The notes: generated by a model from the letters alone, not told the origin. A stretch of DNA of 64,000 nucleotides from a virus (IMGVR_UViG_3300036829_000172:62195-126194); one strand, 5' to 3'. Positions 1 through 64,000 are shown, numbered from the stretch's first letter. Numbers and translations: made by a program.

Positions 1-618
1 CAGATCCAGCCAGTCGCAGCGATGCCGATGCCGATGTCAGGCACGTCGATGGGCGCCGCGTCCCCGATGTCGGGCATGGGTGCAGCGCCGGGGCTGGGGG
101 CGCTCGCCAGCCTCATGCATGGACCACACAGCGGGGAGTCAGTGCCGAGCGCAGCGGCGCAGTCTGACCCTACGGAGGTGGGGGCTGCCCCGCTGATCGG
201 CAACGACCCTCGCTCCGTCGCCCGCTACATCTACCAGCAAGCGCGAGCCCACGGTTACAGCGAGCACGACGCGCTAGCCATCACTGCGTACGCGAAAGGC
301 GAATCCGGCTTCAACCCCAGCGTGAGCGGAGGCCCGCAAGGCGGGGCAGGCTCCGAGAACGTCGTCGTCGGCAACTTCCAAGAGAAGGCCCAATTCGCTC
401 GCGACGCCGGGCTGGATCCGGCACAGCGGTACACCGTCGAAGGCAACACCGAAATCTACCTGCGGACCCTGGCCCATCACCGCAACGATCCCGGCGACAT
501 CTTCGACCACCTGTTGGCGACCAGCAGCGGAGGTCCCATGGCGACAGGCGGGCGCGCCAAGATGGGCGAGCTCATGGCCCAGACGCGTGAACTGCTAGCA
601 GGACCGGCGTCAGTGTGA
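1..618 (+). CDS. 5'-truncated protein with C-terminal lysozyme-like/transglycosylase domain
   Basis: Frame open from base 1; Met/Gly/Ala-rich linker, then AITAYAKGESGFNP...GNFQE, resembling the lysozyme-like catalytic Glu helix; GTGA-coupled to the NlpC/P60 gene. Confidence 0.6.
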   Translation, partial: QIQPVAAMPMPMSGTSMGAASPMSGMGAAPGLGALASLMHGPHSGESVPSAAAQSDPTEVGAAPLIGNDPRSVARYIYQQARAHGYSEHDALAITAYAKGESGFNPSVSGGPQGGAGSENVVVGNFQEKAQFARDAGLDPAQRYTVEGNTEIYLRTLAHHRNDPGDIFDHLLATSSGGPMATGGRAKMGELMAQTRELLAGPASV

Positions 619-1670
619 CCATCGAAGCGTTCGTGCGGGTGTCCGGACAAGTCATGGGGCAGGTCCGCGAATCGTTCGGGCCCGGCGGCGACCGAGCGCT
701 GACACCAGCTGGCGGCAAGCCAACACCAGGACAGCCGCAAGGATCGGGTCAGGCCGCAGACGCGTCGGCAACAGACTCGCAGCACGTCGGAAATCACGTG
801 ACGGCGCTGGACAGCCACGACACCCAAGGCAGCGCGCAGTTGGGCGGAGCCGCCGGAGCGGCGAGCGCGGGCCGTGCCCGGATGGACGCGGTCATCGCCG
901 CGGCGGTAGCCGACGTCAACGCCTTAGGAATGTCGACGAACAGCCCGCAAGGCCGCGCAGCCCTCGTCGCGGCGATCAAACGACACCTCGAGGACAGCAA
1001 GTCAACGCTCGACGGGGCGGCAGCCGACGCCAGCACCCGCGCGGCCGCAGCGAACACCACGACCGCCGCTTACAACGCGACCGCACCCGCACCACCCGCG
1101 GGGATGATGCCGCAGGCAGCGTCCATGCTCGGCTCTACGATGCCCGCGGTCACAGGTATGGCCGGTATGGCGGGGATGCCCGCATCGATGATGTCCGGCC
1201 TCGGCGGTGCAATGCCGCCGCTGTCGCCGCTGACGAATCTGATGCACGGGGATGCCCCAGACAGTCGCCAGGTGTCGGCGAACATCCCCGACGCGGCGGT
1301 CACTAATGATCGCACGGTCGCGGGCGGGGCGGTCCGCCGTGCTCTCGCGCAGCTCGGCAAGCCTTATGTGTGGGGGGCGACCGGGCCCAACGCATTCGAC
1401 TGCAGCGGCCTGGTGCAGTACGCCTACAAGGGGGTCGGCGTCGACTTGCCGCGTGAAACCTACGGCATGATCCATATCGGTCAACAGGTGGCACCGGGCC
1501 AGGCGCAAGCAGGTGACCTGGTGTTCAGCAACTTCTCTGCGCGCGGTCCTGAGCATGTGCAATTGGCGATCGGGGGCGGACAAGTCGTGGAGGCTCAACA
1601 AAGCGGGGTGCCGGTGAAAGTATCGGCGATGCCGGCGGGGCACGTCGTCGTCAAACGGGTGGTCGCATGA
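615..1670 (+). CDS. NlpC/P60 peptidoglycan endopeptidase with N-terminal helical (DUF4226-like) domain
   Basis: QLGKPYVWGATGPNAFDCSGLVQYAY...HVQLAIGGGQVVEA (catalytic Cys/His); typical neighbour of plasmid ESX loci. Confidence 0.9.
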   Translation: MTIEAFVRVSGQVMGQVRESFGPGGDRALTPAGGKPTPGQPQGSGQAADASATDSQHVGNHVTALDSHDTQGSAQLGGAAGAASAGRARMDAVIAAAVADVNALGMSTNSPQGRAALVAAIKRHLEDSKSTLDGAAADASTRAAAANTTTAAYNATAPAPPAGMMPQAASMLGSTMPAVTGMAGMAGMPASMMSGLGGAMPPLSPLTNLMHGDAPDSRQVSANIPDAAVTNDRTVAGGAVRRALAQLGKPYVWGATGPNAFDCSGLVQYAYKGVGVDLPRETYGMIHIGQQVAPGQAQAGDLVFSNFSARGPEHVQLAIGGGQVVEAQQSGVPVKVSAMPAGHVVVKRVVA

Positions 1671-2074
1671 ACGGCCTGTTGGATTCCGGATGGGGGCCGC
1701 AGCGCACCGGCATGAACTGTCCGGGCTGCGGGCACGACTGGTCGTTCCACTTCACGTATGAGAACGAGTGCAGGTTTCTGCGTGGCGGCGTCGATGGCCA
1801 CGAGCTGTGCGACTGCACGAACATCCCTCCAGCGGGAATGCAGATCGAGATCATCAACGGTGGTGGTCTGTGGTTCGCGGTCACCACAGGAGAGCCCTAT
1901 ACCAAGGCCGACGAGGCGAACTGGCGGCACCTCGATCCGCAGATCGAATGGTCCACCGCGGGCCTGGTCACCGTGTGGCGTTGCAGGAACTGCACAGCTG
2001 CTGGCGGTGGACGCCCTGAGGCGATGCGCGTGCAGGCGGCCAGCCATGTATGTCTCGGAGGACGACCGCGATGA
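1667..2074 (+). CDS. hypothetical Cys-rich protein
   Basis: ATGA-coupled to the NlpC/P60 stop; CPGCGH and CRNC motifs. Confidence 0.55.
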   Translation: MNGLLDSGWGPQRTGMNCPGCGHDWSFHFTYENECRFLRGGVDGHELCDCTNIPPAGMQIEIINGGGLWFAVTTGEPYTKADEANWRHLDPQIEWSTAGLVTVWRCRNCTAAGGGRPEAMRVQAASHVCLGGRPR

Positions 2075-2131
2075 GTCCGCCGCCTGGCGTTCACGTTTTG
2101 AACACCCACCCACGAGATAGGAGCAGCAGCG

Positions 2132-2311
2132 ATGGCGAGAATGGTGTGGCCGCAAAAGGTGTACGACGCCTACCTAGACAACGGGCCGCAGGGCCGGACG
2201 TGCAAGGCGTGGATCGCCAAACCCTTCATCCGCGTCGTCAGTAACGAGGAGTTTGAAGCGCTCACGGAAGCGAAGCGGGAAGGGAAGCGGGAAGGGAAGC
2301 GGCCGAAGTGA
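2132..2311 (+). CDS. small hypothetical protein (59 aa, MARMVWPQKVY...KREGKREGKRPK)
   Basis: Hand-translated; AGGAG upstream; stop overlaps the eccB GTG start. Confidence 0.55.
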   Translation: MARMVWPQKVYDAYLDNGPQGRTCKAWIAKPFIRVVSNEEFEALTEAKREGKREGKRPK

Positions 2312-3834
2312 CGCAGCGAGAACAGCGCGGCAGTATGCGCGGACTGCCGTACGCGTCGCTGGAACAAGTTTCCGCGTGGCGGTTCCTGTCGCACCGCGTG
2401 TCCGTCGCGATCGGTCGCCGCAACGTGCGGCTCGTCCATGACCCAAGCAAGAACGCGTCAGCGAGTCTGCTGGTAGGCGTCGTCGTGTCGGTACTCGTCG
2501 TCGTGATCTGTTTCATCATCGCGTGGATCAAACCTCAAGGGCAGGTCGGCACAGCGCGCATCGTCGCGGACCGCGCCAGCGGCGCTGTGTACGTCGACGT
2601 CGACGGCATCATGCACCCGGCGCTCAACCTCGCCTCGGCGAGGCTCATCACAGGCCAACCCGACATCCCCAAACAAGTCCCGATGAGCGAGATCCGTAAA
2701 TCACCGGTCGGGCCGGCCGTCGGGATCATCGGAGCCCCCAACGACCTGACTGCGCGCACGCCCGACGACACCGGGTGGGCGTTGTGTGACCAGCTCGGCT
2801 CAGCGGGATCACAAATCATTCCGAGAACGACGGTGCTGGCCGGTCTGCCGACGTTCGGGGACTGGGCGTCGCAGATGGTCGCGCCGAGGTCCGCGCTGAT
2901 GGCCTACGACGGCGACGCGTTCGTCGTGACCGACGGGCGGCGCGCAGCAATCGATTTGGCCGACAAGGCGGTCACGCTGGCACTCGGACTACCGGTCGGC
3001 GATCTTCACCTCGCGCCGATGAGCAAAGCTCTCTACGAGGCACTGACCCCGGCGCCGCCGTTACGGGTGCCCGACGTCCCGAATCCCGGCGGTCCCGTCG
3101 GCTACTCAACGCCCAACGTGCCGGTCGTGTCAGGGTCGGTGCTGAGGGTGTCTGACGTGTCTGGCCAGCCCGAATACTTCGTCGCGCTGCCGGCGGGCGT
3201 TCAGCGGGTACCCGTGACGGCGGCGACCATGATCCTCAACACGGGAATCAGCGGCGGGCAGGTCATCACCACCCAGTCGGCGGTCGTGGCCACGCTGCCG
3301 CAGGCGGTCGGATTCGATGTGTCCGTCTACCCGCCAGGGCATATCGACCTGGTAGACAAGGCTGTCGAACCGGTCACGTGCGTGGCGTGGCGCAAGACGA
3401 GCGGCGAACCCCGCGCGCAGGTCAGCACTATCTCGGGTCGGCGGTTACCGATCCCGGTAGGCGACGAGCGCCGTGTGATCCGACTGGTGCAGGGTGGGCA
3501 GGGAGCCGCCGACCAGGTGTACATGGGAACCGACTGCGCGAACTGGGTGCAGGTCACGGGTGTGGAGCCGGCGTCGGCGCGAGCTGAAAGCCTGTGGTGG
3601 ATCGCCGACAACGGAGTCCGGTTCGGGGTGCCCAGCGGCGGAGTGATCGCAGGCAACCAGACACGGCAAGCGCTGGGCCTCACCGGTGCGCCTACCGCCG
3701 CGCCGTGGGCGGTGATCCGCTGGCTACCCGCAGGACCAGCCCTAGCGAAACAGGCTGCCCTGTCCGAACATGACACTCTCGGTGCCGACCAGTCCGCCGT
3801 CCCGCTACCAACAAAACCGGAAGGTGCGTCGTGA
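2308..3834 (+). CDS. eccB: type VII secretion protein EccB
   Basis: QVSAWRFL, N-terminal TM, LNLASARLI, GIIGAP, W.LCD, DNGVRFGV, APWAVIRWLPAGPAL. Confidence 0.95.
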   Translation: MTQREQRGSMRGLPYASLEQVSAWRFLSHRVSVAIGRRNVRLVHDPSKNASASLLVGVVVSVLVVVICFIIAWIKPQGQVGTARIVADRASGAVYVDVDGIMHPALNLASARLITGQPDIPKQVPMSEIRKSPVGPAVGIIGAPNDLTARTPDDTGWALCDQLGSAGSQIIPRTTVLAGLPTFGDWASQMVAPRSALMAYDGDAFVVTDGRRAAIDLADKAVTLALGLPVGDLHLAPMSKALYEALTPAPPLRVPDVPNPGGPVGYSTPNVPVVSGSVLRVSDVSGQPEYFVALPAGVQRVPVTAATMILNTGISGGQVITTQSAVVATLPQAVGFDVSVYPPGHIDLVDKAVEPVTCVAWRKTSGEPRAQVSTISGRRLPIPVGDERRVIRLVQGGQGAADQVYMGTDCANWVQVTGVEPASARAESLWWIADNGVRFGVPSGGVIAGNQTRQALGLTGAPTAAPWAVIRWLPAGPALAKQAALSEHDTLGADQSAVPLPTKPEGAS

Positions 3835-4976
3835 GCAAGGAAGGTTTCACCCGGCAAGAGGTATTGCGGCCCTCGCTGCCGGAAGACCAGAAGCAGGTCC
3901 CCAACCCCGGCGAGATCGAACGCGCACCGCAGTCACGGCCGCCGACGTGGGTGTGGGTGGTGATCGTCGTTGTCGGGGTGGTGGCGCTGATGGTGATGCT
4001 GTACCTGTCGGGAGCCCGGCAGCTGTCGACAGGTAGTTTCTTCATCTTCCCGATGGTGATGGTGTCGATGCTGATGATGCTGCGCACCCGCGGCGGTGGC
4101 GACCGCAAAAACCGTCCGGCAGCCGTCAACCATCGGCGCGCAAGCTACCTTCGAGGCCTCGACGAACTGCGGGACGGCCTACACGGCAGCGCGGAGGCGC
4201 AGGCCCGCGAAACCGCGTACCGGCACCCCGACCCGGCGACCGGATCACTGGCAACCCTGATCGGCAGCGGGCGGATGTGGGAGTGCTCACCGCGTGATCA
4301 CACCTTCGGGCACGTGCGTGTGGGCGTCGGGATGAGGAGGCTGAAAACGGTCCTCAACCCGCCGGAGAAGGTACCGCCGCCCGAGCACCGGGAGACGGTG
4401 ACGGCGATGGCCGCCCGCGACTTCCTGCTGGCGCAGAACGTCGTTCACGACGTCGCCCGCCCGCTGCACCTGTTCGACCAACCCGGGTGGTGTTTCTTCG
4501 CCGAACCCGCACAGCGGGCGACGGTGCAGGGCGTGCTGCGGGCCCTCGTGTGTCAGCTATGCGTGTTCCACGGGCCCGACGACGTGCGGCTGGCCGTCAT
4601 CACCGACGACCTGTCGGCGTGGGAGTGGTCCAAATGGTTGCCACACACCGGGGACGAACAGTTCATCGACGCCTCCGGCCCGTCCCGCCTGCTGTTTTCC
4701 GACGTCGCAGCATTCGTTGACCGTTTCGGATCCGAGCTCGCCGGACGCAGCGCATGGACGCCGCAGGTTCAGGGCAGCAGCCGACCCGACAGCTGGCTGG
4801 TCGTGGTAGTCGACTACCCGGGCGCGGATGTGCGCCAGATTCTGGGCGGCGCCGGGTACTCGGGCGTGTCAGTCCTGGAAGCGACCGGCGACGACAACAG
4901 CATCCTGGCGACCAGGGCCACCGCCTTCCAGATGGACGAGCACGGCAACCTACTGAAAGCCGAGGATGACCGATGA
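3831..4976 (+). CDS. eccCa: EccC N-terminal part (2 TM + DUF domain, no ATPase domain)
   Basis: Two TM helices, YLRGLD, HPDP, RMWE, HVRVGVG, CQLCVFHGPDDV, WEWSKWLPH; ends before ATPase 1. Confidence 0.9.
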   Translation: MSKEGFTRQEVLRPSLPEDQKQVPNPGEIERAPQSRPPTWVWVVIVVVGVVALMVMLYLSGARQLSTGSFFIFPMVMVSMLMMLRTRGGGDRKNRPAAVNHRRASYLRGLDELRDGLHGSAEAQARETAYRHPDPATGSLATLIGSGRMWECSPRDHTFGHVRVGVGMRRLKTVLNPPEKVPPPEHRETVTAMAARDFLLAQNVVHDVARPLHLFDQPGWCFFAEPAQRATVQGVLRALVCQLCVFHGPDDVRLAVITDDLSAWEWSKWLPHTGDEQFIDASGPSRLLFSDVAAFVDRFGSELAGRSAWTPQVQGSSRPDSWLVVVVDYPGADVRQILGGAGYSGVSVLEATGDDNSILATRATAFQMDEHGNLLKAEDDR

Positions 4977-7870
4977 CGCTTGCAGGTTTGCGGTTCGCCG
5001 CCAGGGCTGACGTCATGCCGCTACATGAGGCGGAAGTGCTCGCGCGGGCGCTGGCCCGATACACACCGCTCGACGATATCGCCCGGGCGCTAGCGCAGCG
5101 CGCCGCCGAACAACGCGCAGGGCAAGAATTCCTCGACGTGTTCGGCATCACCGACGCCCGGGAGTGGAACCCGCGGACCCTGTGGGAAGCCGTGAAGAAG
5201 CCGGGTGAGAGGCTTAAGGTCCCGCTCGGTAAGGACGCGGGCGGCAACATTGTGTGGCTGGACCTCAAAGAAGCCGGGCAGGGCGGGCACGGGCCGCACG
5301 GGTCGCTCGCCGGGATGACCGGGTCAGGCAAATCGAAGCTGTTGCGCGCGCTGGTACTCGCGCTGGCGATTCTGCATCCGCCCGAGGTGTGCAGGATCCT
5401 GCTCGGTGACTTCAAAGGCGAAGCCGAGTTCGCCGGACTGGAAGCCCTGCCGCACGTCGTCGGTGTGGTTTCTGACCTGTCGAGCTCAGCAGCCAAACTG
5501 GACAGGTTCGAAGCGGTCCTACGAGGCGAACTCGCGCTGGTGAGCGAAATGCTGGCCGAGGCCAAATACGACAGTGTCCACGACTACGAACTGGCCCGGG
5601 CCACCACCCGACCGGACCTGCCGCCGATCGGTGCGCTGGTGATCGTCCTTGACGAGTTTTCCCAATTGCTTAAAAACCCTAAAGTGGGCGCACAAATGGC
5701 AGCGGTCTTCGACGAGGTGGGCATGCAGGGCCGCTCCAAATGGATGCACATCCTCAACGCGTCCCAGCGCGCCGAGCAGACCAAAGCCGGGTGGTTAGCC
5801 GCCAACCAGTCCTATTCCATGGTGATGAAAGTCAAGGACGCAGGAGAGGGCCGTGCAGCCGGGTCAGCGCTGGCCTTCGAGGAAATCACCCTGGGCAAAT
5901 CGCCGCCCGGTACCGCATTCCTGGTGGTCGACGGCGAGCACACAAAGTTTAACTCGTTCTATACCAAGGGCCCGTTCGTAGCGCCGAAGACGGCCGGAAA
6001 CCGGACGCAAGCCGAAGACAACTTCATTGACGTCCACGCGTTCACCGCGGCAGTAACGCCGCTGCCCGACAATCTCATCGAATCCCAGGAGCCGCAGGGC
6101 GACGAACAGATCCAAACGGTGCCAGATATCGACGCGCCCACCGTCGAAAGCGTGCTCGTGCACCAGATAGCTCAGCACGGCGGAGCCCCCGCCCGACCGA
6201 TGTGGCTGCCAGCGCTCGAGGAGACGGACGAAATACCGATCGACGAGATGACCCGCGAATTCTGGGGACGGCCGTGGGACAAACTGGAGCCAGACAACGG
6301 CCTGGTCGTCCCGTTCGCGCGGGAAGACAACCCGCTGCGCCACAGTCAGGGGCTCATCAGCCTCGACCTGTCCGGTGCACTGGGCAACGTCGTGATAACC
6401 GGAGCGACCGGCACAGGAAAATCGACCGCCGCATGCACCGTGATGATGATGCTTGCGGTCAGCCACAGCCCGCAGCGAGTGCAGATCTACGGGCTGGACT
6501 TCGGCGGAGGCAAGCTAGGCAGACTGGCCAAACTGGCGCACGTCGCCGGTATCGCCGGACGCGGCGAAGAAGATGAGCGGTGCCGACGGGTGATCGCCGA
6601 AGTGGAGCGTGTACTGCACTTCCGGATCCGGCACTGGGGCGCCCAAGGCCTCGACGTCGCAGAGTTCCGGGCGCGCAAATTCGGCGGAGCCGACGGTGCC
6701 GTGCCCGACGACGGGCACGGAGACGTGTTCCTCGTGGTCGACAACATCAAAGCGCTCAAAGACTCAGCGTTGGAGATCCACGACCGGATCGTGCAGCTAG
6801 CCGAGGCGGCGCTGAACTACGGCATCCACCTCGTCGTCACCTGCGACTCCTGGATATTCGCCAACACCGCCATCGAAGGCAAGCTGAGGTCGCGCATCGA
6901 GCTGCGCCTGGAGCACCCCGAAGAGACCAAATGCGTCGACAGGCAAGCCGCGAAAAACGTCCCCAACCAGCCGGGCCGCGGGCTGCAGCGTAACGGTAAC
7001 CACATGCTCGTCGGGGTGCCGCGGCTCTCCGGTTCCAGCCAACAGCAGATCGAACCCACCGTCACCGCCGTCAGCGGGCTGTGGGGTACCAGAGGTGTCC
7101 AAAGCGCACCCGTACTGCGTGTGCTGCCCGCGCAGATCGGCTACAGCGAACTGCCGTCAGCCCCGCCCGGCGTGCTGAAACTGGGGATCGGCGAGAAAGA
7201 AATGTCGGTGGTCGGGGTGGATCTGACACGCGCGCCGCATTTCTACTGCGCAGGATCGAGCACATCGGGACGCACCACGGTACTGGCCACCCTGCTGCGC
7301 GCCATCCAGGACACCTACACCCCCGAACAGGCTGAGGTCATCCTGTTCGAGCCGTCGAACTACGACCTCGTTGACACGGTCAGCCCGCAGTACCGCAAGG
7401 TGTACGCCACCGACAGCCAGGAGATCGAACAGCTTTCGACGTTGGTCGCGGAGGGCCTCGCCGCACGCCAGCCGCCGAGGGGAATGGCGGCCGACGAACT
7501 GGCTAAATGGCGCCCCACGGGGCCGAAATTGTTCATCGTGGTTGACGACCTGAACCTGCTGTCGCAGGGCAGCACCACCTCTGCGCTGCTGCCGCTGGTC
7601 GGAGCGATCGCGAAAGGCCGCCAGTTAGGGGTGCACGTGCTGGCAGCGACCAACGTCGAACGCTGGCACGCCGGGGGCGGGATGAACAAAATCATCGCCG
7701 CGATGACGATCGCGGGTACCGCCGCGCTGGTGATGGACGGGCCGCGCACGGAGATCATCGTCGATGCGGTCCGTCCGGCGCGGCGTGTCCCCGGGCGCGG
7801 GGAACTGTACTACCGCAAAACCGGCGGCGAGCTGATCCAGGTCGCCGTGGGCACCGATGCGCGGACATAA
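4973..7870 (+). CDS. eccC: EccC C-terminal part with all three FtsK/SpoIIIE ATPase domains
   Basis: GPHG..AGMTGSGKS + LVIVLDEF; GATGTGKS + VFLVVDN; GSSTSGRT + LFIVVDD. Confidence 0.93.
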   Translation: MTLAGLRFAARADVMPLHEAEVLARALARYTPLDDIARALAQRAAEQRAGQEFLDVFGITDAREWNPRTLWEAVKKPGERLKVPLGKDAGGNIVWLDLKEAGQGGHGPHGSLAGMTGSGKSKLLRALVLALAILHPPEVCRILLGDFKGEAEFAGLEALPHVVGVVSDLSSSAAKLDRFEAVLRGELALVSEMLAEAKYDSVHDYELARATTRPDLPPIGALVIVLDEFSQLLKNPKVGAQMAAVFDEVGMQGRSKWMHILNASQRAEQTKAGWLAANQSYSMVMKVKDAGEGRAAGSALAFEEITLGKSPPGTAFLVVDGEHTKFNSFYTKGPFVAPKTAGNRTQAEDNFIDVHAFTAAVTPLPDNLIESQEPQGDEQIQTVPDIDAPTVESVLVHQIAQHGGAPARPMWLPALEETDEIPIDEMTREFWGRPWDKLEPDNGLVVPFAREDNPLRHSQGLISLDLSGALGNVVITGATGTGKSTAACTVMMMLAVSHSPQRVQIYGLDFGGGKLGRLAKLAHVAGIAGRGEEDERCRRVIAEVERVLHFRIRHWGAQGLDVAEFRARKFGGADGAVPDDGHGDVFLVVDNIKALKDSALEIHDRIVQLAEAALNYGIHLVVTCDSWIFANTAIEGKLRSRIELRLEHPEETKCVDRQAAKNVPNQPGRGLQRNGNHMLVGVPRLSGSSQQQIEPTVTAVSGLWGTRGVQSAPVLRVLPAQIGYSELPSAPPGVLKLGIGEKEMSVVGVDLTRAPHFYCAGSSTSGRTTVLATLLRAIQDTYTPEQAEVILFEPSNYDLVDTVSPQYRKVYATDSQEIEQLSTLVAEGLAARQPPRGMAADELAKWRPTGPKLFIVVDDLNLLSQGSTTSALLPLVGAIAKGRQLGVHVLAATNVERWHAGGGMNKIIAAMTIAGTAALVMDGPRTEIIVDAVRPARRVPGRGELYYRKTGGELIQVAVGTDART

Positions 7871-7871
7871 A

Positions 7872-7888
7872 TAAACAGAAACTGTTTA
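7872..7888. promoter_or_regulatory. AT-rich palindrome TAAACAG-AAA-CTGTTTA upstream of the PE gene (operator candidate)
   Basis: Perfect 7-bp inverted repeat in the eccC-PE intergenic region. Confidence 0.4.
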
Positions 7889-7955
7889 CCGCTTGCGCAC
7901 CGTGGTTTAGGATCAGGCAGACATTACCGTTACAGCACGGCGAAAGGATCCGGTC

Positions 7956-8264
7956 ATGAGTTTCATCTTCACGGAGACCGAAGGGATGGTGGGCGCCGGT
8001 GCGGCCACCGCTGCACTCGCGGCAACCACAGCCGGGCTGAGCGGCCCCGCCGCCGCCGCTGCGGCCGTGCTGCCGCCCGGGCTCGACGAAATCTCAGCGG
8101 TCAACGCCGTCAGGATCGGGGAGCACGCAGCGCAGGTCGCCGCGATGCTGGGGATGGCGTCCGGGATCAAGGAGGACTACGGCGCCTCCGTCATGCTGTC
8201 CGGTGCGGTGTACACGCTGACCGACCTGATGGCGCAAGCCAGCATCGCCGCCGTCGCCGTCTAA
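7956..8264 (+). CDS. PE family protein
   Basis: MSF start, PPGLDEIS, C-terminal YTLTD (YxxxD secretion signal); Pro-Glu motif replaced by Thr-Glu; precedes PPE. Confidence 0.85.
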   Translation: MSFIFTETEGMVGAGAATAALAATTAGLSGPAAAAAAVLPPGLDEISAVNAVRIGEHAAQVAAMLGMASGIKEDYGASVMLSGAVYTLTDLMAQASIAAVAV

Positions 8265-8275
8265 GAGGTCAGTCG

Positions 8276-9487
8276 GTGCCAGCAGGTGCGTGGGGAGCGG
8301 ACCCGCCCGAGATCAACTCGGCGGGGTTCTGGTGCGGGCCAGGTGCGGGCAGTTTCATGGCCGCGTCCGCGGAGTTCGCCACGCTGGCCTCGGCGATCAT
8401 CGCGATGCTCGGCGGGGACCAGGCGGTCGCCGCGGCGCTGGCCTTCGCGTGGCCCGCACCCACCGGCGACCTCGCCGTCCTGGCCAACGTTCCCCACCTG
8501 TTATGGCAAGCCAACGCAGCGATCATGCTCGCCGAACACGCCGCCAAAATCGCCGCGACCGGCCTGGCGTTTGAGACGCTGAAAGCTGCCACCCCCACCC
8601 CGGCCGAAGTGGAAACCAACCAGATTACCCACGGAGTGTTGCAGGCCACCAACTTCCTGGGCATCAACACCCCCGCGATCGTCGCCAACAGGGCGCAATA
8701 CTTAGGCGACTACTGGGTGCGATCAGCCAGCAACAAATACGCCTACGGCGCCGCGTCAGCGGCCGGGGTTCAGGCCATCGAACCGCTACCCCCGCCGGTG
8801 ACGACCACGATGCCGATGGGCGGCGACCCCGCGCAAGCCACCAACAATTCGACCAACGCGATGCAGGCGCCGATGCAGATGCTCATGCCGGTGTTCAGTC
8901 AGCTAGGCCAACTCGGTGGGCAGTTCGGGCAACTGGCCGGCGGCGGCGGGCCGCTGTCAAGCATCATGTCGCTACCGCAGCAGGCGCTGCAACCGCTGAT
9001 GTCGCTCACATCGTCATCGTCGGGTCTGGGAGCCGTGTCAGACTCCGCAGGAGCGCTCAACGGTGGCGCAAGCTGGGTCGGCGGCGGCGCGTCCGTCGGA
9101 GGCCCGGTATCGGCGAGCCTGGCCACAGGCGGAGGAGTCGGCGGTTTCGGGGGCGCGGGTGCGGCCCTGGCACCGCTGCGCGGACCCGTCTCGTGGCCCT
9201 CGGCCACGGTGCCCGTCAGCTCGCCGAGTGCACCGCCCACCGCGGCCGCCGCCAGTGCGGCGGCGTCGGCGCCAACCAGCCCGGCAGGCATGGGCATGGG
9301 CGGCGGAGGCGCGATGATGGCCCCGATGGCTGCGCGCGGCGCGACCGAGCAAGAAGACAAGGACGACGCCGATCGGAGCGCCGCGATCCTGGGCTCCATC
9401 GCCAACTTCTACCGCGAGCCGGTAGCCGTCCCGGTGATCACCGGAGACGCGGGTGCGCTCATCGGAAGGGGGCCGATGGCTGACTAG
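8276..9487 (+). CDS. PPE family protein
   Basis: DPPEINSA...GPG, ATNFLGINTPAI, YWVRSA, Gly/Ala/Met-rich C-terminus. Confidence 0.93.
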   Translation: MPAGAWGADPPEINSAGFWCGPGAGSFMAASAEFATLASAIIAMLGGDQAVAAALAFAWPAPTGDLAVLANVPHLLWQANAAIMLAEHAAKIAATGLAFETLKAATPTPAEVETNQITHGVLQATNFLGINTPAIVANRAQYLGDYWVRSASNKYAYGAASAAGVQAIEPLPPPVTTTMPMGGDPAQATNNSTNAMQAPMQMLMPVFSQLGQLGGQFGQLAGGGGPLSSIMSLPQQALQPLMSLTSSSSGLGAVSDSAGALNGGASWVGGGASVGGPVSASLATGGGVGGFGGAGAALAPLRGPVSWPSATVPVSSPSAPPTAAAASAAASAPTSPAGMGMGGGGAMMAPMAARGATEQEDKDDADRSAAILGSIANFYREPVAVPVITGDAGALIGRGPMAD

Positions 9488-9537
9488 CGCGGTCACAACG
9501 GAATCGATCAACCACTGTTAGTGAAAGGAACACGGTA

Positions 9538-9849
9538 ATGGCTCAAGCCATTCATGGCGCGCTCGACGGCATGGCCGCCGACGCGCAAGGACTGCAAGCG
9601 GTCTCCGACGAGCAGTCCGCACTGATGTCCAGCCTGGCCTCCACGCTGGAAGGACTGGGCGCGACGCTGCAGGGCAGCGCGGGGGTGGCGATGCAGAACG
9701 TTGGTGCGCAGCTGCACCAGCGGGGGCAGATGTCCACCTCGCAGTTCGCCGATCACTCGGCGAAGATGTCCAACAACAGCAACATCCTCAACACGGGCGA
9801 TGAGGACAACGCCCACCTGCTCGCCCAAGTCGCGAACCTGACCTTCTAA
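9538..9849 (+). CDS. WXG100 family protein (EsxB/EsxD-like)
   Basis: 103 aa helical protein with central LQG variant; first of the pair after PPE; AAAGGAA RBS. Confidence 0.8.
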   Translation: MAQAIHGALDGMAADAQGLQAVSDEQSALMSSLASTLEGLGATLQGSAGVAMQNVGAQLHQRGQMSTSQFADHSAKMSNNSNILNTGDEDNAHLLAQVANLTF

Positions 9850-9893
9850 ACAGCGGTCAGGATCCGGCACGGATTTAAGGAGAGAACAAGCAC

Positions 9894-10178
9894 ATGACGG
9901 TTATTCATTACGCGACGCCCGCGATCGCGGCGGCGTCCGCCGAAATCAGTGCGGTCGCGGCGCGCACCCAGGAGAACCACCAGCGCTCGCTCAGCATCGT
10001 GCAGTCCAGCGCCGAAAACTTCGGCGGGCAGGCCAGTCAGGCCTTCCAGCAGGCCATAGCGACCGTGAACATGCGGTATCAGCAGGACGAGGAGGCGCTC
10101 GGGATGGCCGCCAGGACACTCGCGCAAGCCAACGACGCCATGACGCAAGCCGATTTTCAAGCGGCGACGCAGTACTAA
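9894..10178 (+). CDS. WXG100 family protein (EsxA/EsxC-like)
   Basis: 94 aa, central FGG variant, C-terminal MTQAD; AAGGAG RBS. Confidence 0.85.
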   Translation: MTVIHYATPAIAAASAEISAVAARTQENHQRSLSIVQSSAENFGGQASQAFQQAIATVNMRYQQDEEALGMAARTLAQANDAMTQADFQAATQY

Positions 10179-10191
10179 AGCCCGCCCCAGC

Positions 10192-10235
10192 AAGTAGCCC
10201 GTCCGCCCAAACCCCCCCGGGCGGGCGGGCTACTT
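10192..10235 (+). terminator. GC-rich hairpin after the esx pair (terminator/stabiliser)
   Basis: AAGTAGCCCGTCCGCCC ... GGGCGGGCGGGCTACTT inverted repeat. Confidence 0.7.
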
Positions 10236-10255
10236 CACAAGCAGAAGGAGGAGCC

Positions 10256-10492
10256 GTGAGCTACGTCGTGCGATCTGACATCACGTACCGAACAGGGCAA
10301 CGCAGCCTGACCTACTGGACCGGCGGGTGCATTTGGGCTTTGCACCCCTCGGATGCGCTCAAGTTCGGCAGTAGCAATGAGGCAATGGGTGCGCTCGCGA
10401 CGTATTACGCCACGCCGGCGCAGCAGCGCAGCCACCCGCACACCTACAGCGCGGTCGAGTTCGACGAGTTCGAAGGGCTGCGCGATGGCTAA
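10256..10492 (+). CDS. small hypothetical protein between esx pair and espG
   Basis: AAGGAGGAG RBS, GTG start, overlaps espG start. Confidence 0.6.
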   Translation: MSYVVRSDITYRTGQRSLTYWTGGCIWALHPSDALKFGSSNEAMGALATYYATPAQQRSHPHTYSAVEFDEFEGLRDG

Positions 10493-11336
10493 CAGGCCGG
10501 CGTTCGTCCACCGCCCCGCGCCCCCGCACCGCGGACCCGTACCGGTGAGCGCGCTGAACACCACATGCGAAGGTGTCTGGCTTGTGCAGGCGCTGTGCGG
10601 CATCGAGATGCTGCCGTCGAACCTGCTGCTGCGGCCATGGGTAGCCCAATCCGGCCGACCCACAGGGCATCCAGGTGTGCCGGTGCTGCGCGAAGCGGGC
10701 GTCCTGATCGATGACGAAACAGTTCACCCGACCATCGCGCAATGGGTCGAAACGCTGGCGGCGGCCGACATCGAGCTGTGCGTGTGCGTGCGGCGAGGCG
10801 AGGACTATCTGCGGACGGTGATCGCGCGGCGCGGCGACACGCACGTCGCGGCGTCGCGATGCGGCGACGACGTGACAATTGAGGAGATCCGCGGCGTCGG
10901 CGACGTCCGCGAGCTGGTGGCCCGGATCCTGCCGATCTGTGGAACGCACGTCGAACCGGCGGGATTCGACCCGATCAGTGTCCGCTCAGACACCTTCATC
11001 GACCGGCTCGCGGAGATGACGCGCGGCACCAAACAACCGTTCGCACGTCTGGGACTCTCAGCCGAACAGCGGCGAATGATAACGCTCGCAACCCACAACC
11101 CGGTCATGGAAGCATCATTCGCCGTCGTCCTACACGACCGGCGCGGAGCACATGTCGGGCTGGTCAGCGCCTCGATCATCGACACGGAACAAGGCAGGGT
11201 GGTGGCCGGGCCGGCACGGTCACCGGAGGGAACGTGGTTCACCCAGATCGTGCCGGGCACGCCCGCCGCGGCGGCCCGGGCGGTCGCCGCGGTGGTATCA
11301 AGCATGGGTGTGGCATGGCACGAGCATGGACGATGA
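10485..11336 (+). CDS. espG: ESX secretion-associated chaperone EspG
   Basis: TTCEGVWLVQALCGIEMLP..L.LRP, LREAG, VETLAA.DIEL, RRGDTHVAA.R, IIDTEQGRV; ATG at 10485 chosen inside the longer ORF. Confidence 0.88.
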   Translation: MANRPAFVHRPAPPHRGPVPVSALNTTCEGVWLVQALCGIEMLPSNLLLRPWVAQSGRPTGHPGVPVLREAGVLIDDETVHPTIAQWVETLAAADIELCVCVRRGEDYLRTVIARRGDTHVAASRCGDDVTIEEIRGVGDVRELVARILPICGTHVEPAGFDPISVRSDTFIDRLAEMTRGTKQPFARLGLSAEQRRMITLATHNPVMEASFAVVLHDRRGAHVGLVSASIIDTEQGRVVAGPARSPEGTWFTQIVPGTPAAAARAVAAVVSSMGVAWHEHGR

Positions 11337-11607
11337 AGCAACTGCTGGCGGGGATCTCCGCCAGCAGGTATGGCGGCAGGTTGGTACGACGCCACAGATG
11401 TGGACAACGGAGACCGAGGGCGGACGTTGGTATACGGCGAAGATGTGGTGGCCGAGCAAAAAGCGGTCGAGGTGGATGCTGCGTGTGCGCAACGCTAGCG
11501 GCGAGGTCACCTTCGAGTGGGATTGTGGCCACCTCGAAACAGCGAAAGGCTTCGTAGCTGGATGGGAAGCCAGGATCGCAAGCGAGCAGGCTCGGTGTAA
11601 CGACTGA
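11326..11607 (+). CDS. small Trp-rich hypothetical protein
   Basis: ATG overlaps the espG end; 93 aa. Confidence 0.55.
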   Translation: MDDEATAGGDLRQQVWRQVGTTPQMWTTETEGGRWYTAKMWWPSKKRSRWMLRVRNASGEVTFEWDCGHLETAKGFVAGWEARIASEQARCND

Positions 11608-11703
11608 CGTAGACGCGCGTCATACAATCAATGTTCACGAACTGACTGATATGGGTTACGCTTTGTGCGTGATCCGGCAACGGCAGCGACAGCAAGAGGC
11701 GAC

Positions 11704-12879
11704 ATGGAACCCGAAAACGACCCACACACGATGACCACCGTACGCACCGAGCAGAAAGGCAACGGCCAACCCCAGCATCAGCGGGAGGAACGGACACCCA
11801 TCCCACAGCACCCCGGCTGGGAGGTAGGGGAGACAAGTCGCGTCTACAAGACCGCCCCGGAAGGCGGGCGCGCTGCGCACCCGCTAGCCCAGGAGTTGGC
11901 CGCCGCGCGTTCCGAACTCGCAGCTAAGAATGAGGGGTCGGCGGGCCCGATGCGGGCCCAGATCCGCGAGGCCGAGCTGGTCACGCCGTACCGGCCCCGC
12001 CCGACCATGGGCTGGCGCAAAGGCCTGTACAGGCGGACACGAATCAACCTCGGGCCCTCACCGAAAGAGCGTGGCTGGAACGATCTGGAGCGGCGCATCA
12101 AAACCAACCTGCGCGGCACCTACCTGATAGCGGTGATGGGGCAAAAAGGCGGTGTCTCGAAAACCGTCACCACGGTCGGGATCGGCGCCGCGCTAGCGCA
12201 CTACCGCACCGACAAAGTTGCCGCGATCGACGCGAACCCCGCCCACGGCAACATGGCCGAACGGATCGACGAACCGACCCAAGGCAGCTGGTGGCATCTG
12301 ATCAACGACCGCAAGCTGGACTCCTACAGCGACTTCCGCTACCACCTGGGTAAGGACTCGACGTCCGGGCTTGAAGTGCTAGCCAGCGATCCCGGCGACA
12401 GGGTGCTGACCGGGGTGGAGCTGACCGAGACGTGGCTCAGGCTGCAGCGACAGTTCCCGGTCAGCCTGGTGGACTGCGGCAACCAGCTCAACGACGACAT
12501 CACCGCGGCGATCCTCGAGCTCGCCGACGCGGTGATCGTGGTGTCCACAACCGGCCTGGACGGCGCGCAGGGCGCGCAGGACACCCTGAACTGGCTGCTG
12601 AGACACAACTATCCCCACCTGGTGCGTTCCGCGGTCGTCGTCGTCAGCAACATCGCCAACGTGAAAGCGTCACACGCTGTGCGGACGCTGCACGAGGATT
12701 TCGAGCGCGCGGTGCGCGCCGTGCACGCCATCCCCTACGATCCGCACCTGCACGAGGCGTCGGCGATCAGAACCGACCGGCTCAAGCCCGCCACACGCCG
12801 CGCCTTCGTCGAGGCGGCTGCGTCGGTGGCCGACGGGTTCGCCGCCGCGTCCGACAAAGACGCCCGGCCACAACAGTGA
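11704..12879 (+). CDS. EspI-like MinD/ParA family ATPase
   Basis: P..GWRK.LY, deviant Walker A GQKGGVSKT, IDANP, VDCGN, IPYDPHL; position matches the ESX-2 MinD-like gene. Confidence 0.88.
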   Translation: MEPENDPHTMTTVRTEQKGNGQPQHQREERTPIPQHPGWEVGETSRVYKTAPEGGRAAHPLAQELAAARSELAAKNEGSAGPMRAQIREAELVTPYRPRPTMGWRKGLYRRTRINLGPSPKERGWNDLERRIKTNLRGTYLIAVMGQKGGVSKTVTTVGIGAALAHYRTDKVAAIDANPAHGNMAERIDEPTQGSWWHLINDRKLDSYSDFRYHLGKDSTSGLEVLASDPGDRVLTGVELTETWLRLQRQFPVSLVDCGNQLNDDITAAILELADAVIVVSTTGLDGAQGAQDTLNWLLRHNYPHLVRSAVVVVSNIANVKASHAVRTLHEDFERAVRAVHAIPYDPHLHEASAIRTDRLKPATRRAFVEAAASVADGFAAASDKDARPQQ

Positions 12880-14396
12880 CCGCGCTGGAGGAACGCCCGG
12901 TCACCGAGCGGCCAGGAACCCGGCCGCAGGAGCGGGTACGGCTCGTTGAGCAGCTGCGGGTCGCCGTGATCTTCGAGAGCCGCCAGCACGACCTGGTACT
13001 GCCCGCCGACACCCCGGTCGCGGCGGTGGTCGAATCGGTGCTGCAGGTGCTGAACAGCGGACCGCGGGAACGCGACGACGACGGCTACATCAACCCCGGC
13101 GCGGTGACGCTCACCCGGGTGAACGGCCAACCATTTGAGCGCGGGCAGAGCCTGGCGGCGCAGTCGGTGAAAGACGGCGATCTGCTCATCCTGCAGGTCG
13201 CCGACGCCGAGGTGACGCTGACACCGGTGATCGAGAACGCCAGCTCAGCCATCGCGAAGATCCTCGCATCGACACGCTCGGAGGTGACCGAGGCGGTGGC
13301 GGAGCGGTTCGCCGCCGTTGCGGCGGCCGTCGCGGTGCTGGCGGCGGTCGGGCTGGCGGTGAGTGCGTGGCGGATGAACCTGGCGGCCGGTAAGGACTGG
13401 CAGTGGTGGCCGGCGGCCGCGCTGGCCACCCTCGCGGTGGTGTTGCTCGCGGGCGGGTCGCTGGTGTGGTGGCGTCGCCGGGAACGGGCGGTGGCTGACG
13501 CGTTATGGCTGTCCGCACTGATCGCGGCGCCGGCGGCGGCGGTGATCGCCACGCCCGGCAGACCAGGCGCGTGGCACGCGGTGTTCGGCCTGGTCACGAT
13601 GGGAGTCCTGGCTGCGGTGTTGTGGCGGCTGACTCCGGCCGCGCGTGGTCTGCTGGCGTGGGTCACCGTCACAGCCGCAGGCTTAGCGCTGCTGGCGCTG
13701 ATGCGGGCAGTGTTCGGCACGCAGATGTTTTACCTGTGGGTCGCAGCGCTAGCAGTGGCGCTGATGGTCCTGAAAAAAAGCGAAACCATCGCCGGGCGGA
13801 TGGCGCACGTACCGGTACCACCATTTCCCACCATCACCGGCAAATTCGTGTTCGACGACGCCGACGACATCGCCGCCGAAGCGTTGGCCGCCGCCGAACA
13901 TCAAGGCACCCCCAGCGTCGCGGAGTTGACCCGCGCCGCGCACGCCGCCAACACCTATCTGTCGGCGCTGGTAGCAGCGACAGCCGTGTTCTTTACGCTA
14001 GGCGCCTGGGGCGCGTTGGCGATGCCCGGTCACGGCCGGTGGTGGCTGTCCACCGGATACGTGCTGATCATCGCCGCGATCCTGGTGCTCGGTGGGCGGG
14101 CGTTCGCCGACCGGCTGCAGGCCATCATCGTGGTCGCCACCGCGTTAGTGATGACGGCGCTCGTCGTCATCAGGTACGCAGTGTGGTGGCACAGTCCCAC
14201 AATGTGCCTAGCCGCGGGCGCAGCGATCCTCACGCTCGGTCTGTTGGGGCTTGTGATCGCCGCGGTCGTACCCCGGCACGTGTTCTCGCCGCTGTTCCGC
14301 AAACTGATCGAATGGACCGAATACGTCTTGATCGTCCTCGTGCCGCCAGCCGCGGTCTGGCTGCTAAACCTCTACTACCTCGCGAGGAACCGATGA
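12876..14396 (+). CDS. eccD: type VII secretion integral membrane protein EccD
   Basis: N-terminal ubiquitin-like YukD domain (DLVLPADTPV...LAAQSVKDGDLL), VIENAS, multiple TM helices, PPFPTITG; GTGA-coupled start. Confidence 0.93.
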   Translation: MTALEERPVTERPGTRPQERVRLVEQLRVAVIFESRQHDLVLPADTPVAAVVESVLQVLNSGPRERDDDGYINPGAVTLTRVNGQPFERGQSLAAQSVKDGDLLILQVADAEVTLTPVIENASSAIAKILASTRSEVTEAVAERFAAVAAAVAVLAAVGLAVSAWRMNLAAGKDWQWWPAAALATLAVVLLAGGSLVWWRRRERAVADALWLSALIAAPAAAVIATPGRPGAWHAVFGLVTMGVLAAVLWRLTPAARGLLAWVTVTAAGLALLALMRAVFGTQMFYLWVAALAVALMVLKKSETIAGRMAHVPVPPFPTITGKFVFDDADDIAAEALAAAEHQGTPSVAELTRAAHAANTYLSALVAATAVFFTLGAWGALAMPGHGRWWLSTGYVLIIAAILVLGGRAFADRLQAIIVVATALVMTALVVIRYAVWWHSPTMCLAAGAAILTLGLLGLVIAAVVPRHVFSPLFRKLIEWTEYVLIVLVPPAAVWLLNLYYLARNR

Positions 14397-14611
14397 GTGA
14401 CAGGCCGACATCAGAACAGCTCTTGGCGAAGTGGGTTGAGAGGTCTGCTTTAAGTGAGGATCAAGTGCAGTCTGCTGCGTTGGACGTGCTGGATTTCGTC
14501 GGGAGCGTGTTAGAGGCTGGCGGGAAGCTGTACGCCAAGTTGCCTGGCGATAACCATCCGAATCCGTTGGAAGTCGATATCCCTGGTCTGACTACTGAAC
14601 CGTGGGAATAG
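14393..14611 (+). CDS. small hypothetical protein (72 aa) inserted after eccD
   Basis: ATGA overlap with eccD stop; T-richer codon use than eccD. Confidence 0.6.
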   Translation: MSDRPTSEQLLAKWVERSALSEDQVQSAALDVLDFVGSVLEAGGKLYAKLPGDNHPNPLEVDIPGLTTEPWE

Positions 14612-14619
14612 GTGAGGAC

Positions 14620-14817
14620 ATGCTGATTGGTTTCTTCGACCGGTTGTGGCACCAGCACGTCAAGGGCCACTTCATCGTGTTTCACCCGGCGCTGAAGCCC
14701 GACGGCGTCGTCCGTGACGAGCATGGTAGGCGAATGTTCAACGTGTTCGAGCAGGACACATTCCAGCGTCCCGACGCCCACTACGAATGCAACTGCGGGA
14801 AGCAGTGGGACGGATGA
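14620..14817 (+). CDS. small hypothetical protein (65 aa)
   Basis: GAGG RBS; HYECNCGK motif. Confidence 0.55.
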   Translation: MLIGFFDRLWHQHVKGHFIVFHPALKPDGVVRDEHGRRMFNVFEQDTFQRPDAHYECNCGKQWDG

Positions 14818-14999
14818 CCTGCAAGGTGACCGACGGGCTGGGCGGCAGGTGCACGCCGGAGCACCGACACTGCGCAACATTGGGCGACTGCCCCGATCAC
14901 ATGACCGCGGTGCTCGAGCTGTACCCGCCGGGTACCACAGTGACCAACATGAGCACCGGCGAGATGTACGTGGACCTAGACAGGCTGGAGAAACGGTGA
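14814..14999 (+). CDS. small Cys/His-rich hypothetical protein (61 aa)
   Basis: ATGA-coupled; C..CTPEHRHC..CPDH. Confidence 0.5.
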   Translation: MTCKVTDGLGGRCTPEHRHCATLGDCPDHMTAVLELYPPGTTVTNMSTGEMYVDLDRLEKR

Positions 15000-15346
15000 C
15001 GAATAGGCTGATCTCCGACCCTGCTGGCGCATTGGCTATTGGGGAGTGGACGACGGTGTTGGGTCCAGCCCCAGAGGCCGAGATTCGGTATTTCGTCGGG
15101 CGGCGCCGGTTCTTGAGCGGCGACGAGTCCGGCGGACCCCACGAAGGCCAAGTCTGTATCCGGGGACTGCAAACCGAGCGCGGCTCCACCGAACGCTGGA
15201 TCACCGTGGAAGTGCGTCACACCGCCGGAGGTCCGGACGTCCGGATTGACGGAGTCGAACCCGGCCAGGCGCGGGAACTAGGGCGGGCGCTTATCCAGAG
15301 CGCCGATGAAGCCGAGCGGGACCAGGCTACGGACGACGCCCGATGA
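14996..15346 (+). CDS. hypothetical protein (116 aa)
   Basis: GTGA-coupled upstream and ATGA-coupled to mycP. Confidence 0.6.
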   Translation: MTNRLISDPAGALAIGEWTTVLGPAPEAEIRYFVGRRRFLSGDESGGPHEGQVCIRGLQTERGSTERWITVEVRHTAGGPDVRIDGVEPGQARELGRALIQSADEAERDQATDDAR

Positions 15347-16842
15347 TCCGATCGTGCGGGACACCGATAGCCGGTAAGCCGGGGGGACAAAACGTGCAGG
15401 CAGCGGCCAAGATTCATGCGATATCCACAACCGTTCCGCCGCTGTCTGTACGGTTAGCCGCTGCGCTTGCCGCCGCGGGCCTGATGATGGCAACCCCACT
15501 GACAAGCGGTGTCGCGGCCGCTGTCACCCCGCCCCAGGTGGATCCGGCAGCTGTTCCACCCGACACCCCACCCGGGCCCGACGAGCCGCTGCGAATGGAG
15601 CATACCTGTGCGGTCACCGGTGTACTTCCCGGCACCGACCTGGGCGCCCCCTCATCGTCGCAAGCCTTCATGGCTCTGCCCGACCTGTGGAAATCGGCGG
15701 GCCGCGGCGCAGGAGTGCCGGTGGCGATCATCGACACCGGGGTTTCACCCTCACCGCGGCTGCCGCACCTACGCGGAGCTGGCGACTACGTCGTCGCCGA
15801 CGGGGATGGGCTCTCCGATTGTGACAGCCACGGCACCATCATCGCGTCGATCATCGGCGGCGCACCGTCCGACGGTGACGGGTTCGCCGGCGTGGCACCT
15901 GGCGCCGAACTCATCTCGATCCGGCAAAGCTCGGAAGCGTTCGTGCCGGAGCATCCGCAGGCGGGTGACCTGCAGACCGACCGGCGGGCAGGAACCGTGT
16001 CGTCGCTGGCACGCGCCGTTGTGCACGCCGCCAACGCAGGCGCCCGCATCATCAACATGTCCGTCGTCGCCTGCGTCCCGACCCTCAAACCGGTCGACCA
16101 AACCACGCTGGGCGCCGCGCTGCGCTACGCCGCGGTCGACAAAGACGTGGTGATCGTCGCGGCCGCAGGCAACGCCGTCGGCGGGCAGGACTGCGCGCAA
16201 AACCCCGACGTGGACGCGACCAACGCTAAAGACCCGCGGAACTGGACGGGTGTCGTGACGATCTCCACACCCAGCTGGTTCTCCGACTACGTGATGTCGG
16301 TGGGCGCCACCGACGGCGGTGGGCAACCGGCAGCGGACGATCACGGCCGCGAGATCACACTGTTCGGGCCGTGGATCGGTGTCGGTGCGCCCGGTGTATC
16401 CGTGGAGGGGTTCAACGACCGTGGTGACCTGATCAATTCGGCGCTCGACGCGAACGCTGGGCAGCTGAAGCCGATGAATGGGACCAGTTTCTCAGCGGCG
16501 TACGTGTCGGGGCTGGCGGCGTTAATTCGCGCGAAATACCCCGACCTGAGTGCGGCGCAGGTCATCCACCGGATCGAGGTGACCGCGCACTCCCCGGCGC
16601 CGGTCGTCGACAACCGGATCGGGTACGGCACCGTCGACGGGCTGGCGGCCCTCAACGACGACGTCCCGGTGGGGGCGGCGGCACCCGCCGAGCACCTGTC
16701 CAGACCGCTGGCGATACCGCCGCCCCGGCCGCAGCCGGACCGGCGACCGATGCTGGTCGCGGTGATCGGGTCGGCTGTGCTGCTGGCTGGTATGGGCGGG
16801 CTGTTCGGAGCCATCAATCTCACAAGAAGGAGTAAGCGGTGA
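15343..16842 (+). CDS. mycP: type VII secretion-associated subtilisin-like protease mycosin
   Basis: Triad IIDTG / DCDSHGT / NGTSFS; ISIRQSS, INMS, AAAGN; N-terminal signal and C-terminal TM. Confidence 0.95.
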   Translation: MIRSCGTPIAGKPGGQNVQAAAKIHAISTTVPPLSVRLAAALAAAGLMMATPLTSGVAAAVTPPQVDPAAVPPDTPPGPDEPLRMEHTCAVTGVLPGTDLGAPSSSQAFMALPDLWKSAGRGAGVPVAIIDTGVSPSPRLPHLRGAGDYVVADGDGLSDCDSHGTIIASIIGGAPSDGDGFAGVAPGAELISIRQSSEAFVPEHPQAGDLQTDRRAGTVSSLARAVVHAANAGARIINMSVVACVPTLKPVDQTTLGAALRYAAVDKDVVIVAAAGNAVGGQDCAQNPDVDATNAKDPRNWTGVVTISTPSWFSDYVMSVGATDGGGQPAADDHGREITLFGPWIGVGAPGVSVEGFNDRGDLINSALDANAGQLKPMNGTSFSAAYVSGLAALIRAKYPDLSAAQVIHRIEVTAHSPAPVVDNRIGYGTVDGLAALNDDVPVGAAAPAEHLSRPLAIPPPRPQPDRRPMLVAVIGSAVLLAGMGGLFGAINLTRRSKR

Positions 16843-17132
16843 GTTTCTGGTCGGCGTACGCGTTTGACTTCTGGCACGGGTTCGTGAGTGCGGGCGAGGT
16901 GCTCGTGGCGTACTGCGTCACGCGGCGTCTCTGCCGGCCAAGTGCTCGTGTTCCGCGTGTACCGCGTCACGGGACGTCTCACGAGAGCAAAATGACGCAA
17001 GAACTGGTATGCGTGGTGTGCTACGCCGAACCGCATGACGCCTACGACTACTCGAAGATGAGGGACTTTCTAATGGTTGTCGACGGCAACAGGCTGTGTC
17101 GCAAGCATCGTGCGGGGAGGCTGCCAGCATGA
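16839..17132 (+). CDS. small hypothetical protein between mycP and eccE
   Basis: GTGA/ATGA overlaps on both sides. Confidence 0.5.
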   Translation: MSFWSAYAFDFWHGFVSAGEVLVAYCVTRRLCRPSARVPRVPRHGTSHESKMTQELVCVVCYAEPHDAYDYSKMRDFLMVVDGNRLCRKHRAGRLPA

Positions 17133-18688
17133 GCAAAGAGAAGCTGCCCCGGTGGCAGTTGTCGTTTCCCGCGCGGCACGTCGTCGTCGGCGAAATGGTC
17201 GCGGCGCCGGTCGTGCTCGGATTGGCGCGGCACGTGTGGTGGCTGGCTGTGATCGCGGCCGTACCGGTGTTCGTTGGCGTCGGCCTGCGCTACCGCGGTG
17301 ACACCGCCCTCGGATGGCTGGCTCGAGCCATGCGCCGCCGAAACCGCAGCGTCCTGATTCCAGACGCGTTGAGCGTGGAGCTGCCCGGCGTCGGTCCGAT
17401 CGGGATGCGCATCGACGGGCAATACGCGCTCACCGTCATCGCGTTGCACGGTCGGCCGTTCCCGGAGACGGTCCTGGTGCCCGAGGGTGCCGACACTCTG
17501 GACGTCGTCCCGCTGGAGACGATCGGTTCCCTTCTGCGCCAGTTCGGTGGCCTCGAGTTGGACAGCATCGACGTGGTGTCGGCCGGCAGCCGGGTAGCCG
17601 CTGACGGGCGGTACACCCCCCGCTACGACGAAGTGATCGGCGACCGGCCAGCCGTTGGTCAGCGGCGCACTTGGCTGATGTTGCGGCTGTGCCCGCAGGC
17701 CTGCCTGAAAGCGCTGGCATACCGGGGAGATGTGGGTGTGGCTGTCGCGGCCGCGACCGAACGCATCCGGCAGGCCGCGGTGCGGGAGGGATGCCGGGCC
17801 AGCACGTGCAGCGCCGAGCAGCTGGACGCGGTAACCGGGGCGCTGCTCGGTGGTCATGACGTTGAGCGGTTCGAGGAGCGGTGGTCGCACCTGCGGGCGG
17901 GCAACGACTACATCAGCAGCTACCTCATCGCGGGTGAAGACCTGACCAGCCGGTTGTTGGCGGACCTCTGGACGATCCGCTCAAGGATGACGGTGACGGT
18001 GCTGCGGCTAACCCGCGGGCCCGCTGGCGGTGTCGACGTAGGGGGCCTGGTGCGGCTGCACACCACGAACCCGTTGACTCATCCGCCGCTGGGCGCGCTG
18101 CACCCGCTGCCCGGAAAGCAGATCTGCGCGCTGTGTGCCTCGCTGCCCTTCGGAAACCGATCCCTAGAGATGGACCTGTCACGCAGACGGCTCGACGGTG
18201 CGCGCGGCCTGACCGTGCCGGTGGGCCCGTGCGGGCCGATGCTCGGCATGACGAGAGACGGTGTCGCGCTGCTGATGCCGTTCACCGACCCGCTGAAACA
18301 CTGCACCATCGCGATCCACGCGGACTTCGACGTACAGGCCGCCCTGCTGCTGCGGGCGACCGCCGCGGGCGCGACCGCTGTCGTACACACGGACCGGCCG
18401 CACGCCTGGGAGCCGATCTGCGACGAACGGATGATGCTGGCCGGGGGTGTTCAAAACGTGAACACACCGGACCTGGTAGTGGCCGACGGCGAAACAGCCG
18501 TCAAGCGGCTACTGGCGGGCAGCGGTGAACGTGGACACACACTGGTCGTGTGCGGTACGCCGCCGCCGGACTGCGACGTCGTGATCACACAGGTGATGGC
18601 CGACGAGCTCGCCGTAGAGGTCGGGCAGCGGCGAATCAGCCTGACGGTGCTGCGTCCAAGGAAGGAACGAGACGCGTTCCTCAGCTGA
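17129..18688 (+). CDS. eccE: type VII secretion protein EccE
   Basis: N-terminal TMs, IDVVSAGSR, GQRRTWL.LRL, ERWSHL, LADLW, GPMLG; ATG at 17129 used. Confidence 0.9.
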   Translation: MSKEKLPRWQLSFPARHVVVGEMVAAPVVLGLARHVWWLAVIAAVPVFVGVGLRYRGDTALGWLARAMRRRNRSVLIPDALSVELPGVGPIGMRIDGQYALTVIALHGRPFPETVLVPEGADTLDVVPLETIGSLLRQFGGLELDSIDVVSAGSRVAADGRYTPRYDEVIGDRPAVGQRRTWLMLRLCPQACLKALAYRGDVGVAVAAATERIRQAAVREGCRASTCSAEQLDAVTGALLGGHDVERFEERWSHLRAGNDYISSYLIAGEDLTSRLLADLWTIRSRMTVTVLRLTRGPAGGVDVGGLVRLHTTNPLTHPPLGALHPLPGKQICALCASLPFGNRSLEMDLSRRRLDGARGLTVPVGPCGPMLGMTRDGVALLMPFTDPLKHCTIAIHADFDVQAALLLRATAAGATAVVHTDRPHAWEPICDERMMLAGGVQNVNTPDLVVADGETAVKRLLAGSGERGHTLVVCGTPPPDCDVVITQVMADELAVEVGQRRISLTVLRPRKERDAFLS

Positions 18689-18794
18689 CCTGTAACACGA
18701 TTCGTCAACACGCCCTGTCTACGTATTGATTCGCATGTGTCGTCGTGGGAGAATAAGACAGTGCAAGCAAGCGGTGCGTCGAAAGGACACGATC

Positions 18795-19133
18795 ATGAAC
18801 GCCCCAGCTGTGGCAGTCGATGTGCAATGGGAGCAGATTCAGGAGCAGGCCCGCGAGGAGCAGTTCCTGCCTGAGCCGGATCTTGACCCGGTTGATGACG
18901 GCGTGGACGAAAATCTGGCCAACGCCCGCGCGGTCCTTCTAACGGAACTCGCCACCACCGTGCAGGCGCTGCAGCGCGCAGCCAAACACGTCAAGGCCCT
19001 CATGGACGTCGACGCCGGATTCATCAAGGGCTGCGACGGACGACACATCGGCGTCCACATCGACGAGGCGTTGCTTTTCAGCCGCGCCGCCTACGCAGTC
19101 GTGCACATGATCGCCGACCAGGCGCAGCCATGA
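18795..19133 (+). CDS. hypothetical helical protein
   Basis: GAAAGGA RBS; first gene after a non-coding gap. Confidence 0.65.
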   Translation: MNAPAVAVDVQWEQIQEQAREEQFLPEPDLDPVDDGVDENLANARAVLLTELATTVQALQRAAKHVKALMDVDAGFIKGCDGRHIGVHIDEALLFSRAAYAVVHMIADQAQP

Positions 19134-19255
19134 ACGCCCTGCACCTCGTCGAGATCCTGTTGGCAACCATCGTCGTCGTCGGGTTCGGGGCAGCTTTCCA
19201 CGTGGCCCAGCAGGCGTTGGAGCGGTGGGAACAACACCGCCACGCCGAAGACTGA
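19130..19255 (+). CDS. small membrane protein (41 aa)
   Basis: ATGA-coupled; single hydrophobic segment. Confidence 0.5.
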   Translation: MNALHLVEILLATIVVVGFGAAFHVAQQALERWEQHRHAED

Positions 19256-19260
19256 GACGG

Positions 19261-19812
19261 ATGACCGATATGGCTGGCAACGCTGCTCACGAACCGCCGA
19301 TGTCGCGGACTATGGCACTGATGGCCCACGCCATCCCCTACCTGCTGATGATCGCGGTGGCCAACAGGGTGGCGTATTTCCTCAAGCTGTCGCTCATCCC
19401 ATCCATATTGGATACCGGCGCCGCGTTAGTGCTCATGGTCGGCGTGATCGCGCTCTACCGGCATCTGCGTTTCGGCGGCTTGTGCCTGCGCTGCATGCGC
19501 AATACGCCGTTGGATCCCGGGCGGGAGGTCGCGCGTAACAAGGTCTTCCTCTGGGAGTTGCACTGGTCGACGGGACGGCTGTGGGTCGTGCTCGGGGTCT
19601 GCGTGGGCATCCTCCTGGTGGGTGAGCATGCGCATGGGTTGATGCACACACTGTCCAAGATCCCGCTGGACATCCAGTTCTTCTCACTGACGTGGGCCAT
19701 CTGGATTCACCATCGCCTGCGACCGTGGTGCCCATACTGCCGAGGCTGGGGTGAAGGTGGCGAAGAGGAGCGTGTGCCCGATCCAGACCCAGCCGAGAAG
19801 GGTGTGCGGTGA
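19261..19812 (+). CDS. hypothetical membrane protein with CxxC motifs
   Basis: Four hydrophobic segments; CLRC and WCPYC. Confidence 0.65.
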   Translation: MTDMAGNAAHEPPMSRTMALMAHAIPYLLMIAVANRVAYFLKLSLIPSILDTGAALVLMVGVIALYRHLRFGGLCLRCMRNTPLDPGREVARNKVFLWELHWSTGRLWVVLGVCVGILLVGEHAHGLMHTLSKIPLDIQFFSLTWAIWIHHRLRPWCPYCRGWGEGGEEERVPDPDPAEKGVR

Positions 19813-19930
19813 TGAGCATCGCCGACCGGGCGACGAGGCCCCGCAACCCCAAACCGCCGCTGAGCAACGAGGAGATCATGCTGGCGATGCGGCGACGGCG
19901 CGGCATGTGGGGACCGAAAGGGGCGTGGAA

Positions 19931-20275
19931 GTGACCGGACACTATGACGAGCACGCCTTCTTCGACGCGTGGCAGCGGGGTGTCGAGATCGCCGGGCACC
20001 GGTGGTTCGGCGACGGTACAGCCGCCGCAGCCGCCAACGCCACCAGGAAAGAACGACTGGAGCCGCGCTTCGATGACATTTCGGAGGCGATCGGCTGGCT
20101 GTCGTCTGGTGAGGCGACGTTCCTGGCGGCCATGTACAGCTTCTACAACGCCGACACCGGCGGCAAGATGCTGCGCCAACTGCGGGTCAACGGTCTCGCC
20201 GACGTAGCCGCAAAGTTGGATGAACCGCGAGTGCGTGTCATCGCGGCCTTGCTCGTCAGCTATGCGGGCTGGTGA
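19931..20275 (+). CDS. hypothetical protein
   Basis: GTGA-coupled chain; LSSGE..FLAAMYSFYN. Confidence 0.6.
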   Translation: MTGHYDEHAFFDAWQRGVEIAGHRWFGDGTAAAAANATRKERLEPRFDDISEAIGWLSSGEATFLAAMYSFYNADTGGKMLRQLRVNGLADVAAKLDEPRVRVIAALLVSYAGW

Positions 20276-20314
20276 ATCTGGCGCGCACCACAATCTTTCT
20301 CGTGGGGAGAAAGA

Positions 20315-20345
20315 AGGCGGCCCCGGTCTCTGGCCGGGGCCGCCT
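20315..20345. terminator. bidirectional terminator between convergent operons
   Basis: AGGCGGCCCCGG-7nt-CCGGGGCCGCCT, with a T-run on + and a short T-rich tract on -. Confidence 0.75.
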
Positions 20346-20416
20346 GTTTTAGAGGCCGTTCCAAGTGCGCCTGGCGCCTATGGACTAGGGGCTAATGACT
20401 CCCACGGCCCGGTCTC

Positions 20417-22066
20417 TTACTGAGTCGGGGACAGGCGAACCGTGTCGGTGAAGCCCATCTGGGAGATGGCCCGCAGGCCGTCGGCGACCGAGATCGTCTC
20501 CGGGTCGCCGAACTCGCAGCGCAGCTCCTCGAGCTTGCGGCTGACGTCGACCTGTTTCTCCGGGATGCCTTGCAGGTCGCGGACCTGGCGGCGCGCCCGG
20601 GCCAGCATCGCCCGCATGTCGAGGTCGTCTGCGGCCATGTCGTAGCAGGTGACGATGGTGTGCTCCAAGGCGACCACCTTGCCGAGGTCCAGTGGGCGGT
20701 CCTCCCCGCTGGGCACCTCGTCGCGCTCCTCGTCGTCCTGGTCGTCGTCGTCGGCGCGGTCCTGCTCGTCGCCGTGGACGTGCCCGCCGACATCGGGGCC
20801 GAGGTCGCCGACGGTCGGATCGCACTCGTCGTCGACACCCATCGCGTTCAACTGCTTAGGCATGGGCATGTAGCTGTCCTCCGGTCCGGTGTCGCTGTCG
20901 GATTTGATGGTCGAACCCACATCGAGGTTCGGTCGGTCGCCGGGAACGCTCCCGGTCTGCGCGCCCTTGCTGTAGGGCTCCTCGTGGGGATCCAGCGGGG
21001 AATCCGACGGTGTCCAGGTGTACGGGTTGCCGAAGCCGCCGCGGTTGTCGGTGACCGGGACCTTCGAGCCGTTGGACAGGACCGCGACGAGCATGGTGCC
21101 GCCGGCCGCGTTGGCGGCGGTTTCGATACGCAGCACGCTGACCGGCTTGGAATCTGTGGGGAGCTCGGCGCCGAACTTTCTGGCGGCGGACTTGATCTTG
21201 CGTTCGATAGCCGATAACTGGTCGGCGGTGTAGTCCTTGCGGTTCTTGGGCGTCGAGATGTGGCGCCACGCCGACTGCACCCTGGCGGCGCTGTTCAACG
21301 GATAGCGGGGTACACCGTTGCCGCTCTTGGCCGGTTTGTAGTCGGCGTCCTTGTAGCCGGGATCAGCGAAGTTGGAGACACCCCTGTTCGCCTTCGGCGC
21401 GGCGCGTTCCAGAGTAGCCAACGCGCGGCGCACCCGGTCGCGGTCCATGTTGCGCAGCTCGAGCATGTCGGTGTTCGACAGTTTGGCCAGCACATCGATG
21501 GCCTCCGCCGACGACAACATCGCAGCGGTGTTGGGGTTCATCCCGTAGTTCACCACCGACACGTCACCTTTCTCAAGGTTGACGTTCATGATCTTGCGGT
21601 GGGTGTAGTTGGTGTCCCAGTTCTGGTTGCGGACCCGGAACGCGAAGCTCATCTCGTCCATGTCGCCGCGGCGCATTTTCGGCATCAGCCGCTGCACATC
21701 AGGGTCGGTCTGATCGAGGTAGGCCAGGATCCGCAGCCCGTAGCGGTCGGTGCGCAGGTGCAGCGTGCCGGGATGACTGTCGTGAGCGGTGCGGGCCAGC
21801 GGAAGACCTTCATGGTTGAGCAGCAGCACAACATCGGGTTCATCACCCAACGTCTGGTCGAACGCCCGGAAATCGATCTCCTCCACCCACCCGCCCGCAT
21901 CGACACCGCCGTACACGTCATAAGGGGTGAACGTCGCCGCGTAGCCCTCAAGAATGACTTGCCCAGTTTTGGTGTCAGTGCGGTACTCGAGAGGGCGGGC
22001 CAGCTGGCGCCGCTCGAGGACATCCAGGATTTTCGCGCGGGCGCTGCGCTCTTCAAGAGTCGTCAT
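20417..22066 (-). CDS. HK97-family prohead protease with DUF6582-like domain and acidic C-terminal tail
   Basis: LEGYAATF, LLNHEG.PLART (His), GDMDEMSFAF (Ser), GDVSVVNYGMNP; then ADPGY...RYPLNSAARVQSAW..I. Confidence 0.9.
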   Translation of the reverse strand: MTTLEERSARAKILDVLERRQLARPLEYRTDTKTGQVILEGYAATFTPYDVYGGVDAGGWVEEIDFRAFDQTLGDEPDVVLLLNHEGLPLARTAHDSHPGTLHLRTDRYGLRILAYLDQTDPDVQRLMPKMRRGDMDEMSFAFRVRNQNWDTNYTHRKIMNVNLEKGDVSVVNYGMNPNTAAMLSSAEAIDVLAKLSNTDMLELRNMDRDRVRRALATLERAAPKANRGVSNFADPGYKDADYKPAKSGNGVPRYPLNSAARVQSAWRHISTPKNRKDYTADQLSAIERKIKSAARKFGAELPTDSKPVSVLRIETAANAAGGTMLVAVLSNGSKVPVTDNRGGFGNPYTWTPSDSPLDPHEEPYSKGAQTGSVPGDRPNLDVGSTIKSDSDTGPEDSYMPMPKQLNAMGVDDECDPTVGDLGPDVGGHVHGDEQDRADDDDQDDEERDEVPSGEDRPLDLGKVVALEHTIVTCYDMAADDLDMRAMLARARRQVRDLQGIPEKQVDVSRKLEELRCEFGDPETISVADGLRAISQMGFTDTVRLSPTQ

Positions 22067-22078
22067 CAGTAACCTCCG

Positions 22079-23572
22079 TCAACGCCCTAGCGTTTCACCA
22101 GAATTTCCGTGGCCGTTGTAAGGCGCGCCGCCGACACCGGCAAGTTGGCGGTCTGCCCCGTCGATGTCTTCGCCCGGTTGGGGCTCCGACGGGTCGAAGC
22201 TGTAGTAGGAGCCGTCCGCCTGCCACAGGCCCGGCACCGGTTCGGAGCCGGTGGCGGCCAGCCACATACCGCGTTTGGGGTCGTAGTAGGCGAACGCGCG
22301 GTCCTGGTTTTCCCCGCCACCGATCGGAGGCATCGGCAAACTACCCGGCGGCTTAGCCGGCGGCGGCGGGTTGCCGATCGCGACCGGAGAACCGGCCGGC
22401 ACCAGGGTGGCCGGGTGCAGCAGCACGTCGCCGCCCTCGAGTGGGTCCATCTCTTCGCGGGCCCGCAGCTCGTTGGCGGTGATCCAGCCGGCGCCCTGCG
22501 ACGAGCCGACCGCCTTCTGGTAGGCGGCCCACCGGCCGATCACATCGCCGCGCAGCAGCGCTTCGAAGTCGAACCGCACGAACTGACCGCGCGGCAGACA
22601 GCTGGAGATGACCGACTCCATACACGCCGTCCAGGCCCGGAACGTGTAGGTGATCGCGCCCAGCGTGATCTGCTCGACGCCGGTGCCCCACGCGGTGGTT
22701 TCCTTCGTGTCACCGATCAGGATCGGCGGGACACCGTACATCAGGCAGATCTCGGAGCGCTGGAACTGCCGTGTTTCCAGGAACTGGGCCTCGTCGGGTT
22801 TGATGACGATCGTTTCCCACTTGAACCCGTTCGTCAGGACAGCCGGCAGTCGGCGCCCGCCGTGTGAGGCGATCCAGTTGCGTTGCTGCCGGGTGACCGC
22901 CTTCTCGTCGAGGTCCTTGTCGGTGAACAGGATGCCCGACGGGTTGGCGGCTTCCTTGAAGTAGCGGTACCCGTATTCCTCGGACGCCAGGCTCATGCCG
23001 ATCGCGACCTGGGCCTGGTTGACCGGCGACAGCCCCCACGGTTCGCCCGGCATGGTGAACCGGCGGATGTGCACGATGTCGGAGTTGTTCTGCTCCTCGC
23101 CCATGATCCGGTAGATCGGGTCGAACCACAGCAGCAGGTCGGGGCGCCGTTCCAGGAACACCATGTCGGGATGCAGCGGCAGCAGCGACGTCGGGTAGCC
23201 CAGCTTGTCGCGCGAGGTGATCAGGTGATAGCTGTTGCCGCGCAGCGCCATCGAGGCGATGACCATCCATTTCCAGTTGAACAGGTCGAAACCCGGGAAC
23301 GGTTGACGCAGAATCGCCGGCTGCGGGTTGACCTCCTTGGGCACCCCTTTCGCGTCGCGGCGGTACGCCTTCCACGGCAGCGACGCGATCGTGTCCGCCA
23401 GCACTCGGACGCACGCCAGCACCGTCATGCAGGCCATCGCCCGGTGCACACCGACGAAGTCGTCGATCACCCCGACCGCCGGCGGCGGCACGAACGAGGA
23501 CGTCATCAGGGTCCGCTGCTCGGCGCCGCCGGTCTCGGCGACGCGGGTACGGACCCGCGCGAGGATGCTCAC
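22079..23572 (-). CDS. phage portal protein (HK97 family)
   Basis: ACVRVLADTIASLPW, LRGNSY, L.PLHPD, GLSPV, ANPSGIL, QFLETRQFQ..EIC.MYGVPP.LIG, GWITANE.R.RE.M.P; GTG at 23572 taken as start. Confidence 0.95.
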   Translation of the reverse strand: MSILARVRTRVAETGGAEQRTLMTSSFVPPPAVGVIDDFVGVHRAMACMTVLACVRVLADTIASLPWKAYRRDAKGVPKEVNPQPAILRQPFPGFDLFNWKWMVIASMALRGNSYHLITSRDKLGYPTSLLPLHPDMVFLERRPDLLLWFDPIYRIMGEEQNNSDIVHIRRFTMPGEPWGLSPVNQAQVAIGMSLASEEYGYRYFKEAANPSGILFTDKDLDEKAVTRQQRNWIASHGGRRLPAVLTNGFKWETIVIKPDEAQFLETRQFQRSEICLMYGVPPILIGDTKETTAWGTGVEQITLGAITYTFRAWTACMESVISSCLPRGQFVRFDFEALLRGDVIGRWAAYQKAVGSSQGAGWITANELRAREEMDPLEGGDVLLHPATLVPAGSPVAIGNPPPPAKPPGSLPMPPIGGGENQDRAFAYYDPKRGMWLAATGSEPVPGLWQADGSYYSFDPSEPQPGEDIDGADRQLAGVGGAPYNGHGNSGETLGR

Positions 23573-23586
23573 AGGCGGAGTGTCTC

Positions 23587-24030
23587 CTAGCTGTCGAACC
23601 GGCGGCTGGTCAACACACCGATGGCGATCAGGCACAGACCGGCAATGAACAGGCCAAGCCACACGTGGATCACGAATCCGCCGCCGGCCAGACACAGCAT
23701 CCCGGCGAGCTCGATCCCGGTCGAGGTCAGTTCCCGCCGATCCCACTCACGTTTCTTCTTGGCGGTGACCGGCGGGGTCTGCGGTGGGGGCGGCGCCGGT
23801 TCCGGCTGCTTTTTCGGCTCCGGGTCGGGCGGCGGGCGCCGGTCGTCCTCGGACTCGGGGTGGTCAGCCCACGGCGGCTGGTCCAGCATCCCGGCGGCGC
23901 GGGCGGCGCGCAGCTGGTCCTGCATCCGCGAGTCGGAGTAGATGCGGCCGCCGCCGCCGACCACGACGGGCGGGCTACCGTCCGGGGCCGGGTTGATCGG
24001 GTTGGGGGTTCCAGCGGTCGTATTCGTCAT
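23587..24030 (-). CDS. Pro-rich protein with two C-terminal TM helices (terminase-portal intergenic membrane protein)
   Basis: GIELAGMLCLAGGGFVIHVWLGLFIAGLCLIAIGV; position typical of actinophage head modules. Confidence 0.7.
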   Translation of the reverse strand: MTNTTAGTPNPINPAPDGSPPVVVGGGGRIYSDSRMQDQLRAARAAGMLDQPPWADHPESEDDRRPPPDPEPKKQPEPAPPPPQTPPVTAKKKREWDRRELTSTGIELAGMLCLAGGGFVIHVWLGLFIAGLCLIAIGVLTSRRFDS

Positions 24031-25642
24031 CGGCTTCCTTTCGCCACTGATCGATGATGTCGTCGTCGGGCCAGTCCCACACCCGGGAGTCGCCTTCAAC
24101 CTCGGGCGGGTTGTTCAGCAGCCACACCGCGCCGCAGCAGCCGATCAGCGGGGACGCGTCGACCGGTGATTTGCGCCGGTCGAAGAACCAGGAGTCGCCG
24201 ATCTGCCGGCCGATCGTGGAGGCCGCGGCCCGGTCCAGCGCTTTGGCCGGCGGGTGTTTGATGGTGCCGCCGGTGATGCCGTCGTAGAAGTCGCCGGCGG
24301 CGGCCGCGAGCTGCGCGACAGGCTTGCCCCACTCGGCCACCTCGATACCCTTGTCGTCGCCGCCGTCGCGGTCCTCGGTGAGCTCCTCGATCAGACCGGA
24401 CGCGGGAGCCCCGGTCCGCTGAATACAGACAGCTTTGAAGCGCTTGCCCTCGCCGACGCGGGGTTTCAGCCAAGCGCGCAGCCAGTCGGTGCCCTTGCCG
24501 GCCTTGATGACCTCGGTGTGGATGTCGCCGTCGGCGCGCAGCGCCGCGGCCGCGATGTAGGTGCGGGTGCGGTGATAGTTGGTGTCGACGCAGAGGTAAA
24601 CGTCGGCGCCCGGCGCGCGGGCCGACTTGCTGTCCTTGGTGTCGGCCCACGCCTGGGCGGGGATGATGCCCGGCGCCAGCGCATCCACCCACTGGCACAG
24701 GTACTCGGTGCGGAATCCGGGCAGGTCGTCGGCTTCCATGTTTTCGTAGTGGGCGTGCAGATCCTCCAGGCAGAACTCGGCCAGCTGCCCCAGCGCCGGG
24801 TTAGCCATGTGCCAGTACTTGTCGTCACGCGGGTCGACGTCATCAGGCACCGACCATTCGAAAAACCCGGTCTGGCTGTTGTCGGTGTCCTTCGTGATGA
24901 TCCTGCGGATCGCCGCATCACGCAGACCCTTCAGGACGATCGACTTCGCCTCCCCGGCGTTGGAGGTGACCAGCACCTGCGCGCACGGCCGCACATTCGT
25001 CGTCGGCGTGACGGCGCGCCACGCGTCAGGCTTGGTGTGCTCACGCATCTCGTCGAGCCACGCGAAATCCACCGACAGCGACCGGCCGCCGCTGCTGTTC
25101 GCGGTCACCGCCCGCCACGACCGCCGGTACGTCAGTATCGCTTTGTGCTTGCCGTTGGTGGTGATGTGCCGCATCAGCTCCGGCGCCAACAAGTCGTCGT
25201 CGCGGATGTCGTCAACAACGTGCTGCAGCGTCCCCTCGGCGTAGTCAAGGTTCTGCGCGGCGACCACCGCCAGCTTGGCCGCCGGCCAATCCGGGTCGGG
25301 CCGGCCGTGCTTGTCCATGAACAGCCGCCACAAACCGAGGCCTTCGCCCCACTTCGTTTTTCCATTTTGGCGGGCCATTAGCACAACTAAGTAGCGGAAT
25401 CGGAACCCGGTGCCGTTCGGGCGTTTCTCCAACGCCCGGTAGTACAGCCACCGCTGAAACGGGATCAGGTGCCAGCCCAGCAGATGCTCCAGGAAAAAGC
25501 AGCACTGCGGACCCCACGTCGCTTCCGGTTTAATCCCGTACTCGGCGTCAGGGTCGGCGTGCTGCGGCAGCGGCGGCGTGTGATACCGCGGCAGCAGCGA
25601 ACCGACACGAGGATCAGGAGCAGGGGGAGCGGCAACCGTCAT
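23975..25642 (-). CDS. phage terminase large subunit
   Basis: Walker A MARQNGKT, GGRSLS, Walker B AWLDEMRE, TSNAG, FEWS, ANPALG, FRTEYLCQW, RNaseH-like VDT and VDA. Confidence 0.95.
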   Translation of the reverse strand: MTVAAPPAPDPRVGSLLPRYHTPPLPQHADPDAEYGIKPEATWGPQCCFFLEHLLGWHLIPFQRWLYYRALEKRPNGTGFRFRYLVVLMARQNGKTKWGEGLGLWRLFMDKHGRPDPDWPAAKLAVVAAQNLDYAEGTLQHVVDDIRDDDLLAPELMRHITTNGKHKAILTYRRSWRAVTANSSGGRSLSVDFAWLDEMREHTKPDAWRAVTPTTNVRPCAQVLVTSNAGEAKSIVLKGLRDAAIRRIITKDTDNSQTGFFEWSVPDDVDPRDDKYWHMANPALGQLAEFCLEDLHAHYENMEADDLPGFRTEYLCQWVDALAPGIIPAQAWADTKDSKSARAPGADVYLCVDTNYHRTRTYIAAAALRADGDIHTEVIKAGKGTDWLRAWLKPRVGEGKRFKAVCIQRTGAPASGLIEELTEDRDGGDDKGIEVAEWGKPVAQLAAAAGDFYDGITGGTIKHPPAKALDRAAASTIGRQIGDSWFFDRRKSPVDASPLIGCCGAVWLLNNPPEVEGDSRVWDWPDDDIIDQWRKEADDEYDRWNPQPDQPGPGR

Positions 25643-25869
25643 CCGCAACACGCATCTTCAGGGGCGATCTCGATCTCGAGGCGCAGCGACTCGGTCACCT
25701 CGCAGTGCCCGGCACAGTCCGGGTCGGCGCACTGCGCGAGGATCCGCTGCAGCACGAAGCCTGTCGTCAGCCCGTACGCGATCAGCTCACCCGCCACCCG
25801 CACCTCGATCTCCTGCGGCGCGATCCACGTCTGCCCCCGTAAATGGTCGGGCAGTGACAGGACCGTCAT
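25639..25869 (-). CDS. small hypothetical protein
   Basis: Stop overlaps terminase ATG; CADPDC..HC. Confidence 0.5.
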   Translation of the reverse strand: MTVLSLPDHLRGQTWIAPQEIEVRVAGELIAYGLTTGFVLQRILAQCADPDCAGHCEVTESLRLEIEIAPEDACCG

Positions 25870-25885
25870 CCGGCCGGCAGGCTGA

Positions 25886-26164
25886 TTACCGATCGGGATC
25901 ACTGCCCGTCGTGTCGGAAGGAGTCGTCGACATCCACGACGGCGCGACGACCGCAGGCTCATCAATCTGCCCGCCGCCGGTCTTTGGTTCGCCCCAGTGC
26001 AGCACCTCGCCGGCACCCGCGGCCTGCCTGTCTTCGTCCGCCCGCGTCAACGCCTCATAGAACGCATCAGCGAACAGCCGGCGCAGCGGCTCAGTGATCA
26101 GCAGCCACACCGCTTCGATGGCATCCGACAGCAGCGGGAGCACGCCTTGATTGTCTGGCCGCAT
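25886..26164 (-). CDS. hypothetical protein
   Basis: 92-aa ORF co-oriented in the operon. Confidence 0.5.
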   Translation of the reverse strand: MRPDNQGVLPLLSDAIEAVWLLITEPLRRLFADAFYEALTRADEDRQAAGAGEVLHWGEPKTGGGQIDEPAVVAPSWMSTTPSDTTGSDPDR

Positions 26165-26167
26165 TAA

Positions 26168-26267
26168 CCATGGCAGCTGTCAAGCAACTTCGCGCGGCGT
26201 GTCGGAAAGGGAAACCGGCAATCTTTTCCATGGCCGCTGTCAAGCAGGTTGGGCGGCGTGTCGCAAA
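26168..26267. repeat. imperfect direct repeat, 60-bp period, core CCATGGCnGCTGTCAAGCA
   Basis: Copies at 26168-26186 and 26228-26246, extended by GCGGCGTGTCG; contains TTGACA on the - strand. Confidence 0.75.
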
Positions 26268-26401
26268 AGAAACTGCCCCGCACCGATTCCAGCGGTATCG
26301 CGGGGCAGTCCTATCCCAGTCCCAACAGTGGAAGGAACTCCACCAGTTTACCATTACGCGAGTGGGCCGGGCCGCCTGGGATCACGTGCCCCTGTGGGCC
26401 A

Positions 26402-26974
26402 TCACCGTACGAGTTCCGTGGCGGCGACCACGGAAAGCTCAGACCGGCTCGGGTCATACCGGGCGATATACCAGCGTTGCCCGCCGAACTGGTAGGAAAC
26501 CCGGAACACATTGTCGCCATCCATGTCGTCGCCGAATCGCTGCTGCGGCGCAGCCAGCGCGATCTGCACAGTCAAACCACCGACCGTCGGCTGATTCCAG
26601 ATCGGCACGCCCACCACACCCTGCGCCCGCACCGCCACAGTGCCGCCGCGGCGCAGCTCCTCGGTCACGTACACGTCGGCAGAACCTGTGCCCAGAGCCC
26701 CGGGCAGCCCTTCGGGGTAGAACAAGTCACGCCACTCCAAGGTGAACTGGTGACCCTCGACGTACGACGGAGGATCTCCTGCGGGCACATACCGATGGAT
26801 GATCCGGAACTCGTACTCCTTGACTGAGCCGCCGTCCTCGAGAGCGGCGCGCCAATGCCAACGCGCGAACCTCTGCTCAGGGTTGGTGACCGGAGCGGGA
26901 CCTGTGATCGCCGCATCTGCCGTGATCGGCGCACTTCGCCGTGGATGGCGAGCCCGTACTGTGTGGTCAGTCAT
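26402..26974 (-). CDS. hypothetical protein
   Basis: High-GC3 codon use over most of its length; start uncertain. Confidence 0.6.
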   Translation of the reverse strand: MTDHTVRARHPRRSAPITADAAITGPAPVTNPEQRFARWHWRAALEDGGSVKEYEFRIIHRYVPAGDPPSYVEGHQFTLEWRDLFYPEGLPGALGTGSADVYVTEELRRGGTVAVRAQGVVGVPIWNQPTVGGLTVQIALAAPQQRFGDDMDGDNVFRVSYQFGGQRWYIARYDPSRSELSVVAATELVR

Positions 26975-27123
26975 CACGGCGGCGTGTTCTCCTGGCGGCT
27001 GGCGGTCGCCGCTATCGTAGCGTTGCGCGCGAAGACCTGCTGAATGAGACACGCCACGCCGCCCGACCTGCTTCGGCGACATCGCCTTCCCCCTCCGGGT
27101 GCACCACATCGCGGAGCCCGCTG

Positions 27124-27197
27124 TACGCCCGGCCGGATTCGAACCGGCGTCTCCGACTTAAAAGGACGGAGCTAAAACCAGACTCAGCTACGGGCGC
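27124..27197 (-). tRNA. tRNA-Lys(TTT)
   Basis: Hand-folded cloverleaf; anticodon loop CT TTT AA; GGTTCGAATCC. Confidence 0.9.
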
Positions 27198-27242
27198 ATG
27201 CCAGAGACACGCGTCCGTTTTCGACGTCCAATGATGCTCACG

Positions 27243-27319
27243 TGCCCCCGGCAGGATTCGAACCCGCATCGTCCGTTACGGCTTTACACCGGGGTAGAAA
27301 CCCGGGCCGATACGAGGGC
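27243..27319 (-). ncRNA. atypical tRNA-like RNA, anticodon TCT (Arg), no canonical D-arm
   Basis: GCCCTCG TA TCGGC CCGGG TTTCTAC CCCGG TGTAAAGCCGTAACGGACGAT GCGGG TTCGAAT CCTGC CGGGGGC A. Confidence 0.8.
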
Positions 27320-27320
27320 G

Positions 27321-27393
27321 CGTCCCTGACAGGAATCGAACCTGCAGTCTCCGCCTCCGGAGGGCGGCGCTCTGTCCGTTGAGCCACAGAGAC
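27321..27393 (-). tRNA. tRNA-Arg(CCG)
   Basis: Cloverleaf; CCGCC CT CCG GA GGCGG. Confidence 0.92.
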
Positions 27394-27397
27394 CTCG

Positions 27398-27470
27398 CTG
27401 GAGTGGCTGGATTCGAACCAACACCGCCGGGAACCAAAATCCCGTGGGCTACCCATTACCCCACACTCCA
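27398..27470 (-). tRNA. tRNA-Gln(TTG)
   Basis: Cloverleaf; CGGGA TT TTG GT TCCCG. Confidence 0.92.
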
Positions 27471-27471
27471 G

Positions 27472-27544
27472 TACCGCCGACAGGATTCGAACCTGCAATC
27501 CGCGCCTTAGGACGGCGCTGCCGTTTCCATTGGGCCACGGCGGC
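27472..27544 (-). tRNA. tRNA-Arg(CCT)
   Basis: Cloverleaf; GCGCC GT CCT AA GGCGC. Confidence 0.9.
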
Positions 27545-27547
27545 CTG

Positions 27548-27629
27548 TACGGAGCGCAGGATTCGAACCTGCCTGGCCCAGCTACGGCATTGTGATCCAC
27601 ACGTTATAAGCGTGCGCCGATACCTCCGC
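27548..27629 (-). ncRNA. atypical tRNA-like RNA, anticodon TAT (Ile), no canonical D-arm
   Basis: GCGGAGG TA TCGGC GCACG CTTATAA CGTGT GGATCACAATGCCGTAGCTGGGCCAG GCAGG TTCGAAT CCTGC GCTCCGT A. Confidence 0.8.
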
Positions 27630-27630
27630 G

Positions 27631-27704
27631 TACCCCTAGCAGGACTCGAACCTGCGGCCTCCCGGTCCGTAGCCGGGCGCTCTGCTCCGCTGAGCTATAG
27701 AGGC
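27631..27704 (-). tRNA. tRNA-Arg(ACG)
   Basis: Cloverleaf; CCCGG CT ACG GA CCGGG. Confidence 0.93.
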
Positions 27705-27708
27705 GTCG

Positions 27709-27785
27709 TAGCGCGGGCCGGATTCGAACCGAGCGATCTTCAGATTATGAGCCTGACGGGATGGACCGAACTTCCCTACCGCGCA
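27709..27785 (-). tRNA. tRNA-Met(CAT), initiator-like
   Basis: T1:T72 mismatch; TCAGG CT CAT AA TCTGA; one extra base in the T-stem. Confidence 0.85.
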
Positions 27786-27806
27786 CCGTCTATTGAGTTG
27801 TTGCCG

Positions 27807-27878
27807 CTGGGATGCCAGGACTCGAACCTAGATCGCCGGAGCCAGAATCCGGAGTCTTGCCGATTGGACCACACCCCA
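27807..27878 (-). tRNA. tRNA-Gln(CTG)
   Basis: Cloverleaf; CCGGA TT CTG GC TCCGG. Confidence 0.92.
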
Positions 27879-27885
27879 CTGGGGG

Positions 27886-27956
27886 CTCCCCTACCTGGAT
27901 TCGAACCAGGAGTCACGGATTAACAGTCCGTAGGTTTGCCATTAACCGACAGGGGA
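27886..27956 (-). tRNA. tRNA-Asn(GTT)
   Basis: Cloverleaf; ACGGA CT GTT AA TCCGT. Confidence 0.92.
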
Positions 27957-28016
27957 TCGACACGGCTACTGTTGCCGCGGATTCCTTCGCTGTCGGATGG
28001 CTTTCAACACGGTCTG

Positions 28017-28046
28017 ATGGTAACCCGGGACCGGCCCGCGGCTCAA
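28017..28046 (-). promoter_or_regulatory. candidate sigma-A promoter for the Asn-to-Lys tRNA sub-cluster
   Basis: TTGAGC-18 nt-TACCAT on the - strand, 60 nt upstream of tRNA-Asn. Confidence 0.4.
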
Positions 28047-28397
28047 TCACTTTTTGCGGCCGCTCTTCTTCTCGGCGCGTAATTCGCGGCGGTAGGAGGC
28101 GAAAGCGGCGCGGCATCGGTCGCATTTGCAGCACCAGCTGGTGTATCCGGTCAATGTGCCGTGCTGTTCAGCAGGCATGAGACCGGCCTCGCGGCGCCTG
28201 ATCTTCTTCTGCTTCGCGGTGTGCTGATAGCGCCGCCTGGCCTCGAGGGTGGGCGCATTGCGTGGCCGGCATTCGGCGCTGCAGTATAGGCGGTTGCGTC
28301 CGCGCAGGGACCGAATGTTGAAATCGCCGCCGCAGGTGACGCAGGTCTTCCATACCCCAGGGGCATCGGAGCGGTACTCCATAGGCGCCGTTCTCAT
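28047..28397 (-). CDS. basic Zn-finger protein
   Basis: CVTCG...YCSAEC and HGTLTGY..CKCDRCR motifs typical of actinophage small proteins. Confidence 0.7.
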   Translation of the reverse strand: MRTAPMEYRSDAPGVWKTCVTCGGDFNIRSLRGRNRLYCSAECRPRNAPTLEARRRYQHTAKQKKIRRREAGLMPAEQHGTLTGYTSWCCKCDRCRAAFASYRRELRAEKKSGRKK

Positions 28398-28398
28398 G

Positions 28399-28851
28399 TC
28401 AGCCCGATCCTAGTTCCTCGGCCACGACCTCTGGCGGTGCGAGCGCCAGCAGCCGGTCGGGCAGGACGGAGGCGCGGCGGACAGCTTCAGGGGTGCGTCG
28501 GATGTCGAGCACCGGGCCGACCCGGGACTGTTCAGCGGGACTGAGCCGGCGGCGCAGATGAAACGCCCGCCCGGTCCATTCCGCCCACTCGCCCAGCTCG
28601 GGCGCGCCGAGACCGTCGAGCTCTTTACGTGCGCGTCGTCCGCACAGCGTTGGCCCGTGGAAGGCCCGGGCCGGGGCGACCGAGACGTGCCAGACCGGCC
28701 CGCCGAGATCCATCTCGAGTCATTCGTAGCCGCTGTTGACGGTCAGGACGATGGTGAAGCCGGGTTCGGCGCGGGCGAAGCGGGGGTTCATCGTTTCGAT
28801 CGCGAGGCGGCAGTGGTGGCGCAGCGCTATCTCGGCGGCACGAGCGGTCAT
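28399..28851 (-). pseudogene. hypothetical gene with one in-frame TGA (28720-28722): pseudogene, read-through, or two short ORFs
   Basis: ATG 28851 is ATGA-coupled to the upstream ORF; ...TVNSGYE*LEMDLGGPVWHVSV... continues in frame to 28399. Confidence 0.5.
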
Positions 28852-28985
28852 CTCTCGACCTTATCGCTCTCATGCTGACGCGCTCCCTGGCAGCAGATGT
28901 CCCCAAGCCGCAGTGGGCATGTGATGATCGCGAACTCATCCCCACGTCTGAGTGGGCAGAGCCCAGAGTGGATATCGCCGTTCAT
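28848..28985 (-). CDS. small Cys-containing ORF (45 aa)
   Basis: ATGA overlaps at both ends. Confidence 0.4.
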   Translation of the reverse strand: MNGDIHSGLCPLRRGDEFAIITCPLRLGDICCQGARQHESDKVER

Positions 28986-29320
28986 GGCTCGGGGGGTGGG
29001 AAGTTAAGGCCAGGCATGGTATTTTCCGGTCTCAATTTCATTCCGGTCCATGTGCCGTCTTGGTGGTCATCAAATTCGGCTGTGTACCCGTAGCGCATCG
29101 CGATCAGGTCGGCCTGCGCACGGTTGGCTGTGTAGATGGTTCGGCTCAAGGCGAACGATCCGCGGCTGCGCTGGGTTTGCATCGCGGCGAGGGTCGTGTC
29201 GAGTTGTCCCATCTGCCAGCCGGCGACGTAGGCGTCGTCGTCGTAGGGTCCGTCGTTTGAGGTGACGGGCAGGAACGGCATTTCCAGGCTGTAGCCTTCG
29301 TCTTCAATGTCGGGCATCAA
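28982..29320 (-). CDS. hypothetical protein
   Basis: 112-aa ORF in the coupled chain. Confidence 0.65.
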   Translation of the reverse strand: MMPDIEDEGYSLEMPFLPVTSNDGPYDDDAYVAGWQMGQLDTTLAAMQTQRSRGSFALSRTIYTANRAQADLIAMRYGYTAEFDDHQDGTWTGMKLRPENTMPGLNFPPPEP

Positions 29321-29541
29321 CGTCCTTGACTCGAGCGCACGTCACTTCCCACGCATCGGGCAGGGCAGCGCTGGGTGACGGGGTGAGCATAGAACCGTGC
29401 GCCGGAGGGCGCGTCGTCACACGTCATCAGGGATTGGTGGGGGCCAGTGAGGTGGACCCATTCACGGTCGGGATCATGGCGGATACGCCAGCCGCAGTGT
29501 GCACAGTCATCCTCGGTGTCGGCACGTCCGCAACAGGCCAT
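29317..29541 (-). CDS. small Cys/His-rich protein
   Basis: CAHCG...WVH...C; starts immediately after tRNA-Glu. Confidence 0.55.
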   Translation of the reverse strand: MACCGRADTEDDCAHCGWRIRHDPDREWVHLTGPHQSLMTCDDAPSGARFYAHPVTQRCPARCVGSDVRSSQGR

Positions 29542-29542
29542 G

Positions 29543-29613
29543 CGCTCGGTACGAGAATCGAACTCGTGTTTTCGGTCTGAGAAACCGGTGGGCTACCACT
29601 ACCCCAATCGAGC
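29543..29613 (-). tRNA. tRNA-Glu(CTC)
   Basis: Cloverleaf with mismatches; loop TT CTC AG. Confidence 0.82.
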
Positions 29614-29709
29614 AGGGTGGGCGGCTTTCGCGGGTGTCTAATCCGCCAGCCTGTCGGTGCCGCCCTACTGGGTCGCGTCATGATGAGGGTGTTGCGACCA
29701 AAAGCCCCG

Positions 29710-29781
29710 CAGTTGTGCCGGGGCTCGAACCCGAACGACCGGGGTGAAAACCCGGCAGGCTGACCGTTACCTCACACAACC
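29710..29781 (-). tRNA. tRNA-Glu(TTC)
   Basis: Cloverleaf; CCGGG TT TTC AC CCCGG. Confidence 0.9.
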
Positions 29782-29792
29782 CTTGCATCCGG

Positions 29793-29866
29793 TTCCTGCT
29801 CCTGGAGTCGAACCAGGGTCCTTCGCATTATCAGTGCGCTGCGCCAACCAACTGCGCCAAGCAGGA
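29793..29866 (-). tRNA. tRNA-Ile(GAT)
   Basis: Cloverleaf; loop CT GAT AA. Confidence 0.9.
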
Positions 29867-29870
29867 CTAG

Positions 29871-29942
29871 CGACCCAGACGGGAATCGAACCCGTGACGG
29901 ACGCCGCGACAAGGCGTTGCCTAACCATTCGGCTTCTGAGCC
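29871..29942 (-). tRNA. tRNA-Asp(GTC)
   Basis: Cloverleaf; ACGCC TT GTC GC GGCGT. Confidence 0.9.
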
Positions 29943-30010
29943 AGGTGGACCCTGCCCGAGAGGGGTAGATGTTCAAGAAATCAAGAAATGAACACCCCGG
30001 GCGGGGGCCG

Positions 30011-30084
30011 AGCGGCTAACGGGCTTCGAACCCGTGACCTCCACCTTGGCAAGGTGGCGCTCTACCATCCTGAGCTACAACCGC
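30011..30084 (-). tRNA. tRNA-Gly(GCC)
   Basis: Cloverleaf; CCACC TT GCC AA GGTGG. Confidence 0.93.
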
Positions 30085-30122
30085 AGCGCTTCGCTGATAA
30101 CGGTAATGCTATCAACAACTCG

Positions 30123-30197
30123 AGCCGGTGACAGGAATCGGACCCGCGTTTTCCTGTTTACAAGACAGGCGCTCTAACCAACGTGAGCTACACCGGC
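30123..30197 (-). tRNA. tRNA-Thr(TGT)
   Basis: Cloverleaf; CCTGT CT TGT AA ACAGG; T-loop TCCGATT. Confidence 0.88.
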
Positions 30198-30201
30198 GGT
30201 G

Positions 30202-30274
30202 TGCGCCCGGCAGGATTTGAACCTGCGGCCCTCCGCTTAAGAGGCGGTGGCTCTACCAGCTGAGCTACGGACGC
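30202..30274 (-). tRNA. tRNA-Lys(CTT)
   Basis: Cloverleaf; loop CT CTT AA. Confidence 0.92.
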
Positions 30275-30370
30275 GTGGGATCGGGGCGGCATGCTGGCTT
30301 TCGCCGCCCCGTCTCGGTTCGCGTTCGTAGCATCATGGTGATCACCATAACGTGCGGGCCGGTTCGTCGG

Positions 30371-30739
30371 CTACTGTTTTCCGCCGACCGCCAGCGAACG
30401 GGTAAGCAGCGTGTGGGCGCCGGCGTCCATCAGCAGGCCGGGCGTCACCTCGCAGCCGTGCTCGCAGGGCATCGATTCGACCGCGCCCCACAAGCGGCAG
30501 ATCAGTGGCCTGTCTTCATAGACGCTGCAGCGGCCGTCGACGAGCGCCGGGCAGGGGTTGGGTGTGCCGTCGATGATGGCTTGGAATGCGTGCTCGACGG
30601 GTGGGATGGTGACGCCGCGGGCGGCGATGCGTTGGCGTTCCTCATCGGACATGTCGATCGGGCCGCAGTATTCGGCGCACAGCCCGCGGCAGGCGACGGT
30701 TGGGACGGCCCGGTAGATCCGTTCGAGACTGTCTGTCAC
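30371..30739 (-). CDS. YkgJ-family cysteine cluster (putative Fe-S/Zn) protein
   Basis: CRGLC..YCG and CPALVDGRCSVYEDRPLICRLW. Confidence 0.8.
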   Translation of the reverse strand: MTDSLERIYRAVPTVACRGLCAEYCGPIDMSDEERQRIAARGVTIPPVEHAFQAIIDGTPNPCPALVDGRCSVYEDRPLICRLWGAVESMPCEHGCEVTPGLLMDAGAHTLLTRSLAVGGKQ

Positions 30740-30740
30740 G

Positions 30741-30812
30741 TGCCCCGTCGTGGTTTCGAACCACGGGCCTCCAGCATGTCGGGCTGGCGCTCTACCCCTG
30801 AGCTAACAGGAC
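30741..30812 (-). tRNA. tRNA-Val(GAC)
   Basis: Cloverleaf; CCAGC CC GAC AT GCTGG (C33). Confidence 0.88.
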
Positions 30813-30901
30813 GTTTCTTGAGTTGTGCCCAATGATCCCACAGGGCGCAGCCCCAGACGCATTTCTCGCCGGGTTGGCACTGCCCCGTGTAGCAGTTCAC
30901 G

Positions 30902-30973
30902 TAGTCGGTGAGGGACTCGAACCCCCGCGACCTTGGATGTGACCCAAGCGCTCTGCCGCTGAGCTAACCGACC
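30902..30973 (-). tRNA. tRNA-Val(CAC)
   Basis: Cloverleaf; CTTGG GT CAC AT CCAAG. Confidence 0.9.
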
Positions 30974-31096
30974 TGGCGTCCGGGCCGATGCCCCGACCCG
31001 GACGGTTCCGCTTGTGGCTTCCTGGGTGCGGGACAACCCTCGTGGTCACAGCGCGTCGACCCGAGCGCGGTGTTACGAGCCGAGCGCTTCTGGCCG

Positions 31097-31168
31097 TGCC
31101 ATCGGCTGGAGTCGAACCAGCTCCCGCCGGGCTTCAACCGGCTGCTCATCCTCATGAGCTACGAGGGC
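31097..31168 (-). tRNA. tRNA-Phe(GAA)
   Basis: Cloverleaf; GCCGG TT GAA GC CCGGC. Confidence 0.88.
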
Positions 31169-31169
31169 G

Positions 31170-31243
31170 TGGACCAGGTCCGGTTCGAACGGACATCCTC
31201 CTGTTTGCAAGACAGGCGCTCTACCAGTTGGAGCTACAAGCCC
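31170..31243 (-). tRNA. tRNA-Ala(TGC)
   Basis: Cloverleaf; loop CT TGC AA; G3:U70 present. Confidence 0.92.
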
Positions 31244-31335
31244 ATGTTCAAGTTTTAGGTTGCACCTTCGCGTCTTTCGGTGCATCCGCCCCCACGGAGG
31301 TCTTACCTCACGCTGATAGACGAGGGGCGCTAGCG

Positions 31336-31408
31336 AGCGGATGGCCGGATTCGAACCGGCGTTGCCAGCTTGGAAGGCTGGTGCGCGGCCAGACTACGCC
31401 ACACCCGC
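31336..31408 (-). tRNA. tRNA-Gly(TCC)
   Basis: Cloverleaf; CCAGC CT TCC AA GCTGG. Confidence 0.93.
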
Positions 31409-31411
31409 TGG

Positions 31412-31484
31412 GGTGACCTGACGGTACCGATCCGTCGGCCTTCAGGATCACAACCTGACGCTCCGCCATTGAGCTAAGGCCACC
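31412..31484 (-). tRNA. tRNA-His(GTG)
   Basis: G-1:C73; TCAGG TT GTG AT CCTGA; atypical T-loop ATCGGTA. Confidence 0.82.
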
Positions 31485-31485
31485 G

Positions 31486-31556
31486 AACGACTGACAGGAG
31501 TCGAACCTGTGTTTACGGGGTTGCAGCCCGTCACCTGGCCGTTCGGTCACAGTCGC
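31486..31556 (-). tRNA. tRNA-Cys(GCA)
   Basis: Cloverleaf; loop CT GCA AC; U73. Confidence 0.92.
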
Positions 31557-31631
31557 ATTTGCCGATCTAGCTTACCGCCCGCACGGCGCGTTGACGAACG
31601 ATATTTTCCGTGGCGAACCTACGGTGCGCGC

Positions 31632-31949
31632 ATGGCTGTCGACGTGGCGATTTGGGCGAAAGACCCAGACGACCTCGTCGACTTCGTCCTTCACTGGGCG
31701 GACTGGGTGCGCCCCGGCGACGCGATCGACACCCACACCATAGACCCGGACGTGTTTGAGGTCGGCGGACAGACGCCGCTGCTGGTCACCTCGACGCTGC
31801 ATGACGACGTCGACGTCACGCTGTGGCTCGACGGCGGCGACGAAGGCTCCACCTATCTGCTGGCGTGTGAAGTCGTCACCACCACCGGGCGGCGGGCCCG
31901 CCGCTACGTGTATGTGAAGGTCGCCCGGCAGTTCGCCGTCGCATCATAG
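31632..31949 (+). CDS. phage fibre-adaptor-like protein
   Basis: KDPDD..DF..HW.DW...GD.I...LWLDGG.EG.TY...C.V.TT.GR pattern seen next to glycine-rich phage fibres. Confidence 0.7.
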   Translation: MAVDVAIWAKDPDDLVDFVLHWADWVRPGDAIDTHTIDPDVFEVGGQTPLLVTSTLHDDVDVTLWLDGGDEGSTYLLACEVVTTTGRRARRYVYVKVARQFAVAS

Positions 31950-31961
31950 GAGGAAACGAAG

Positions 31962-32318
31962 ATGGCGCTTAACAATGCCGCGATGGTGGTCGCAGCGAAC
32001 GCGCTGCAGGGCGTGCTGGTGGCGATGCAGCTCCACTCGGGCGATCCTGGCGCGGCGGGCACCGCGAACACGACGTCGGCGGCCCGGCAGGCGATCGCGT
32101 GGGGTGCGCCGACAGGGCCCGGCAGTTTCGGGTTGTCGGCGTCGGTGAACTTCACCGGTGTCGCGGCGAACGGCGCTACCACCTACATTTCGTTGTGGAG
32201 CCAGGTCGCTGCCGGCGGCACGTGGTACGGCAACTTCCAGCTGTCCGGCGATCAGACCGCCAACGCTGCCGGCCAGTACACCGTCACCGCCCTCAACCTC
32301 ACGGGTTCCGCGACGTAA
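31962..32318 (+). CDS. small phage fibre-associated structural protein
   Basis: LHSGDPGAAGTAN...RQAIAW motif of actinophage minor structural proteins; AGGAGG RBS. Confidence 0.7.
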   Translation: MALNNAAMVVAANALQGVLVAMQLHSGDPGAAGTANTTSAARQAIAWGAPTGPGSFGLSASVNFTGVAANGATTYISLWSQVAAGGTWYGNFQLSGDQTANAAGQYTVTALNLTGSAT

Positions 32319-32392
32319 GCCAAGGCATTGGTATGGCAGCGGCTCACTTAGCGGGTGCCGCTTCCTGACGCGGGCCGGTTGAGGAGGCAGCC

Positions 32393-35300
32393 ATGGCCAT
32401 CACGTTCGTAGGCGTCGGCGCCACCGCTGCCCAGGCTGCGGGCACAACTAACACCGCGAGCACCGTCTCGGTGACGCCGACGCGGCCTGTCGGCACCGCG
32501 GCCGGCGACCGGGTTTTCATTCTCATATCGGCGAACAACACTAACGGCGCCACCCCCGCCAACTGGACAGCGCTTTACAAGGATGTCCAGTGCGGGCCGA
32601 CAGGAACCGCTCCTGGAGCCGGTACGGGCCGACGTTATCTGACGTGCTACTACCGGGATTACGACGGCGTCTGGACGATGCCAGCGGTCACGTTGACGTC
32701 GGCTAGCCAAAACACGCAAGCGGTTGGCTCGCTCACGTTGCGTAAGGACGCGACCGACACGTGGGATACGCCAACAGCGTCCGGTGCGGGGAACACGTCT
32801 GCGGCCAGTACCGCATACTCGATCACCAGCCCGACGTTCACCACGACGCTCAACGGTCTGTTAATACTGCACACCGGTCACAACGACAACGTTTCCGGAT
32901 CTGGACCGAATCTGACTGGCACCAACGGCTTCAACGATTCGAATCTGACGGAGCGTGTCGACGGCGGTTCCCAGTCGGGTAATGACGCGCGTATCAGGGT
33001 TGCCACCGCCGATGTCACGACAGCGGCCAGCCCCGCCGGAACCCTGACGTACACAGCGACGCTGAGCGCGGCGTCTGAAGGCGGCACGGTCTTCATTCAA
33101 CAGACCGTTGTCCCGCCCGGCCAGGGCACCGGCTCGGGGACCTACACGTACGCGTCAGCCAGTTCCGGGCAGAGGAACCCGGTCGGCACAGTAGCGGGCG
33201 GTTACGGCTGGCTCTCGAGTGCGCCACCGATCTCGGAAGTCAACACGGCCCGCACCAACCAGGCGGTCCCGGCTGGCTACAGTCAGTGGCGGTTCATCGG
33301 TATCGGCGGTGGTGCCGGCGGCGGCGCCGCCAACGGCAACGTCTTCCAGGGGGTCGGCGGCGGCGGTGGTGGCGGCGGCGCCGCCAAGATCGACACCGGC
33401 TGGCAGGACATCAGCACCCTGGGAGCCACCTATTCCACGGCTGTCGGCGCGGGCGGCGGCAGCGCAGCGAACGGCACGGCCAGCACATTCACATCCGGGT
33501 CAGTGTCGGTGTCCGCGGGCGGCGGCCTGACAGGCACCAACGGCGGCAACAACACCAACGGAACAGGAGGCGCTGGCGGCACCGGCACCGCCAGCGGCAT
33601 CACCGGCGCAACGATCAACAACGGCACGGCAGGCGGCCTTGGCGGTGCCGCGGGCGGTCTGAACGGCACGGCGGCAGCCGACAACACGACGGGTAGCGGC
33701 CCAGGCGGCGGCGGTGGTGGTGCCCGCAACAGTGGGGGTACCTCATTCCTCGGCGGTAAAGGCGGCAACTCCGCCACCGTCAGCGGCGGCGGCGGCGGCG
33801 GCGTCGGCGGTCTCGGAGGCACCGGAACCAGCGGTGCTGCCGGCAATGCGGGTGGTGGCGGTGGTGGTGGCGGCGGCGGCAACAACCAGGGCGGCACTGG
33901 AGGTGCAGCCGGAACCGCCGGTGCAGGCGGCGGCGGCGGAGCGGGCGACAACTACACCCTCAACGGCGGCGCGGGCGGCGGCGGCTACACCGAGCTAGAC
34001 CTTGTGGGCGCGTCGCAGGTCGTCGGTCACGCGCCGACAGTCCCGCTCGGTACCAGCAGCGGAACCTACAGCTTCTCCTCAGCCGCCACCGGCGCGAAAA
34101 CCCAGCAGGGCACCGCATCCGGCGGGTACGGCTGGTCGAGTTCGGCGACCGGTAAGAAAACCCAGCAGGGCACCATATCCGCTGGTTATGGCTGGTCGGG
34201 CGCCGCGACCGGTAAGAAAACCCAGACCGGCATCACGGCAGGGGGCTACGGGTGGTCGGCCGCTGCGACCGGCGCGAAGACCCAGCGGGGCACGGCTGCA
34301 GGCGGCTACGGGTGGGGCGGCACAGCCACCGGGCAGAAACACCAGCAAGGCAACGCCAGCGGCACCTACAGCTGGGCGGGCAGCGCCGCCGGCGCCAAAC
34401 AGCAACAAGGCACCACCTCGGGCAGCTACGGCTGGGCCGCCACCACACACGGGCAACAACCCCCCAACACCGGCTCAGCCTCAGGCAGCTACGGCTGGAC
34501 AGCCAGCACTACCGGACACGCCAGCAAAAACGGTGCCGCGACCGGCAGCTACGGCTGGGCCGCGACAGCGCAGGGCAGCTCGGCGCACGGCGGAACCGGC
34601 GCCGGAAACTACGGCTGGGCGGCCACGGCCGCCGGGATCGAACAGCCGCAGGGCCAGGTCGCAGCCAGCTACCAGTGGACGAGTTTCGCGGTCGGCGGCG
34701 TCCTCAACACCGGCGCCGCCGCGGGAGCCTACACCTTCGCAGGCCAGGCCGACGGCGAAATCGCAGCCCGTCAAGGCAGCGCAGCCAGCGGCTACAGCTG
34801 GGGCGGCGCAGCCGCCGGCCAGAAACAGCCGGTCGGTGACAGCGCAGGCAGCTACCGGTGGGCCAGCGCCGCGGCCGGCGCTACCGCGCACGACGGTATC
34901 GGCGCTGGGGTGTACGGCTGGACCGCGACCGCCGACGGGCAGAAAACGCAGCAAGGCACCGCGGCCGCCACCTACGGCTGGGCGGGCACTGCGGCCGGTG
35001 TCGAGCAACCGAACGGCCAAGTCAGCAGCAGCTACGGGTGGGCAGCGGCAGCAGCGGGCACTACCCCGGCTGTTGCCCCCCACAACGGGAACGCGACCGG
35101 CAGCTACGGGTGGGCCGGCACTGCGACCGGTGCCGAGCAGCCGCTGGGCCAAGCCGCCAGCAGCTACGGCTGGGCGGGCACCGCGTCGGGCAACGCGCCG
35201 GTCGTCGGCGCCCACAACGGCACCGTCAACAGCAGCTACACCTTCAGCTCACACGCGACCGGCGCCACCAACCGGACAGGCCAAGCCGCCAGCACCTACG

Positions 35301-36547
35301 GCTGGACCGCGACCGCCGACGGGCAGAAAAATCAGCAAGGCACCGCGGCACCCACCTACGGCTGGTCGGGGACTACGGCGGGCGTCGAGCATCCCCAAGG
35401 CGAGGGCGCCAGCAGCTACGGGTGGGCCGGGACCGCGGCCGGGGTCAGGGCGGCGCAAGGCCACAGCAGCGGCGGGTACAACGTAGCCGGTGCAGCCGTC
35501 GGCAGCGCATCCTCGGGCGGCAGCGCCGCGGGCGGGTACAGCTGGGCAGCTGCGGCTGCCGGTATCAGACACCCCGTCGGGACCAGCAGCGGCAGCTACG
35601 GGTGGGCTGCGGCCGCCGACGGTCAGGCACCGTTCCTGCCGCCCGGCCAAGGCAGCAGCACCGGCAGCTACAGCGTGGTGGGTGCGGCCGCCGGCATCAA
35701 ACAGCCGCAAGGCGCCGCGGCCGGTGGTTACGGCTGGACGGCGGCAGCTTCTGGTTTCACCCCGGTCGTCGGCGCGCACAACGGCGCCGCGGCCGGCGTG
35801 TACGGCTGGAGCGGCGCCGCGACCGGCAGCGCCGCCTACCAAGGCAGCAGCAGCAGCACCTACCGCTGGTCAAGCACCGCGGCGGGCTCCGAACACCCGC
35901 AGGGCACAACGTCTGGCAGCTACCGGTTCACCAGCAGCGCCGCAGGCGCCAAACAACAGCAGGCCACCACCTCCGGCAGCTACGGCTGGTCGAGCACGGC
36001 GACCGGGGTGTGGCATCCCGTCGGCACCGGCGCCGCAGGGTACGGTTTCCACGGCGCGCCCAACGGGTTCCGCGCCCCGGTCGGGCAGGTCAACCGCAGC
36101 TACGGCTGGCAGGCCACCAACCTCGGCGCGCACCCAGTATCCGGGCACGTCGACAGCGACTACGCGTTCACCGGTGAGGCGGTCGGCGAAACCACCTTCC
36201 TGCCTGACCTCGAGGGACAGGCATCCGGTACCTACCGGTGGAGCTCGCAAGCTGCCGGCCAATCGCTGCCGCACGGGCAAGCCGGCGGCGGTTTCATGCT
36301 GCTGATGCGGCTGCCGGTCGGCGGCCCGCTGAACACCCCGCTCGAGCGCAGCGCCACCGTGCGGGGTTCGGCCCGCGCCGCGAGCATCCCCGGCGACTAC
36401 CGAGAAGCCACCGTGCTGGGCTCGGCCCGCGCCGGGCGGATCCCCGCCGATGACCGGGAAGCCACCGTGCTGGGCTCGGCGCGCAGCGGGCGGATCGACT
36501 CCGACGATCAGGAAACCCGGGTGCTGGTCGACAGTTATTCAGGCTGA
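32393..36547 (+). CDS. 1384-aa glycine-rich repetitive phage fibre/adhesin-like protein
   Basis: Thr-rich beta-sandwich-like N-terminus, GGGGAG glycine-rich domain, roughly 35-40 repeats of about 20 aa with (G/S)xY(G/S/R)W, C-terminal R-x-A-x-V/I repeats; GAGGAGG RBS. Confidence 0.8.
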   Translation: MAITFVGVGATAAQAAGTTNTASTVSVTPTRPVGTAAGDRVFILISANNTNGATPANWTALYKDVQCGPTGTAPGAGTGRRYLTCYYRDYDGVWTMPAVTLTSASQNTQAVGSLTLRKDATDTWDTPTASGAGNTSAASTAYSITSPTFTTTLNGLLILHTGHNDNVSGSGPNLTGTNGFNDSNLTERVDGGSQSGNDARIRVATADVTTAASPAGTLTYTATLSAASEGGTVFIQQTVVPPGQGTGSGTYTYASASSGQRNPVGTVAGGYGWLSSAPPISEVNTARTNQAVPAGYSQWRFIGIGGGAGGGAANGNVFQGVGGGGGGGGAAKIDTGWQDISTLGATYSTAVGAGGGSAANGTASTFTSGSVSVSAGGGLTGTNGGNNTNGTGGAGGTGTASGITGATINNGTAGGLGGAAGGLNGTAAADNTTGSGPGGGGGGARNSGGTSFLGGKGGNSATVSGGGGGGVGGLGGTGTSGAAGNAGGGGGGGGGGNNQGGTGGAAGTAGAGGGGGAGDNYTLNGGAGGGGYTELDLVGASQVVGHAPTVPLGTSSGTYSFSSAATGAKTQQGTASGGYGWSSSATGKKTQQGTISAGYGWSGAATGKKTQTGITAGGYGWSAAATGAKTQRGTAAGGYGWGGTATGQKHQQGNASGTYSWAGSAAGAKQQQGTTSGSYGWAATTHGQQPPNTGSASGSYGWTASTTGHASKNGAATGSYGWAATAQGSSAHGGTGAGNYGWAATAAGIEQPQGQVAASYQWTSFAVGGVLNTGAAAGAYTFAGQADGEIAARQGSAASGYSWGGAAAGQKQPVGDSAGSYRWASAAAGATAHDGIGAGVYGWTATADGQKTQQGTAAATYGWAGTAAGVEQPNGQVSSSYGWAAAAAGTTPAVAPHNGNATGSYGWAGTATGAEQPLGQAASSYGWAGTASGNAPVVGAHNGTVNSSYTFSSHATGATNRTGQAASTYGWTATADGQKNQQGTAAPTYGWSGTTAGVEHPQGEGASSYGWAGTAAGVRAAQGHSSGGYNVAGAAVGSASSGGSAAGGYSWAAAAAGIRHPVGTSSGSYGWAAAADGQAPFLPPGQGSSTGSYSVVGAAAGIKQPQGAAAGGYGWTAAASGFTPVVGAHNGAAAGVYGWSGAATGSAAYQGSSSSTYRWSSTAAGSEHPQGTTSGSYRFTSSAAGAKQQQATTSGSYGWSSTATGVWHPVGTGAAGYGFHGAPNGFRAPVGQVNRSYGWQATNLGAHPVSGHVDSDYAFTGEAVGETTFLPDLEGQASGTYRWSSQAAGQSLPHGQAGGGFMLLMRLPVGGPLNTPLERSATVRGSARAASIPGDYREATVLGSARAGRIPADDREATVLGSARSGRIDSDDQETRVLVDSYSG

Positions 36548-36640
36548 TTTTTGTCGGGTTCTGCGGGCCACGGTAATCCGTCGGGCTAGTAAACTTTTCC
36601 ATTACCGGTGACAGGTCGCCCCTACGCCGGTCGAAAGAAG

Positions 36641-36676
36641 ACAGCGGCACCTCGATGCACAGCGGGGTGCCGCTGT
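36641..36676. terminator. hairpin between fibre gene and tRNA-Tyr (probable bidirectional terminator)
   Basis: ACAGCGGCACC ... GGTGCCGCTGT inverted repeat. Confidence 0.6.
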
Positions 36677-36744
36677 TCTCGTCGAAAAATACTTTCAGGG
36701 GTACGCGGGGCCCGCGGACTTATACAACCCATATAACCCCCCAG

Positions 36745-36823
36745 TACGGGCCGAGTGAATCGAACACTCCATGCCGACGGCGGCGGCTTTACAGGCCGCC
36801 TGGTACACCAGTACCTGACCCGC
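36745..36823 (-). tRNA. tRNA-Tyr(GTA) with miniature D-arm
   Basis: GGCGGC CT GTA AA GCCGCC; D-arm GTAC-TGGT-GTAC; T-arm GAGTG TTCGATT CACTC. Confidence 0.82.
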
Positions 36824-36824
36824 T

Positions 36825-36901
36825 TGGCACGCCCCGAAGGAATCGAACCCTCGCCTTACGGCTTTGGAGACCGCGATGCTATCCAGTTACACCAGGGACG
36901 C
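36825..36901 (-). tRNA. tRNA-Trp(CCA)
   Basis: Cloverleaf; loop CT CCA AA; the only array tRNA seen with encoded 3' CCA. Confidence 0.92.
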
Positions 36902-36905
36902 TTCG

Positions 36906-36979
36906 TCGGGGAGGAGCGATTCGAACGCCCAGTCTCTGGTACCCAAAACCAGTGGCCTACCAAATTGGCCTACACCCCG
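36906..36979 (-). tRNA. tRNA-Pro(TGG)
   Basis: Cloverleaf; CTGGT TT TGG GT ACCAG. Confidence 0.92.
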
Positions 36980-37016
36980 GTTGGTGCCGGGGGTCGCAGC
37001 GCGACTCGCCCGGCGG

Positions 37017-37052
37017 TTAACGCCAGGGATACGGTCGACGGCTGCGCAACAT
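37017..37052 (-). CDS. candidate 11-aa micro-ORF MLRSRRPYPWR
   Basis: GTAAGGAGAACC-ATG strong SD; ends 38 nt upstream of tRNA-Pro. Confidence 0.35.
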   Translation of the reverse strand: MLRSRRPYPWR

Positions 37053-37126
37053 GGTTCTCCTTACCGGGGCGGCCACTGCCGCCTCATCTTAGCCCGGGCC
37101 GCCGACAGTTGTACACCCGTTTTCGC

Positions 37127-37498
37127 CTAGTCCGGCGCCTGCCAGCTGTCCACTATCTGCGCGGCGGCTTCGTACGCGTCCTGGGTGTCGCGTATGGCGG
37201 CCTGGCGGCGCAGCTTGCGGTGGTACCACCGGACAGGGGTCCAGCGACCGTCTGTGTAGCCGATATGGGGATTGCGGCCATAGTGCTGCCCTGGACGCAG
37301 GACCCAGGTCCGGCTACACGCGCAGCGCCATACGGTGCCCGGCGGGTAGTGCGTGGGCACCGGGACGGGTTTGGCTTTTGCGCGGTCTTCGGGCTTCATG
37401 AATCCCAGCGGCGGCGGGACCTTGGTCCATTCGGCCTTGGGCCGGTAGTGCGGCGGGTTGCAGCGGTGCCGCGCCTGCGGTACGTGGCGCACACTCAT
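37127..37498 (-). CDS. hypothetical Pro/Trp-rich protein
   Basis: WRCACSRTW motif; start uncertain. Confidence 0.55.
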   Translation of the reverse strand: MSVRHVPQARHRCNPPHYRPKAEWTKVPPPLGFMKPEDRAKAKPVPVPTHYPPGTVWRCACSRTWVLRPGQHYGRNPHIGYTDGRWTPVRWYHRKLRRQAAIRDTQDAYEAAAQIVDSWQAPD

Positions 37499-37508
37499 GG
37501 CGCTTGGA

Positions 37509-37667
37509 TCAGATCCGTTCCATCCAGCATTGCCCACAGGTGCACCGGACATCGACGAGGCCGCCGAGCATGTGGAAGTGGTAGACGGGGCGGTGACCGC
37601 GGACCCGGTGCCACAGGGACCGCAGCGCGCTGCTCGTGTGTTCGCCGCTCATGCTCAGGCTGCTCAT
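37509..37667 (-). CDS. small Zn-ribbon-like protein (52 aa)
   Basis: Hand-translated; AGGAG RBS; RCTCGQCW. Confidence 0.5.
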   Translation of the reverse strand: MSSLSMSGEHTSSALRSLWHRVRGHRPVYHFHMLGGLVDVRCTCGQCWMERI

Positions 37668-37821
37668 GTCTACTCCTGTCTCGGGATCTGCCCGCAGTCG
37701 CAGGCATGCTCAGGGTGCGGGCAGCAATGCCCGGTCCGGCGGTACTGGCAGTCGACGTTGGTGGTCATGATCCAGTTGCAGGACACCTGGTGCCCGTCGA
37801 TTGTCAGCCGGTAGAGGTCCA

Positions 37822-38307
37822 TCAACTCTCCTGCTGCTGCTGGGTTTTGACCTGATTGCGCTGCGCCCGGTACTTGGACAGTTCGTCGGTGAGCGGCTCG
37901 TCGTCGAGCTCGGTGTCACCCATCGGCGGCACCGGCCCGGCGCCGCCGGCACTCGGGCCGAGGTCGACGAGCTCGTAGACCTTGGCTTGATCACCCATCA
38001 GCCGGCGCGCCACCTCGATCGCCTTCAACTCGCCGTCATCAACGTGGGTGAACGCGGCGCGGACCAGGCGTTCCATCCGGGCCATGTAGATGGTCATGGC
38101 GTTCTCGTTGCGCAAAATGTGATCGCGGGTGGCGCGGTCCAACTCGGCGTTGATGATCTGATTGACCCGCGGCTGACCGAGTTTGACGCGGGGGTCTTCG
38201 GCGATCTGCTGCTGGGTGTGCCCTGCGAGGAACAAGTCGAGGATCAGTTCGTCGCGTTGGGCGCGCGCCGCAGCGGTCAGCGGTTTCGCGCGTTTACGGA
38301 CGGTCAT
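37822..38307 (-). CDS. HTH protein, probable terminase small subunit
   Basis: N-terminal HTH (LDLFLAGHTQQQIAE), RMERL...G.LKAIE..RRL, C-terminal DELSKYRAQR similar to actinophage TerS tails. Confidence 0.55.
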   Translation of the reverse strand: MTVRKRAKPLTAAARAQRDELILDLFLAGHTQQQIAEDPRVKLGQPRVNQIINAELDRATRDHILRNENAMTIYMARMERLVRAAFTHVDDGELKAIEVARRLMGDQAKVYELVDLGPSAGGAGPVPPMGDTELDDEPLTDELSKYRAQRNQVKTQQQQES

Positions 38308-38309
38308 GT

Positions 38310-39032
38310 CTATCCCCTGTACCGGCCGGCGAGCGCCTTGCTGGTGGTGTCGGCGACCGGTGTGTAGCGGTTCTTGAGAACTTCACGCATCATCCACGGT
38401 CTACCCGCCGCGATCTGGTATTCGCGGATCAGCGTGGCGTTGGGTGTGTCGTATTCGCGGCGGTCCCAGCCGGGGCTGTCGGCGCGGCCGTGCTCGTCGT
38501 TGTGGTCGATCGAGTAGGTGGTGCCGGGCAGTTTCCGCAGCGTGGACAGGGTTTGGGCGACGAAGTAGAACGCGGAATCCTCATATCCCCAGCCGATGAA
38601 ACGGGTGTCCTGCCCGCCCAGGCGCCACCACTCGTCGCGGGTGGCGACCAGGCAGGAGCCCAGACCGTCCGGATATTGGGTGACGATCGGCGCGTCCGGA
38701 AACTCTTCGACGGGCCGCTGCGCCCATTCGGCGGGGATCAGCACCCACCGGTCATGCGGCCAGGTGATCCCGACCGGGTCGGCGACCGCCGCCAGAACCG
38801 AGTCGATCGGCGGGATCGTGTCGGCGTCGGCGACCATCACCACGTCGGTTTTCGCCTGCGCGACGGCGTTGTTGCGGGCCTGGGACAGGCTGAAGATGTC
38901 GGTGTCGGAGTCGGCGGTGATGATCGGCCAGCCCGGGCAGTGTTGCTGCCAGAACCGCATCACCTGCTCGAACGGCCGCATCCGTGACGGGCTGGGCCGC
39001 CACGGAATGCAGATCGTCGCGTCAACGCTCAC
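38310..39032 (-). CDS. GT-A fold glycosyltransferase (GT2/GT7-like)
   Basis: ICIPWR, FSLSQARNNAV, VADAD (DxD), GGQDTRFIGWGYED. Confidence 0.85.
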   Translation of the reverse strand: MSVDATICIPWRPSPSRMRPFEQVMRFWQQHCPGWPIITADSDTDIFSLSQARNNAVAQAKTDVVMVADADTIPPIDSVLAAVADPVGITWPHDRWVLIPAEWAQRPVEEFPDAPIVTQYPDGLGSCLVATRDEWWRLGGQDTRFIGWGYEDSAFYFVAQTLSTLRKLPGTTYSIDHNDEHGRADSPGWDRREYDTPNATLIREYQIAAGRPWMMREVLKNRYTPVADTTSKALAGRYRG

Positions 39033-39283
39033 CTTTTGACCACGATTTTGCCGCAGTGCACACACTTGTGCGGATTGTCGCCATCAACCTGAACCTCATG
39101 CGGGCAGTCATCCGGGGTGGCTGCGGCGTTGGCCGGGGGCGGACCCTGGTAGTACTGGCAGTCGCATTCGTGCTGGCCGGTGAACCGGCGTTCGGCTTCC
39201 TTCCAGCCGGTCATGATGGTGACGTGGCAGCGCCCGCACTCATCGTGCGAGTTGCGGGGATGTCCGCAGCGCCGGCAGGTCAT
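39029..39283 (-). CDS. small Cys/His-rich protein
   Basis: CRRCGH..H...C, CDC, CPHE...CVHCG. Confidence 0.55.
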   Translation of the reverse strand: MTCRRCGHPRNSHDECGRCHVTIMTGWKEAERRFTGQHECDCQYYQGPPPANAAATPDDCPHEVQVDGDNPHKCVHCGKIVVKR

Positions 39284-39373
39284 ACCTCATTGTCGGAGCC
39301 GTGTCGCCCGTGTCATGCAGGGCGGCGGCGTGTCGCCCGAAATCCATGCCAAACCAGGCGGACAGTGAAAAGC

Positions 39374-39469
39374 ATGGAAGCCGCAGTCCCGATTCTGGTG
39401 GTCATCGACACCGTGCTGCTCGTGCTGATCTTGCTGCGGGTGTTTTTTTGGCCGGGCCCGCGAGTCTAG
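39374..39469 (+). CDS. small membrane peptide (31 aa)
   Basis: MEAAVPILVVIDTVLLVLILLRVFFWPGPRV. Confidence 0.45.
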   Translation: MEAAVPILVVIDTVLLVLILLRVFFWPGPRV

Positions 39470-39549
39470 AAATAGCGTCGCGGGCGTCAAAAAGATAACG
39501 CCGCGCGGAATCCTCTACGACGAGCCGCGCGACGACCAGTAGGGGTGCG

Positions 39550-39900
39550 ATGCGTGAGTTAGATCGGGCCACGCTCTGTGACTGGCTGGTGGGGGTGACC
39601 TACAAGCCAGGATGGTCGGTCAAGTTCGCTGGGCCGTTGAACGATGACCGTCTGTGGATCAACGTCTTCGCGACCGAGCCCGACGTCTGCAACCCCGGCC
39701 AGACGTTTTCCACAGCGCCGCTGTTCTGTGTTCCCGACGACATCAGCACACGCGCGGAGCTGTACAACTGGATCCTCGACGTGTGCATCCCCGGCGTAGA
39801 GACCCACGAGCGTTATGAATGGTTCCGGATCGACGGTCAGCATTGGCGCGATCCGCATGCTCCAGGCATGCCCGCATTCGCCGTCGACTTCACCGGGTGA
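39550..39900 (+). CDS. hypothetical protein, YKPGW...E.HE..E...DPH family (paralogue of 54124..54465)
   Basis: Motifs shared with the second copy in the window. Confidence 0.7.
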   Translation: MRELDRATLCDWLVGVTYKPGWSVKFAGPLNDDRLWINVFATEPDVCNPGQTFSTAPLFCVPDDISTRAELYNWILDVCIPGVETHERYEWFRIDGQHWRDPHAPGMPAFAVDFTG

Positions 39901-39906
39901 TTCGAG

Positions 39907-39978
39907 TGCGCCCCGTGGGATTCGAACCCACACTGTGCCGGGTTTAAGCCGACTGCCTCTGCGTTGGGCTAGGAGCGC
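39907..39978 (-). tRNA. tRNA-Leu(TAA), short variable loop
   Basis: GTCGG CT TAA AC CCGGC; ACAGT variable loop. Confidence 0.9.
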
Positions 39979-39979
39979 G

Positions 39980-40052
39980 TACACCCTCTGGGATTCGAAC
40001 CCAGACTGGACAGGTTTTGAATCTGCTGCCTCTGCCGTTGGGCTAAGGGTGT
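39980..40052 (-). tRNA. tRNA-Leu(CAA), short variable loop
   Basis: Loop TT CAA AA. Confidence 0.9.
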
Positions 40053-40053
40053 G

Positions 40054-40126
40054 TGCTCCCGGAGGGATTCGAACCCACACTGGACGGCCTCTCAGACCGC
40101 TGCCTCTGCCCTTGGGCTACGAGAGC
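40054..40126 (-). tRNA. tRNA-Leu(GAG), short variable loop
   Basis: GCGGT CT GAG AG GCCGT. Confidence 0.9.
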
Positions 40127-40127
40127 G

Positions 40128-40202
40128 TACCGCCGGAGGGATTCGAACCCACACTGTCAGCATCCTGAGTGCTGCGCCTCCTGCCGATTGGGCTACGACG
40201 GC
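40128..40202 (-). tRNA. tRNA-Leu(CAG), short variable loop
   Basis: CAGCA CT CAG GA TGCTG. Confidence 0.9.
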
Positions 40203-40252
40203 CTTACAAATTCTCCTAACTCTTGTAACAAGAAACATGAAAGTGCTGGTCG

Positions 40253-40336
40253 CAGAGGGTGAAGGTGTCGAACCCTCAGGCGTGATACCTGGCACGGTTT
40301 TCAGGACCGATTTGCTCAGCCGGAGCGCCACCCTCC
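40253..40336 (-). tRNA. tRNA-Ser(TGA)
   Basis: Loop CC TGA AA (C33); long variable arm; G73. Confidence 0.82.
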
Positions 40337-40339
40337 CAG

Positions 40340-40425
40340 CGGAGGACTGGCGAATCGAACGCCAAGCACCTGGCGGCCTCGCATCGGCTAGCAACCGCGC
40401 CCCGGCCCAGCCGGGTTAGCCCTCC
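40340..40425 (-). tRNA. tRNA-Ser(GCT)
   Basis: Loop TT GCT AG; long variable arm; G73. Confidence 0.82.
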
Positions 40426-40691
40426 CTGACTAGCTAAGTCGTAGGGAGGTACTCGATCGGCGCAATCGCTGCATGACCGCAAGTGTGACATAGCGGTGAA
40501 ACCGTTTCAACCGGTTGTCACAGGACCGTCGGTGCTCTGTTCCTTGATGAGTTCGTCAAGTAGGGCAACCGCTCGGCGGGCCGCATGGAGCAGGCCTGAG
40601 TTACGCCCCAGTGCCTGCTCGTGGGCGATAGCTGCGTTCAGGTCTGCGCGGCGGTAGATCAGCCACTGGCGGTGCATGAGGGAGATGCTAC

Positions 40692-40997
40692 TCACCGCGG
40701 GCAGGTGTCGTCGCTGACATACATCGGCACGGTCATGTCGGCTTCGATCACAGCCGTGAGCCGGTTCCAGGAGCTGCGCAGCACTCCGGCGCGGTAGACG
40801 ACGGGAAGTTGCATCAGTTCCCAGGTGCCGTTGCGCATCATGTCGGCGTAGCGGGTGACCAACCCCGGATCGGGTGTCCTGTTGGCTGTTGCGAGCCATT
40901 GGCGGGCCAGTTCGGGTGTGATGTTCACGAGGTGCATCGCGCGCCCGTACCGGCAGATGATGTCGTCGTCGGCCATCAGTGCGTCAGGGTCGGTCAC
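40692..40997 (-). CDS. small degenerate ParB N-terminal-like domain protein
   Basis: ITPELARQWL..NR....V.RYA.MM..G.W...G.L....RL.AVI.A...V.M.V; DGQHR motif replaced by SSWNR. Confidence 0.55.
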   Translation of the reverse strand: MTDPDALMADDDIICRYGRAMHLVNITPELARQWLATANRTPDPGLVTRYADMMRNGTWELMQLPVVYRAGVLRSSWNRLTAVIEADMTVPMYVSDDTCPR

Positions 40998-41142
40998 CGA
41001 TAACGGGCCTTAAGTCGATCCCCTGGTTTCCAGTGGGAGTCCCTACCCGCGGCTACCAGTTGCACAACCTCGGCGTCAGTCAGCTCTACCAACGCTTCGT
41101 TGTACAGCCGCGCAACGGCGGCGATTGTGCTGTCACTAATGG

Positions 41143-41334
41143 TCATGCGCGTAGCACGCGGCGCTCTAGAACGCCCTCGTAAGCCTGCATGTGCTGAAGC
41201 TGTTCCCGGAGATCAGAACGGTCGTTGTCGGGAAGTTCCTCGAACTCACCCGTAAGGATGAACTGCTCAAGTTTGTGGCGGCGTGCGCTGAGTTCGTCGT
41301 GCTCGGTGAACAGGCGATCTTTCCAGGTATCCAT
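41143..41334 (-). CDS. small coiled-coil phage protein (crAss001_48-like)
   Basis: RL..E..EL..R..KL..FI...F..L....R..L..QL..M..Y..VL..R pattern. Confidence 0.6.
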   Translation of the reverse strand: MDTWKDRLFTEHDELSARRHKLEQFILTGEFEELPDNDRSDLREQLQHMQAYEGVLERRVLRA

Positions 41335-41363
41335 CCCGTGTTTCTCCTTTGCCGGTGCCGATG

Positions 41364-41663
41364 TCAGGCGGCTCTGGACCGGCATCCGGTCCAGTGGAAC
41401 GATTTGTGACCAGCCGGAAGCTGGCATGTGCCGCAGTCGAAGACCAAGCCCTGGCGGATTTGATGATCGCCATGCCATCCGTTGTCACAAGCGGCTCCGC
41501 ATGGTGCGACTTCGGGGTCGAGAAATGATGCGCTGAGGTCATAGGTATTGAACGACAGTTGACAGTCGGCGCAAGTGAACCCGTCGCCGGAGTCGGTGGT
41601 TTCACCGCCGCAGGCCCCACACGCGGGATACTGCTGTACTGCATCGGGTAATGCGCTCATCAC
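41364..41663 (-). CDS. Zn-ribbon protein
   Basis: CGACG...CADC; CGAAC...H...CGTC.L..GH..H.TGC. Confidence 0.6.
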   Translation of the reverse strand: MMSALPDAVQQYPACGACGGETTDSGDGFTCADCQLSFNTYDLSASFLDPEVAPCGAACDNGWHGDHQIRQGLVFDCGTCQLPAGHKSFHWTGCRSRAA

Positions 41664-42500
41664 TTACGGCGTCGCGACCGGTTCAGGCTGCTGCTGCACG
41701 GCTGGCTGCGGGACCGGGACCTGCTCGTCGGCGGCGGCCGCCAGCTGATCTGCTGTCGGCACGGTACGGACGTATGCCGCATCAATACCTGCGCGCTGCT
41801 GCGCGTCGAGGGAATCGGCTGTGCTCTTCATACCCCAATCGCGGAGCCAGTCGTTGGCCGGCAGCTTCTGGGTAGGCACCAGCAGTTCGGTGATGTTGCC
41901 CTTCTTGGTCACGACGTTGGCTGGGTGGTCGAGGCGAGCGAACCGGTAATCGTGCAGCCGCGACTTGCCTGCGTCGGAGTTATTGGAGGCGACCCACGGC
42001 GGGTTGGGCGCATCGGGGAAGTCGCCCCAGCCGTCGTATTCGTTCGCCAGGAACGTGACCTCGGCGGGTGTGCCGGCGGGAACGGCCTGCTTAGCGGCTA
42101 CCAGCTGCGCGTTGCGCTGAAACGTCCACGCCAGCAAAATGAACCGCACACCACCCGGCGGTGTGTGCTGTGAGAGGTACAGCGCCACCACTTGGGATCC
42201 AAGCGAGAAACCCATGACTGTGTCGCCGGGCTTGATGGCGCCTTTGAGGACGAGCTTGTTGATGTTGTCGGCGCCGCCTTGGTTGTTCAAACCGTCGGAG
42301 ATGTAGGGCACCTTGGTGCACGGGCATTTGGTGCCGCCGAGGTCGGTCTGGGTGAGGTTGGTGCCGTAGCCGAAGTAGCCGTCGAAGTCGAACGGCTCCA
42401 GCGTCCACGTCATCGACGGTTCAGCTGGTGCGATGGGGGCCAAGCCAAGTACCAAAGCGACCGTGCAGATCAGACAGACTGCCGTTCTGAGCAGTTTCAT
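41664..42500 (-). CDS. secreted PE-PPE domain (cutinase-like serine hydrolase) protein
   Basis: Signal peptide, GFSLGS nucleophile elbow, NEYDGWGDFP, H-D-Y. Confidence 0.82.
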   Translation of the reverse strand: MKLLRTAVCLICTVALVLGLAPIAPAEPSMTWTLEPFDFDGYFGYGTNLTQTDLGGTKCPCTKVPYISDGLNNQGGADNINKLVLKGAIKPGDTVMGFSLGSQVVALYLSQHTPPGGVRFILLAWTFQRNAQLVAAKQAVPAGTPAEVTFLANEYDGWGDFPDAPNPPWVASNNSDAGKSRLHDYRFARLDHPANVVTKKGNITELLVPTQKLPANDWLRDWGMKSTADSLDAQQRAGIDAAYVRTVPTADQLAAAADEQVPVPQPAVQQQPEPVATP

Positions 42501-42516
42501 GAGATGCCCCTTCTCA

Positions 42517-42948
42517 TCAGGTGCTTTCCCGGTTTTCCAGGCCGACGGCCGCGGTCAGCTGCTCGATGTCGCTGCGTAGGCTCTGGGCCATTTCGCGGGC
42601 TTGTCCGGTGTCGTCCTGCTCAATGAGCCACACCATCGCCTGTCCGAGATTGTGCTCGAACTTGGCGATAGCGTTCAGCTTGTGCTGGGTGGCGTCGTCG
42701 CCTCGGCGGGCCACGTTCTCCAGCAGCGCCACCATCAGGAACGTGATGATCGTGGTGGAGGTGTTGATGATCAGCTGGCTGGAATCCACCGGCATCAAAA
42801 ACAGGGTCGGGAACCACGCGGCCACCATGACGACGCAGACCGCGAAGAACCACGCCTTCGACACCAGCTTGTGCGCGCCGTCAGCGAACCGGTCGAACCA
42901 GTTCGGGTCCGTCGCGGCGGCCTCGCGCGGCATCGTCACAGCCTCCAT
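42517..42948 (-). CDS. low-affinity iron permease (Fet4-like) family membrane protein
   Basis: FDRFAD...QLIINTSTTIITFLMVALLEN..RR.D.A.QHKLNAI. Confidence 0.8.
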   Translation of the reverse strand: MEAVTMPREAAATDPNWFDRFADGAHKLVSKAWFFAVCVVMVAAWFPTLFLMPVDSSQLIINTSTTIITFLMVALLENVARRGDDATQHKLNAIAKFEHNLGQAMVWLIEQDDTGQAREMAQSLRSDIEQLTAAVGLENREST

Positions 42949-42987
42949 CGTGAGGCTGGATGCAGGTTAGCGGGCTGAGGCGCGCCG

Positions 42988-44157
42988 TCAGGTCGTGTCG
43001 GGGCCGGCCAGATGTTTCAGGATGGCGTCAAGCGCGGCGGTCTGCGCGCCCAGCACGAGCCACATAGTGCCGGGCGAGTCGTCGTTGCTGGCGATCTGGT
43101 GCACCTCACGCAGGTGATCACGAGCGGCGCGCAGCTCGTCTTGCCGCTCCGCCTGGCTGCGCAACGTGTCGGCGTACAGTTCGCGGGCCTCGTCAACCCG
43201 CGAAGGGAATTCAGCAGTACGCTGCGCCTCATCGACGCGCCTCTTGAACTCGGTGACCCTGTCCATGAACGAGATGGACTGCGGCGCACCGGAGCTGTCC
43301 TCGCTGGCGGGGTGCACCCGGGTCTTGAATGCGCGCGGCGGCAGTTTGAACAGCGCCAGGTAGTGGCTGTAGCGCAGTACACCGGCCGCCGCTGGCGGTT
43401 CCTCGATGGAGTCGAGGATCTCGGGCAGGTTGAACGGGTCGGCCTCGAGGTTGACGGTGCGTTCCATGTAGCCGCGGTAGGCGAACCCGTCGGGTTGCTT
43501 GTCGCTGTTCTCGTCGCCCGGCCAGGTGCTGGTCAGCAGGTAGGTGCTGCCGCTGCCCTTGAACCGTTCCAGGATTTGGCTGGTGTAGGCGTTGGGGAAG
43601 TGGATCAGGACGTGGCGGGCCAGGATCAGATCCACTTTCGGGATCGCGTCTTCGGTGAGCAGGTTTTTGCATTCGAATGTCACGTTGGTTCGGCCGGCGA
43701 AGCGGCGTTGGTTCTCTTCGATGGTGGCGGCGTCGACATCCCAGCCGGTGTAGGACTGGATCATTGACAGGTCGACGTGCTGCATCCAGGTCCAGTCGCC
43801 GCAGCCCACGTCGAGCACGGTTTTGATGTCGTGGCGTTGCAGCAGCCCGGGTAGTTCCTTACGCAGCTGCTCGGTGGCTTCCATGGTGGCGCCGGGCCCG
43901 TTGACGGTTTCGGGTATCGGGTCGGACAATTTCGTCAGGTGCGGGATCTCCGACCAGGCTTTGGCGTTTTCCTCAACAAATGTCGATGTCGTGCGGCGGG
44001 TCGGGATCACGTCGTCGAGCATGTCGAGGATCTTCTCTGCCATCGCCTTGACGATCCGCGAGATGTCGTCGTCGTCGGGCATGTCGAGGATCTTCTCTGC
44101 CGTCGCCTTGATGGTCTGCGTGACCACGTCGTCGATGTTGTCCTCAATGGATGTCAT
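42988..44157 (-). CDS. class I SAM-dependent methyltransferase with N-terminal repeat and C-terminal coiled coil
   Basis: GPGAT, VLDVGCGDWTWMQHVDL, YTGWDVD, DLILARHVLIHF; AGGAAAGGA RBS before ATG 44157 (frame open upstream to 44664). Confidence 0.85.
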   Translation of the reverse strand: MTSIEDNIDDVVTQTIKATAEKILDMPDDDDISRIVKAMAEKILDMLDDVIPTRRTTSTFVEENAKAWSEIPHLTKLSDPIPETVNGPGATMEATEQLRKELPGLLQRHDIKTVLDVGCGDWTWMQHVDLSMIQSYTGWDVDAATIEENQRRFAGRTNVTFECKNLLTEDAIPKVDLILARHVLIHFPNAYTSQILERFKGSGSTYLLTSTWPGDENSDKQPDGFAYRGYMERTVNLEADPFNLPEILDSIEEPPAAAGVLRYSHYLALFKLPPRAFKTRVHPASEDSSGAPQSISFMDRVTEFKRRVDEAQRTAEFPSRVDEARELYADTLRSQAERQDELRAARDHLREVHQIASNDDSPGTMWLVLGAQTAALDAILKHLAGPDTT

Positions 44158-44668
44158 CGGTGTCGTCCTTTCCTCGTGGGGAAGCTGATCGACGCATTGC
44201 CCGTCGAAGTGGACCCCAGTGGTTTCACCGTCGAAATGAGTATCGCCTATTTGACCTGCACTAAGAGGCGTCACGGCATCTTGAACGAAGCATCTTCCGA
44301 ATAGCGACTCGATCGGGTCCGGCCGATTGATCTGCTCAAGTGCCTCAGCGAAGCTGTAGCAGTGCTTCTGGATCACGCCGAGCTGCGGATAGTTTGCGGT
44401 AATGAGCCAGATAGCGGGGGCGGCCTCGGTGCATTGGCAGCGGTCACATCGCTTGCCGCCGTTTTCGCGGGGCTGCCAGTCGTGCGGGCCGTCGTCTATG
44501 CAGCGCCATCCTGAGCGGATGCTGACCGTCACGCGGGTCTCCTTGTTGTCCAGTTCACTCATGGCCGCCACCCGTTCCATCGATCGATCCACCACCAAAT
44601 CGAGTTGAAGCTGGTCATCTCTGTTTGAAAAGCCTGATCTACCGTGTCGCGCAACTGATTCCAAGTCA

Positions 44669-45040
44669 TCACGTCACCCACTGGTCAGCCTCGGCGATCG
44701 GGGTTTGACAGTGGATACAGACACCGTCGCAGTCCAGGTCGGAGTATTCGCAGCCGTCGATCTCCACCCCGTCTAGTTGACACACCCGGTTACGCAGGTA
44801 GACGCCGTGCGGGTTCATCGCATCCGGCCCGAACAGCATCAGGTCCCCGGCCCGGCCCACCACGCCCCGCGGAAGCGCCCACCACGGGTAGCCGTGTTTC
44901 CGCAGCACCGCGAGCTGCCGTTCCGTGTAGAGGCTCAGGGCGCGTCGGCGTTCGTTGGTGGCGCACACCGCGTCGATGACCACGTCGACACCGTTGGCGG
45001 CGACATTGCACATGATGATTTCCTGCCAGGGCAGCGGCAC
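44669..45040 (-). CDS. hypothetical protein
   Basis: 123-aa ORF; C-terminal CIHC. Confidence 0.55.
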   Translation of the reverse strand: MPLPWQEIIMCNVAANGVDVVIDAVCATNERRRALSLYTERQLAVLRKHGYPWWALPRGVVGRAGDLMLFGPDAMNPHGVYLRNRVCQLDGVEIDGCEYSDLDCDGVCIHCQTPIAEADQWVT

Positions 45041-45224
45041 GCCATTAGAGTAATACGTTTCCCGTTACTTCACGGGTTATGCTGACTTACATGCGTGTCC
45101 GGTTGCGTGGCCTGTGGTGGCGGCTGTGCGACGTGCTGGCGGGGCGGATGCCGCGCTGCGAGCACGGCTTCGCCCCCGACCGTGGCATCGGGCTGTGGTG
45201 CCCCGGCTGCGAAGCCCAACGCCA

Positions 45225-45509
45225 GTGATCCACACCATCACCGCTGTAGGTGCGTTCCTAGCGTTCGTCGCGTTCATCTCGACATGCGCCTACTTCATTG
45301 GGCGACGCCGCGGCATCGACTACGCCGACCGGATCTCCTACCAGGCCGGGTACACGGCGGGCCACGGTGACGGGTACCTCGCTGGCGTCGACCATCTGCG
45401 TCGGACGATGGCGGCGGCGGCGCGGGTGCACGGCGGCCAGGCCGCGCGAGCATTCGTGCAGGCCGTCGAAAGCGGTCAGCTGCGACACCTCGACGAAGGA
45501 CAGCAATGA
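45225..45509 (+). CDS. membrane-anchored hypothetical protein
   Basis: N-terminal TM; YQAGY.AG..DGY repeat; ATGA chain follows. Confidence 0.55.
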   Translation: MIHTITAVGAFLAFVAFISTCAYFIGRRRGIDYADRISYQAGYTAGHGDGYLAGVDHLRRTMAAAARVHGGQAARAFVQAVESGQLRHLDEGQQ

Positions 45510-45817
45510 TGGGCGAGCAGAAAATCATCCAGATCATCGGCCTAGTTACGGGCGGGCGCACCCCGTTCGACAGTCAGTTCGTCGTCGACTACGACGCCAG
45601 CCGACCGGACAGCTCTGGGTCGCCTAATTCGTGTCATCTGGTCACCACACCGAATCTCGATGAGGCAACCCGCTACTCAGAACAGCATGCGTTCGAACTG
45701 TGGCGTGCGATCGACCAACGCAACCCGGTCCGCGGCGACGGGAAACCCAACCGGCCGCTGAGGATGTTCAACATCCTGTTCCTGGCCGCGCCGGCAGTGG
45801 CGCGGGTGTCGAAATGA
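45506..45817 (+). CDS. hypothetical protein
   Basis: ATGA-coupled both sides. Confidence 0.6.
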   Translation: MMGEQKIIQIIGLVTGGRTPFDSQFVVDYDASRPDSSGSPNSCHLVTTPNLDEATRYSEQHAFELWRAIDQRNPVRGDGKPNRPLRMFNILFLAAPAVARVSK

Positions 45818-45929
45818 AGGATTGCACCTGCACGCACACCGCCAAGCATCACAAGCAGTCGGGCCGCTGCCGCAAAGGCTGCGACTGCCAGGCGGCATGG
45901 GTGAAGTGGCAGCGTAAGCTGCGGGCCCG

Positions 45930-46367
45930 ATGAGACTGTTCCACGGCGGGGTGCCCGACTTGAAAGTCGGCGACGTGATCGAACCCGGCCACGCCCGCCG
46001 CATGCACGACGGCTGCCCGTGGTGTGAAGCCCGCGCCGCCGGCGGGGCCCACTTGGGTATGGACGGGCCGCCCCAGCATCTGCTGCGGGTCTACGCCACC
46101 AGCCACCGGCTCTACGCCAAGCATTACGCGTCGCTGTGGGGACATGGCGACCTGTACCGGGTCCTCACCGACGGCGACGTGCAACCCTCCGACGAGGACA
46201 GCTTCGAAACCGTCGTCGCGGAACGCCTCATCGTGGCGGCGGTGCAGGACCGGGCGGTGCGCCTGACGATGAGTGAGCGGCGCCGACTGCAGCGGGAATG
46301 GAGGGCCGCCGATAAAGCCCGCGCGGACGCTGACAAAGCGAAGGCAGCCAAGTGGAAGGACACGTGA
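45930..46367 (+). CDS. Arr-like ADP-ribosyltransferase-fold protein
   Basis: LFHGG..DLKVGDVIEPG ... VYAT ... LYRV..DGDV, resembling the rifampin ADP-ribosyltransferase (Arr) pattern. Confidence 0.62.
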   Translation: MRLFHGGVPDLKVGDVIEPGHARRMHDGCPWCEARAAGGAHLGMDGPPQHLLRVYATSHRLYAKHYASLWGHGDLYRVLTDGDVQPSDEDSFETVVAERLIVAAVQDRAVRLTMSERRRLQREWRAADKARADADKAKAAKWKDT

Positions 46368-46690
46368 TGGCAGGTCACGGCTGGGTTCGGCCCAACCCCG
46401 ACGGCAGCAGAGACAGCTGCGGCGGACCCTCAGTGTGCTCGGCATGCACACAAGAACTCTCGGCACGGATCGTGCAGGAGCGCCCGGAGGTGCGTGTCGC
46501 ACAGGCCGGCGAAACGCACCTGTTCTTCGACGGCACGTCGAAGGTGTACTTTCTGGCCTACTGCCACGACTGCTGGCCGGATAAGTTCGCGCCGATGCCG
46601 TTCGGCACCGCGGGCGAACGCGACAAGTGGGCCGCGCAGCACGCCACCGTCGGCCACAACATCAGCTTTCTCCTCGAGGTGCGGTCGTAG
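46367..46690 (+). CDS. hypothetical Cys/His-rich phage protein
   Basis: HGWV.PNPDG....CGGP.VC..C and CHDC...H..GH. Confidence 0.6.
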   Translation: MAGHGWVRPNPDGSRDSCGGPSVCSACTQELSARIVQERPEVRVAQAGETHLFFDGTSKVYFLAYCHDCWPDKFAPMPFGTAGERDKWAAQHATVGHNISFLLEVRS

Positions 46691-47002
46691 CGCGGTCGTA
46701 GTGTCTCAGGGTTTGGCCGATACCGAGAACTGAGCGAATCGCGTTGCACTGCCAGGGTTCCAGCGACCAACCCAGGTCCGCCGACAGGTCGGCCAGCCGG
46801 GTGACGACCACGTCTACGGGGGTGGGCGGGTCGTCTGTCAGGTCGACAATGCGAGGTGCCGGCAGCCCAGCGGGCTGGCCCTCCCATCGAATGCGGCGGC
46901 GCCGGTATTCCTCATCGACGTCGGCCGCGCGAATGAGGTAGGACTGAGGGACGCTGCGGGAGCCCTGGACGTACCAGCGCCAATCCATCACTGCCCGCAC
47001 GG

Positions 47003-47308
47003 TTACTCCAGCCAGGCGACTGTGGTCGATCCCTGGTGGCCGTGGATGGTGAGGACGTCGTCGATGTCGTGGTAGAGGACCGTGCTGGTGGTTTCGGTGA
47101 GCCAACGCATCGCCACGGTGCCGTCGGTGAACCGGACCCCTTCGGCGACGACGCCGGTGCCTGACAGACCGGTGATGTCTTCGGCGCGGTCGAGCACGAA
47201 GCGGCGGATGTTCGTCGGCGAGCTGTCCAGCGTCGTTTTGGGCTCCGGCGGCGTGCCGCCTTCAACCCAGTTGCCGCGCTCGTCAAGGGTGCGTGTGCGG
47301 TCACTCAA
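47003..47308 (-). CDS. conserved actinophage hypothetical protein
   Basis: RFVLDR.EDITGLSGTGVVAEGV.F.DG.VAMRW...IHGHQG.T; TTG start coupled to upstream stop. Confidence 0.7.
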   Translation of the reverse strand: MSDRTRTLDERGNWVEGGTPPEPKTTLDSSPTNIRRFVLDRAEDITGLSGTGVVAEGVRFTDGTVAMRWLTETTSTVLYHDIDDVLTIHGHQGSTTVAWLE

Positions 47309-47547
47309 TGTGTTTCTCCTTCTCGTGGCGGCGGGAACAGGAACGCCCAGCCCGCATAGTAGATGCACACAGCCAGGCCGGCTGCGGTGTAGAAGCTGAG
47401 GGTGGCCGCCAGCGTGTTGGACATATGGTCGTGCGGCAGGGCGTTGACGGCGAGCAGGAACGCCTGTGCGCTGGCGCCGAAAAGCAACCCGGCCAAAGAC
47501 ACCCAGAATCCCCACCAGAGGCGGTGGGCAACGCGGATCTCACGCAC
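47305..47547 (-). CDS. small membrane protein
   Basis: Two hydrophobic segments; AAGGA RBS. Confidence 0.6.
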   Translation of the reverse strand: MREIRVAHRLWWGFWVSLAGLLFGASAQAFLLAVNALPHDHMSNTLAATLSFYTAAGLAVCIYYAGWAFLFPPPREGETH

Positions 47548-47872
47548 TAAGGACCTCCTGTGGGGGGGTGTTCAAAGTTTGAACGCCTGGGTGCGCCACG
47601 CAGATGGCAGCACTATATCGGGCGGCGGGGTCATCGAGGCGCCAGCCGCGCGACGCGGGTGGCGATTTGCAGGAGCAGCATACGGTCGGCGTCCGACACG
47701 CTGACCGGGTCTACCACGATCGCCAGCCCGACACGGCCCGCCTTGAACTCGACCGTCAGATCCCAGGAAATCACGGCTTCATCATTGGCCAGCATGTCAA
47801 CAAGCTCACCGACGCGCGACAGCGCGGTGACCGCGGTTTTCGCGACAGGCGCCAGGTCGGGCTTTGTCGCAG

Positions 47873-48361
47873 TCACGGCAGCTTCGGTGTGACGACCACG
47901 TAGGGCATCGAACCGGGCAAGGCGTCCCACATTTCACGCGGAAAGCACCACTGCGCCTGATCGGTGGCGATGCCCAGCAGAAACAGCTTCTCCATGGTCA
48001 GGTGATCCCCGGTCCACAGGTTGCTGTCGCGGTCCATACACGCGTTCACGAACGACCAACCGCCGCCGCCGCCCTGATCGTGCCGTTTGAACGCGGACGG
48101 CAACTGGTCGAGCATCCCGGCGATATGGCCGTGATAGTCGGCCAGCTGCGCTCGGTCGAACGCGGCAGTATGCATGATGCCCTGCACGGTCACAGCGTTG
48201 TGCGCGTCGGGGTTCTCCGCGAGGCATGCGGTAAAGATGTTCTCGACGTTGGCGGGGCTCAGCGGCGAATCGCGGAACTGTTGGTCTTTGGCCTCTACTG
48301 CCTCTACTGCCTCTACCGGCACGCCGTAACTCCACATGCCTTCGGGGCCCGGTTCAGTCAT
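47873..48361 (-). CDS. conserved phage hypothetical protein
   Basis: GGGGWSFVNAC.DR...WTG.H..ME.LF.LG...LPGSMPY; AAGAAGGA RBS. Confidence 0.7.
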   Translation of the reverse strand: MTEPGPEGMWSYGVPVEAVEAVEAKDQQFRDSPLSPANVENIFTACLAENPDAHNAVTVQGIMHTAAFDRAQLADYHGHIAGMLDQLPSAFKRHDQGGGGGWSFVNACMDRDSNLWTGDHLTMEKLFLLGIATDQAQWCFPREMWDALPGSMPYVVVTPKLP

Positions 48362-48463
48362 GGTGGTCCTTCTTAAATTGGTGTCGCAGCACAAGAATGA
48401 TGACGAGTATTGCGGCGGGCCAGGCCCCCACGGCGACGATCTTCGCTACGAACTCCATCCACG

Positions 48464-48775
48464 TCATGCGATGACCTCGCGGAGCTCGACGACGTGACCT
48501 CGAGCGTGCTCGGTATGCTCGGTCGCTTCCTTGATCGCCGCGGCGCGCTCAGTGTGCACGCTGAACCGGGTGGCGCACCACGTGCAGCAGGGCTGGTACT
48601 GGACAGCGCCGACCGGCGCCGCGGTCAGGCCGGCGGCGGCAAGGATGGCTTCGACGGCGAGCACGCCCGCTGTGAAGTCGTAAGGTTCGGCGCTGGTGGT
48701 GCCGCGGGCCAGGCACGCCAGCAGGTAGCCGGCCTTCTCGACCGGGCTGCGGCGCTGCAAAATGATGTCGGTCAT
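48464..48775 (-). CDS. hypothetical protein
   Basis: AAGGAG RBS; CTWC...H..H. Confidence 0.6.
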   Translation of the reverse strand: MTDIILQRRSPVEKAGYLLACLARGTTSAEPYDFTAGVLAVEAILAAAGLTAAPVGAVQYQPCCTWCATRFSVHTERAAAIKEATEHTEHARGHVVELREVIA

Positions 48776-49496
48776 GGCCTAGCTCCTTCTGGTGCATTTG
48801 GCGTGCACCGGATCTGGGTTCCACGCCGCAGCTTGGACGCGAAGCTCGTCCAGGATCTCCTGCCGGGTTTTGAGCTGCCCGCGCCCGTTCTTGTTGAACG
48901 GGTTGATCGTCTGGCGGAACGTGTGCCGCAGCGACGCCCGGATACCGCAGACCCGGCAACGGAAGGTTCGGTGCGTCGATACCGCCACCACGTCGTAGGT
49001 TTCAGTGACCCTCATGACGGTGCGCCCGTATAGTCGTGACAATTTCCGCAATAGCCGAACTTGATGTCGTTGGCGTTGTAGCTGGTCATCCCGCATACCG
49101 GGCAAGTAAAGTGCGGCTGCGACGGCCGTTCGGTGCCTGTCATCGCGGTGCGCTCCGTATCCACAGCGCCTCCTCGTCGGTGATGACGCCGCGCCCTGCG
49201 AGGAGGGCCAGGAGGCGTTCGAGCTGGTTTGCGGCGAGTCTGGCCGACTGGCGGGCGGCGTCGGCGGCGGCTTGCGCGTGGACGTGTGGTGGTTCATTTC
49301 CTCCGTTGGGCATGTTCGCTCCTGTCTAGTTGGGCGAGGACATCGCCGCGGCGGCGGCGGTGATGACCGCCGAGGTGAAAGCCGCCGCAGTCCGGGCATG
49401 GATAGGGTTCGACCTTGTCGCGGTACGGCAGCTGCGCCTGGACGCGCCGCGCGGCGGCGCGGTCGAGGTGCCGTATTTTGCCGGTTGCAGCGCACC

Positions 49497-50027
49497 TCAT
49501 GTCGACTCCGGATGTGCAAGCTCCCTGTAGCAGTCGCGGCAGGCGCCCGCCAGATAGCAGAACCCGCCGGCTACCACCGACACAGCAACGATGGGGTCCT
49601 CCGGCATCCCCGCACACACATGCCCGCAGCCGTCGCAGGTCTTGTCGGTCACAGGGCCGATTTTGAGCAGCTCAGTGCACAGCTCGCAGACCACCAAACC
49701 GGGTCTCCACGCCGCCGCCCAGACCGGCTGCGGGAAGTTGACATCCGGGCGGTGCCCGCAGGTCCGGCCCTTGTCGTTGGCCCAGGCCAGGAACGCATCG
49801 AGCATTCCCAGCCGCAACCAGCCGCTCATATCGTCGAGGTCGCCGAGATACCCCGGATTACCTAACGCCTGTTGTGCGCGGCGTTGCATGTCGCGGGTCG
49901 CCGACGAAAGCTGGTCCGTGAACGCCTGCCCGACCTTGGCGTGGTCAGCCGCCCACTGTTGAGGTGTGCGGTTGGCCAGCGCTTCCTCGAACTCGACGGC
50001 GTTGGTGATGCGTCTACGTTCGGTCAT
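49497..50027 (-). CDS. hypothetical Zn-binding protein
   Basis: CELC, CDGCG, CRDC. Confidence 0.6.
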   Translation of the reverse strand: MTERRRITNAVEFEEALANRTPQQWAADHAKVGQAFTDQLSSATRDMQRRAQQALGNPGYLGDLDDMSGWLRLGMLDAFLAWANDKGRTCGHRPDVNFPQPVWAAAWRPGLVVCELCTELLKIGPVTDKTCDGCGHVCAGMPEDPIVAVSVVAGGFCYLAGACRDCYRELAHPEST

Positions 50028-50327
50028 GCGCCTTCCCTGTGTTCATGGGCCAGTCCACCTCCGGTGGAGTCCAGTCATTGAGGCGCAGCCGTTGGAAGAA
50101 GTTGGGGATCGTCGGGAACGGCGGATCGTAGTATCCGTCGAGCACAGCCTGGGCCATTGCCCCCTGAAGTTTGATGACCATCTCAACAGACAGATGGGGG
50201 TGTTCTGCGGGGTCGTACGGCCACCACGACGGTGTGCGCGACACGTCGGCGCATCGCCGGTGGTACTCCTGGAGCCCATGGTTGAGCTGCCACTGCTCGG
50301 CGATGCGTAGGCACCGTCTGCGACTGA

Positions 50328-50807
50328 TCACCGATCGAGTGCTTTCAGCGCGGGCAGCAGCGCCGGCATGGTGTTGGTGGCGTAGGCATGGTCGATGTCG
50401 TCGCGCACCGCGTCGGCGACGGTCTGCCCGCTCGGCAAAACCAGGTGACCTAAAAATTCGGTGTCGAACGTGGAGATACCAGCCTGGACGGCCTCAAGTT
50501 TCGCCTTGATCACCAAGTTCAGGGCGCGCCACCGTTGCCGCACCGCCTGCTCATAGGCGGCGTCGCGCTGCAGCGCCGTACGCTGCTTGCCGCGTTCAGG
50601 GGTGTGGGTGAACTCGCGGCTGTTGCGGTCGGGCATTCCCACCGCGATCTTGACTTGCCGGTCGTGCATCATGAACCAGACCATGGCGCGATCGTCACCT
50701 TCGCCCCACAGCACCTGGTCGGCGCCGTAGCGGCGCAGCGTGGCGCGGATCTCGGCCATCGACCGGTCGGTGGACACGTCGGTGCCGGCCGCGTAGGTGC
50801 CCGCCAC
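50328..50807 (-). CDS. conserved phage hypothetical protein
   Basis: YA.GT.VS..RS..EI...L.RYGA...RQRWRAL.LVIKAKLEAV..GIS.F..EFL.H.VLP.G.TV. Confidence 0.72.
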   Translation of the reverse strand: MAGTYAAGTDVSTDRSMAEIRATLRRYGADQVLWGEGDDRAMVWFMMHDRQVKIAVGMPDRNSREFTHTPERGKQRTALQRDAAYEQAVRQRWRALNLVIKAKLEAVQAGISTFDTEFLGHLVLPSGQTVADAVRDDIDHAYATNTMPALLPALKALDR

Positions 50808-51254
50808 TTAGGTGCCCCGGGTGATGTTGATGTCGCATTTGTGCAGCGAGATCTTGTGGATCACCCGGTTCTCGAGGGCAGCGTCCCACTCCTGGTTCTC
50901 TGCGCGCAACGAGTAGCTGAGGGTGCCGCCACGGATCCGGCTAGCCGCGGCGGCATGCACCTGAGCTTCGATTTTGAAGCCCACATCGTCGACCACCAGC
51001 TTCAGGGTGCCCGTGCGGGTGCGGGCCAGCGGCGCACCCGCGTTGTTCAGCATCAGCGCCACGTCGGGGTCGCGGCCGACGGCGTCGAGGAAAACGTCGC
51101 GGCCGATGTACTCGGTCCACCCGCCGTGCTCCGGCCCGCCGTACATTTCCCGCGAATCGAAGTCGGTGACGTACCCGGACACGGTGACCGTCCCCGGCGT
51201 CGGGCTGGGGCCGATATGCACAAGCTGACTGATCACAGGCGGCTCATTTCGCAT
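50808..51254 (-). CDS. second, degenerate HK97-type prohead protease-like protein
   Basis: Aligns with 20417..22066: SGY...MYGG...GGW.E.I...F...PDV.LMLNN.G.PLART; catalytic His replaced by Asn; LSYSL for MSFAF. Confidence 0.7.
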   Translation of the reverse strand: MRNEPPVISQLVHIGPSPTPGTVTVSGYVTDFDSREMYGGPEHGGWTEYIGRDVFLDAVGRDPDVALMLNNAGAPLARTRTGTLKLVVDDVGFKIEAQVHAAAASRIRGGTLSYSLRAENQEWDAALENRVIHKISLHKCDINITRGT

Positions 51255-52375
51255 GCCAATCACGCTGAATCCTGTCCATCGCGGCCGGCGACATGCGGAC
51301 GTCCGTGGACAGCCGGGCGCGCCGGTTTTCGTCGTAGCGGCGCTGCAACTCCCGCATCGCCGCCCGCCACTCTTCGGTGTGCATGACTCCCCGGTTGATC
51401 TCACTGTTGTAGGTGGCCAGCGTGTTCATCTCAGCCTCGGTGAGACCGTACAGTTCGTCTATGGACTCGCGCCGGCGAGGGCGCAGCAGGCTCATACCAA
51501 CTCCTGGGTAGCTTCCCGAACCACGTGACACAGCCGGTCAGCGGCCCAATGCTCCCGTGAGAAGCCGGCCACACCGCTGCGCTGCGACTCGACATCGACA
51601 CCGGCCTGGGCCAACTCGTCGAGCAGCTGCTGCGGATCCTGCCCGCAACCCACACAGCGCAGGTTGTCGGCGACCGCCACATGTCCGTCGCGGGCGATGC
51701 ACGGCGTCATGTCGGATTGGGCGCGGGGACAGCCCACCGTGCCGGGGCTGTCGTCGTAGCGGCCGTAGCCACACACACCCTTCACTCCAAACCTCCCCTG
51801 ATCTGCTCCATCACCGACCGGCCGAAGTCCAACGCCTTGCACCGCATACCGTTCGCGGCGGCGTAACGCAGCCCTTCCAGCTCCCGCCCGAACAGCACCA
51901 GGTCAGTGCCGTCAGGTGCGTAGGCGCCCCACACCTGACGCACACGGCTCCTCACCCCAGCGGCGTTGTGAAGATCGGATTGGCCGGCAACATCATCACC
52001 GGCATCCGGCACAGCGGGCAGATCCCGTCCTGCAGCACCCTTGTCGGCCTTGCCTGACCGCACTCCCTGCAGTTCTCCCATGGTCCGGCTCCTATCCGCC
52101 AGTTTTGAGCGTTTGGGGACGTATTTCCCCGTTGTGTGGCGTTTTCGCCCATTTTCTGGGCCACATCTGATCTAACCGTGGGGGGGTGCGTCTCGTGGGC
52201 CACGGGAACATGGTAGTCCAGCACGCTGAAAGATTGAACGGTCAGGCGGCGACGCTGTCCGGTGTTTTCGGCGGCGGCGGCAACAAATCCACGAGCGCCA
52301 CCAAAAGCGCCCGTAATACCGCCAGATCGTCGGCGAGCCGACGCAGCTCCAACTCAACCTCGTCGAGGCCGTCCA

Positions 52376-52549
52376 TCACCACTCCTGCTCGTCGCCGTCG
52401 CCGAGCAGCCGCGTCAACGCACGCGACACCCCGCCCCGCGACATCCCCACCCGCGCCGCGATCGCCGAGAGCGGCGCGCCGCCAGCCCGCATCTGGACAA
52501 TGATGCGGTCCCGCTCATGCGCGCCGAGCTCGTAGCGCCGCTCAGGCAT
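52376..52549 (-). CDS. small HTH protein (57 aa), paralogue of 63596..63769
   Basis: Hand-translated; RDRIIVQMRAGGAPLSAIAARVGMSRGGVSRAL. Confidence 0.65.
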   Translation of the reverse strand: MPERRYELGAHERDRIIVQMRAGGAPLSAIAARVGMSRGGVSRALTRLLGDGDEQEW

Positions 52550-52882
52550 AATGGCCGTGCAGATGCGGCGAATGCGTCACCGACGGCTCAATCTCGACGT
52601 CGAATTCATCGTTGTCGGCCGACACCGTCACCTCCGAAACCGATCCGTCATTGTGCAGGACCTTGACCTGCTCGGGCGGCTCGCCCGGGTGGATAGTCCG
52701 CAGCGTCTGCGGTCCGTCGTCTCCGGAATGTCGTACGGAAAACCAGCTCAGCACATGGACCGCCTCCTCGTAAGCGGGGTGTTTTGTGGAATTGATTCCA
52801 CATCCCAGTGTTGTGCGGCAACATAAACCCGCGGCGAGGCGCGCCGAGGAAACCGGCGAAAACTGGGGCAGACTGTCTGGCC

Positions 52883-53581
52883 ATGGGCTATATCGAGGAG
52901 CAGGCGTCCGGCTGGATCGATATCGGCCGGTTCCACCACGAATACGACCGCAACCCGGTCGGGCAGCGGCCCGAAACCGCCGACGGGCCGGGCGCCACCG
53001 TAGCCCTCACAGAGGACCTGCGCCGCTGGCTTTCCTCGCTGCTGCGCCGCAGCGAGGTCTACACGATGCTCGACGCCGCCTGCGGCGACTGGTCGTGGAT
53101 GCGGCTGGTCGATTTAGGGAACACCGAATACACCGGCTGGGACGTCGACCCGGGCCGCATCGACACCTGCCGCCGCCGCGTCGCGACCGGCGACTTCGTA
53201 GCCCTGGACCGGCCCAACACGGTGTTCGAGACGGTGAACCTGCTCACCGTCGACCAAATCGGCTACTACGACCTGGTGTTGTGCCGCGACTTTTTGATGC
53301 ACGTCCCCAACGAGCACGTGTCCGCGATCCTGCGTAAGATCCGCGCCGGCGGGAGTCTGCTGCTGCTGGCCACCTCATTTCCGGGCGCCGACAACACGGC
53401 GCGGGCGTGGCATCCGGAAACCGCGACGTGGGCCGGCTACATGGAGCAGCCGCTCGACCTGTGTGCGCCGCCGTTTTCGTTGGGCATCCCGCTGGAATCG
53501 TTCGCCGAGCAGCCGGGCCCGTGGGGCGTGCTGGCGGTCCCGCGTGAGCTGGGATTATGGCGGATCAACGAAGTGGATTAA
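52883..53581 (+). CDS. class I SAM-dependent methyltransferase (paralogue of 42988..44157)
   Basis: MLDAACGDWSWMRLVDL, YTGWDVD, DLVLCRDFLMH, GYMEQPLDL..PPF. Confidence 0.85.
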   Translation: MGYIEEQASGWIDIGRFHHEYDRNPVGQRPETADGPGATVALTEDLRRWLSSLLRRSEVYTMLDAACGDWSWMRLVDLGNTEYTGWDVDPGRIDTCRRRVATGDFVALDRPNTVFETVNLLTVDQIGYYDLVLCRDFLMHVPNEHVSAILRKIRAGGSLLLLATSFPGADNTARAWHPETATWAGYMEQPLDLCAPPFSLGIPLESFAEQPGPWGVLAVPRELGLWRINEVD

Positions 53582-53901
53582 CGCCATCCTGGAACACGGG
53601 ACGTTGGGTGATTGGCCTCGTGTCCCAATCCGAATCTGATAGCGCCGTGATCGAGCTGCGCCGCGAACCCGACGGCGTCTACGTCGACCGGGCCGACCCG
53701 GTCATGTGGTTCGCCAAACACACGCTCGACATGATCAAGGCTGAACCGTTCGACAACGGGTGGACCTTCGACGGCACGCACGTCACGCTCAACGCAGCTA
53801 ACGGGCGGTGGGTGTGGAAGCTGACCGGGCGCAGTAAACGCCACGACTACGGGCCGGGCCTGGCGCCGCTGCTCCTGGTGGAGGCGGTGTGGCCGGATTA
53901 G
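53557..53901 (+). CDS. hypothetical protein
   Basis: ORF track; start uncertain. Confidence 0.5.
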   Translation: MADQRSGLTPSWNTGRWVIGLVSQSESDSAVIELRREPDGVYVDRADPVMWFAKHTLDMIKAEPFDNGWTFDGTHVTLNAANGRWVWKLTGRSKRHDYGPGLAPLLLVEAVWPD

Positions 53902-54053
53902 TACCAGTGCGATCTGCCGCCGACAGCATGGCCGGTGCCGCCCAGTATCCACAGCACTGCGCCGATCACCACCAGCGCGACACCGATGTAGAGCAGAATG
54001 CTGATACCGAATACCCATCCCAGGATCGCCAGGATGGCACCTAGAACAATCAT
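53898..54053 (-). CDS. small membrane protein (DUF6131-like)
   Basis: MIVLGAILAILG..FGISIL..IG..LVVIGAVLWILG..G.AVGGR.HW; AAGG RBS. Confidence 0.75.
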   Translation of the reverse strand: MIVLGAILAILGWVFGISILLYIGVALVVIGAVLWILGGTGHAVGGRSHWY

Positions 54054-54123
54054 GTTGTGCCCCTTACTTGTTCGGGTGAACACTAAACCTGCGGGCGGCG
54101 GTTGACCCGGCGGCGCGCCGCCC

Positions 54124-54465
54124 CTACCGGATCGAGGGCTCGGAGGCGTGCGGATCCTTGACGATCTGCCCCTTGTACCAACCGAATTCGCGTAGCTCGT
54201 GCAGTTCCACCCGGGCCAGCCGCCACATCAGCCAGTCGATCACCTGCGCCTCGTTCAGCAGCGGCGGCACCGGCACATGCACGTTCTGGACCTGCATGTC
54301 CTGCGGGTGATACGAGTTGGGCACCTCCAGGCGCACATCCAGGCAGAACCCTTCATACGGGAAGTCGTCGAACGGCTGCATGTGACAGCGCAGGGTCCAG
54401 CCGGGCTTGTAGCGGAAGGCGGCGACGATAGCGGCGATCTCGTCGGGGCAGAGATAGCGGTTCAC
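54124..54465 (-). CDS. hypothetical protein, YKPGW family (paralogue of 39550..39900)
   Basis: YKPGW...VELHELRE...DPHA; AAAGGA RBS. Confidence 0.7.
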   Translation of the reverse strand: MNRYLCPDEIAAIVAAFRYKPGWTLRCHMQPFDDFPYEGFCLDVRLEVPNSYHPQDMQVQNVHVPVPPLLNEAQVIDWLMWRLARVELHELREFGWYKGQIVKDPHASEPSIR

Positions 54466-54684
54466 GTCATCCTTTCTCGGCCCTGCTGCCGCCGAGCTGC
54501 TCGGCGATCCGCACCGCCTCACCGATGGTCAACGGTTCAGCCACCGGAGCCGGCCGGCAAATCTTGTACGGTATCGCGGGACCGCCGCCCGCACCCGCGA
54601 CGTGCCCGATGTGCAGCCACTCGGGCCCCAGTCCGTAGTCGAACTGGCGGATTTCGACGTGACAGTGTTTGCACTGCGCACCCA

Positions 54685-55161
54685 CTATTCCTCCGGATCA
54701 CGGACCCGTTTGCGGTGTTCGGCCAGGTCGTCGGGGGTTTCCACCGTCTGCCGCGCATACTGGCGCAGCAGCGTGTCACGTTCGGTGGGCGGCAGGTCAG
54801 CCAGATGCCGCAAAAAGTGCGGGAACAGGTTGCCGACGGCCTGGGCGATCGCGGCCGGCAGCGTCGCGCCGAGGTGTTCGACCTGGGCGGCGACCTGTTG
54901 AGGCAGGGCTTCCAAACCTTGTATGCCCGCCGCCTCGATCTGACCGATCTGGGCCGGCAGTGCCTCGAGTTCGGCGGTCAACACCTGCGGGATACCCATC
55001 ACTTTGTCGGTGATCAGCGCGAAGTCGCCGACCACGGTGTCGCGGAACTTCTGCGCGGCCCTCGTCAGAATCTCGTCCTCATGCGACAGCAGCGCATCCA
55101 TCGCGGCTGTCACACCGACCTGGATACGGCCGTCAACCCAGCTCGTCACAGGATCAGCCAT
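54685..55161 (-). CDS. hypothetical amphipathic-helix protein
   Basis: LEALP.Q repeats. Confidence 0.6.
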   Translation of the reverse strand: MADPVTSWVDGRIQVGVTAAMDALLSHEDEILTRAAQKFRDTVVGDFALITDKVMGIPQVLTAELEALPAQIGQIEAAGIQGLEALPQQVAAQVEHLGATLPAAIAQAVGNLFPHFLRHLADLPPTERDTLLRQYARQTVETPDDLAEHRKRVRDPEE

Positions 55162-55167
55162 GGTGTG

Positions 55168-55401
55168 TCACCACACCATCGTGGTCGGGGTGGTGTACAT
55201 GATCGGCTCGCGGCAACAGTCATCGTCGGCGGCGGCGGCCCGGTCAGCGTCGGGCACGTTGGCATACAAGGCTTTCTGCTGCTTACGTGCGGACTCCTGG
55301 TCAGGGTGGCATCCCTTGAGGTCACCGGTATCGGAGTTGACGACCGACCACTTTTTGCCGGCGGGGCAGCGGGAGTCGTTCTGCTTGATGCTGTACGGCA
55401 T
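55168..55401 (-). CDS. stand-alone MPY...CP...GCH...A..Q..ALYA domain protein
   Basis: Motif recalled as an N-terminal module of some actinophage head-maturation proteins; here a separate 77-aa ORF. Confidence 0.55.
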   Translation of the reverse strand: MPYSIKQNDSRCPAGKKWSVVNSDTGDLKGCHPDQESARKQQKALYANVPDADRAAAADDDCCREPIMYTTPTTMVW

Positions 55402-55465
55402 AGGATGATCATCCCGCCGAACATGCAGGCCACGGATGTGACACGCCGCGTGGGAGCGTTTAGAG

Positions 55466-55496
55466 GAGCGCCGCCCCTCTTAGAGGGGCAGCGCTC
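55466..55496. other. strong hairpin in divergent intergenic region
   Basis: GAGCGCCGCCCCTC-TTA-GAGGGGCAGCGCTC. Confidence 0.6.
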
Positions 55497-55622
55497 ACGG
55501 CCACTTGGACCGTACCCTTCAGGGCCTAGCCCCGGTAGATACGCCGTACCCGGGGACGGCGGCCTGATGACGCTATCACAGAAGGGTTCCGGTTGTCAGC
55601 GCGCTGGAGCATAATCTGGGGT

Positions 55623-55754
55623 ATGGGCCAAATAGGCAAAGAGAAGCGTCGTATCGAGGCCACCCCACTCACCACGAAGCCGGTACGCAAACCGATCCCC
55701 ACACCCGCACCGGCACCAGCGCCTGCACCGGTGAAGGAGCCGGCGCCGGTGTGA
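55623..55754 (+). CDS. small Pro-rich peptide (43 aa)
   Basis: Hand-translated MGQIGKEKRRIEATPL...PAPAPAPVKEPAPV; GTGA-coupled to the next gene. Confidence 0.55.
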   Translation: MGQIGKEKRRIEATPLTTKPVRKPIPTPAPAPAPAPVKEPAPV

Positions 55755-56413
55755 CCGAGCAGCATCCCGACGAGGCCGCTGGCGGCCTGGATCCGGACGT
55801 AACCGAGTTCGACGTCTTCGCGCTGCGCAGCTTCAAATTCTCGATCGAGCAGCAGACGCAGAAGATCGGCCAGTCGATCGGCTGGTGGAGCGACGGCCGC
55901 GCGCGGGTCTGGCGGCCGGTCGCCTACGGCCGGGTCGACGGTTGGGAGGACGGCACCTGCGAAGCCGTCTGCCACGGCTACAGCAATCCGCGGCATGAAG
56001 CGCCGAACGAGAATTGCGGCTGCGGTGTGTACGGCTCCCTGTCGTACGCCGACGTGCTGGGCCAGTACCACGACGCGGCGAAGCATCTGGTGGCGGTGAT
56101 CGCCGCGGAAGGGAAAACGATCATCGGCACACGCGGCCTGCGGACCGCGTTCGCCCGCGTCGTCGCCTACTGGGCCGACCCCGGCGGGCCCACACAGCAG
56201 ACCGCGACGGCGGACTTCTGGGGTCGCACTGTGGCGTATGAGGGGCCGATGCATCCGACGTATCGGGAAGTCGCGGCCTCGCAGTTCAAAGACGCGCAGT
56301 CCTACGACTGCCCGCTGGAGATGGTCGAGGAATACGGGCTGGCGCTGCTGCCGCCCGCCGAGGCACGCAGGGGCGGCGGTAACTACTGGACAGGCCGCCA
56401 TCAACCATCGTGA
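55751..56413 (+). CDS. conserved actinobacterial/phage hypothetical protein
   Basis: A.C....H.AP...CGCGVYG motif. Confidence 0.7.
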   Translation: MTEQHPDEAAGGLDPDVTEFDVFALRSFKFSIEQQTQKIGQSIGWWSDGRARVWRPVAYGRVDGWEDGTCEAVCHGYSNPRHEAPNENCGCGVYGSLSYADVLGQYHDAAKHLVAVIAAEGKTIIGTRGLRTAFARVVAYWADPGGPTQQTATADFWGRTVAYEGPMHPTYREVAASQFKDAQSYDCPLEMVEEYGLALLPPAEARRGGGNYWTGRHQPS

Positions 56414-56802
56414 AATCCAGCGGGCTTACACTGACACTCGTGACCAGCCCGTCGGACCTGAAATGGTTCGACCTCGCGCCCGCCTGGGCGCAGGAAATGT
56501 ACACGGCCCTCTCAGCGCAGATCGCCGCAGTCGGAAGCATGGAAGGACAAATCATGGCTCAAGTACAGATCGACGACGCGACCCTCAACAACGCTGTCGC
56601 CGTCCTGCAGAACACGTCGGGTCAGCTGGAGACCTTGTCGGCCGCGGTTGAGGAGTTCATCGCCGCCAACCCGCCGGTCCCGCAGGCGCAACTGGACGCG
56701 CTGAACACCGCGCTGAGCGGCAGCCAGAAAGCGCTCGCCGACGGGCAGCAAGCCGCAACCGACCTCGCCGCGCAGAACCCGACACCCCCAGCCGGCCCCT
56801 AA
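56410..56802 (+). CDS. hypothetical coiled-coil protein
   Basis: GTGA-coupled; possible internal start MAQVQ after GGAAGGA. Confidence 0.6.
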   Translation: MKSSGLTLTLVTSPSDLKWFDLAPAWAQEMYTALSAQIAAVGSMEGQIMAQVQIDDATLNNAVAVLQNTSGQLETLSAAVEEFIAANPPVPQAQLDALNTALSGSQKALADGQQAATDLAAQNPTPPAGP

Positions 56803-56813
56803 ACCGCGAGGTC

Positions 56814-57170
56814 ATGAACGAGGTTGAAACCTACCTACGACAGTCGGGTAAGTGGCATGTCCCGATTGCCACCGACTGGCTTGGCAGAGCAACCCAAGGT
56901 GCCTGGTGGCCGACCTACTACTCGCAGTGGCTCGACGCACATACGGCTGAGCGTGTCAAGCGTGACCCCCGAGAGTTCGGCCCTGGCGTCTGGGCGCGCG
57001 GCGACGACGGCAAAGACAGGTGGATCACCGATACACCCGAGTGGGATAAAAACTGGTTCCGCGCACGGGGCGTGCGGCCACCCAAGCGGTTCGGGGAAAA
57101 GGCCCGAACCTACTGGAAAGACTACGGCGACGGGCTGCAAGGCCTGAGCTATGGCGACCGGCCAACCTGA
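56814..57170 (+). CDS. Trp-rich hypothetical protein
   Basis: GAGG RBS; 118 aa. Confidence 0.6.
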   Translation: MNEVETYLRQSGKWHVPIATDWLGRATQGAWWPTYYSQWLDAHTAERVKRDPREFGPGVWARGDDGKDRWITDTPEWDKNWFRARGVRPPKRFGEKARTYWKDYGDGLQGLSYGDRPT

Positions 57171-57363
57171 CATATCGAAGGAGACGTGTCCGGCCTCACG
57201 CCGAGCCGACGGACCGTGGCACAGCTGGATCTTCGACGGCGACAACCCCTACATCGTGTGCGCGTACTGCGACGAGATGCGCGACGCCCTCACTGGCCGG
57301 CAGATCCGCCCGCCCACGGCGCGCCGCCCCTGACCACGGTAAACCTCGTGGCACCGTTCGGCT

Positions 57364-57597
57364 ATGGCCGTCAGATACGAGTTCTACTACGAGACGCCGA
57401 CACAGCAGCCCGACGGCAGCGGCGGCACCATCACCGTGAACGTCCCGACGACCTTCTCGCTGGGTGGCATCGCCCTGCCCGTCGCCAAGGCCATCAGAGC
57501 AGGCCTCGTCAACCGCGCCGCCCAGGCCGGCATCGCGAACGTGACCGCTACCCGGGTGCAGGACGCGACGGACACCATCAACGACGCGAGCACCTGA
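57364..57597 (+). CDS. hypothetical protein
   Basis: 77-aa ORF with high GC3. Confidence 0.55.
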   Translation: MAVRYEFYYETPTQQPDGSGGTITVNVPTTFSLGGIALPVAKAIRAGLVNRAAQAGIANVTATRVQDATDTINDAST

Positions 57598-57633
57598 GAC
57601 CGGTGTTCAGGTTCAGGTTTTGAACACCCCGGG

Positions 57634-57918
57634 TCAACGCACGATTGCTTGAAGGTCCGGCGGCAGCGTGCGGCCCGATTCGTTGTCCCAATGCCAGACA
57701 TGGCTCACCTTGTCGTTCATGCGGCCGTCTACGACTTGGTAGCCGGTGACGGTGACCGTCAACAGGGTCTTACCTCGGCGTTCGGACACGATCCTGTAGG
57801 GCCGCATCATCACGCCAGTGTCTTTGATGAGCACGTCGGGGAAGTGCGGATTGCCCGGCCGTATGTCCCATTCGTGCCGTCGCACCTCGCCGCCGATTGG
57901 CTGCGTCATGGGATCCAT
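57634..57918 (-). CDS. hypothetical protein
   Basis: GAGGA RBS; co-oriented chain. Confidence 0.55.
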   Translation of the reverse strand: MDPMTQPIGGEVRRHEWDIRPGNPHFPDVLIKDTGVMMRPYRIVSERRGKTLLTVTVTGYQVVDGRMNDKVSHVWHWDNESGRTLPPDLQAIVR

Positions 57919-58852
57919 TCCTCTCCGAGGCGTAGGGCGGCGCTCAGGTCTGAGCGAGTCTGGGTCTGTAGCACCTTGCGGGGTTGCTCGTATCGCTTCA
58001 GCAGGCAGACCTGGAACTGGTGGATGCCCTCTGCCGACGTCTCGGGTGTGATACGGACCATTGCGTTCGTGCCGTAGCGGACGACCACGCCTTCGCCGAT
58101 GTGCCAGGTGTTCACCGGTCCTTCAGCCCTTCCCCGGCCAACGCGCAGCCTGTCCTTCGCTTATCGAACGAAGGTGATCCGGCCTATCCGTTGGATATCC
58201 GAGACTGATCAAGTAGTGCGCCACGCAGTCAGCTACATCGTCACCGCCGACCTCATGACCGTTGATCGACATCGTGATGACGGGCGTCCAGTCCTTCGGG
58301 TGGGTCAGCCCACACCCTTCAATCTCACAGCGACAACTGGCATGCGCGCAAGCCACGCTCATCCCGCCTGTTCGGTCAGGTTCCGCACCCGCCACGCGTC
58401 AAGATCGCCGCGCAGACGCGGTTCAGGCACCACATACTTCCACGACCCGCCAAGCGAATAACCGATCACGTCACCGGTTCTCAGATGCGGATTGCCCTTC
58501 GACGGCATCGACCCGTCCACGTCGCCTTCATGACGCCCGTGCGCGTTGCGGCTCAGGTCGGCGAGCATCGTTTGGTAGCCCTGCAACTTGCGACGCTCCG
58601 CGGCTTCGCGTTCGTAAAGCTGCTGCCAGGTCTGGCGCACACCGTTGATGGTGGAGTCGCTCAGATCGCTCATCAACGCCCGCCGCATGTAGTCATCGTT
58701 AGGGTGGCTCACAATTGTCGTCTCACTGGTCCAGTGCGTCCCACATGAACAGAGGTGATGGTGGCGGGTCGGCCGCCAGGTAGCACCAATGCAAACCCGG
58801 GCGGTCGCGGTCAGCGTCTCCCCGGTCACCGCACAGCGTCATCGCCTACTGC

Positions 58853-59440
58853 CTAGCGACACTGCATCTCCGGCGGATGAATCGTCCAACACTTCCGACA
58901 CACACAGTGCCCCGACCGCTCCACCTCAGGACGCGGCACCGTCCGCAGCTCCCGCACCTGCGGCCGCGCCTTCACCGACCGCACCGACTTCACCGGCCTG
59001 GCCGGCCGCGTCGGCTTCCGCGGCACCATCCGCTCGGGCGCCGACGGCAGATCCTTACGCTCCGGCTCACCCTCCGGCACCGGCGGTTTCCCACGTTGAC
59101 GTTTCGGCTTGTTCTGCTTATCGGGCCGGTGCTCACCACACCACGGCTGACCAACGAAGTCGATCACCCAGCCCAGCGATGACGCCAGCAGCCGGAACCG
59201 GTCCATCACCCGCGGATCCTCGGGACTGTCGGCGTGCACAGTCAACTTGGCCGGAGTGAAACACGCCGTGCAACAAAACGTCCTGGTCAGCATGCCCACA
59301 GGTTCCTCCTCATCACAGTGTGGATGCACAATGCCCTTGGCAGTCAGATGCATCCGCCCCAGCAACGCCGGATACGGCTCCCCGCACTCCGCACACACAC
59401 CCGGCAACACCGGCCGGAAGAAATACGTCGCCACCGTCAC
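58853..59440 (-). CDS. hypothetical Zn-binding protein
   Basis: CAECG..HPHC, CTAC, WCGEH, CVCRKC..H. Confidence 0.55.
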   Translation of the reverse strand: MTVATYFFRPVLPGVCAECGEPYPALLGRMHLTAKGIVHPHCDEEEPVGMLTRTFCCTACFTPAKLTVHADSPEDPRVMDRFRLLASSLGWVIDFVGQPWCGEHRPDKQNKPKRQRGKPPVPEGEPERKDLPSAPERMVPRKPTRPARPVKSVRSVKARPQVRELRTVPRPEVERSGHCVCRKCWTIHPPEMQCR

Positions 59441-59846
59441 GTCGCCTCCACACCTAAACGGTCGATCACGTCCTCACGGGTAGCCTTAAGCGCTTCGTAC
59501 CGACACAGAATGCACTGCCTGACGTCACCCTGCGGTTCACCCAGGAACTCTGCGGCCGCCCGGTGCCCCAGGAACTGATGCAACGTGACGATGAACCAGC
59601 CGACGGTGTCCATCTGCTTGCTCATATCAGTCCGTGTGCCATCCCGTCCACCTAAACCACCACCGGTGCTGCAAATGATGCCAACCCCACGCCAACCGCC
59701 ATTGTCGCTCCCACAACGTGCAATTCGGCTCCGGACACTCCGCCCGCCAATACACGTGCCACCACACATGGCCAATCCACCACGGCACCCAATACCGCAG
59801 CCGCCACCACACCAACCGGGCCCGATGCCCGGCCCGCTCCTTCACG

Positions 59847-60089
59847 TCACGCATCGGAATCCGTGCTCTTCGTCCTGAGCAACTTCATCGCCCGCAGCTC
59901 TTTGAGGATGGCGGACTCAGTCTTGCCGTAGCAGATCACCACCTGCATCGCCGGCACACCCAGCGCCACCAACTCCTCAGCCCTAATCAGGATCGGCTCA
60001 CCGGCCACCAGCCGGGCCATGTTCTCCTCCGACAACCCCAACAACAACAACGGCTGCCCATCACCCGTCGCGCCGGCACCCTTAATCAC
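59847..60089 (-). CDS. hypothetical protein
   Basis: LLGLSEEN..RL..GEPI...YG.TE..I motif; coupled chain. Confidence 0.6.
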   Translation of the reverse strand: MIKGAGATGDGQPLLLLGLSEENMARLVAGEPILIRAEELVALGVPAMQVVICYGKTESAILKELRAMKLLRTKSTDSDA

Positions 60090-60267
60090 GGGGACTTGCG
60101 CTGCTTCTTGACAGCCTCACCCACGCTGTCATACATCGACGAGTCGCGGCGTTTACGCTCGTCCTTCTCCGCTGCCCGCCTCAACGCCAACCGCAGACGC
60201 GGCGACTTCGGCGAACGCCCACTGACCCCATGCTTGTGCATGCCCATGCCGCCCCCACCCGACTCCA

Positions 60268-60864
60268 TCAGGAAACCTCGCCCGGATACCCCTGCTTGAA
60301 CAGGTCGATCGCGGCCAGCACCGACAACACCTCACCATGCAACGGCGACTGAATCACCTGGTCAGACAGATGCTGAGCAGCGTTCATCGAATCCTTACGG
60401 TCGAAATACAGCGCCGCATGCCGCAACACCGCCTCCGCCTTGTCCAATGTCCGCCGCGCATTAATCTCCGCCGGACGCTGCAGGTCGGCGCGATACGTCC
60501 GCCTGGAGTACTCTTCCGGCGACACAAGCTCCGAAGACCGCAGCTCGGCGCGATACGCGTTCCGCTCAGGCGTCCGCTCGAGATACTCCTCCGGCGACAT
60601 AAACGTCACGCCCGACGTCCCGGCATGATCCACACCATGAGCCTCAGCCCTGGCCTGCGCCTCACGCGCGAACTTGTTGCGCGCCAACCGGATGAGGTCG
60701 GCGTTGGTACCGGGGACCACGACCGAGTCCTCATCCCCACCACCATCAACCCTGGCGGCCTGCGCCTCACGCAGCAGCTCCTGATCCACCCGCTCATGAC
60801 GCTCGTAAGGGCCCGGCTCATCCACGCGGCCCGCACCACCAGGGTTATTGCGCTGCTCGTCCAT
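60268..60864 (-). CDS. hypothetical protein with SPEEY...YRA repeat
   Basis: SPEEYLER...YRAEL / SPEEYSRR.YRADL duplication; ATG 60864. Confidence 0.6.
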   Translation of the reverse strand: MDEQRNNPGGAGRVDEPGPYERHERVDQELLREAQAARVDGGGDEDSVVVPGTNADLIRLARNKFAREAQARAEAHGVDHAGTSGVTFMSPEEYLERTPERNAYRAELRSSELVSPEEYSRRTYRADLQRPAEINARRTLDKAEAVLRHAALYFDRKDSMNAAQHLSDQVIQSPLHGEVLSVLAAIDLFKQGYPGEVS

Positions 60865-60983
60865 GGCCCACAGCCTACAGCGCGCTGACGCATCAACACA
60901 CACCCGGCGCGCCGAACCCAACCGGCCCGCACCGCCAGGTTTAACGTGAGCATCGCCACCGCGACATGAAGGGCTACCGCAAC

Positions 60984-61229
60984 ATGAGCGACATAACACC
61001 CGCGAGACTGCAAGAACTACACGACACCGAAACCAACCTCCTCGACAAAACCAGCACCGAATGCGCCGCACTACTCAGCCGGGTCAACGAAACCGGCCGC
61101 CAAACCCTCACAGTCGAAGAAGACACAAGATTCCGCCGACTGACCAACACCAGACAGCGCTACGTCACCCGCATCGAGCTCCTCGAACAACTCATGCAAG
61201 AAGCCGCAACCGCTCTACCGCCGCGTTGA
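60984..61229 (+). CDS. coiled-coil protein resembling an HK97 capsid delta (scaffold) domain
   Basis: LL......R.LT.EE...F..L...R......I..LE pattern; no capsid fold follows. Confidence 0.5.
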   Translation: MSDITPARLQELHDTETNLLDKTSTECAALLSRVNETGRQTLTVEEDTRFRRLTNTRQRYVTRIELLEQLMQEAATALPPR

Positions 61230-61278
61230 ACGGCTTGAACGCCTCAGTGATCTCGGCTCCCCACAAAAGACTCGGCCT

Positions 61279-62544
61279 ATGACCGTCCACTACAGCGACG
61301 ACGACGTCATCCTCCACCACGGCGACTGCCTCGACGTCATGGCCGAGCTGCCGGATCAGTCGGTCGACGCTGTAGTCACCGATCCGCCGTATGGCCTCGA
61401 CTTCATGGGCAAGAAGTGGGACACCGGCGCCGTCTCGTTCGACACCGCGATCTGGCGCCACGCGTTGCGCGTACTCAAACCCGGCGGGCACCTGCTGGCG
61501 TTCGGCGGCACCCGCACCTGGCACCGCCTCGCCGCGGCCATCGAAGACGCCGGATTTGAGATCCGCGACAGCATTGCCTGGCTGTACGGCTCAGGGTTCC
61601 CGAAGTCGCTGGACGTGTCCAAGGCGATCGACAAAGCGGCGGGCACCGAGCGTGAAGTGATCCGCCCACGCAGTTACGAACTGACCGACGGCGGCGGCTA
61701 CAGCGGCAACCTGAACACGTCGAGGCCGCGACTTGAATCATGCGAGATCACCGCGCCCGCGACCGACGCCGCGAAGCAGTGGCAGGGCTGGGGCACCGCG
61801 CTCAAACCCGCGTTCGAGCCGATCGTCGTCGCACGCAAACCTATCCGCGGGACTGTTGCGGCGAACGTGTTGGCGCACGGCACCGGGGCACTCAACATCG
61901 ACGCCACCAGAGTCGCTGGCGACAATCCGTCGATCGGCCGACGCAAAGGCTCAACCAACCACCTGTCAACCCGGCCCGCTCGTGAAGCTGAAGCGGAGGG
62001 ACGCATCGAGTCGCGACAAAGCCCTGAGGCCTTCGCGGCGGATCGGCCCGGCGAGCTACTCGGCCGTTGGCCTACCAACGTCGTCATAGACGAACACACA
62101 GCCGCTGGGATCGACGTGCACAGTGGCGTCACCCGCGACGGAACCGCGGTGCAGCGCAACGGCGGCGGCCAACGCATCTTCAACCAGGGCGACGGCCTAA
62201 CCCGCGACGACGCTGGCTATGGCGGCGGAGGCGGCGCGTCCCGGTTCTTCCCCACGTTCCGCTACGAGGCCAAGGCCCCCACCTCGGAACGCCCTTCGAC
62301 CGAGGGTGTCGCGCACCCCACCGTGAAGCCGCTGGACCTGATGCGCTGGCTGGTTCGCCTCGTCACACCACCCGGCGGAGTCGTGCTCGACCCGTTCGCC
62401 GGCTCCGGCACCACTGCGGAGGCCGCCATCCACGAACACATGCGCTGCATCGTCATTGAACGCGAACTGATCTACCTACCCCTGATCGTCGCCCGGCTGT
62501 CGAAACCCATGGCAATCGGATTCGACTTCGAGACCCCCGCATAA
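61279..62544 (+). CDS. N4-C/N6-A DNA methyltransferase (beta class)
   Basis: GDCLDVM, VVTDPPY (motif IV), HPTVKP, VLDPFAGSGTT (motif I). Confidence 0.93.
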   Translation: MTVHYSDDDVILHHGDCLDVMAELPDQSVDAVVTDPPYGLDFMGKKWDTGAVSFDTAIWRHALRVLKPGGHLLAFGGTRTWHRLAAAIEDAGFEIRDSIAWLYGSGFPKSLDVSKAIDKAAGTEREVIRPRSYELTDGGGYSGNLNTSRPRLESCEITAPATDAAKQWQGWGTALKPAFEPIVVARKPIRGTVAANVLAHGTGALNIDATRVAGDNPSIGRRKGSTNHLSTRPAREAEAEGRIESRQSPEAFAADRPGELLGRWPTNVVIDEHTAAGIDVHSGVTRDGTAVQRNGGGQRIFNQGDGLTRDDAGYGGGGGASRFFPTFRYEAKAPTSERPSTEGVAHPTVKPLDLMRWLVRLVTPPGGVVLDPFAGSGTTAEAAIHEHMRCIVIERELIYLPLIVARLSKPMAIGFDFETPA

Positions 62545-62744
62545 TTAGACATGCACGTAGGCCACCGTGTGGCGGCAGGAAGAACACCAGCGCACACGGG
62601 ACCTGCGGGCCACATCCACCCAGCACACCCAGCGCAACCGAGACCGGCAGACCGGACAACGGACAGGCGCCACCGGGCTCAACCCCACCTGCGGCAACGG
62701 CTCCGAAGGCCGCACCGGCCGGCGGCCCCCGAACGGATCAAACA

Positions 62745-63332
62745 TCACAGCCCACGGTGAACCGCCCACTGACAATCCGACCCCCGGTCCGCATAAACCA
62801 ACTCGAACCCATCACGCCCAACAAACTCCCGCACCGCCCGACACACCCCAAAAAACCGGTGACCAGGATCAGCCGACCAATCATCACCAGCAATAACCCC
62901 ACCCGGCCGAACCTTCACCGCCAACAACTCGAGCTCCGCAGCCGCCTGCTCGTAGCTGTGCACCGAATCCACATACGCCCAATCCAGATAATCGTCGGCG
63001 AAAGTCGGCAACACATCCAGATCACTACCGATATGCAACACCGCCTGACCGCTCACCAACTCCGGACCAACCCGCCGCACCGCCTCCACCAACGCCGTCA
63101 CAGTCGACTCACCACCATCGCGCTCATCCCACCGCTCACCCAGCAGATACCACGGATCGATCAAATGCAGCCTCGCCGGCGCCAACACATCCAGCAGCAC
63201 ACGCGACAAAAACCCCTTATAAACCCCCAGCTCAGCACCCACACCACCAACCGGCAGCACCTCCCGCACAAACCGAATCCGAGCCTCCGCCCAACCAGCC
63301 CACGGCGCATCCGCAGCATCAACCATCAGCAC
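62745..63332 (-). CDS. class I SAM-dependent methyltransferase (Methyltransf_24-like)
   Basis: GAELGVYKG, LHLIDPW, LDWAYVDSVHSYE, VRPGGVIAGDDW, GVCRAV.EF. Confidence 0.85.
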   Translation of the reverse strand: MLMVDAADAPWAGWAEARIRFVREVLPVGGVGAELGVYKGFLSRVLLDVLAPARLHLIDPWYLLGERWDERDGGESTVTALVEAVRRVGPELVSGQAVLHIGSDLDVLPTFADDYLDWAYVDSVHSYEQAAAELELLAVKVRPGGVIAGDDWSADPGHRFFGVCRAVREFVGRDGFELVYADRGSDCQWAVHRGL

Positions 63333-63630
63333 CCGTCTCCTTGGTGAAGTCGTACGCTCGCGCCCTCGGCAGGACCGACGCCAAGAAGCAGTCCAAGTGC
63401 CACGACAGCAGCTTCGCCGACGACGAGATCAACGGGATCAACACGCCCTGGTCGCCGACCTCGATGGCCTTACCGCACTGAGGGCAGATGTCCCCGACCG
63501 GCGTGGGACGGTGCCTCGCCGACTCGCACACCGGCGCATACCAGCTCTCACCGAACCAGCCGCCGGGGTAGTCGTCGATCACCGGGACGACCGGATCAAT
63601 AGACACGACGGTCACGACCAGGCCGACCAT
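63319..63630 (-). CDS. conserved hypothetical protein
   Basis: WFGESWYAPVC...TPVG..C..C...I..GDQG..IP...H.DC; start uncertain. Confidence 0.6.
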   Translation of the reverse strand: MVGLVVTVVSIDPVVPVIDDYPGGWFGESWYAPVCESARHRPTPVGDICPQCGKAIEVGDQGVLIPLISSSAKLLSWHLDCFLASVLPRARAYDFTKETGADG

Positions 63631-63769
63631 CCTGCATCCGCTCCAACGCCGACCACACCCCATTAGGCGAACAACCCACACGCTTCGCGATCTGGCGAAT
63701 ACTCCGGCCTTCCGCACGCAAACGCACAATCAACGCATCACGCTGCGCCGGCGACAACTGCTCAGCCAT
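63596..63769 (-). CDS. small HTH protein
   Basis: RDALIVRLRAEGRSIRQIAKRVGCSPNGVWSAL. Confidence 0.75.
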   Translation of the reverse strand: MAEQLSPAQRDALIVRLRAEGRSIRQIAKRVGCSPNGVWSALERMQDGRPGRDRRVY

Positions 63770-64000
63770 GACTGGAACGGTACCAGCTCTGACCTGCACC
63801 AATCCGTCCACTCTGCGATTAACCATGGCTGAATATTAACCGCGAAGGGTCGCGCGAAACACTAAGCCCTGCAACGGGATTCAGCGTCAGCAAACGCTCG
63901 AAAGGCTAACGGGCGCAAAGTCTTTCACGCGGGGCCACCACGCCGGAGGTCAAAGACGCGTTTTGACGGAAAAGAGGCGTCCCGGGGGGATAATCCACGA

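Follow-up and report, generated by a model that had tools for sequence, protein, structure and literature searches.

A pRAW-type conjugation module lies between the protease and capsid genes of a large virus genome from soil

The window analysed here is a stretch of 64,000 nt that forms part of a 195,582-bp virus record (IMGVR_UViG_3300036829_000172) and is even in base composition (GC 0.62-0.73). Three long minus-strand open reading frames (ORFs) with high GC at their third codon positions encode a large terminase subunit (TerL), a portal protein and a prohead protease. A hairpin stands between these genes and a convergent plus-strand operon. The following features are found around the packaging genes (window coordinates):

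20315-20345, both strands: terminator-like bidirectional hairpin, 12-bp stem with 11 GC pairs, dG -28.7 kcal/mol
20417-22066, minus strand: S78 prohead protease, 549 aa (PF04586, E 1.5e-21, 77.7 bits against a cut-off of 21; also a PHROG match)
22079-23746, minus strand: portal, 555 aa, single copy (PF04860, E 1.4e-73, above the curated cut-off; phrog_12, E 1.1e-82)
23975-25651, minus strand: TerL, 558 aa, single copy (phrog_9, E 2.4e-60)
25639-26016: small ORF upstream of TerL

An earlier reading made from the sequence only had described TerL, portal and protease as intact-looking, and this description was borne out by their uninterrupted frames, family matches and conserved motifs. TerL has no sequence match in Pfam or PDB; it carries a Walker A-like RQNGKT motif, a Walker B motif (FAWLDE) and a TSN motif, and aligns over nearly its full length, without stops, to its closest IMG/VR relatives at 63-72% identity. 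The portal is 75-79% identical to its closest relatives. The sequence-only reading had ended this module at 25869, which falls inside the small ORF upstream of TerL.

In the protease, an S78 domain (aa 26-186) and a DUF6582 domain (254-303) are connected by an acidic, disordered linker (about 340-458) to a helical C-terminal domain (461-536), which is conserved. Residues H85 and S140 are invariant in an alignment with 21 homologues. An AlphaFold model built on the homologue alignment shows order confined to the protease core and short helical parts; the fold predicted from the single sequence (mean pLDDT 38.7) was unusable. We considered whether a capsid protein could be hidden in, or fused to, this 549-aa protein, and rejected the idea, since the part after the S78 domain comprises no more than DUF6582, the disordered linker and some 80 residues of helix. 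Elsewhere in the window, at 50808-51404, there is another S78-like protease, a short paralogue.

The plus-strand operon on the other side of the hairpin begins with cell-wall hydrolases and continues with a plasmid-type ESX (type VII secretion) locus, recognised by Pfam matches:

22-1670, plus strand: cell-wall hydrolase pair preceding the ESX locus (a faint lysozyme-like match below the Pfam cut-off, then NlpC/P60)
2308-18688, plus strand: whole ESX locus
2308-3834, plus strand: EccB (Pfam, above cut-off)
3831-4976, plus strand: EccCa, FtsK-type EccC (Pfam, above cut-off for EccC)
4973-7870, plus strand: EccCb, FtsK-type EccC (Pfam, above cut-off for EccC)
7956-8264, plus strand: PE (Pfam, above cut-off)
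8276-9487, plus strand: PPE (Pfam, above cut-off)
9538-10178, plus strand: Esx pair (WXG100, above cut-off)
10353-11336, plus strand: EspG (Pfam, above cut-off)
11665-12879, plus strand: MinD/ParA-like protein
within 12432-14396, plus strand: EccD (EccD/YukD Pfam, above cut-off)
15343-16842, plus strand: mycosin, MycP (S8, above cut-off)
17096-18688, plus strand: EccE (Pfam, above cut-off)
18726-19133, 19225-19812 and 19751-20275, plus strand: three small ORFs closing the operon, with high third-position GC

No EccA was found in the ESX locus, and none follows EccE; the three small closing ORFs have no Pfam or PHROG match. The hairpin at 20315-20345 is 72 nt away from the protease stop and 40 nt from the end of the last of these ORFs (at 20275); its stem of 12 pairs, 11 of them GC, resembles a terminator on either strand, in agreement with the bidirectional terminator facing the ESX-side operon that had been proposed from the sequence.

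Neither a PF05065 search for the HK97-type capsid nor a paralogue search with the record's own capsid, adaptor and tail-tube proteins retrieved anything in the window, so that the reported lack of capsid and tail genes in these 64 kb holds. When the same capsid profile was run over the full record, as the sequence-only reading had proposed, it gave a single match, outside the window. This gene lies 57,677 nt downstream of the protease stop on the same strand, and the following features belong to its surroundings (record coordinates):

23473-24933, minus strand: HK97-type major capsid gene (PF05065, 68.5 bits, sole match in the record)
26265-35138: coupling protein, VirB4-like ATPase and TcpC (PF02534, PF12696, PF12846, PF12642)
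40999-46800: TrwC relaxase within a 1,933-aa protein (PF08751, E 5.1e-80)

Aligned over its full length, the capsid protein shares 50% identity with the major capsid protein of phage Bipper, and its sequence also matches HK97 gp5 chains. The genes after it encode connectors (adaptor and neck), tail tube, chaperone, a tape measure of 2,344 aa, from which a tail of roughly 350 nm would be expected, and five minor tail proteins; LysB-like and LysA lysis genes are then reached across the circular junction of the record, whose self-closure runs through a Gly-rich tail gene. Virion, packaging and lysis genes are thus all present on one record, as in a phage-plasmid. A paralogue search gave a single copy each of TerL, portal, capsid, adaptor and tail tube, and since all head and tail genes are single-copy, we rejected the possibility that two phages share the record.

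What separates the protease from the capsid gene is an insert of about 56.6 kb, at roughly 26-82 kb of the record, that carries the coupling protein, TcpC, the VirB4-like ATPase, the TrwC relaxase, the wall hydrolases and the full ESX-P locus. The hairpin at 20315-20345, between the convergent protease gene and ESX-side operon, is the right edge of this conjugation module. At the edges of the insert we found no flanking direct or inverted repeats, only chance 12-mers, and the insertion route is left unmarked. In a tblastx comparison the region upstream of the capsid gene yielded mostly GC-rich noise and one real lead, a phage-type glycosyltransferase gene (phrog_12406, E 5.8e-61) that is divergent from the capsid gene. 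Immediately upstream of the capsid gene we also found a promoter-like site, together with a GCGTGTC box and a leader hairpin that both recur in the relatives; the spacing between the box and the -10-like hexamer is unlike that in the relatives.

A capsid gene directly downstream of the protease is the usual synteny of HK97-type phages and no strict requirement, and the present record departs from it. Across 64 viral-contig relatives the gap between protease and capsid has a median of about 136 nt and a maximum of 7.6 kb, as against 57.7 kb here; among 78 prophage relatives, wherever a capsid gene was found, it stands next after the protease. Cargo islands at this place are seen in uncultivated IMG/VR relatives of the same head-gene lineage (L036, 113.9 kb with terminal repeats; L030, L023 and L025 among others), with 51-53% identity in TerL, 66-71% in the portal and 66-75% in the capsid. 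In these relatives the site is expanded by 1.4-7.6 kb and holds glycosyltransferase, methyltransferase and type III PKS genes, in islands 8-40 times smaller than the insert described here; EccB and TrwC are absent in the five largest of these relatives. The IMG/VR relatives match both halves of the phage, the TerL-protease side and the capsid side, at similar identity. The spacer between protease and capsid is a recurrent cargo site in this lineage, with room for 1 kb up to 57 kb.

Among sequenced phages, Bipper and its kin (Bippervirus, Cluster Y; KU728633) come nearest to the TerL-protease DNA, at about 67%, together with Typha and Cracklewink. The late genes of Bipper follow the order terminase, portal, protease, capsid, connectors and tail, which is also the gene order here, and a terminator-like hairpin stands between protease and capsid in Bipper as one stands after the protease here. 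However, the Bipper genome is 77.8 kb long, with the capsid gene 182 nt after a protease of 341 aa (549 aa here) and without conjugation or ESX genes, as compared to 195.6 kb and a gap of 57.7 kb in our record.

The inserted module, on the other hand, resembles the ESX-P plasmids of the pRAW type (pRAW; pFLAC0070_1, NZ_CP023152; the M. riyadhense plasmid NZ_OY970457), which have the same ESX gene set and order from the wall hydrolases to EccE and share with it a MOBF/TrwC relaxase, a VirB4-like ATPase, TcpC and a coupling protein. Identity of the EccB protein to those of the closest mycobacterial plasmids is 58-68%. The pFLAC0070_1 locus is collinear with the present one, including the order SLT, NlpC/P60, EccB, except that the plasmid locus ends in EccA, of which there is none here. 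A conjugative-type ESX locus beside the packaging genes had been recognised from the sequence, and its Pfam set confirmed that assignment. The module differs from those plasmids in its place within the late operon of a phage, and the capsid has no match among the mycobacterial plasmids of PLSDB; at the DNA level the module has no match in the plasmid collection. Transfer of pRAW between cells reportedly depends on both secretion systems, as described by Ummels et al. in 2014.

Taken together, TerL, portal and protease very probably serve DNA packaging and head maturation in the ordinary way, in a single large siphovirus of temperate type that infects soil mycobacteria. About 56.6 kb of plasmid DNA carrying a pRAW-type conjugation system would have cut its late operon in the intergenic spacer between protease and capsid. 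Of the explanations offered earlier for the missing capsid gene, the one that placed the structural genes elsewhere on a rearranged phage-plasmid gains support from the single-copy capsid with its connectors, tail and lysis genes on the same record; a capsid and tail operon elsewhere on the replicon was a finding that the sequence-only reading had itself named as counter-evidence. The element is rearranged, as that explanation held; it is not an ordinary phage-plasmid, with a head operon interrupted at a single intergenic site by a conjugation module of this size. Like P1, N15 and other phage-plasmids, it has a full virion set and plasmid-type genes, and no integrase was found by PF00589 or PF07508 on the record; one ParB_N protein is encoded at record positions 144984-147176. 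Fusion of a phage-plasmid to a conjugative plasmid has been described in the E. coli cointegrate p1002-1 (bioRxiv 10.1101/2025.03.14.643293). Unlike these elements, the present one carries a mycobacterial T7SS/T4SS module, placed within the head operon and apparently common to diverged siblings, and its plasmid replication is putative.

Evidence for such siblings comes from two contigs. The first, a Logan contig of 55,516 bp, apparently carries a protease (90% identity) and EccE (87%), and the second, an ENA contig of 165,338 bp, apparently carries a protease (57%), EccE (61%) and a capsid (84%), the co-occurrence in each case resting on contigs of identical size within the same source and not on their DNA. 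The phage and conjugation gene sets thus appear together in at least two other assemblies. A protease scan of viral, metagenome and genome contigs gave no close siblings, a blank that weighs little as records near the window were possibly excluded. With the same possible exclusion, scans of viral contigs with the coupling protein and EccE gave no match, and a back-translated DNA pattern of the protease C-terminus matched the window and no metagenome contig.

Variation in both parts of the element is nearly exclusively synonymous. Among the variants listed from other soil runs, all 5 in the protease, all 10 in the mycosin and all 4 in the ParA-like gene are synonymous. Values of dN/dS against the relatives range from 0.19 to 0.53, along branches that are long and near synonymous saturation, which leaves the insertion undated. 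In addition to this variation, gene content, single-copy status, intact frames and one lineage for both phage halves are observed directly, and the phage and conjugation gene sets both look kept by selection.

How such a large insert may be accommodated is suggested by the signals on either side of it. The TerL-portal-protease unit would stop at the hairpin at 20315-20345, which would also insulate the convergent ESX operon, and the capsid-tail unit would begin anew at a promoter-like site of its own and a conserved leader, close before the capsid gene. In Bipper-type relatives a canonical terminator stands at the corresponding place after the protease, and the hairpins that follow the protease in the closest clade do not rise above the GC-rich background. 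The spacer between protease and capsid may have been a pre-existing operon boundary and cargo dock in this lineage, and a very large insert would be tolerated at this place because the spacer already served as both.

Packaging of the 195-kb genome and conjugation by the element are putative functions. It is possible, although we put it forward tentatively, that the element works in two modes: it would spread in tailed virions and also, during its residence as a plasmid-prophage, through conjugation that depends on the ESX/type IV systems. Between protease and capsid, the terminator/promoter boundary would then be an insulated docking site at which a whole transfer apparatus was taken up without breaking head assembly, and the capsid of this branch would have been enlarged for about 195 kb.

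A rather unlikely alternative is that the hybrid is real and its phage half no longer makes infectious particles: the insert would exceed the capacity of the capsid, and the element would live as a conjugative plasmid whose virion set is stranded and still young, or each particle would hold no more than a sub-genomic headful. Two relatives that are complete or nearly so (113.9 and 113.8 kb) have neither EccB nor TrwC; 195.6 kb would need a capsid larger than theirs, and according to a review capsid volume limits size changes in phage-plasmids to a few percent (PMC12282955). The single ParB_N protein and the lack of a detected integrase also fit plasmid maintenance. Against this reading, the virion genes are all intact and single-copy, and the listed protease variants of other soils are all synonymous. 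Moreover, the sibling with 57-84% protein identity apparently keeps capsid, protease and EccE, which argues for long-term retention of both gene sets. The phage part without the insert is about 139 kb, already above the size of the relatives, and capsid size may therefore differ in this branch.

An assembly chimera, in which phage DNA was wrongly joined to an ESX-P plasmid from the same soil, is very improbable. The record does stem from a short-read soil metagenome, it has no close DNA relative in phage or plasmid collections, and no contig from independent samples bridges the junction in a read check of the protease side (window 10000-28000). Nevertheless, one would have to assume two false joins that both fell in one and the same intergenic spacer of the phage, and the record is self-closing and uniform in base composition. 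For the likely source run, a separate assembly in Logan provides a 26.3-kb contig that spans window 10000-28000 with 0 differences at an even depth of 14.2, crossing both the protease junction and the hairpin. Three runs of another study hold near-identical pieces from both sides of the protease junction at a depth of 2-4 (uncovered stretches in runs X2, X3 and X6, and many short joints, were excluded from the evidence). The occurrence of protease and EccE relatives on contigs of identical size in two other sources likewise speaks against a chimera.

Capsid-related satellites (PICI, cf-PICI, P4) carry a partial virion gene set, lacking either tails or capsids, and depend on a helper, and a satellite-like or plasmid-borne kit of TerL, portal and protease, using helper capsids or assisting conjugative transfer, had been proposed for this locus. 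Drawn from a 64-kb window that by itself lacks capsid, connector and tail genes, this proposal is now refuted, with hardly any probability left to it: unlike such satellites, the record has connectors, full tail and lysis sets and one copy of a capsid gene, whose Bipper-like lineage is also that of TerL, portal and protease, and relatives with an adjacent capsid gene conserve the C-terminal helical domain of their protease, so that the protease is the ordinary partner of that capsid.

For annotation, a terminase-portal-protease block without a capsid gene need not indicate a satellite or a remnant. A 2025 review stated that no phage-plasmid that is also conjugative had yet been found (PMC12282955), and a complete mycobacterial conjugation apparatus, including type VII secretion, inside the head operon of a complete phage genome is the combination that this review reported as unfound. 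Phages and conjugative plasmids are usually treated as separate routes of gene transfer. If both routes work in this element, infection and mating would be coupled in soil mycobacteria, and ESX loci would be moved by virions, which would bear on the spread of ESX systems among mycobacteria.

When the HK97 capsid family was searched for over the whole 195,582-bp IMG/VR record, of which the window makes up bases 62195-126194, exactly one match was retrieved (record 23551-24381, minus strand), marking a capsid gene with a tail operon downstream. The sequence-only reading had noted that the terminase, portal and protease genes of the window end without a capsid gene, and had offered two explanations, a packaging kit that lacks a capsid or structural genes located elsewhere on a rearranged replicon. 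The capsid and tail operon on the same record refute the former and bear out the latter. We consider it highly probable that the TerL-portal-protease block forms one half of a head-tail operon that is complete but divided, in a phage that acquired a plasmid conjugation system at a site already used for cargo.

Features of the two halves of the head-tail operon and of the sequence between them
Window 23975-25651, minus strand: large terminase (TerL), phrog_9, E = 2.4e-60
Window 22079-23746, minus strand: portal, PF04860, E = 1.4e-73
Window 20417-22066, minus strand: S78 prohead protease, 549 aa, PF04586, E = 1.5e-21
Window 20315-20345, scoring as a terminator on both strands: hairpin of 12 bp with 11 GC pairs, dG -28.7
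In the window: full ESX locus (EccB, EccCa/Cb, PE, PPE, Esx pair, EspG, MinD/ParA, EccD, mycosin, EccE)
Between the protease and capsid genes: type IV coupling protein, TcpC, 1,073-aa VirB4-like ATPase, 1,933-aa TrwC relaxase
Between the protease and capsid genes: wall hydrolases
Record 24933-25235, just outside the window: divergent capsid/glycosyltransferase spacer with a GCGTGTC box, a -10-like AATAAT and two small hairpins before the ribosome site
Downstream of the capsid gene, minus strand: head-tail adaptor, neck protein, major tail protein, chaperone
Downstream of the capsid gene, minus strand: 2,344-aa tape measure and five minor tail proteins
Beyond the record junction, minus strand as the capsid gene: HNH endonuclease, LysA, LysB-like endolysin

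TerL, portal and protease are three long minus-strand ORFs whose third-position GC is high, as in real genes (the sequence is 65% GC), and TerL carries RQNGKT (Walker A-like), FAWLDE (Walker B) and TSN motifs. Together with the hairpin, which is flanked by the protease stop (20417) and by the end (20275) of the final plus-strand ORF on the ESX side, the family matches confirm that these genes run into a bidirectional terminator-like element facing the ESX side. One coordinate of the first reading needs adjusting: TerL ends at 25651 rather than 25869. A capsid hidden in the long protease was rejected: past the S78 domain it holds only DUF6582 (aa 254-303), an acidic stretch that varies, and ~80 C-terminal residues that are helical and conserved. 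A model built on 21 homologues is ordered only in the protease domain, DUF6582 and the helical C-terminus, with 340-458 disordered, and the same architecture is present in relatives with the capsid gene adjacent. A second, short S78-type protease paralogue (window 50808-51404, minus strand; 198 aa; phrog_7053, E = 1.1e-20), sharing 35% identity with the main protease domain, stands isolated, at a distance from any capsid gene. The phage arm upstream of TerL also includes minus-strand RNase E-like (window 37822-38307) and galactosyl transferase (38310-39065) genes; Mycobacterium phage Bipper has a gene of the same RNase E-like annotation just upstream of its terminase.

The probable start codon of the capsid gene is an ATG at record 24933, preceded by an AAGGA ribosome site; the gene product is 50% identical to the Bipper major capsid protein over the full length, and matches HK97 gp5 chains in sequence. 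TerL, portal, capsid, adaptor and tail tube are each present in one copy, and the record therefore carries one phage, not two. Its ends (1-126 and 195434-195559) share a 126-nt exact overlap within a glycine-rich minor tail gene that stays in frame across the junction. This makes it likely that the record, called linear by IMG/VR, represents a closed circle or a permuted genome that was opened at a repeat.

Among sequenced phages, Bipper, Typha and Cracklewink are the nearest. The Bipper capsid gene begins 182 nt past the protease gene, whereas 57,677 nt separate the protease stop (record 82611) from the capsid start here. Across 64 IMG/VR relatives that have the two genes on a single locus the median gap is ~136 nt, and among 78 prophage relatives in genomes the capsid gene directly follows the protease in every case where it was found, with no conjugation genes within 10 kb. 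Among the closer relatives, about ten hold 1.4-7.6 kb of sequence here and one (L026) holds over 10 kb. Cargo genes at this position include TET-associated-type glycosyltransferases, a methyltransferase and, in the IMG/VR relative L025 (11638-12720, minus strand), a type III polyketide synthase with chalcone/stilbene synthase domains. The record retains one such cargo gene, a phage glycosyltransferase (phrog_12406, E = 5.8e-61; record ~25235-25861) divergent from the capsid gene; in mycobacteriophages, glycosyltransferases encoded beside the capsid gene are presumed to glycosylate virions (PMC11256854). The conjugation block thus appears to have entered a spacer that was already accepting cargo.

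The block proper spans ~56.6 kb, from ~25.9 kb of the record to the hairpin at 82.5 kb, and its predicted content corresponds to the gene complement of pRAW-type conjugative plasmids, whose transfer is described in one source as requiring both the type IV-like and type VII secretion systems (PMC4173767). The ESX part is collinear with that of the mycobacterial ESX-P plasmid pFLAC0070_1, but the plasmid has EccA after EccE and no EccA was seen in the ESX locus of the record. In its place three small plus-strand ORFs (window 18726-20275) end the locus; they gave no family matches. EccB is 58-68% identical to EccB of the closest among 104 matching plasmids, nearly all mycobacterial, and no relatives of the capsid occur on those ESX-bearing mycobacterial plasmids. 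Among phage records of the collection, EccB relatives were found only in two Mycobacterium phage Adler records (KC960489 and KF981876; about 14.08-15.57 kb, 32% identity over 97% of the query, annotated hypothetical). EccB and TrwC are both absent from the five relatives with the largest records (87-114 kb; one of them, of 113.9 kb, is complete and has terminal repeats), which marks the conjugation module as a derived gain.

The boundary between the two transcription units seems to be old, at least in the Bipper-type branch, since relatives of this type carry a canonical GC hairpin and T-run between protease and capsid; in the nearest clade, hairpins there do not exceed background. A sigma-70-like match (TTGAGC-18-AATAAT, record 25147-25118) lies upstream of the capsid gene and overlaps the GCGTGTC box. 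The box and the second (leader) hairpin, of the GCCCT-GAAAA-AGGG type with a stem that varies on both sides among relatives, align with the closest relatives, in which the box is likewise followed by a -10-like hexamer. Because the box-to-hexamer spacing differs from theirs, this candidate promoter is assigned tentatively. At the other end, the hairpin at window 20315-20345 would block late transcription from entering the ESX operon antisense, and ESX transcription from entering the head genes.

Window 10000-28000 is covered by one 26.3-kb Logan contig, from the likely source run, at depth 14.2 with zero differences. In three soil runs of another study, the ESX side and the phage side were each represented by near-identical pieces of 150-460 nt (depth 2-4), and no contig bridged the junction. 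Variants shown were synonymous in the protease (5/5), mycosin (10/10), ParA-like (4/4) and EccE (1/1) genes. Relatives of the protease (P0002, 90% identical) and EccE (P0123, 87%) each lie on a Logan contig of 55,516 bp, a size shared by none of the capsid relatives listed, and those of the protease (P0006, 57%), EccE (P0126, 61%) and capsid (P0240, 84%) each lie on an ENA contig of 165,338 bp. It is very improbable that contigs of identical size within a single source arose by coincidence, and the protease/EccE combination therefore seems to recur in two or more other assemblies, of which one is well diverged. At window 27264-27352, very deep contigs in all four runs (summed depth up to 385x) skip 86-87 nt, with short replacement letters; these are probably tRNA-like sequences of other organisms at a tRNA cluster region.

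No integrase was found on the record, and it encodes one ParB_N protein, which would fit a plasmid-like residence. Capsid capacity for 195.6 kb is the main doubt, because complete relatives reach only ~114 kb, and capsid volume limits size change in phage-plasmids (PMC12282955). [quoted passage not shown] For the phage described here, it is plausible, if on balance somewhat doubtful, that both transfer routes, by virion and by conjugation, are functional.
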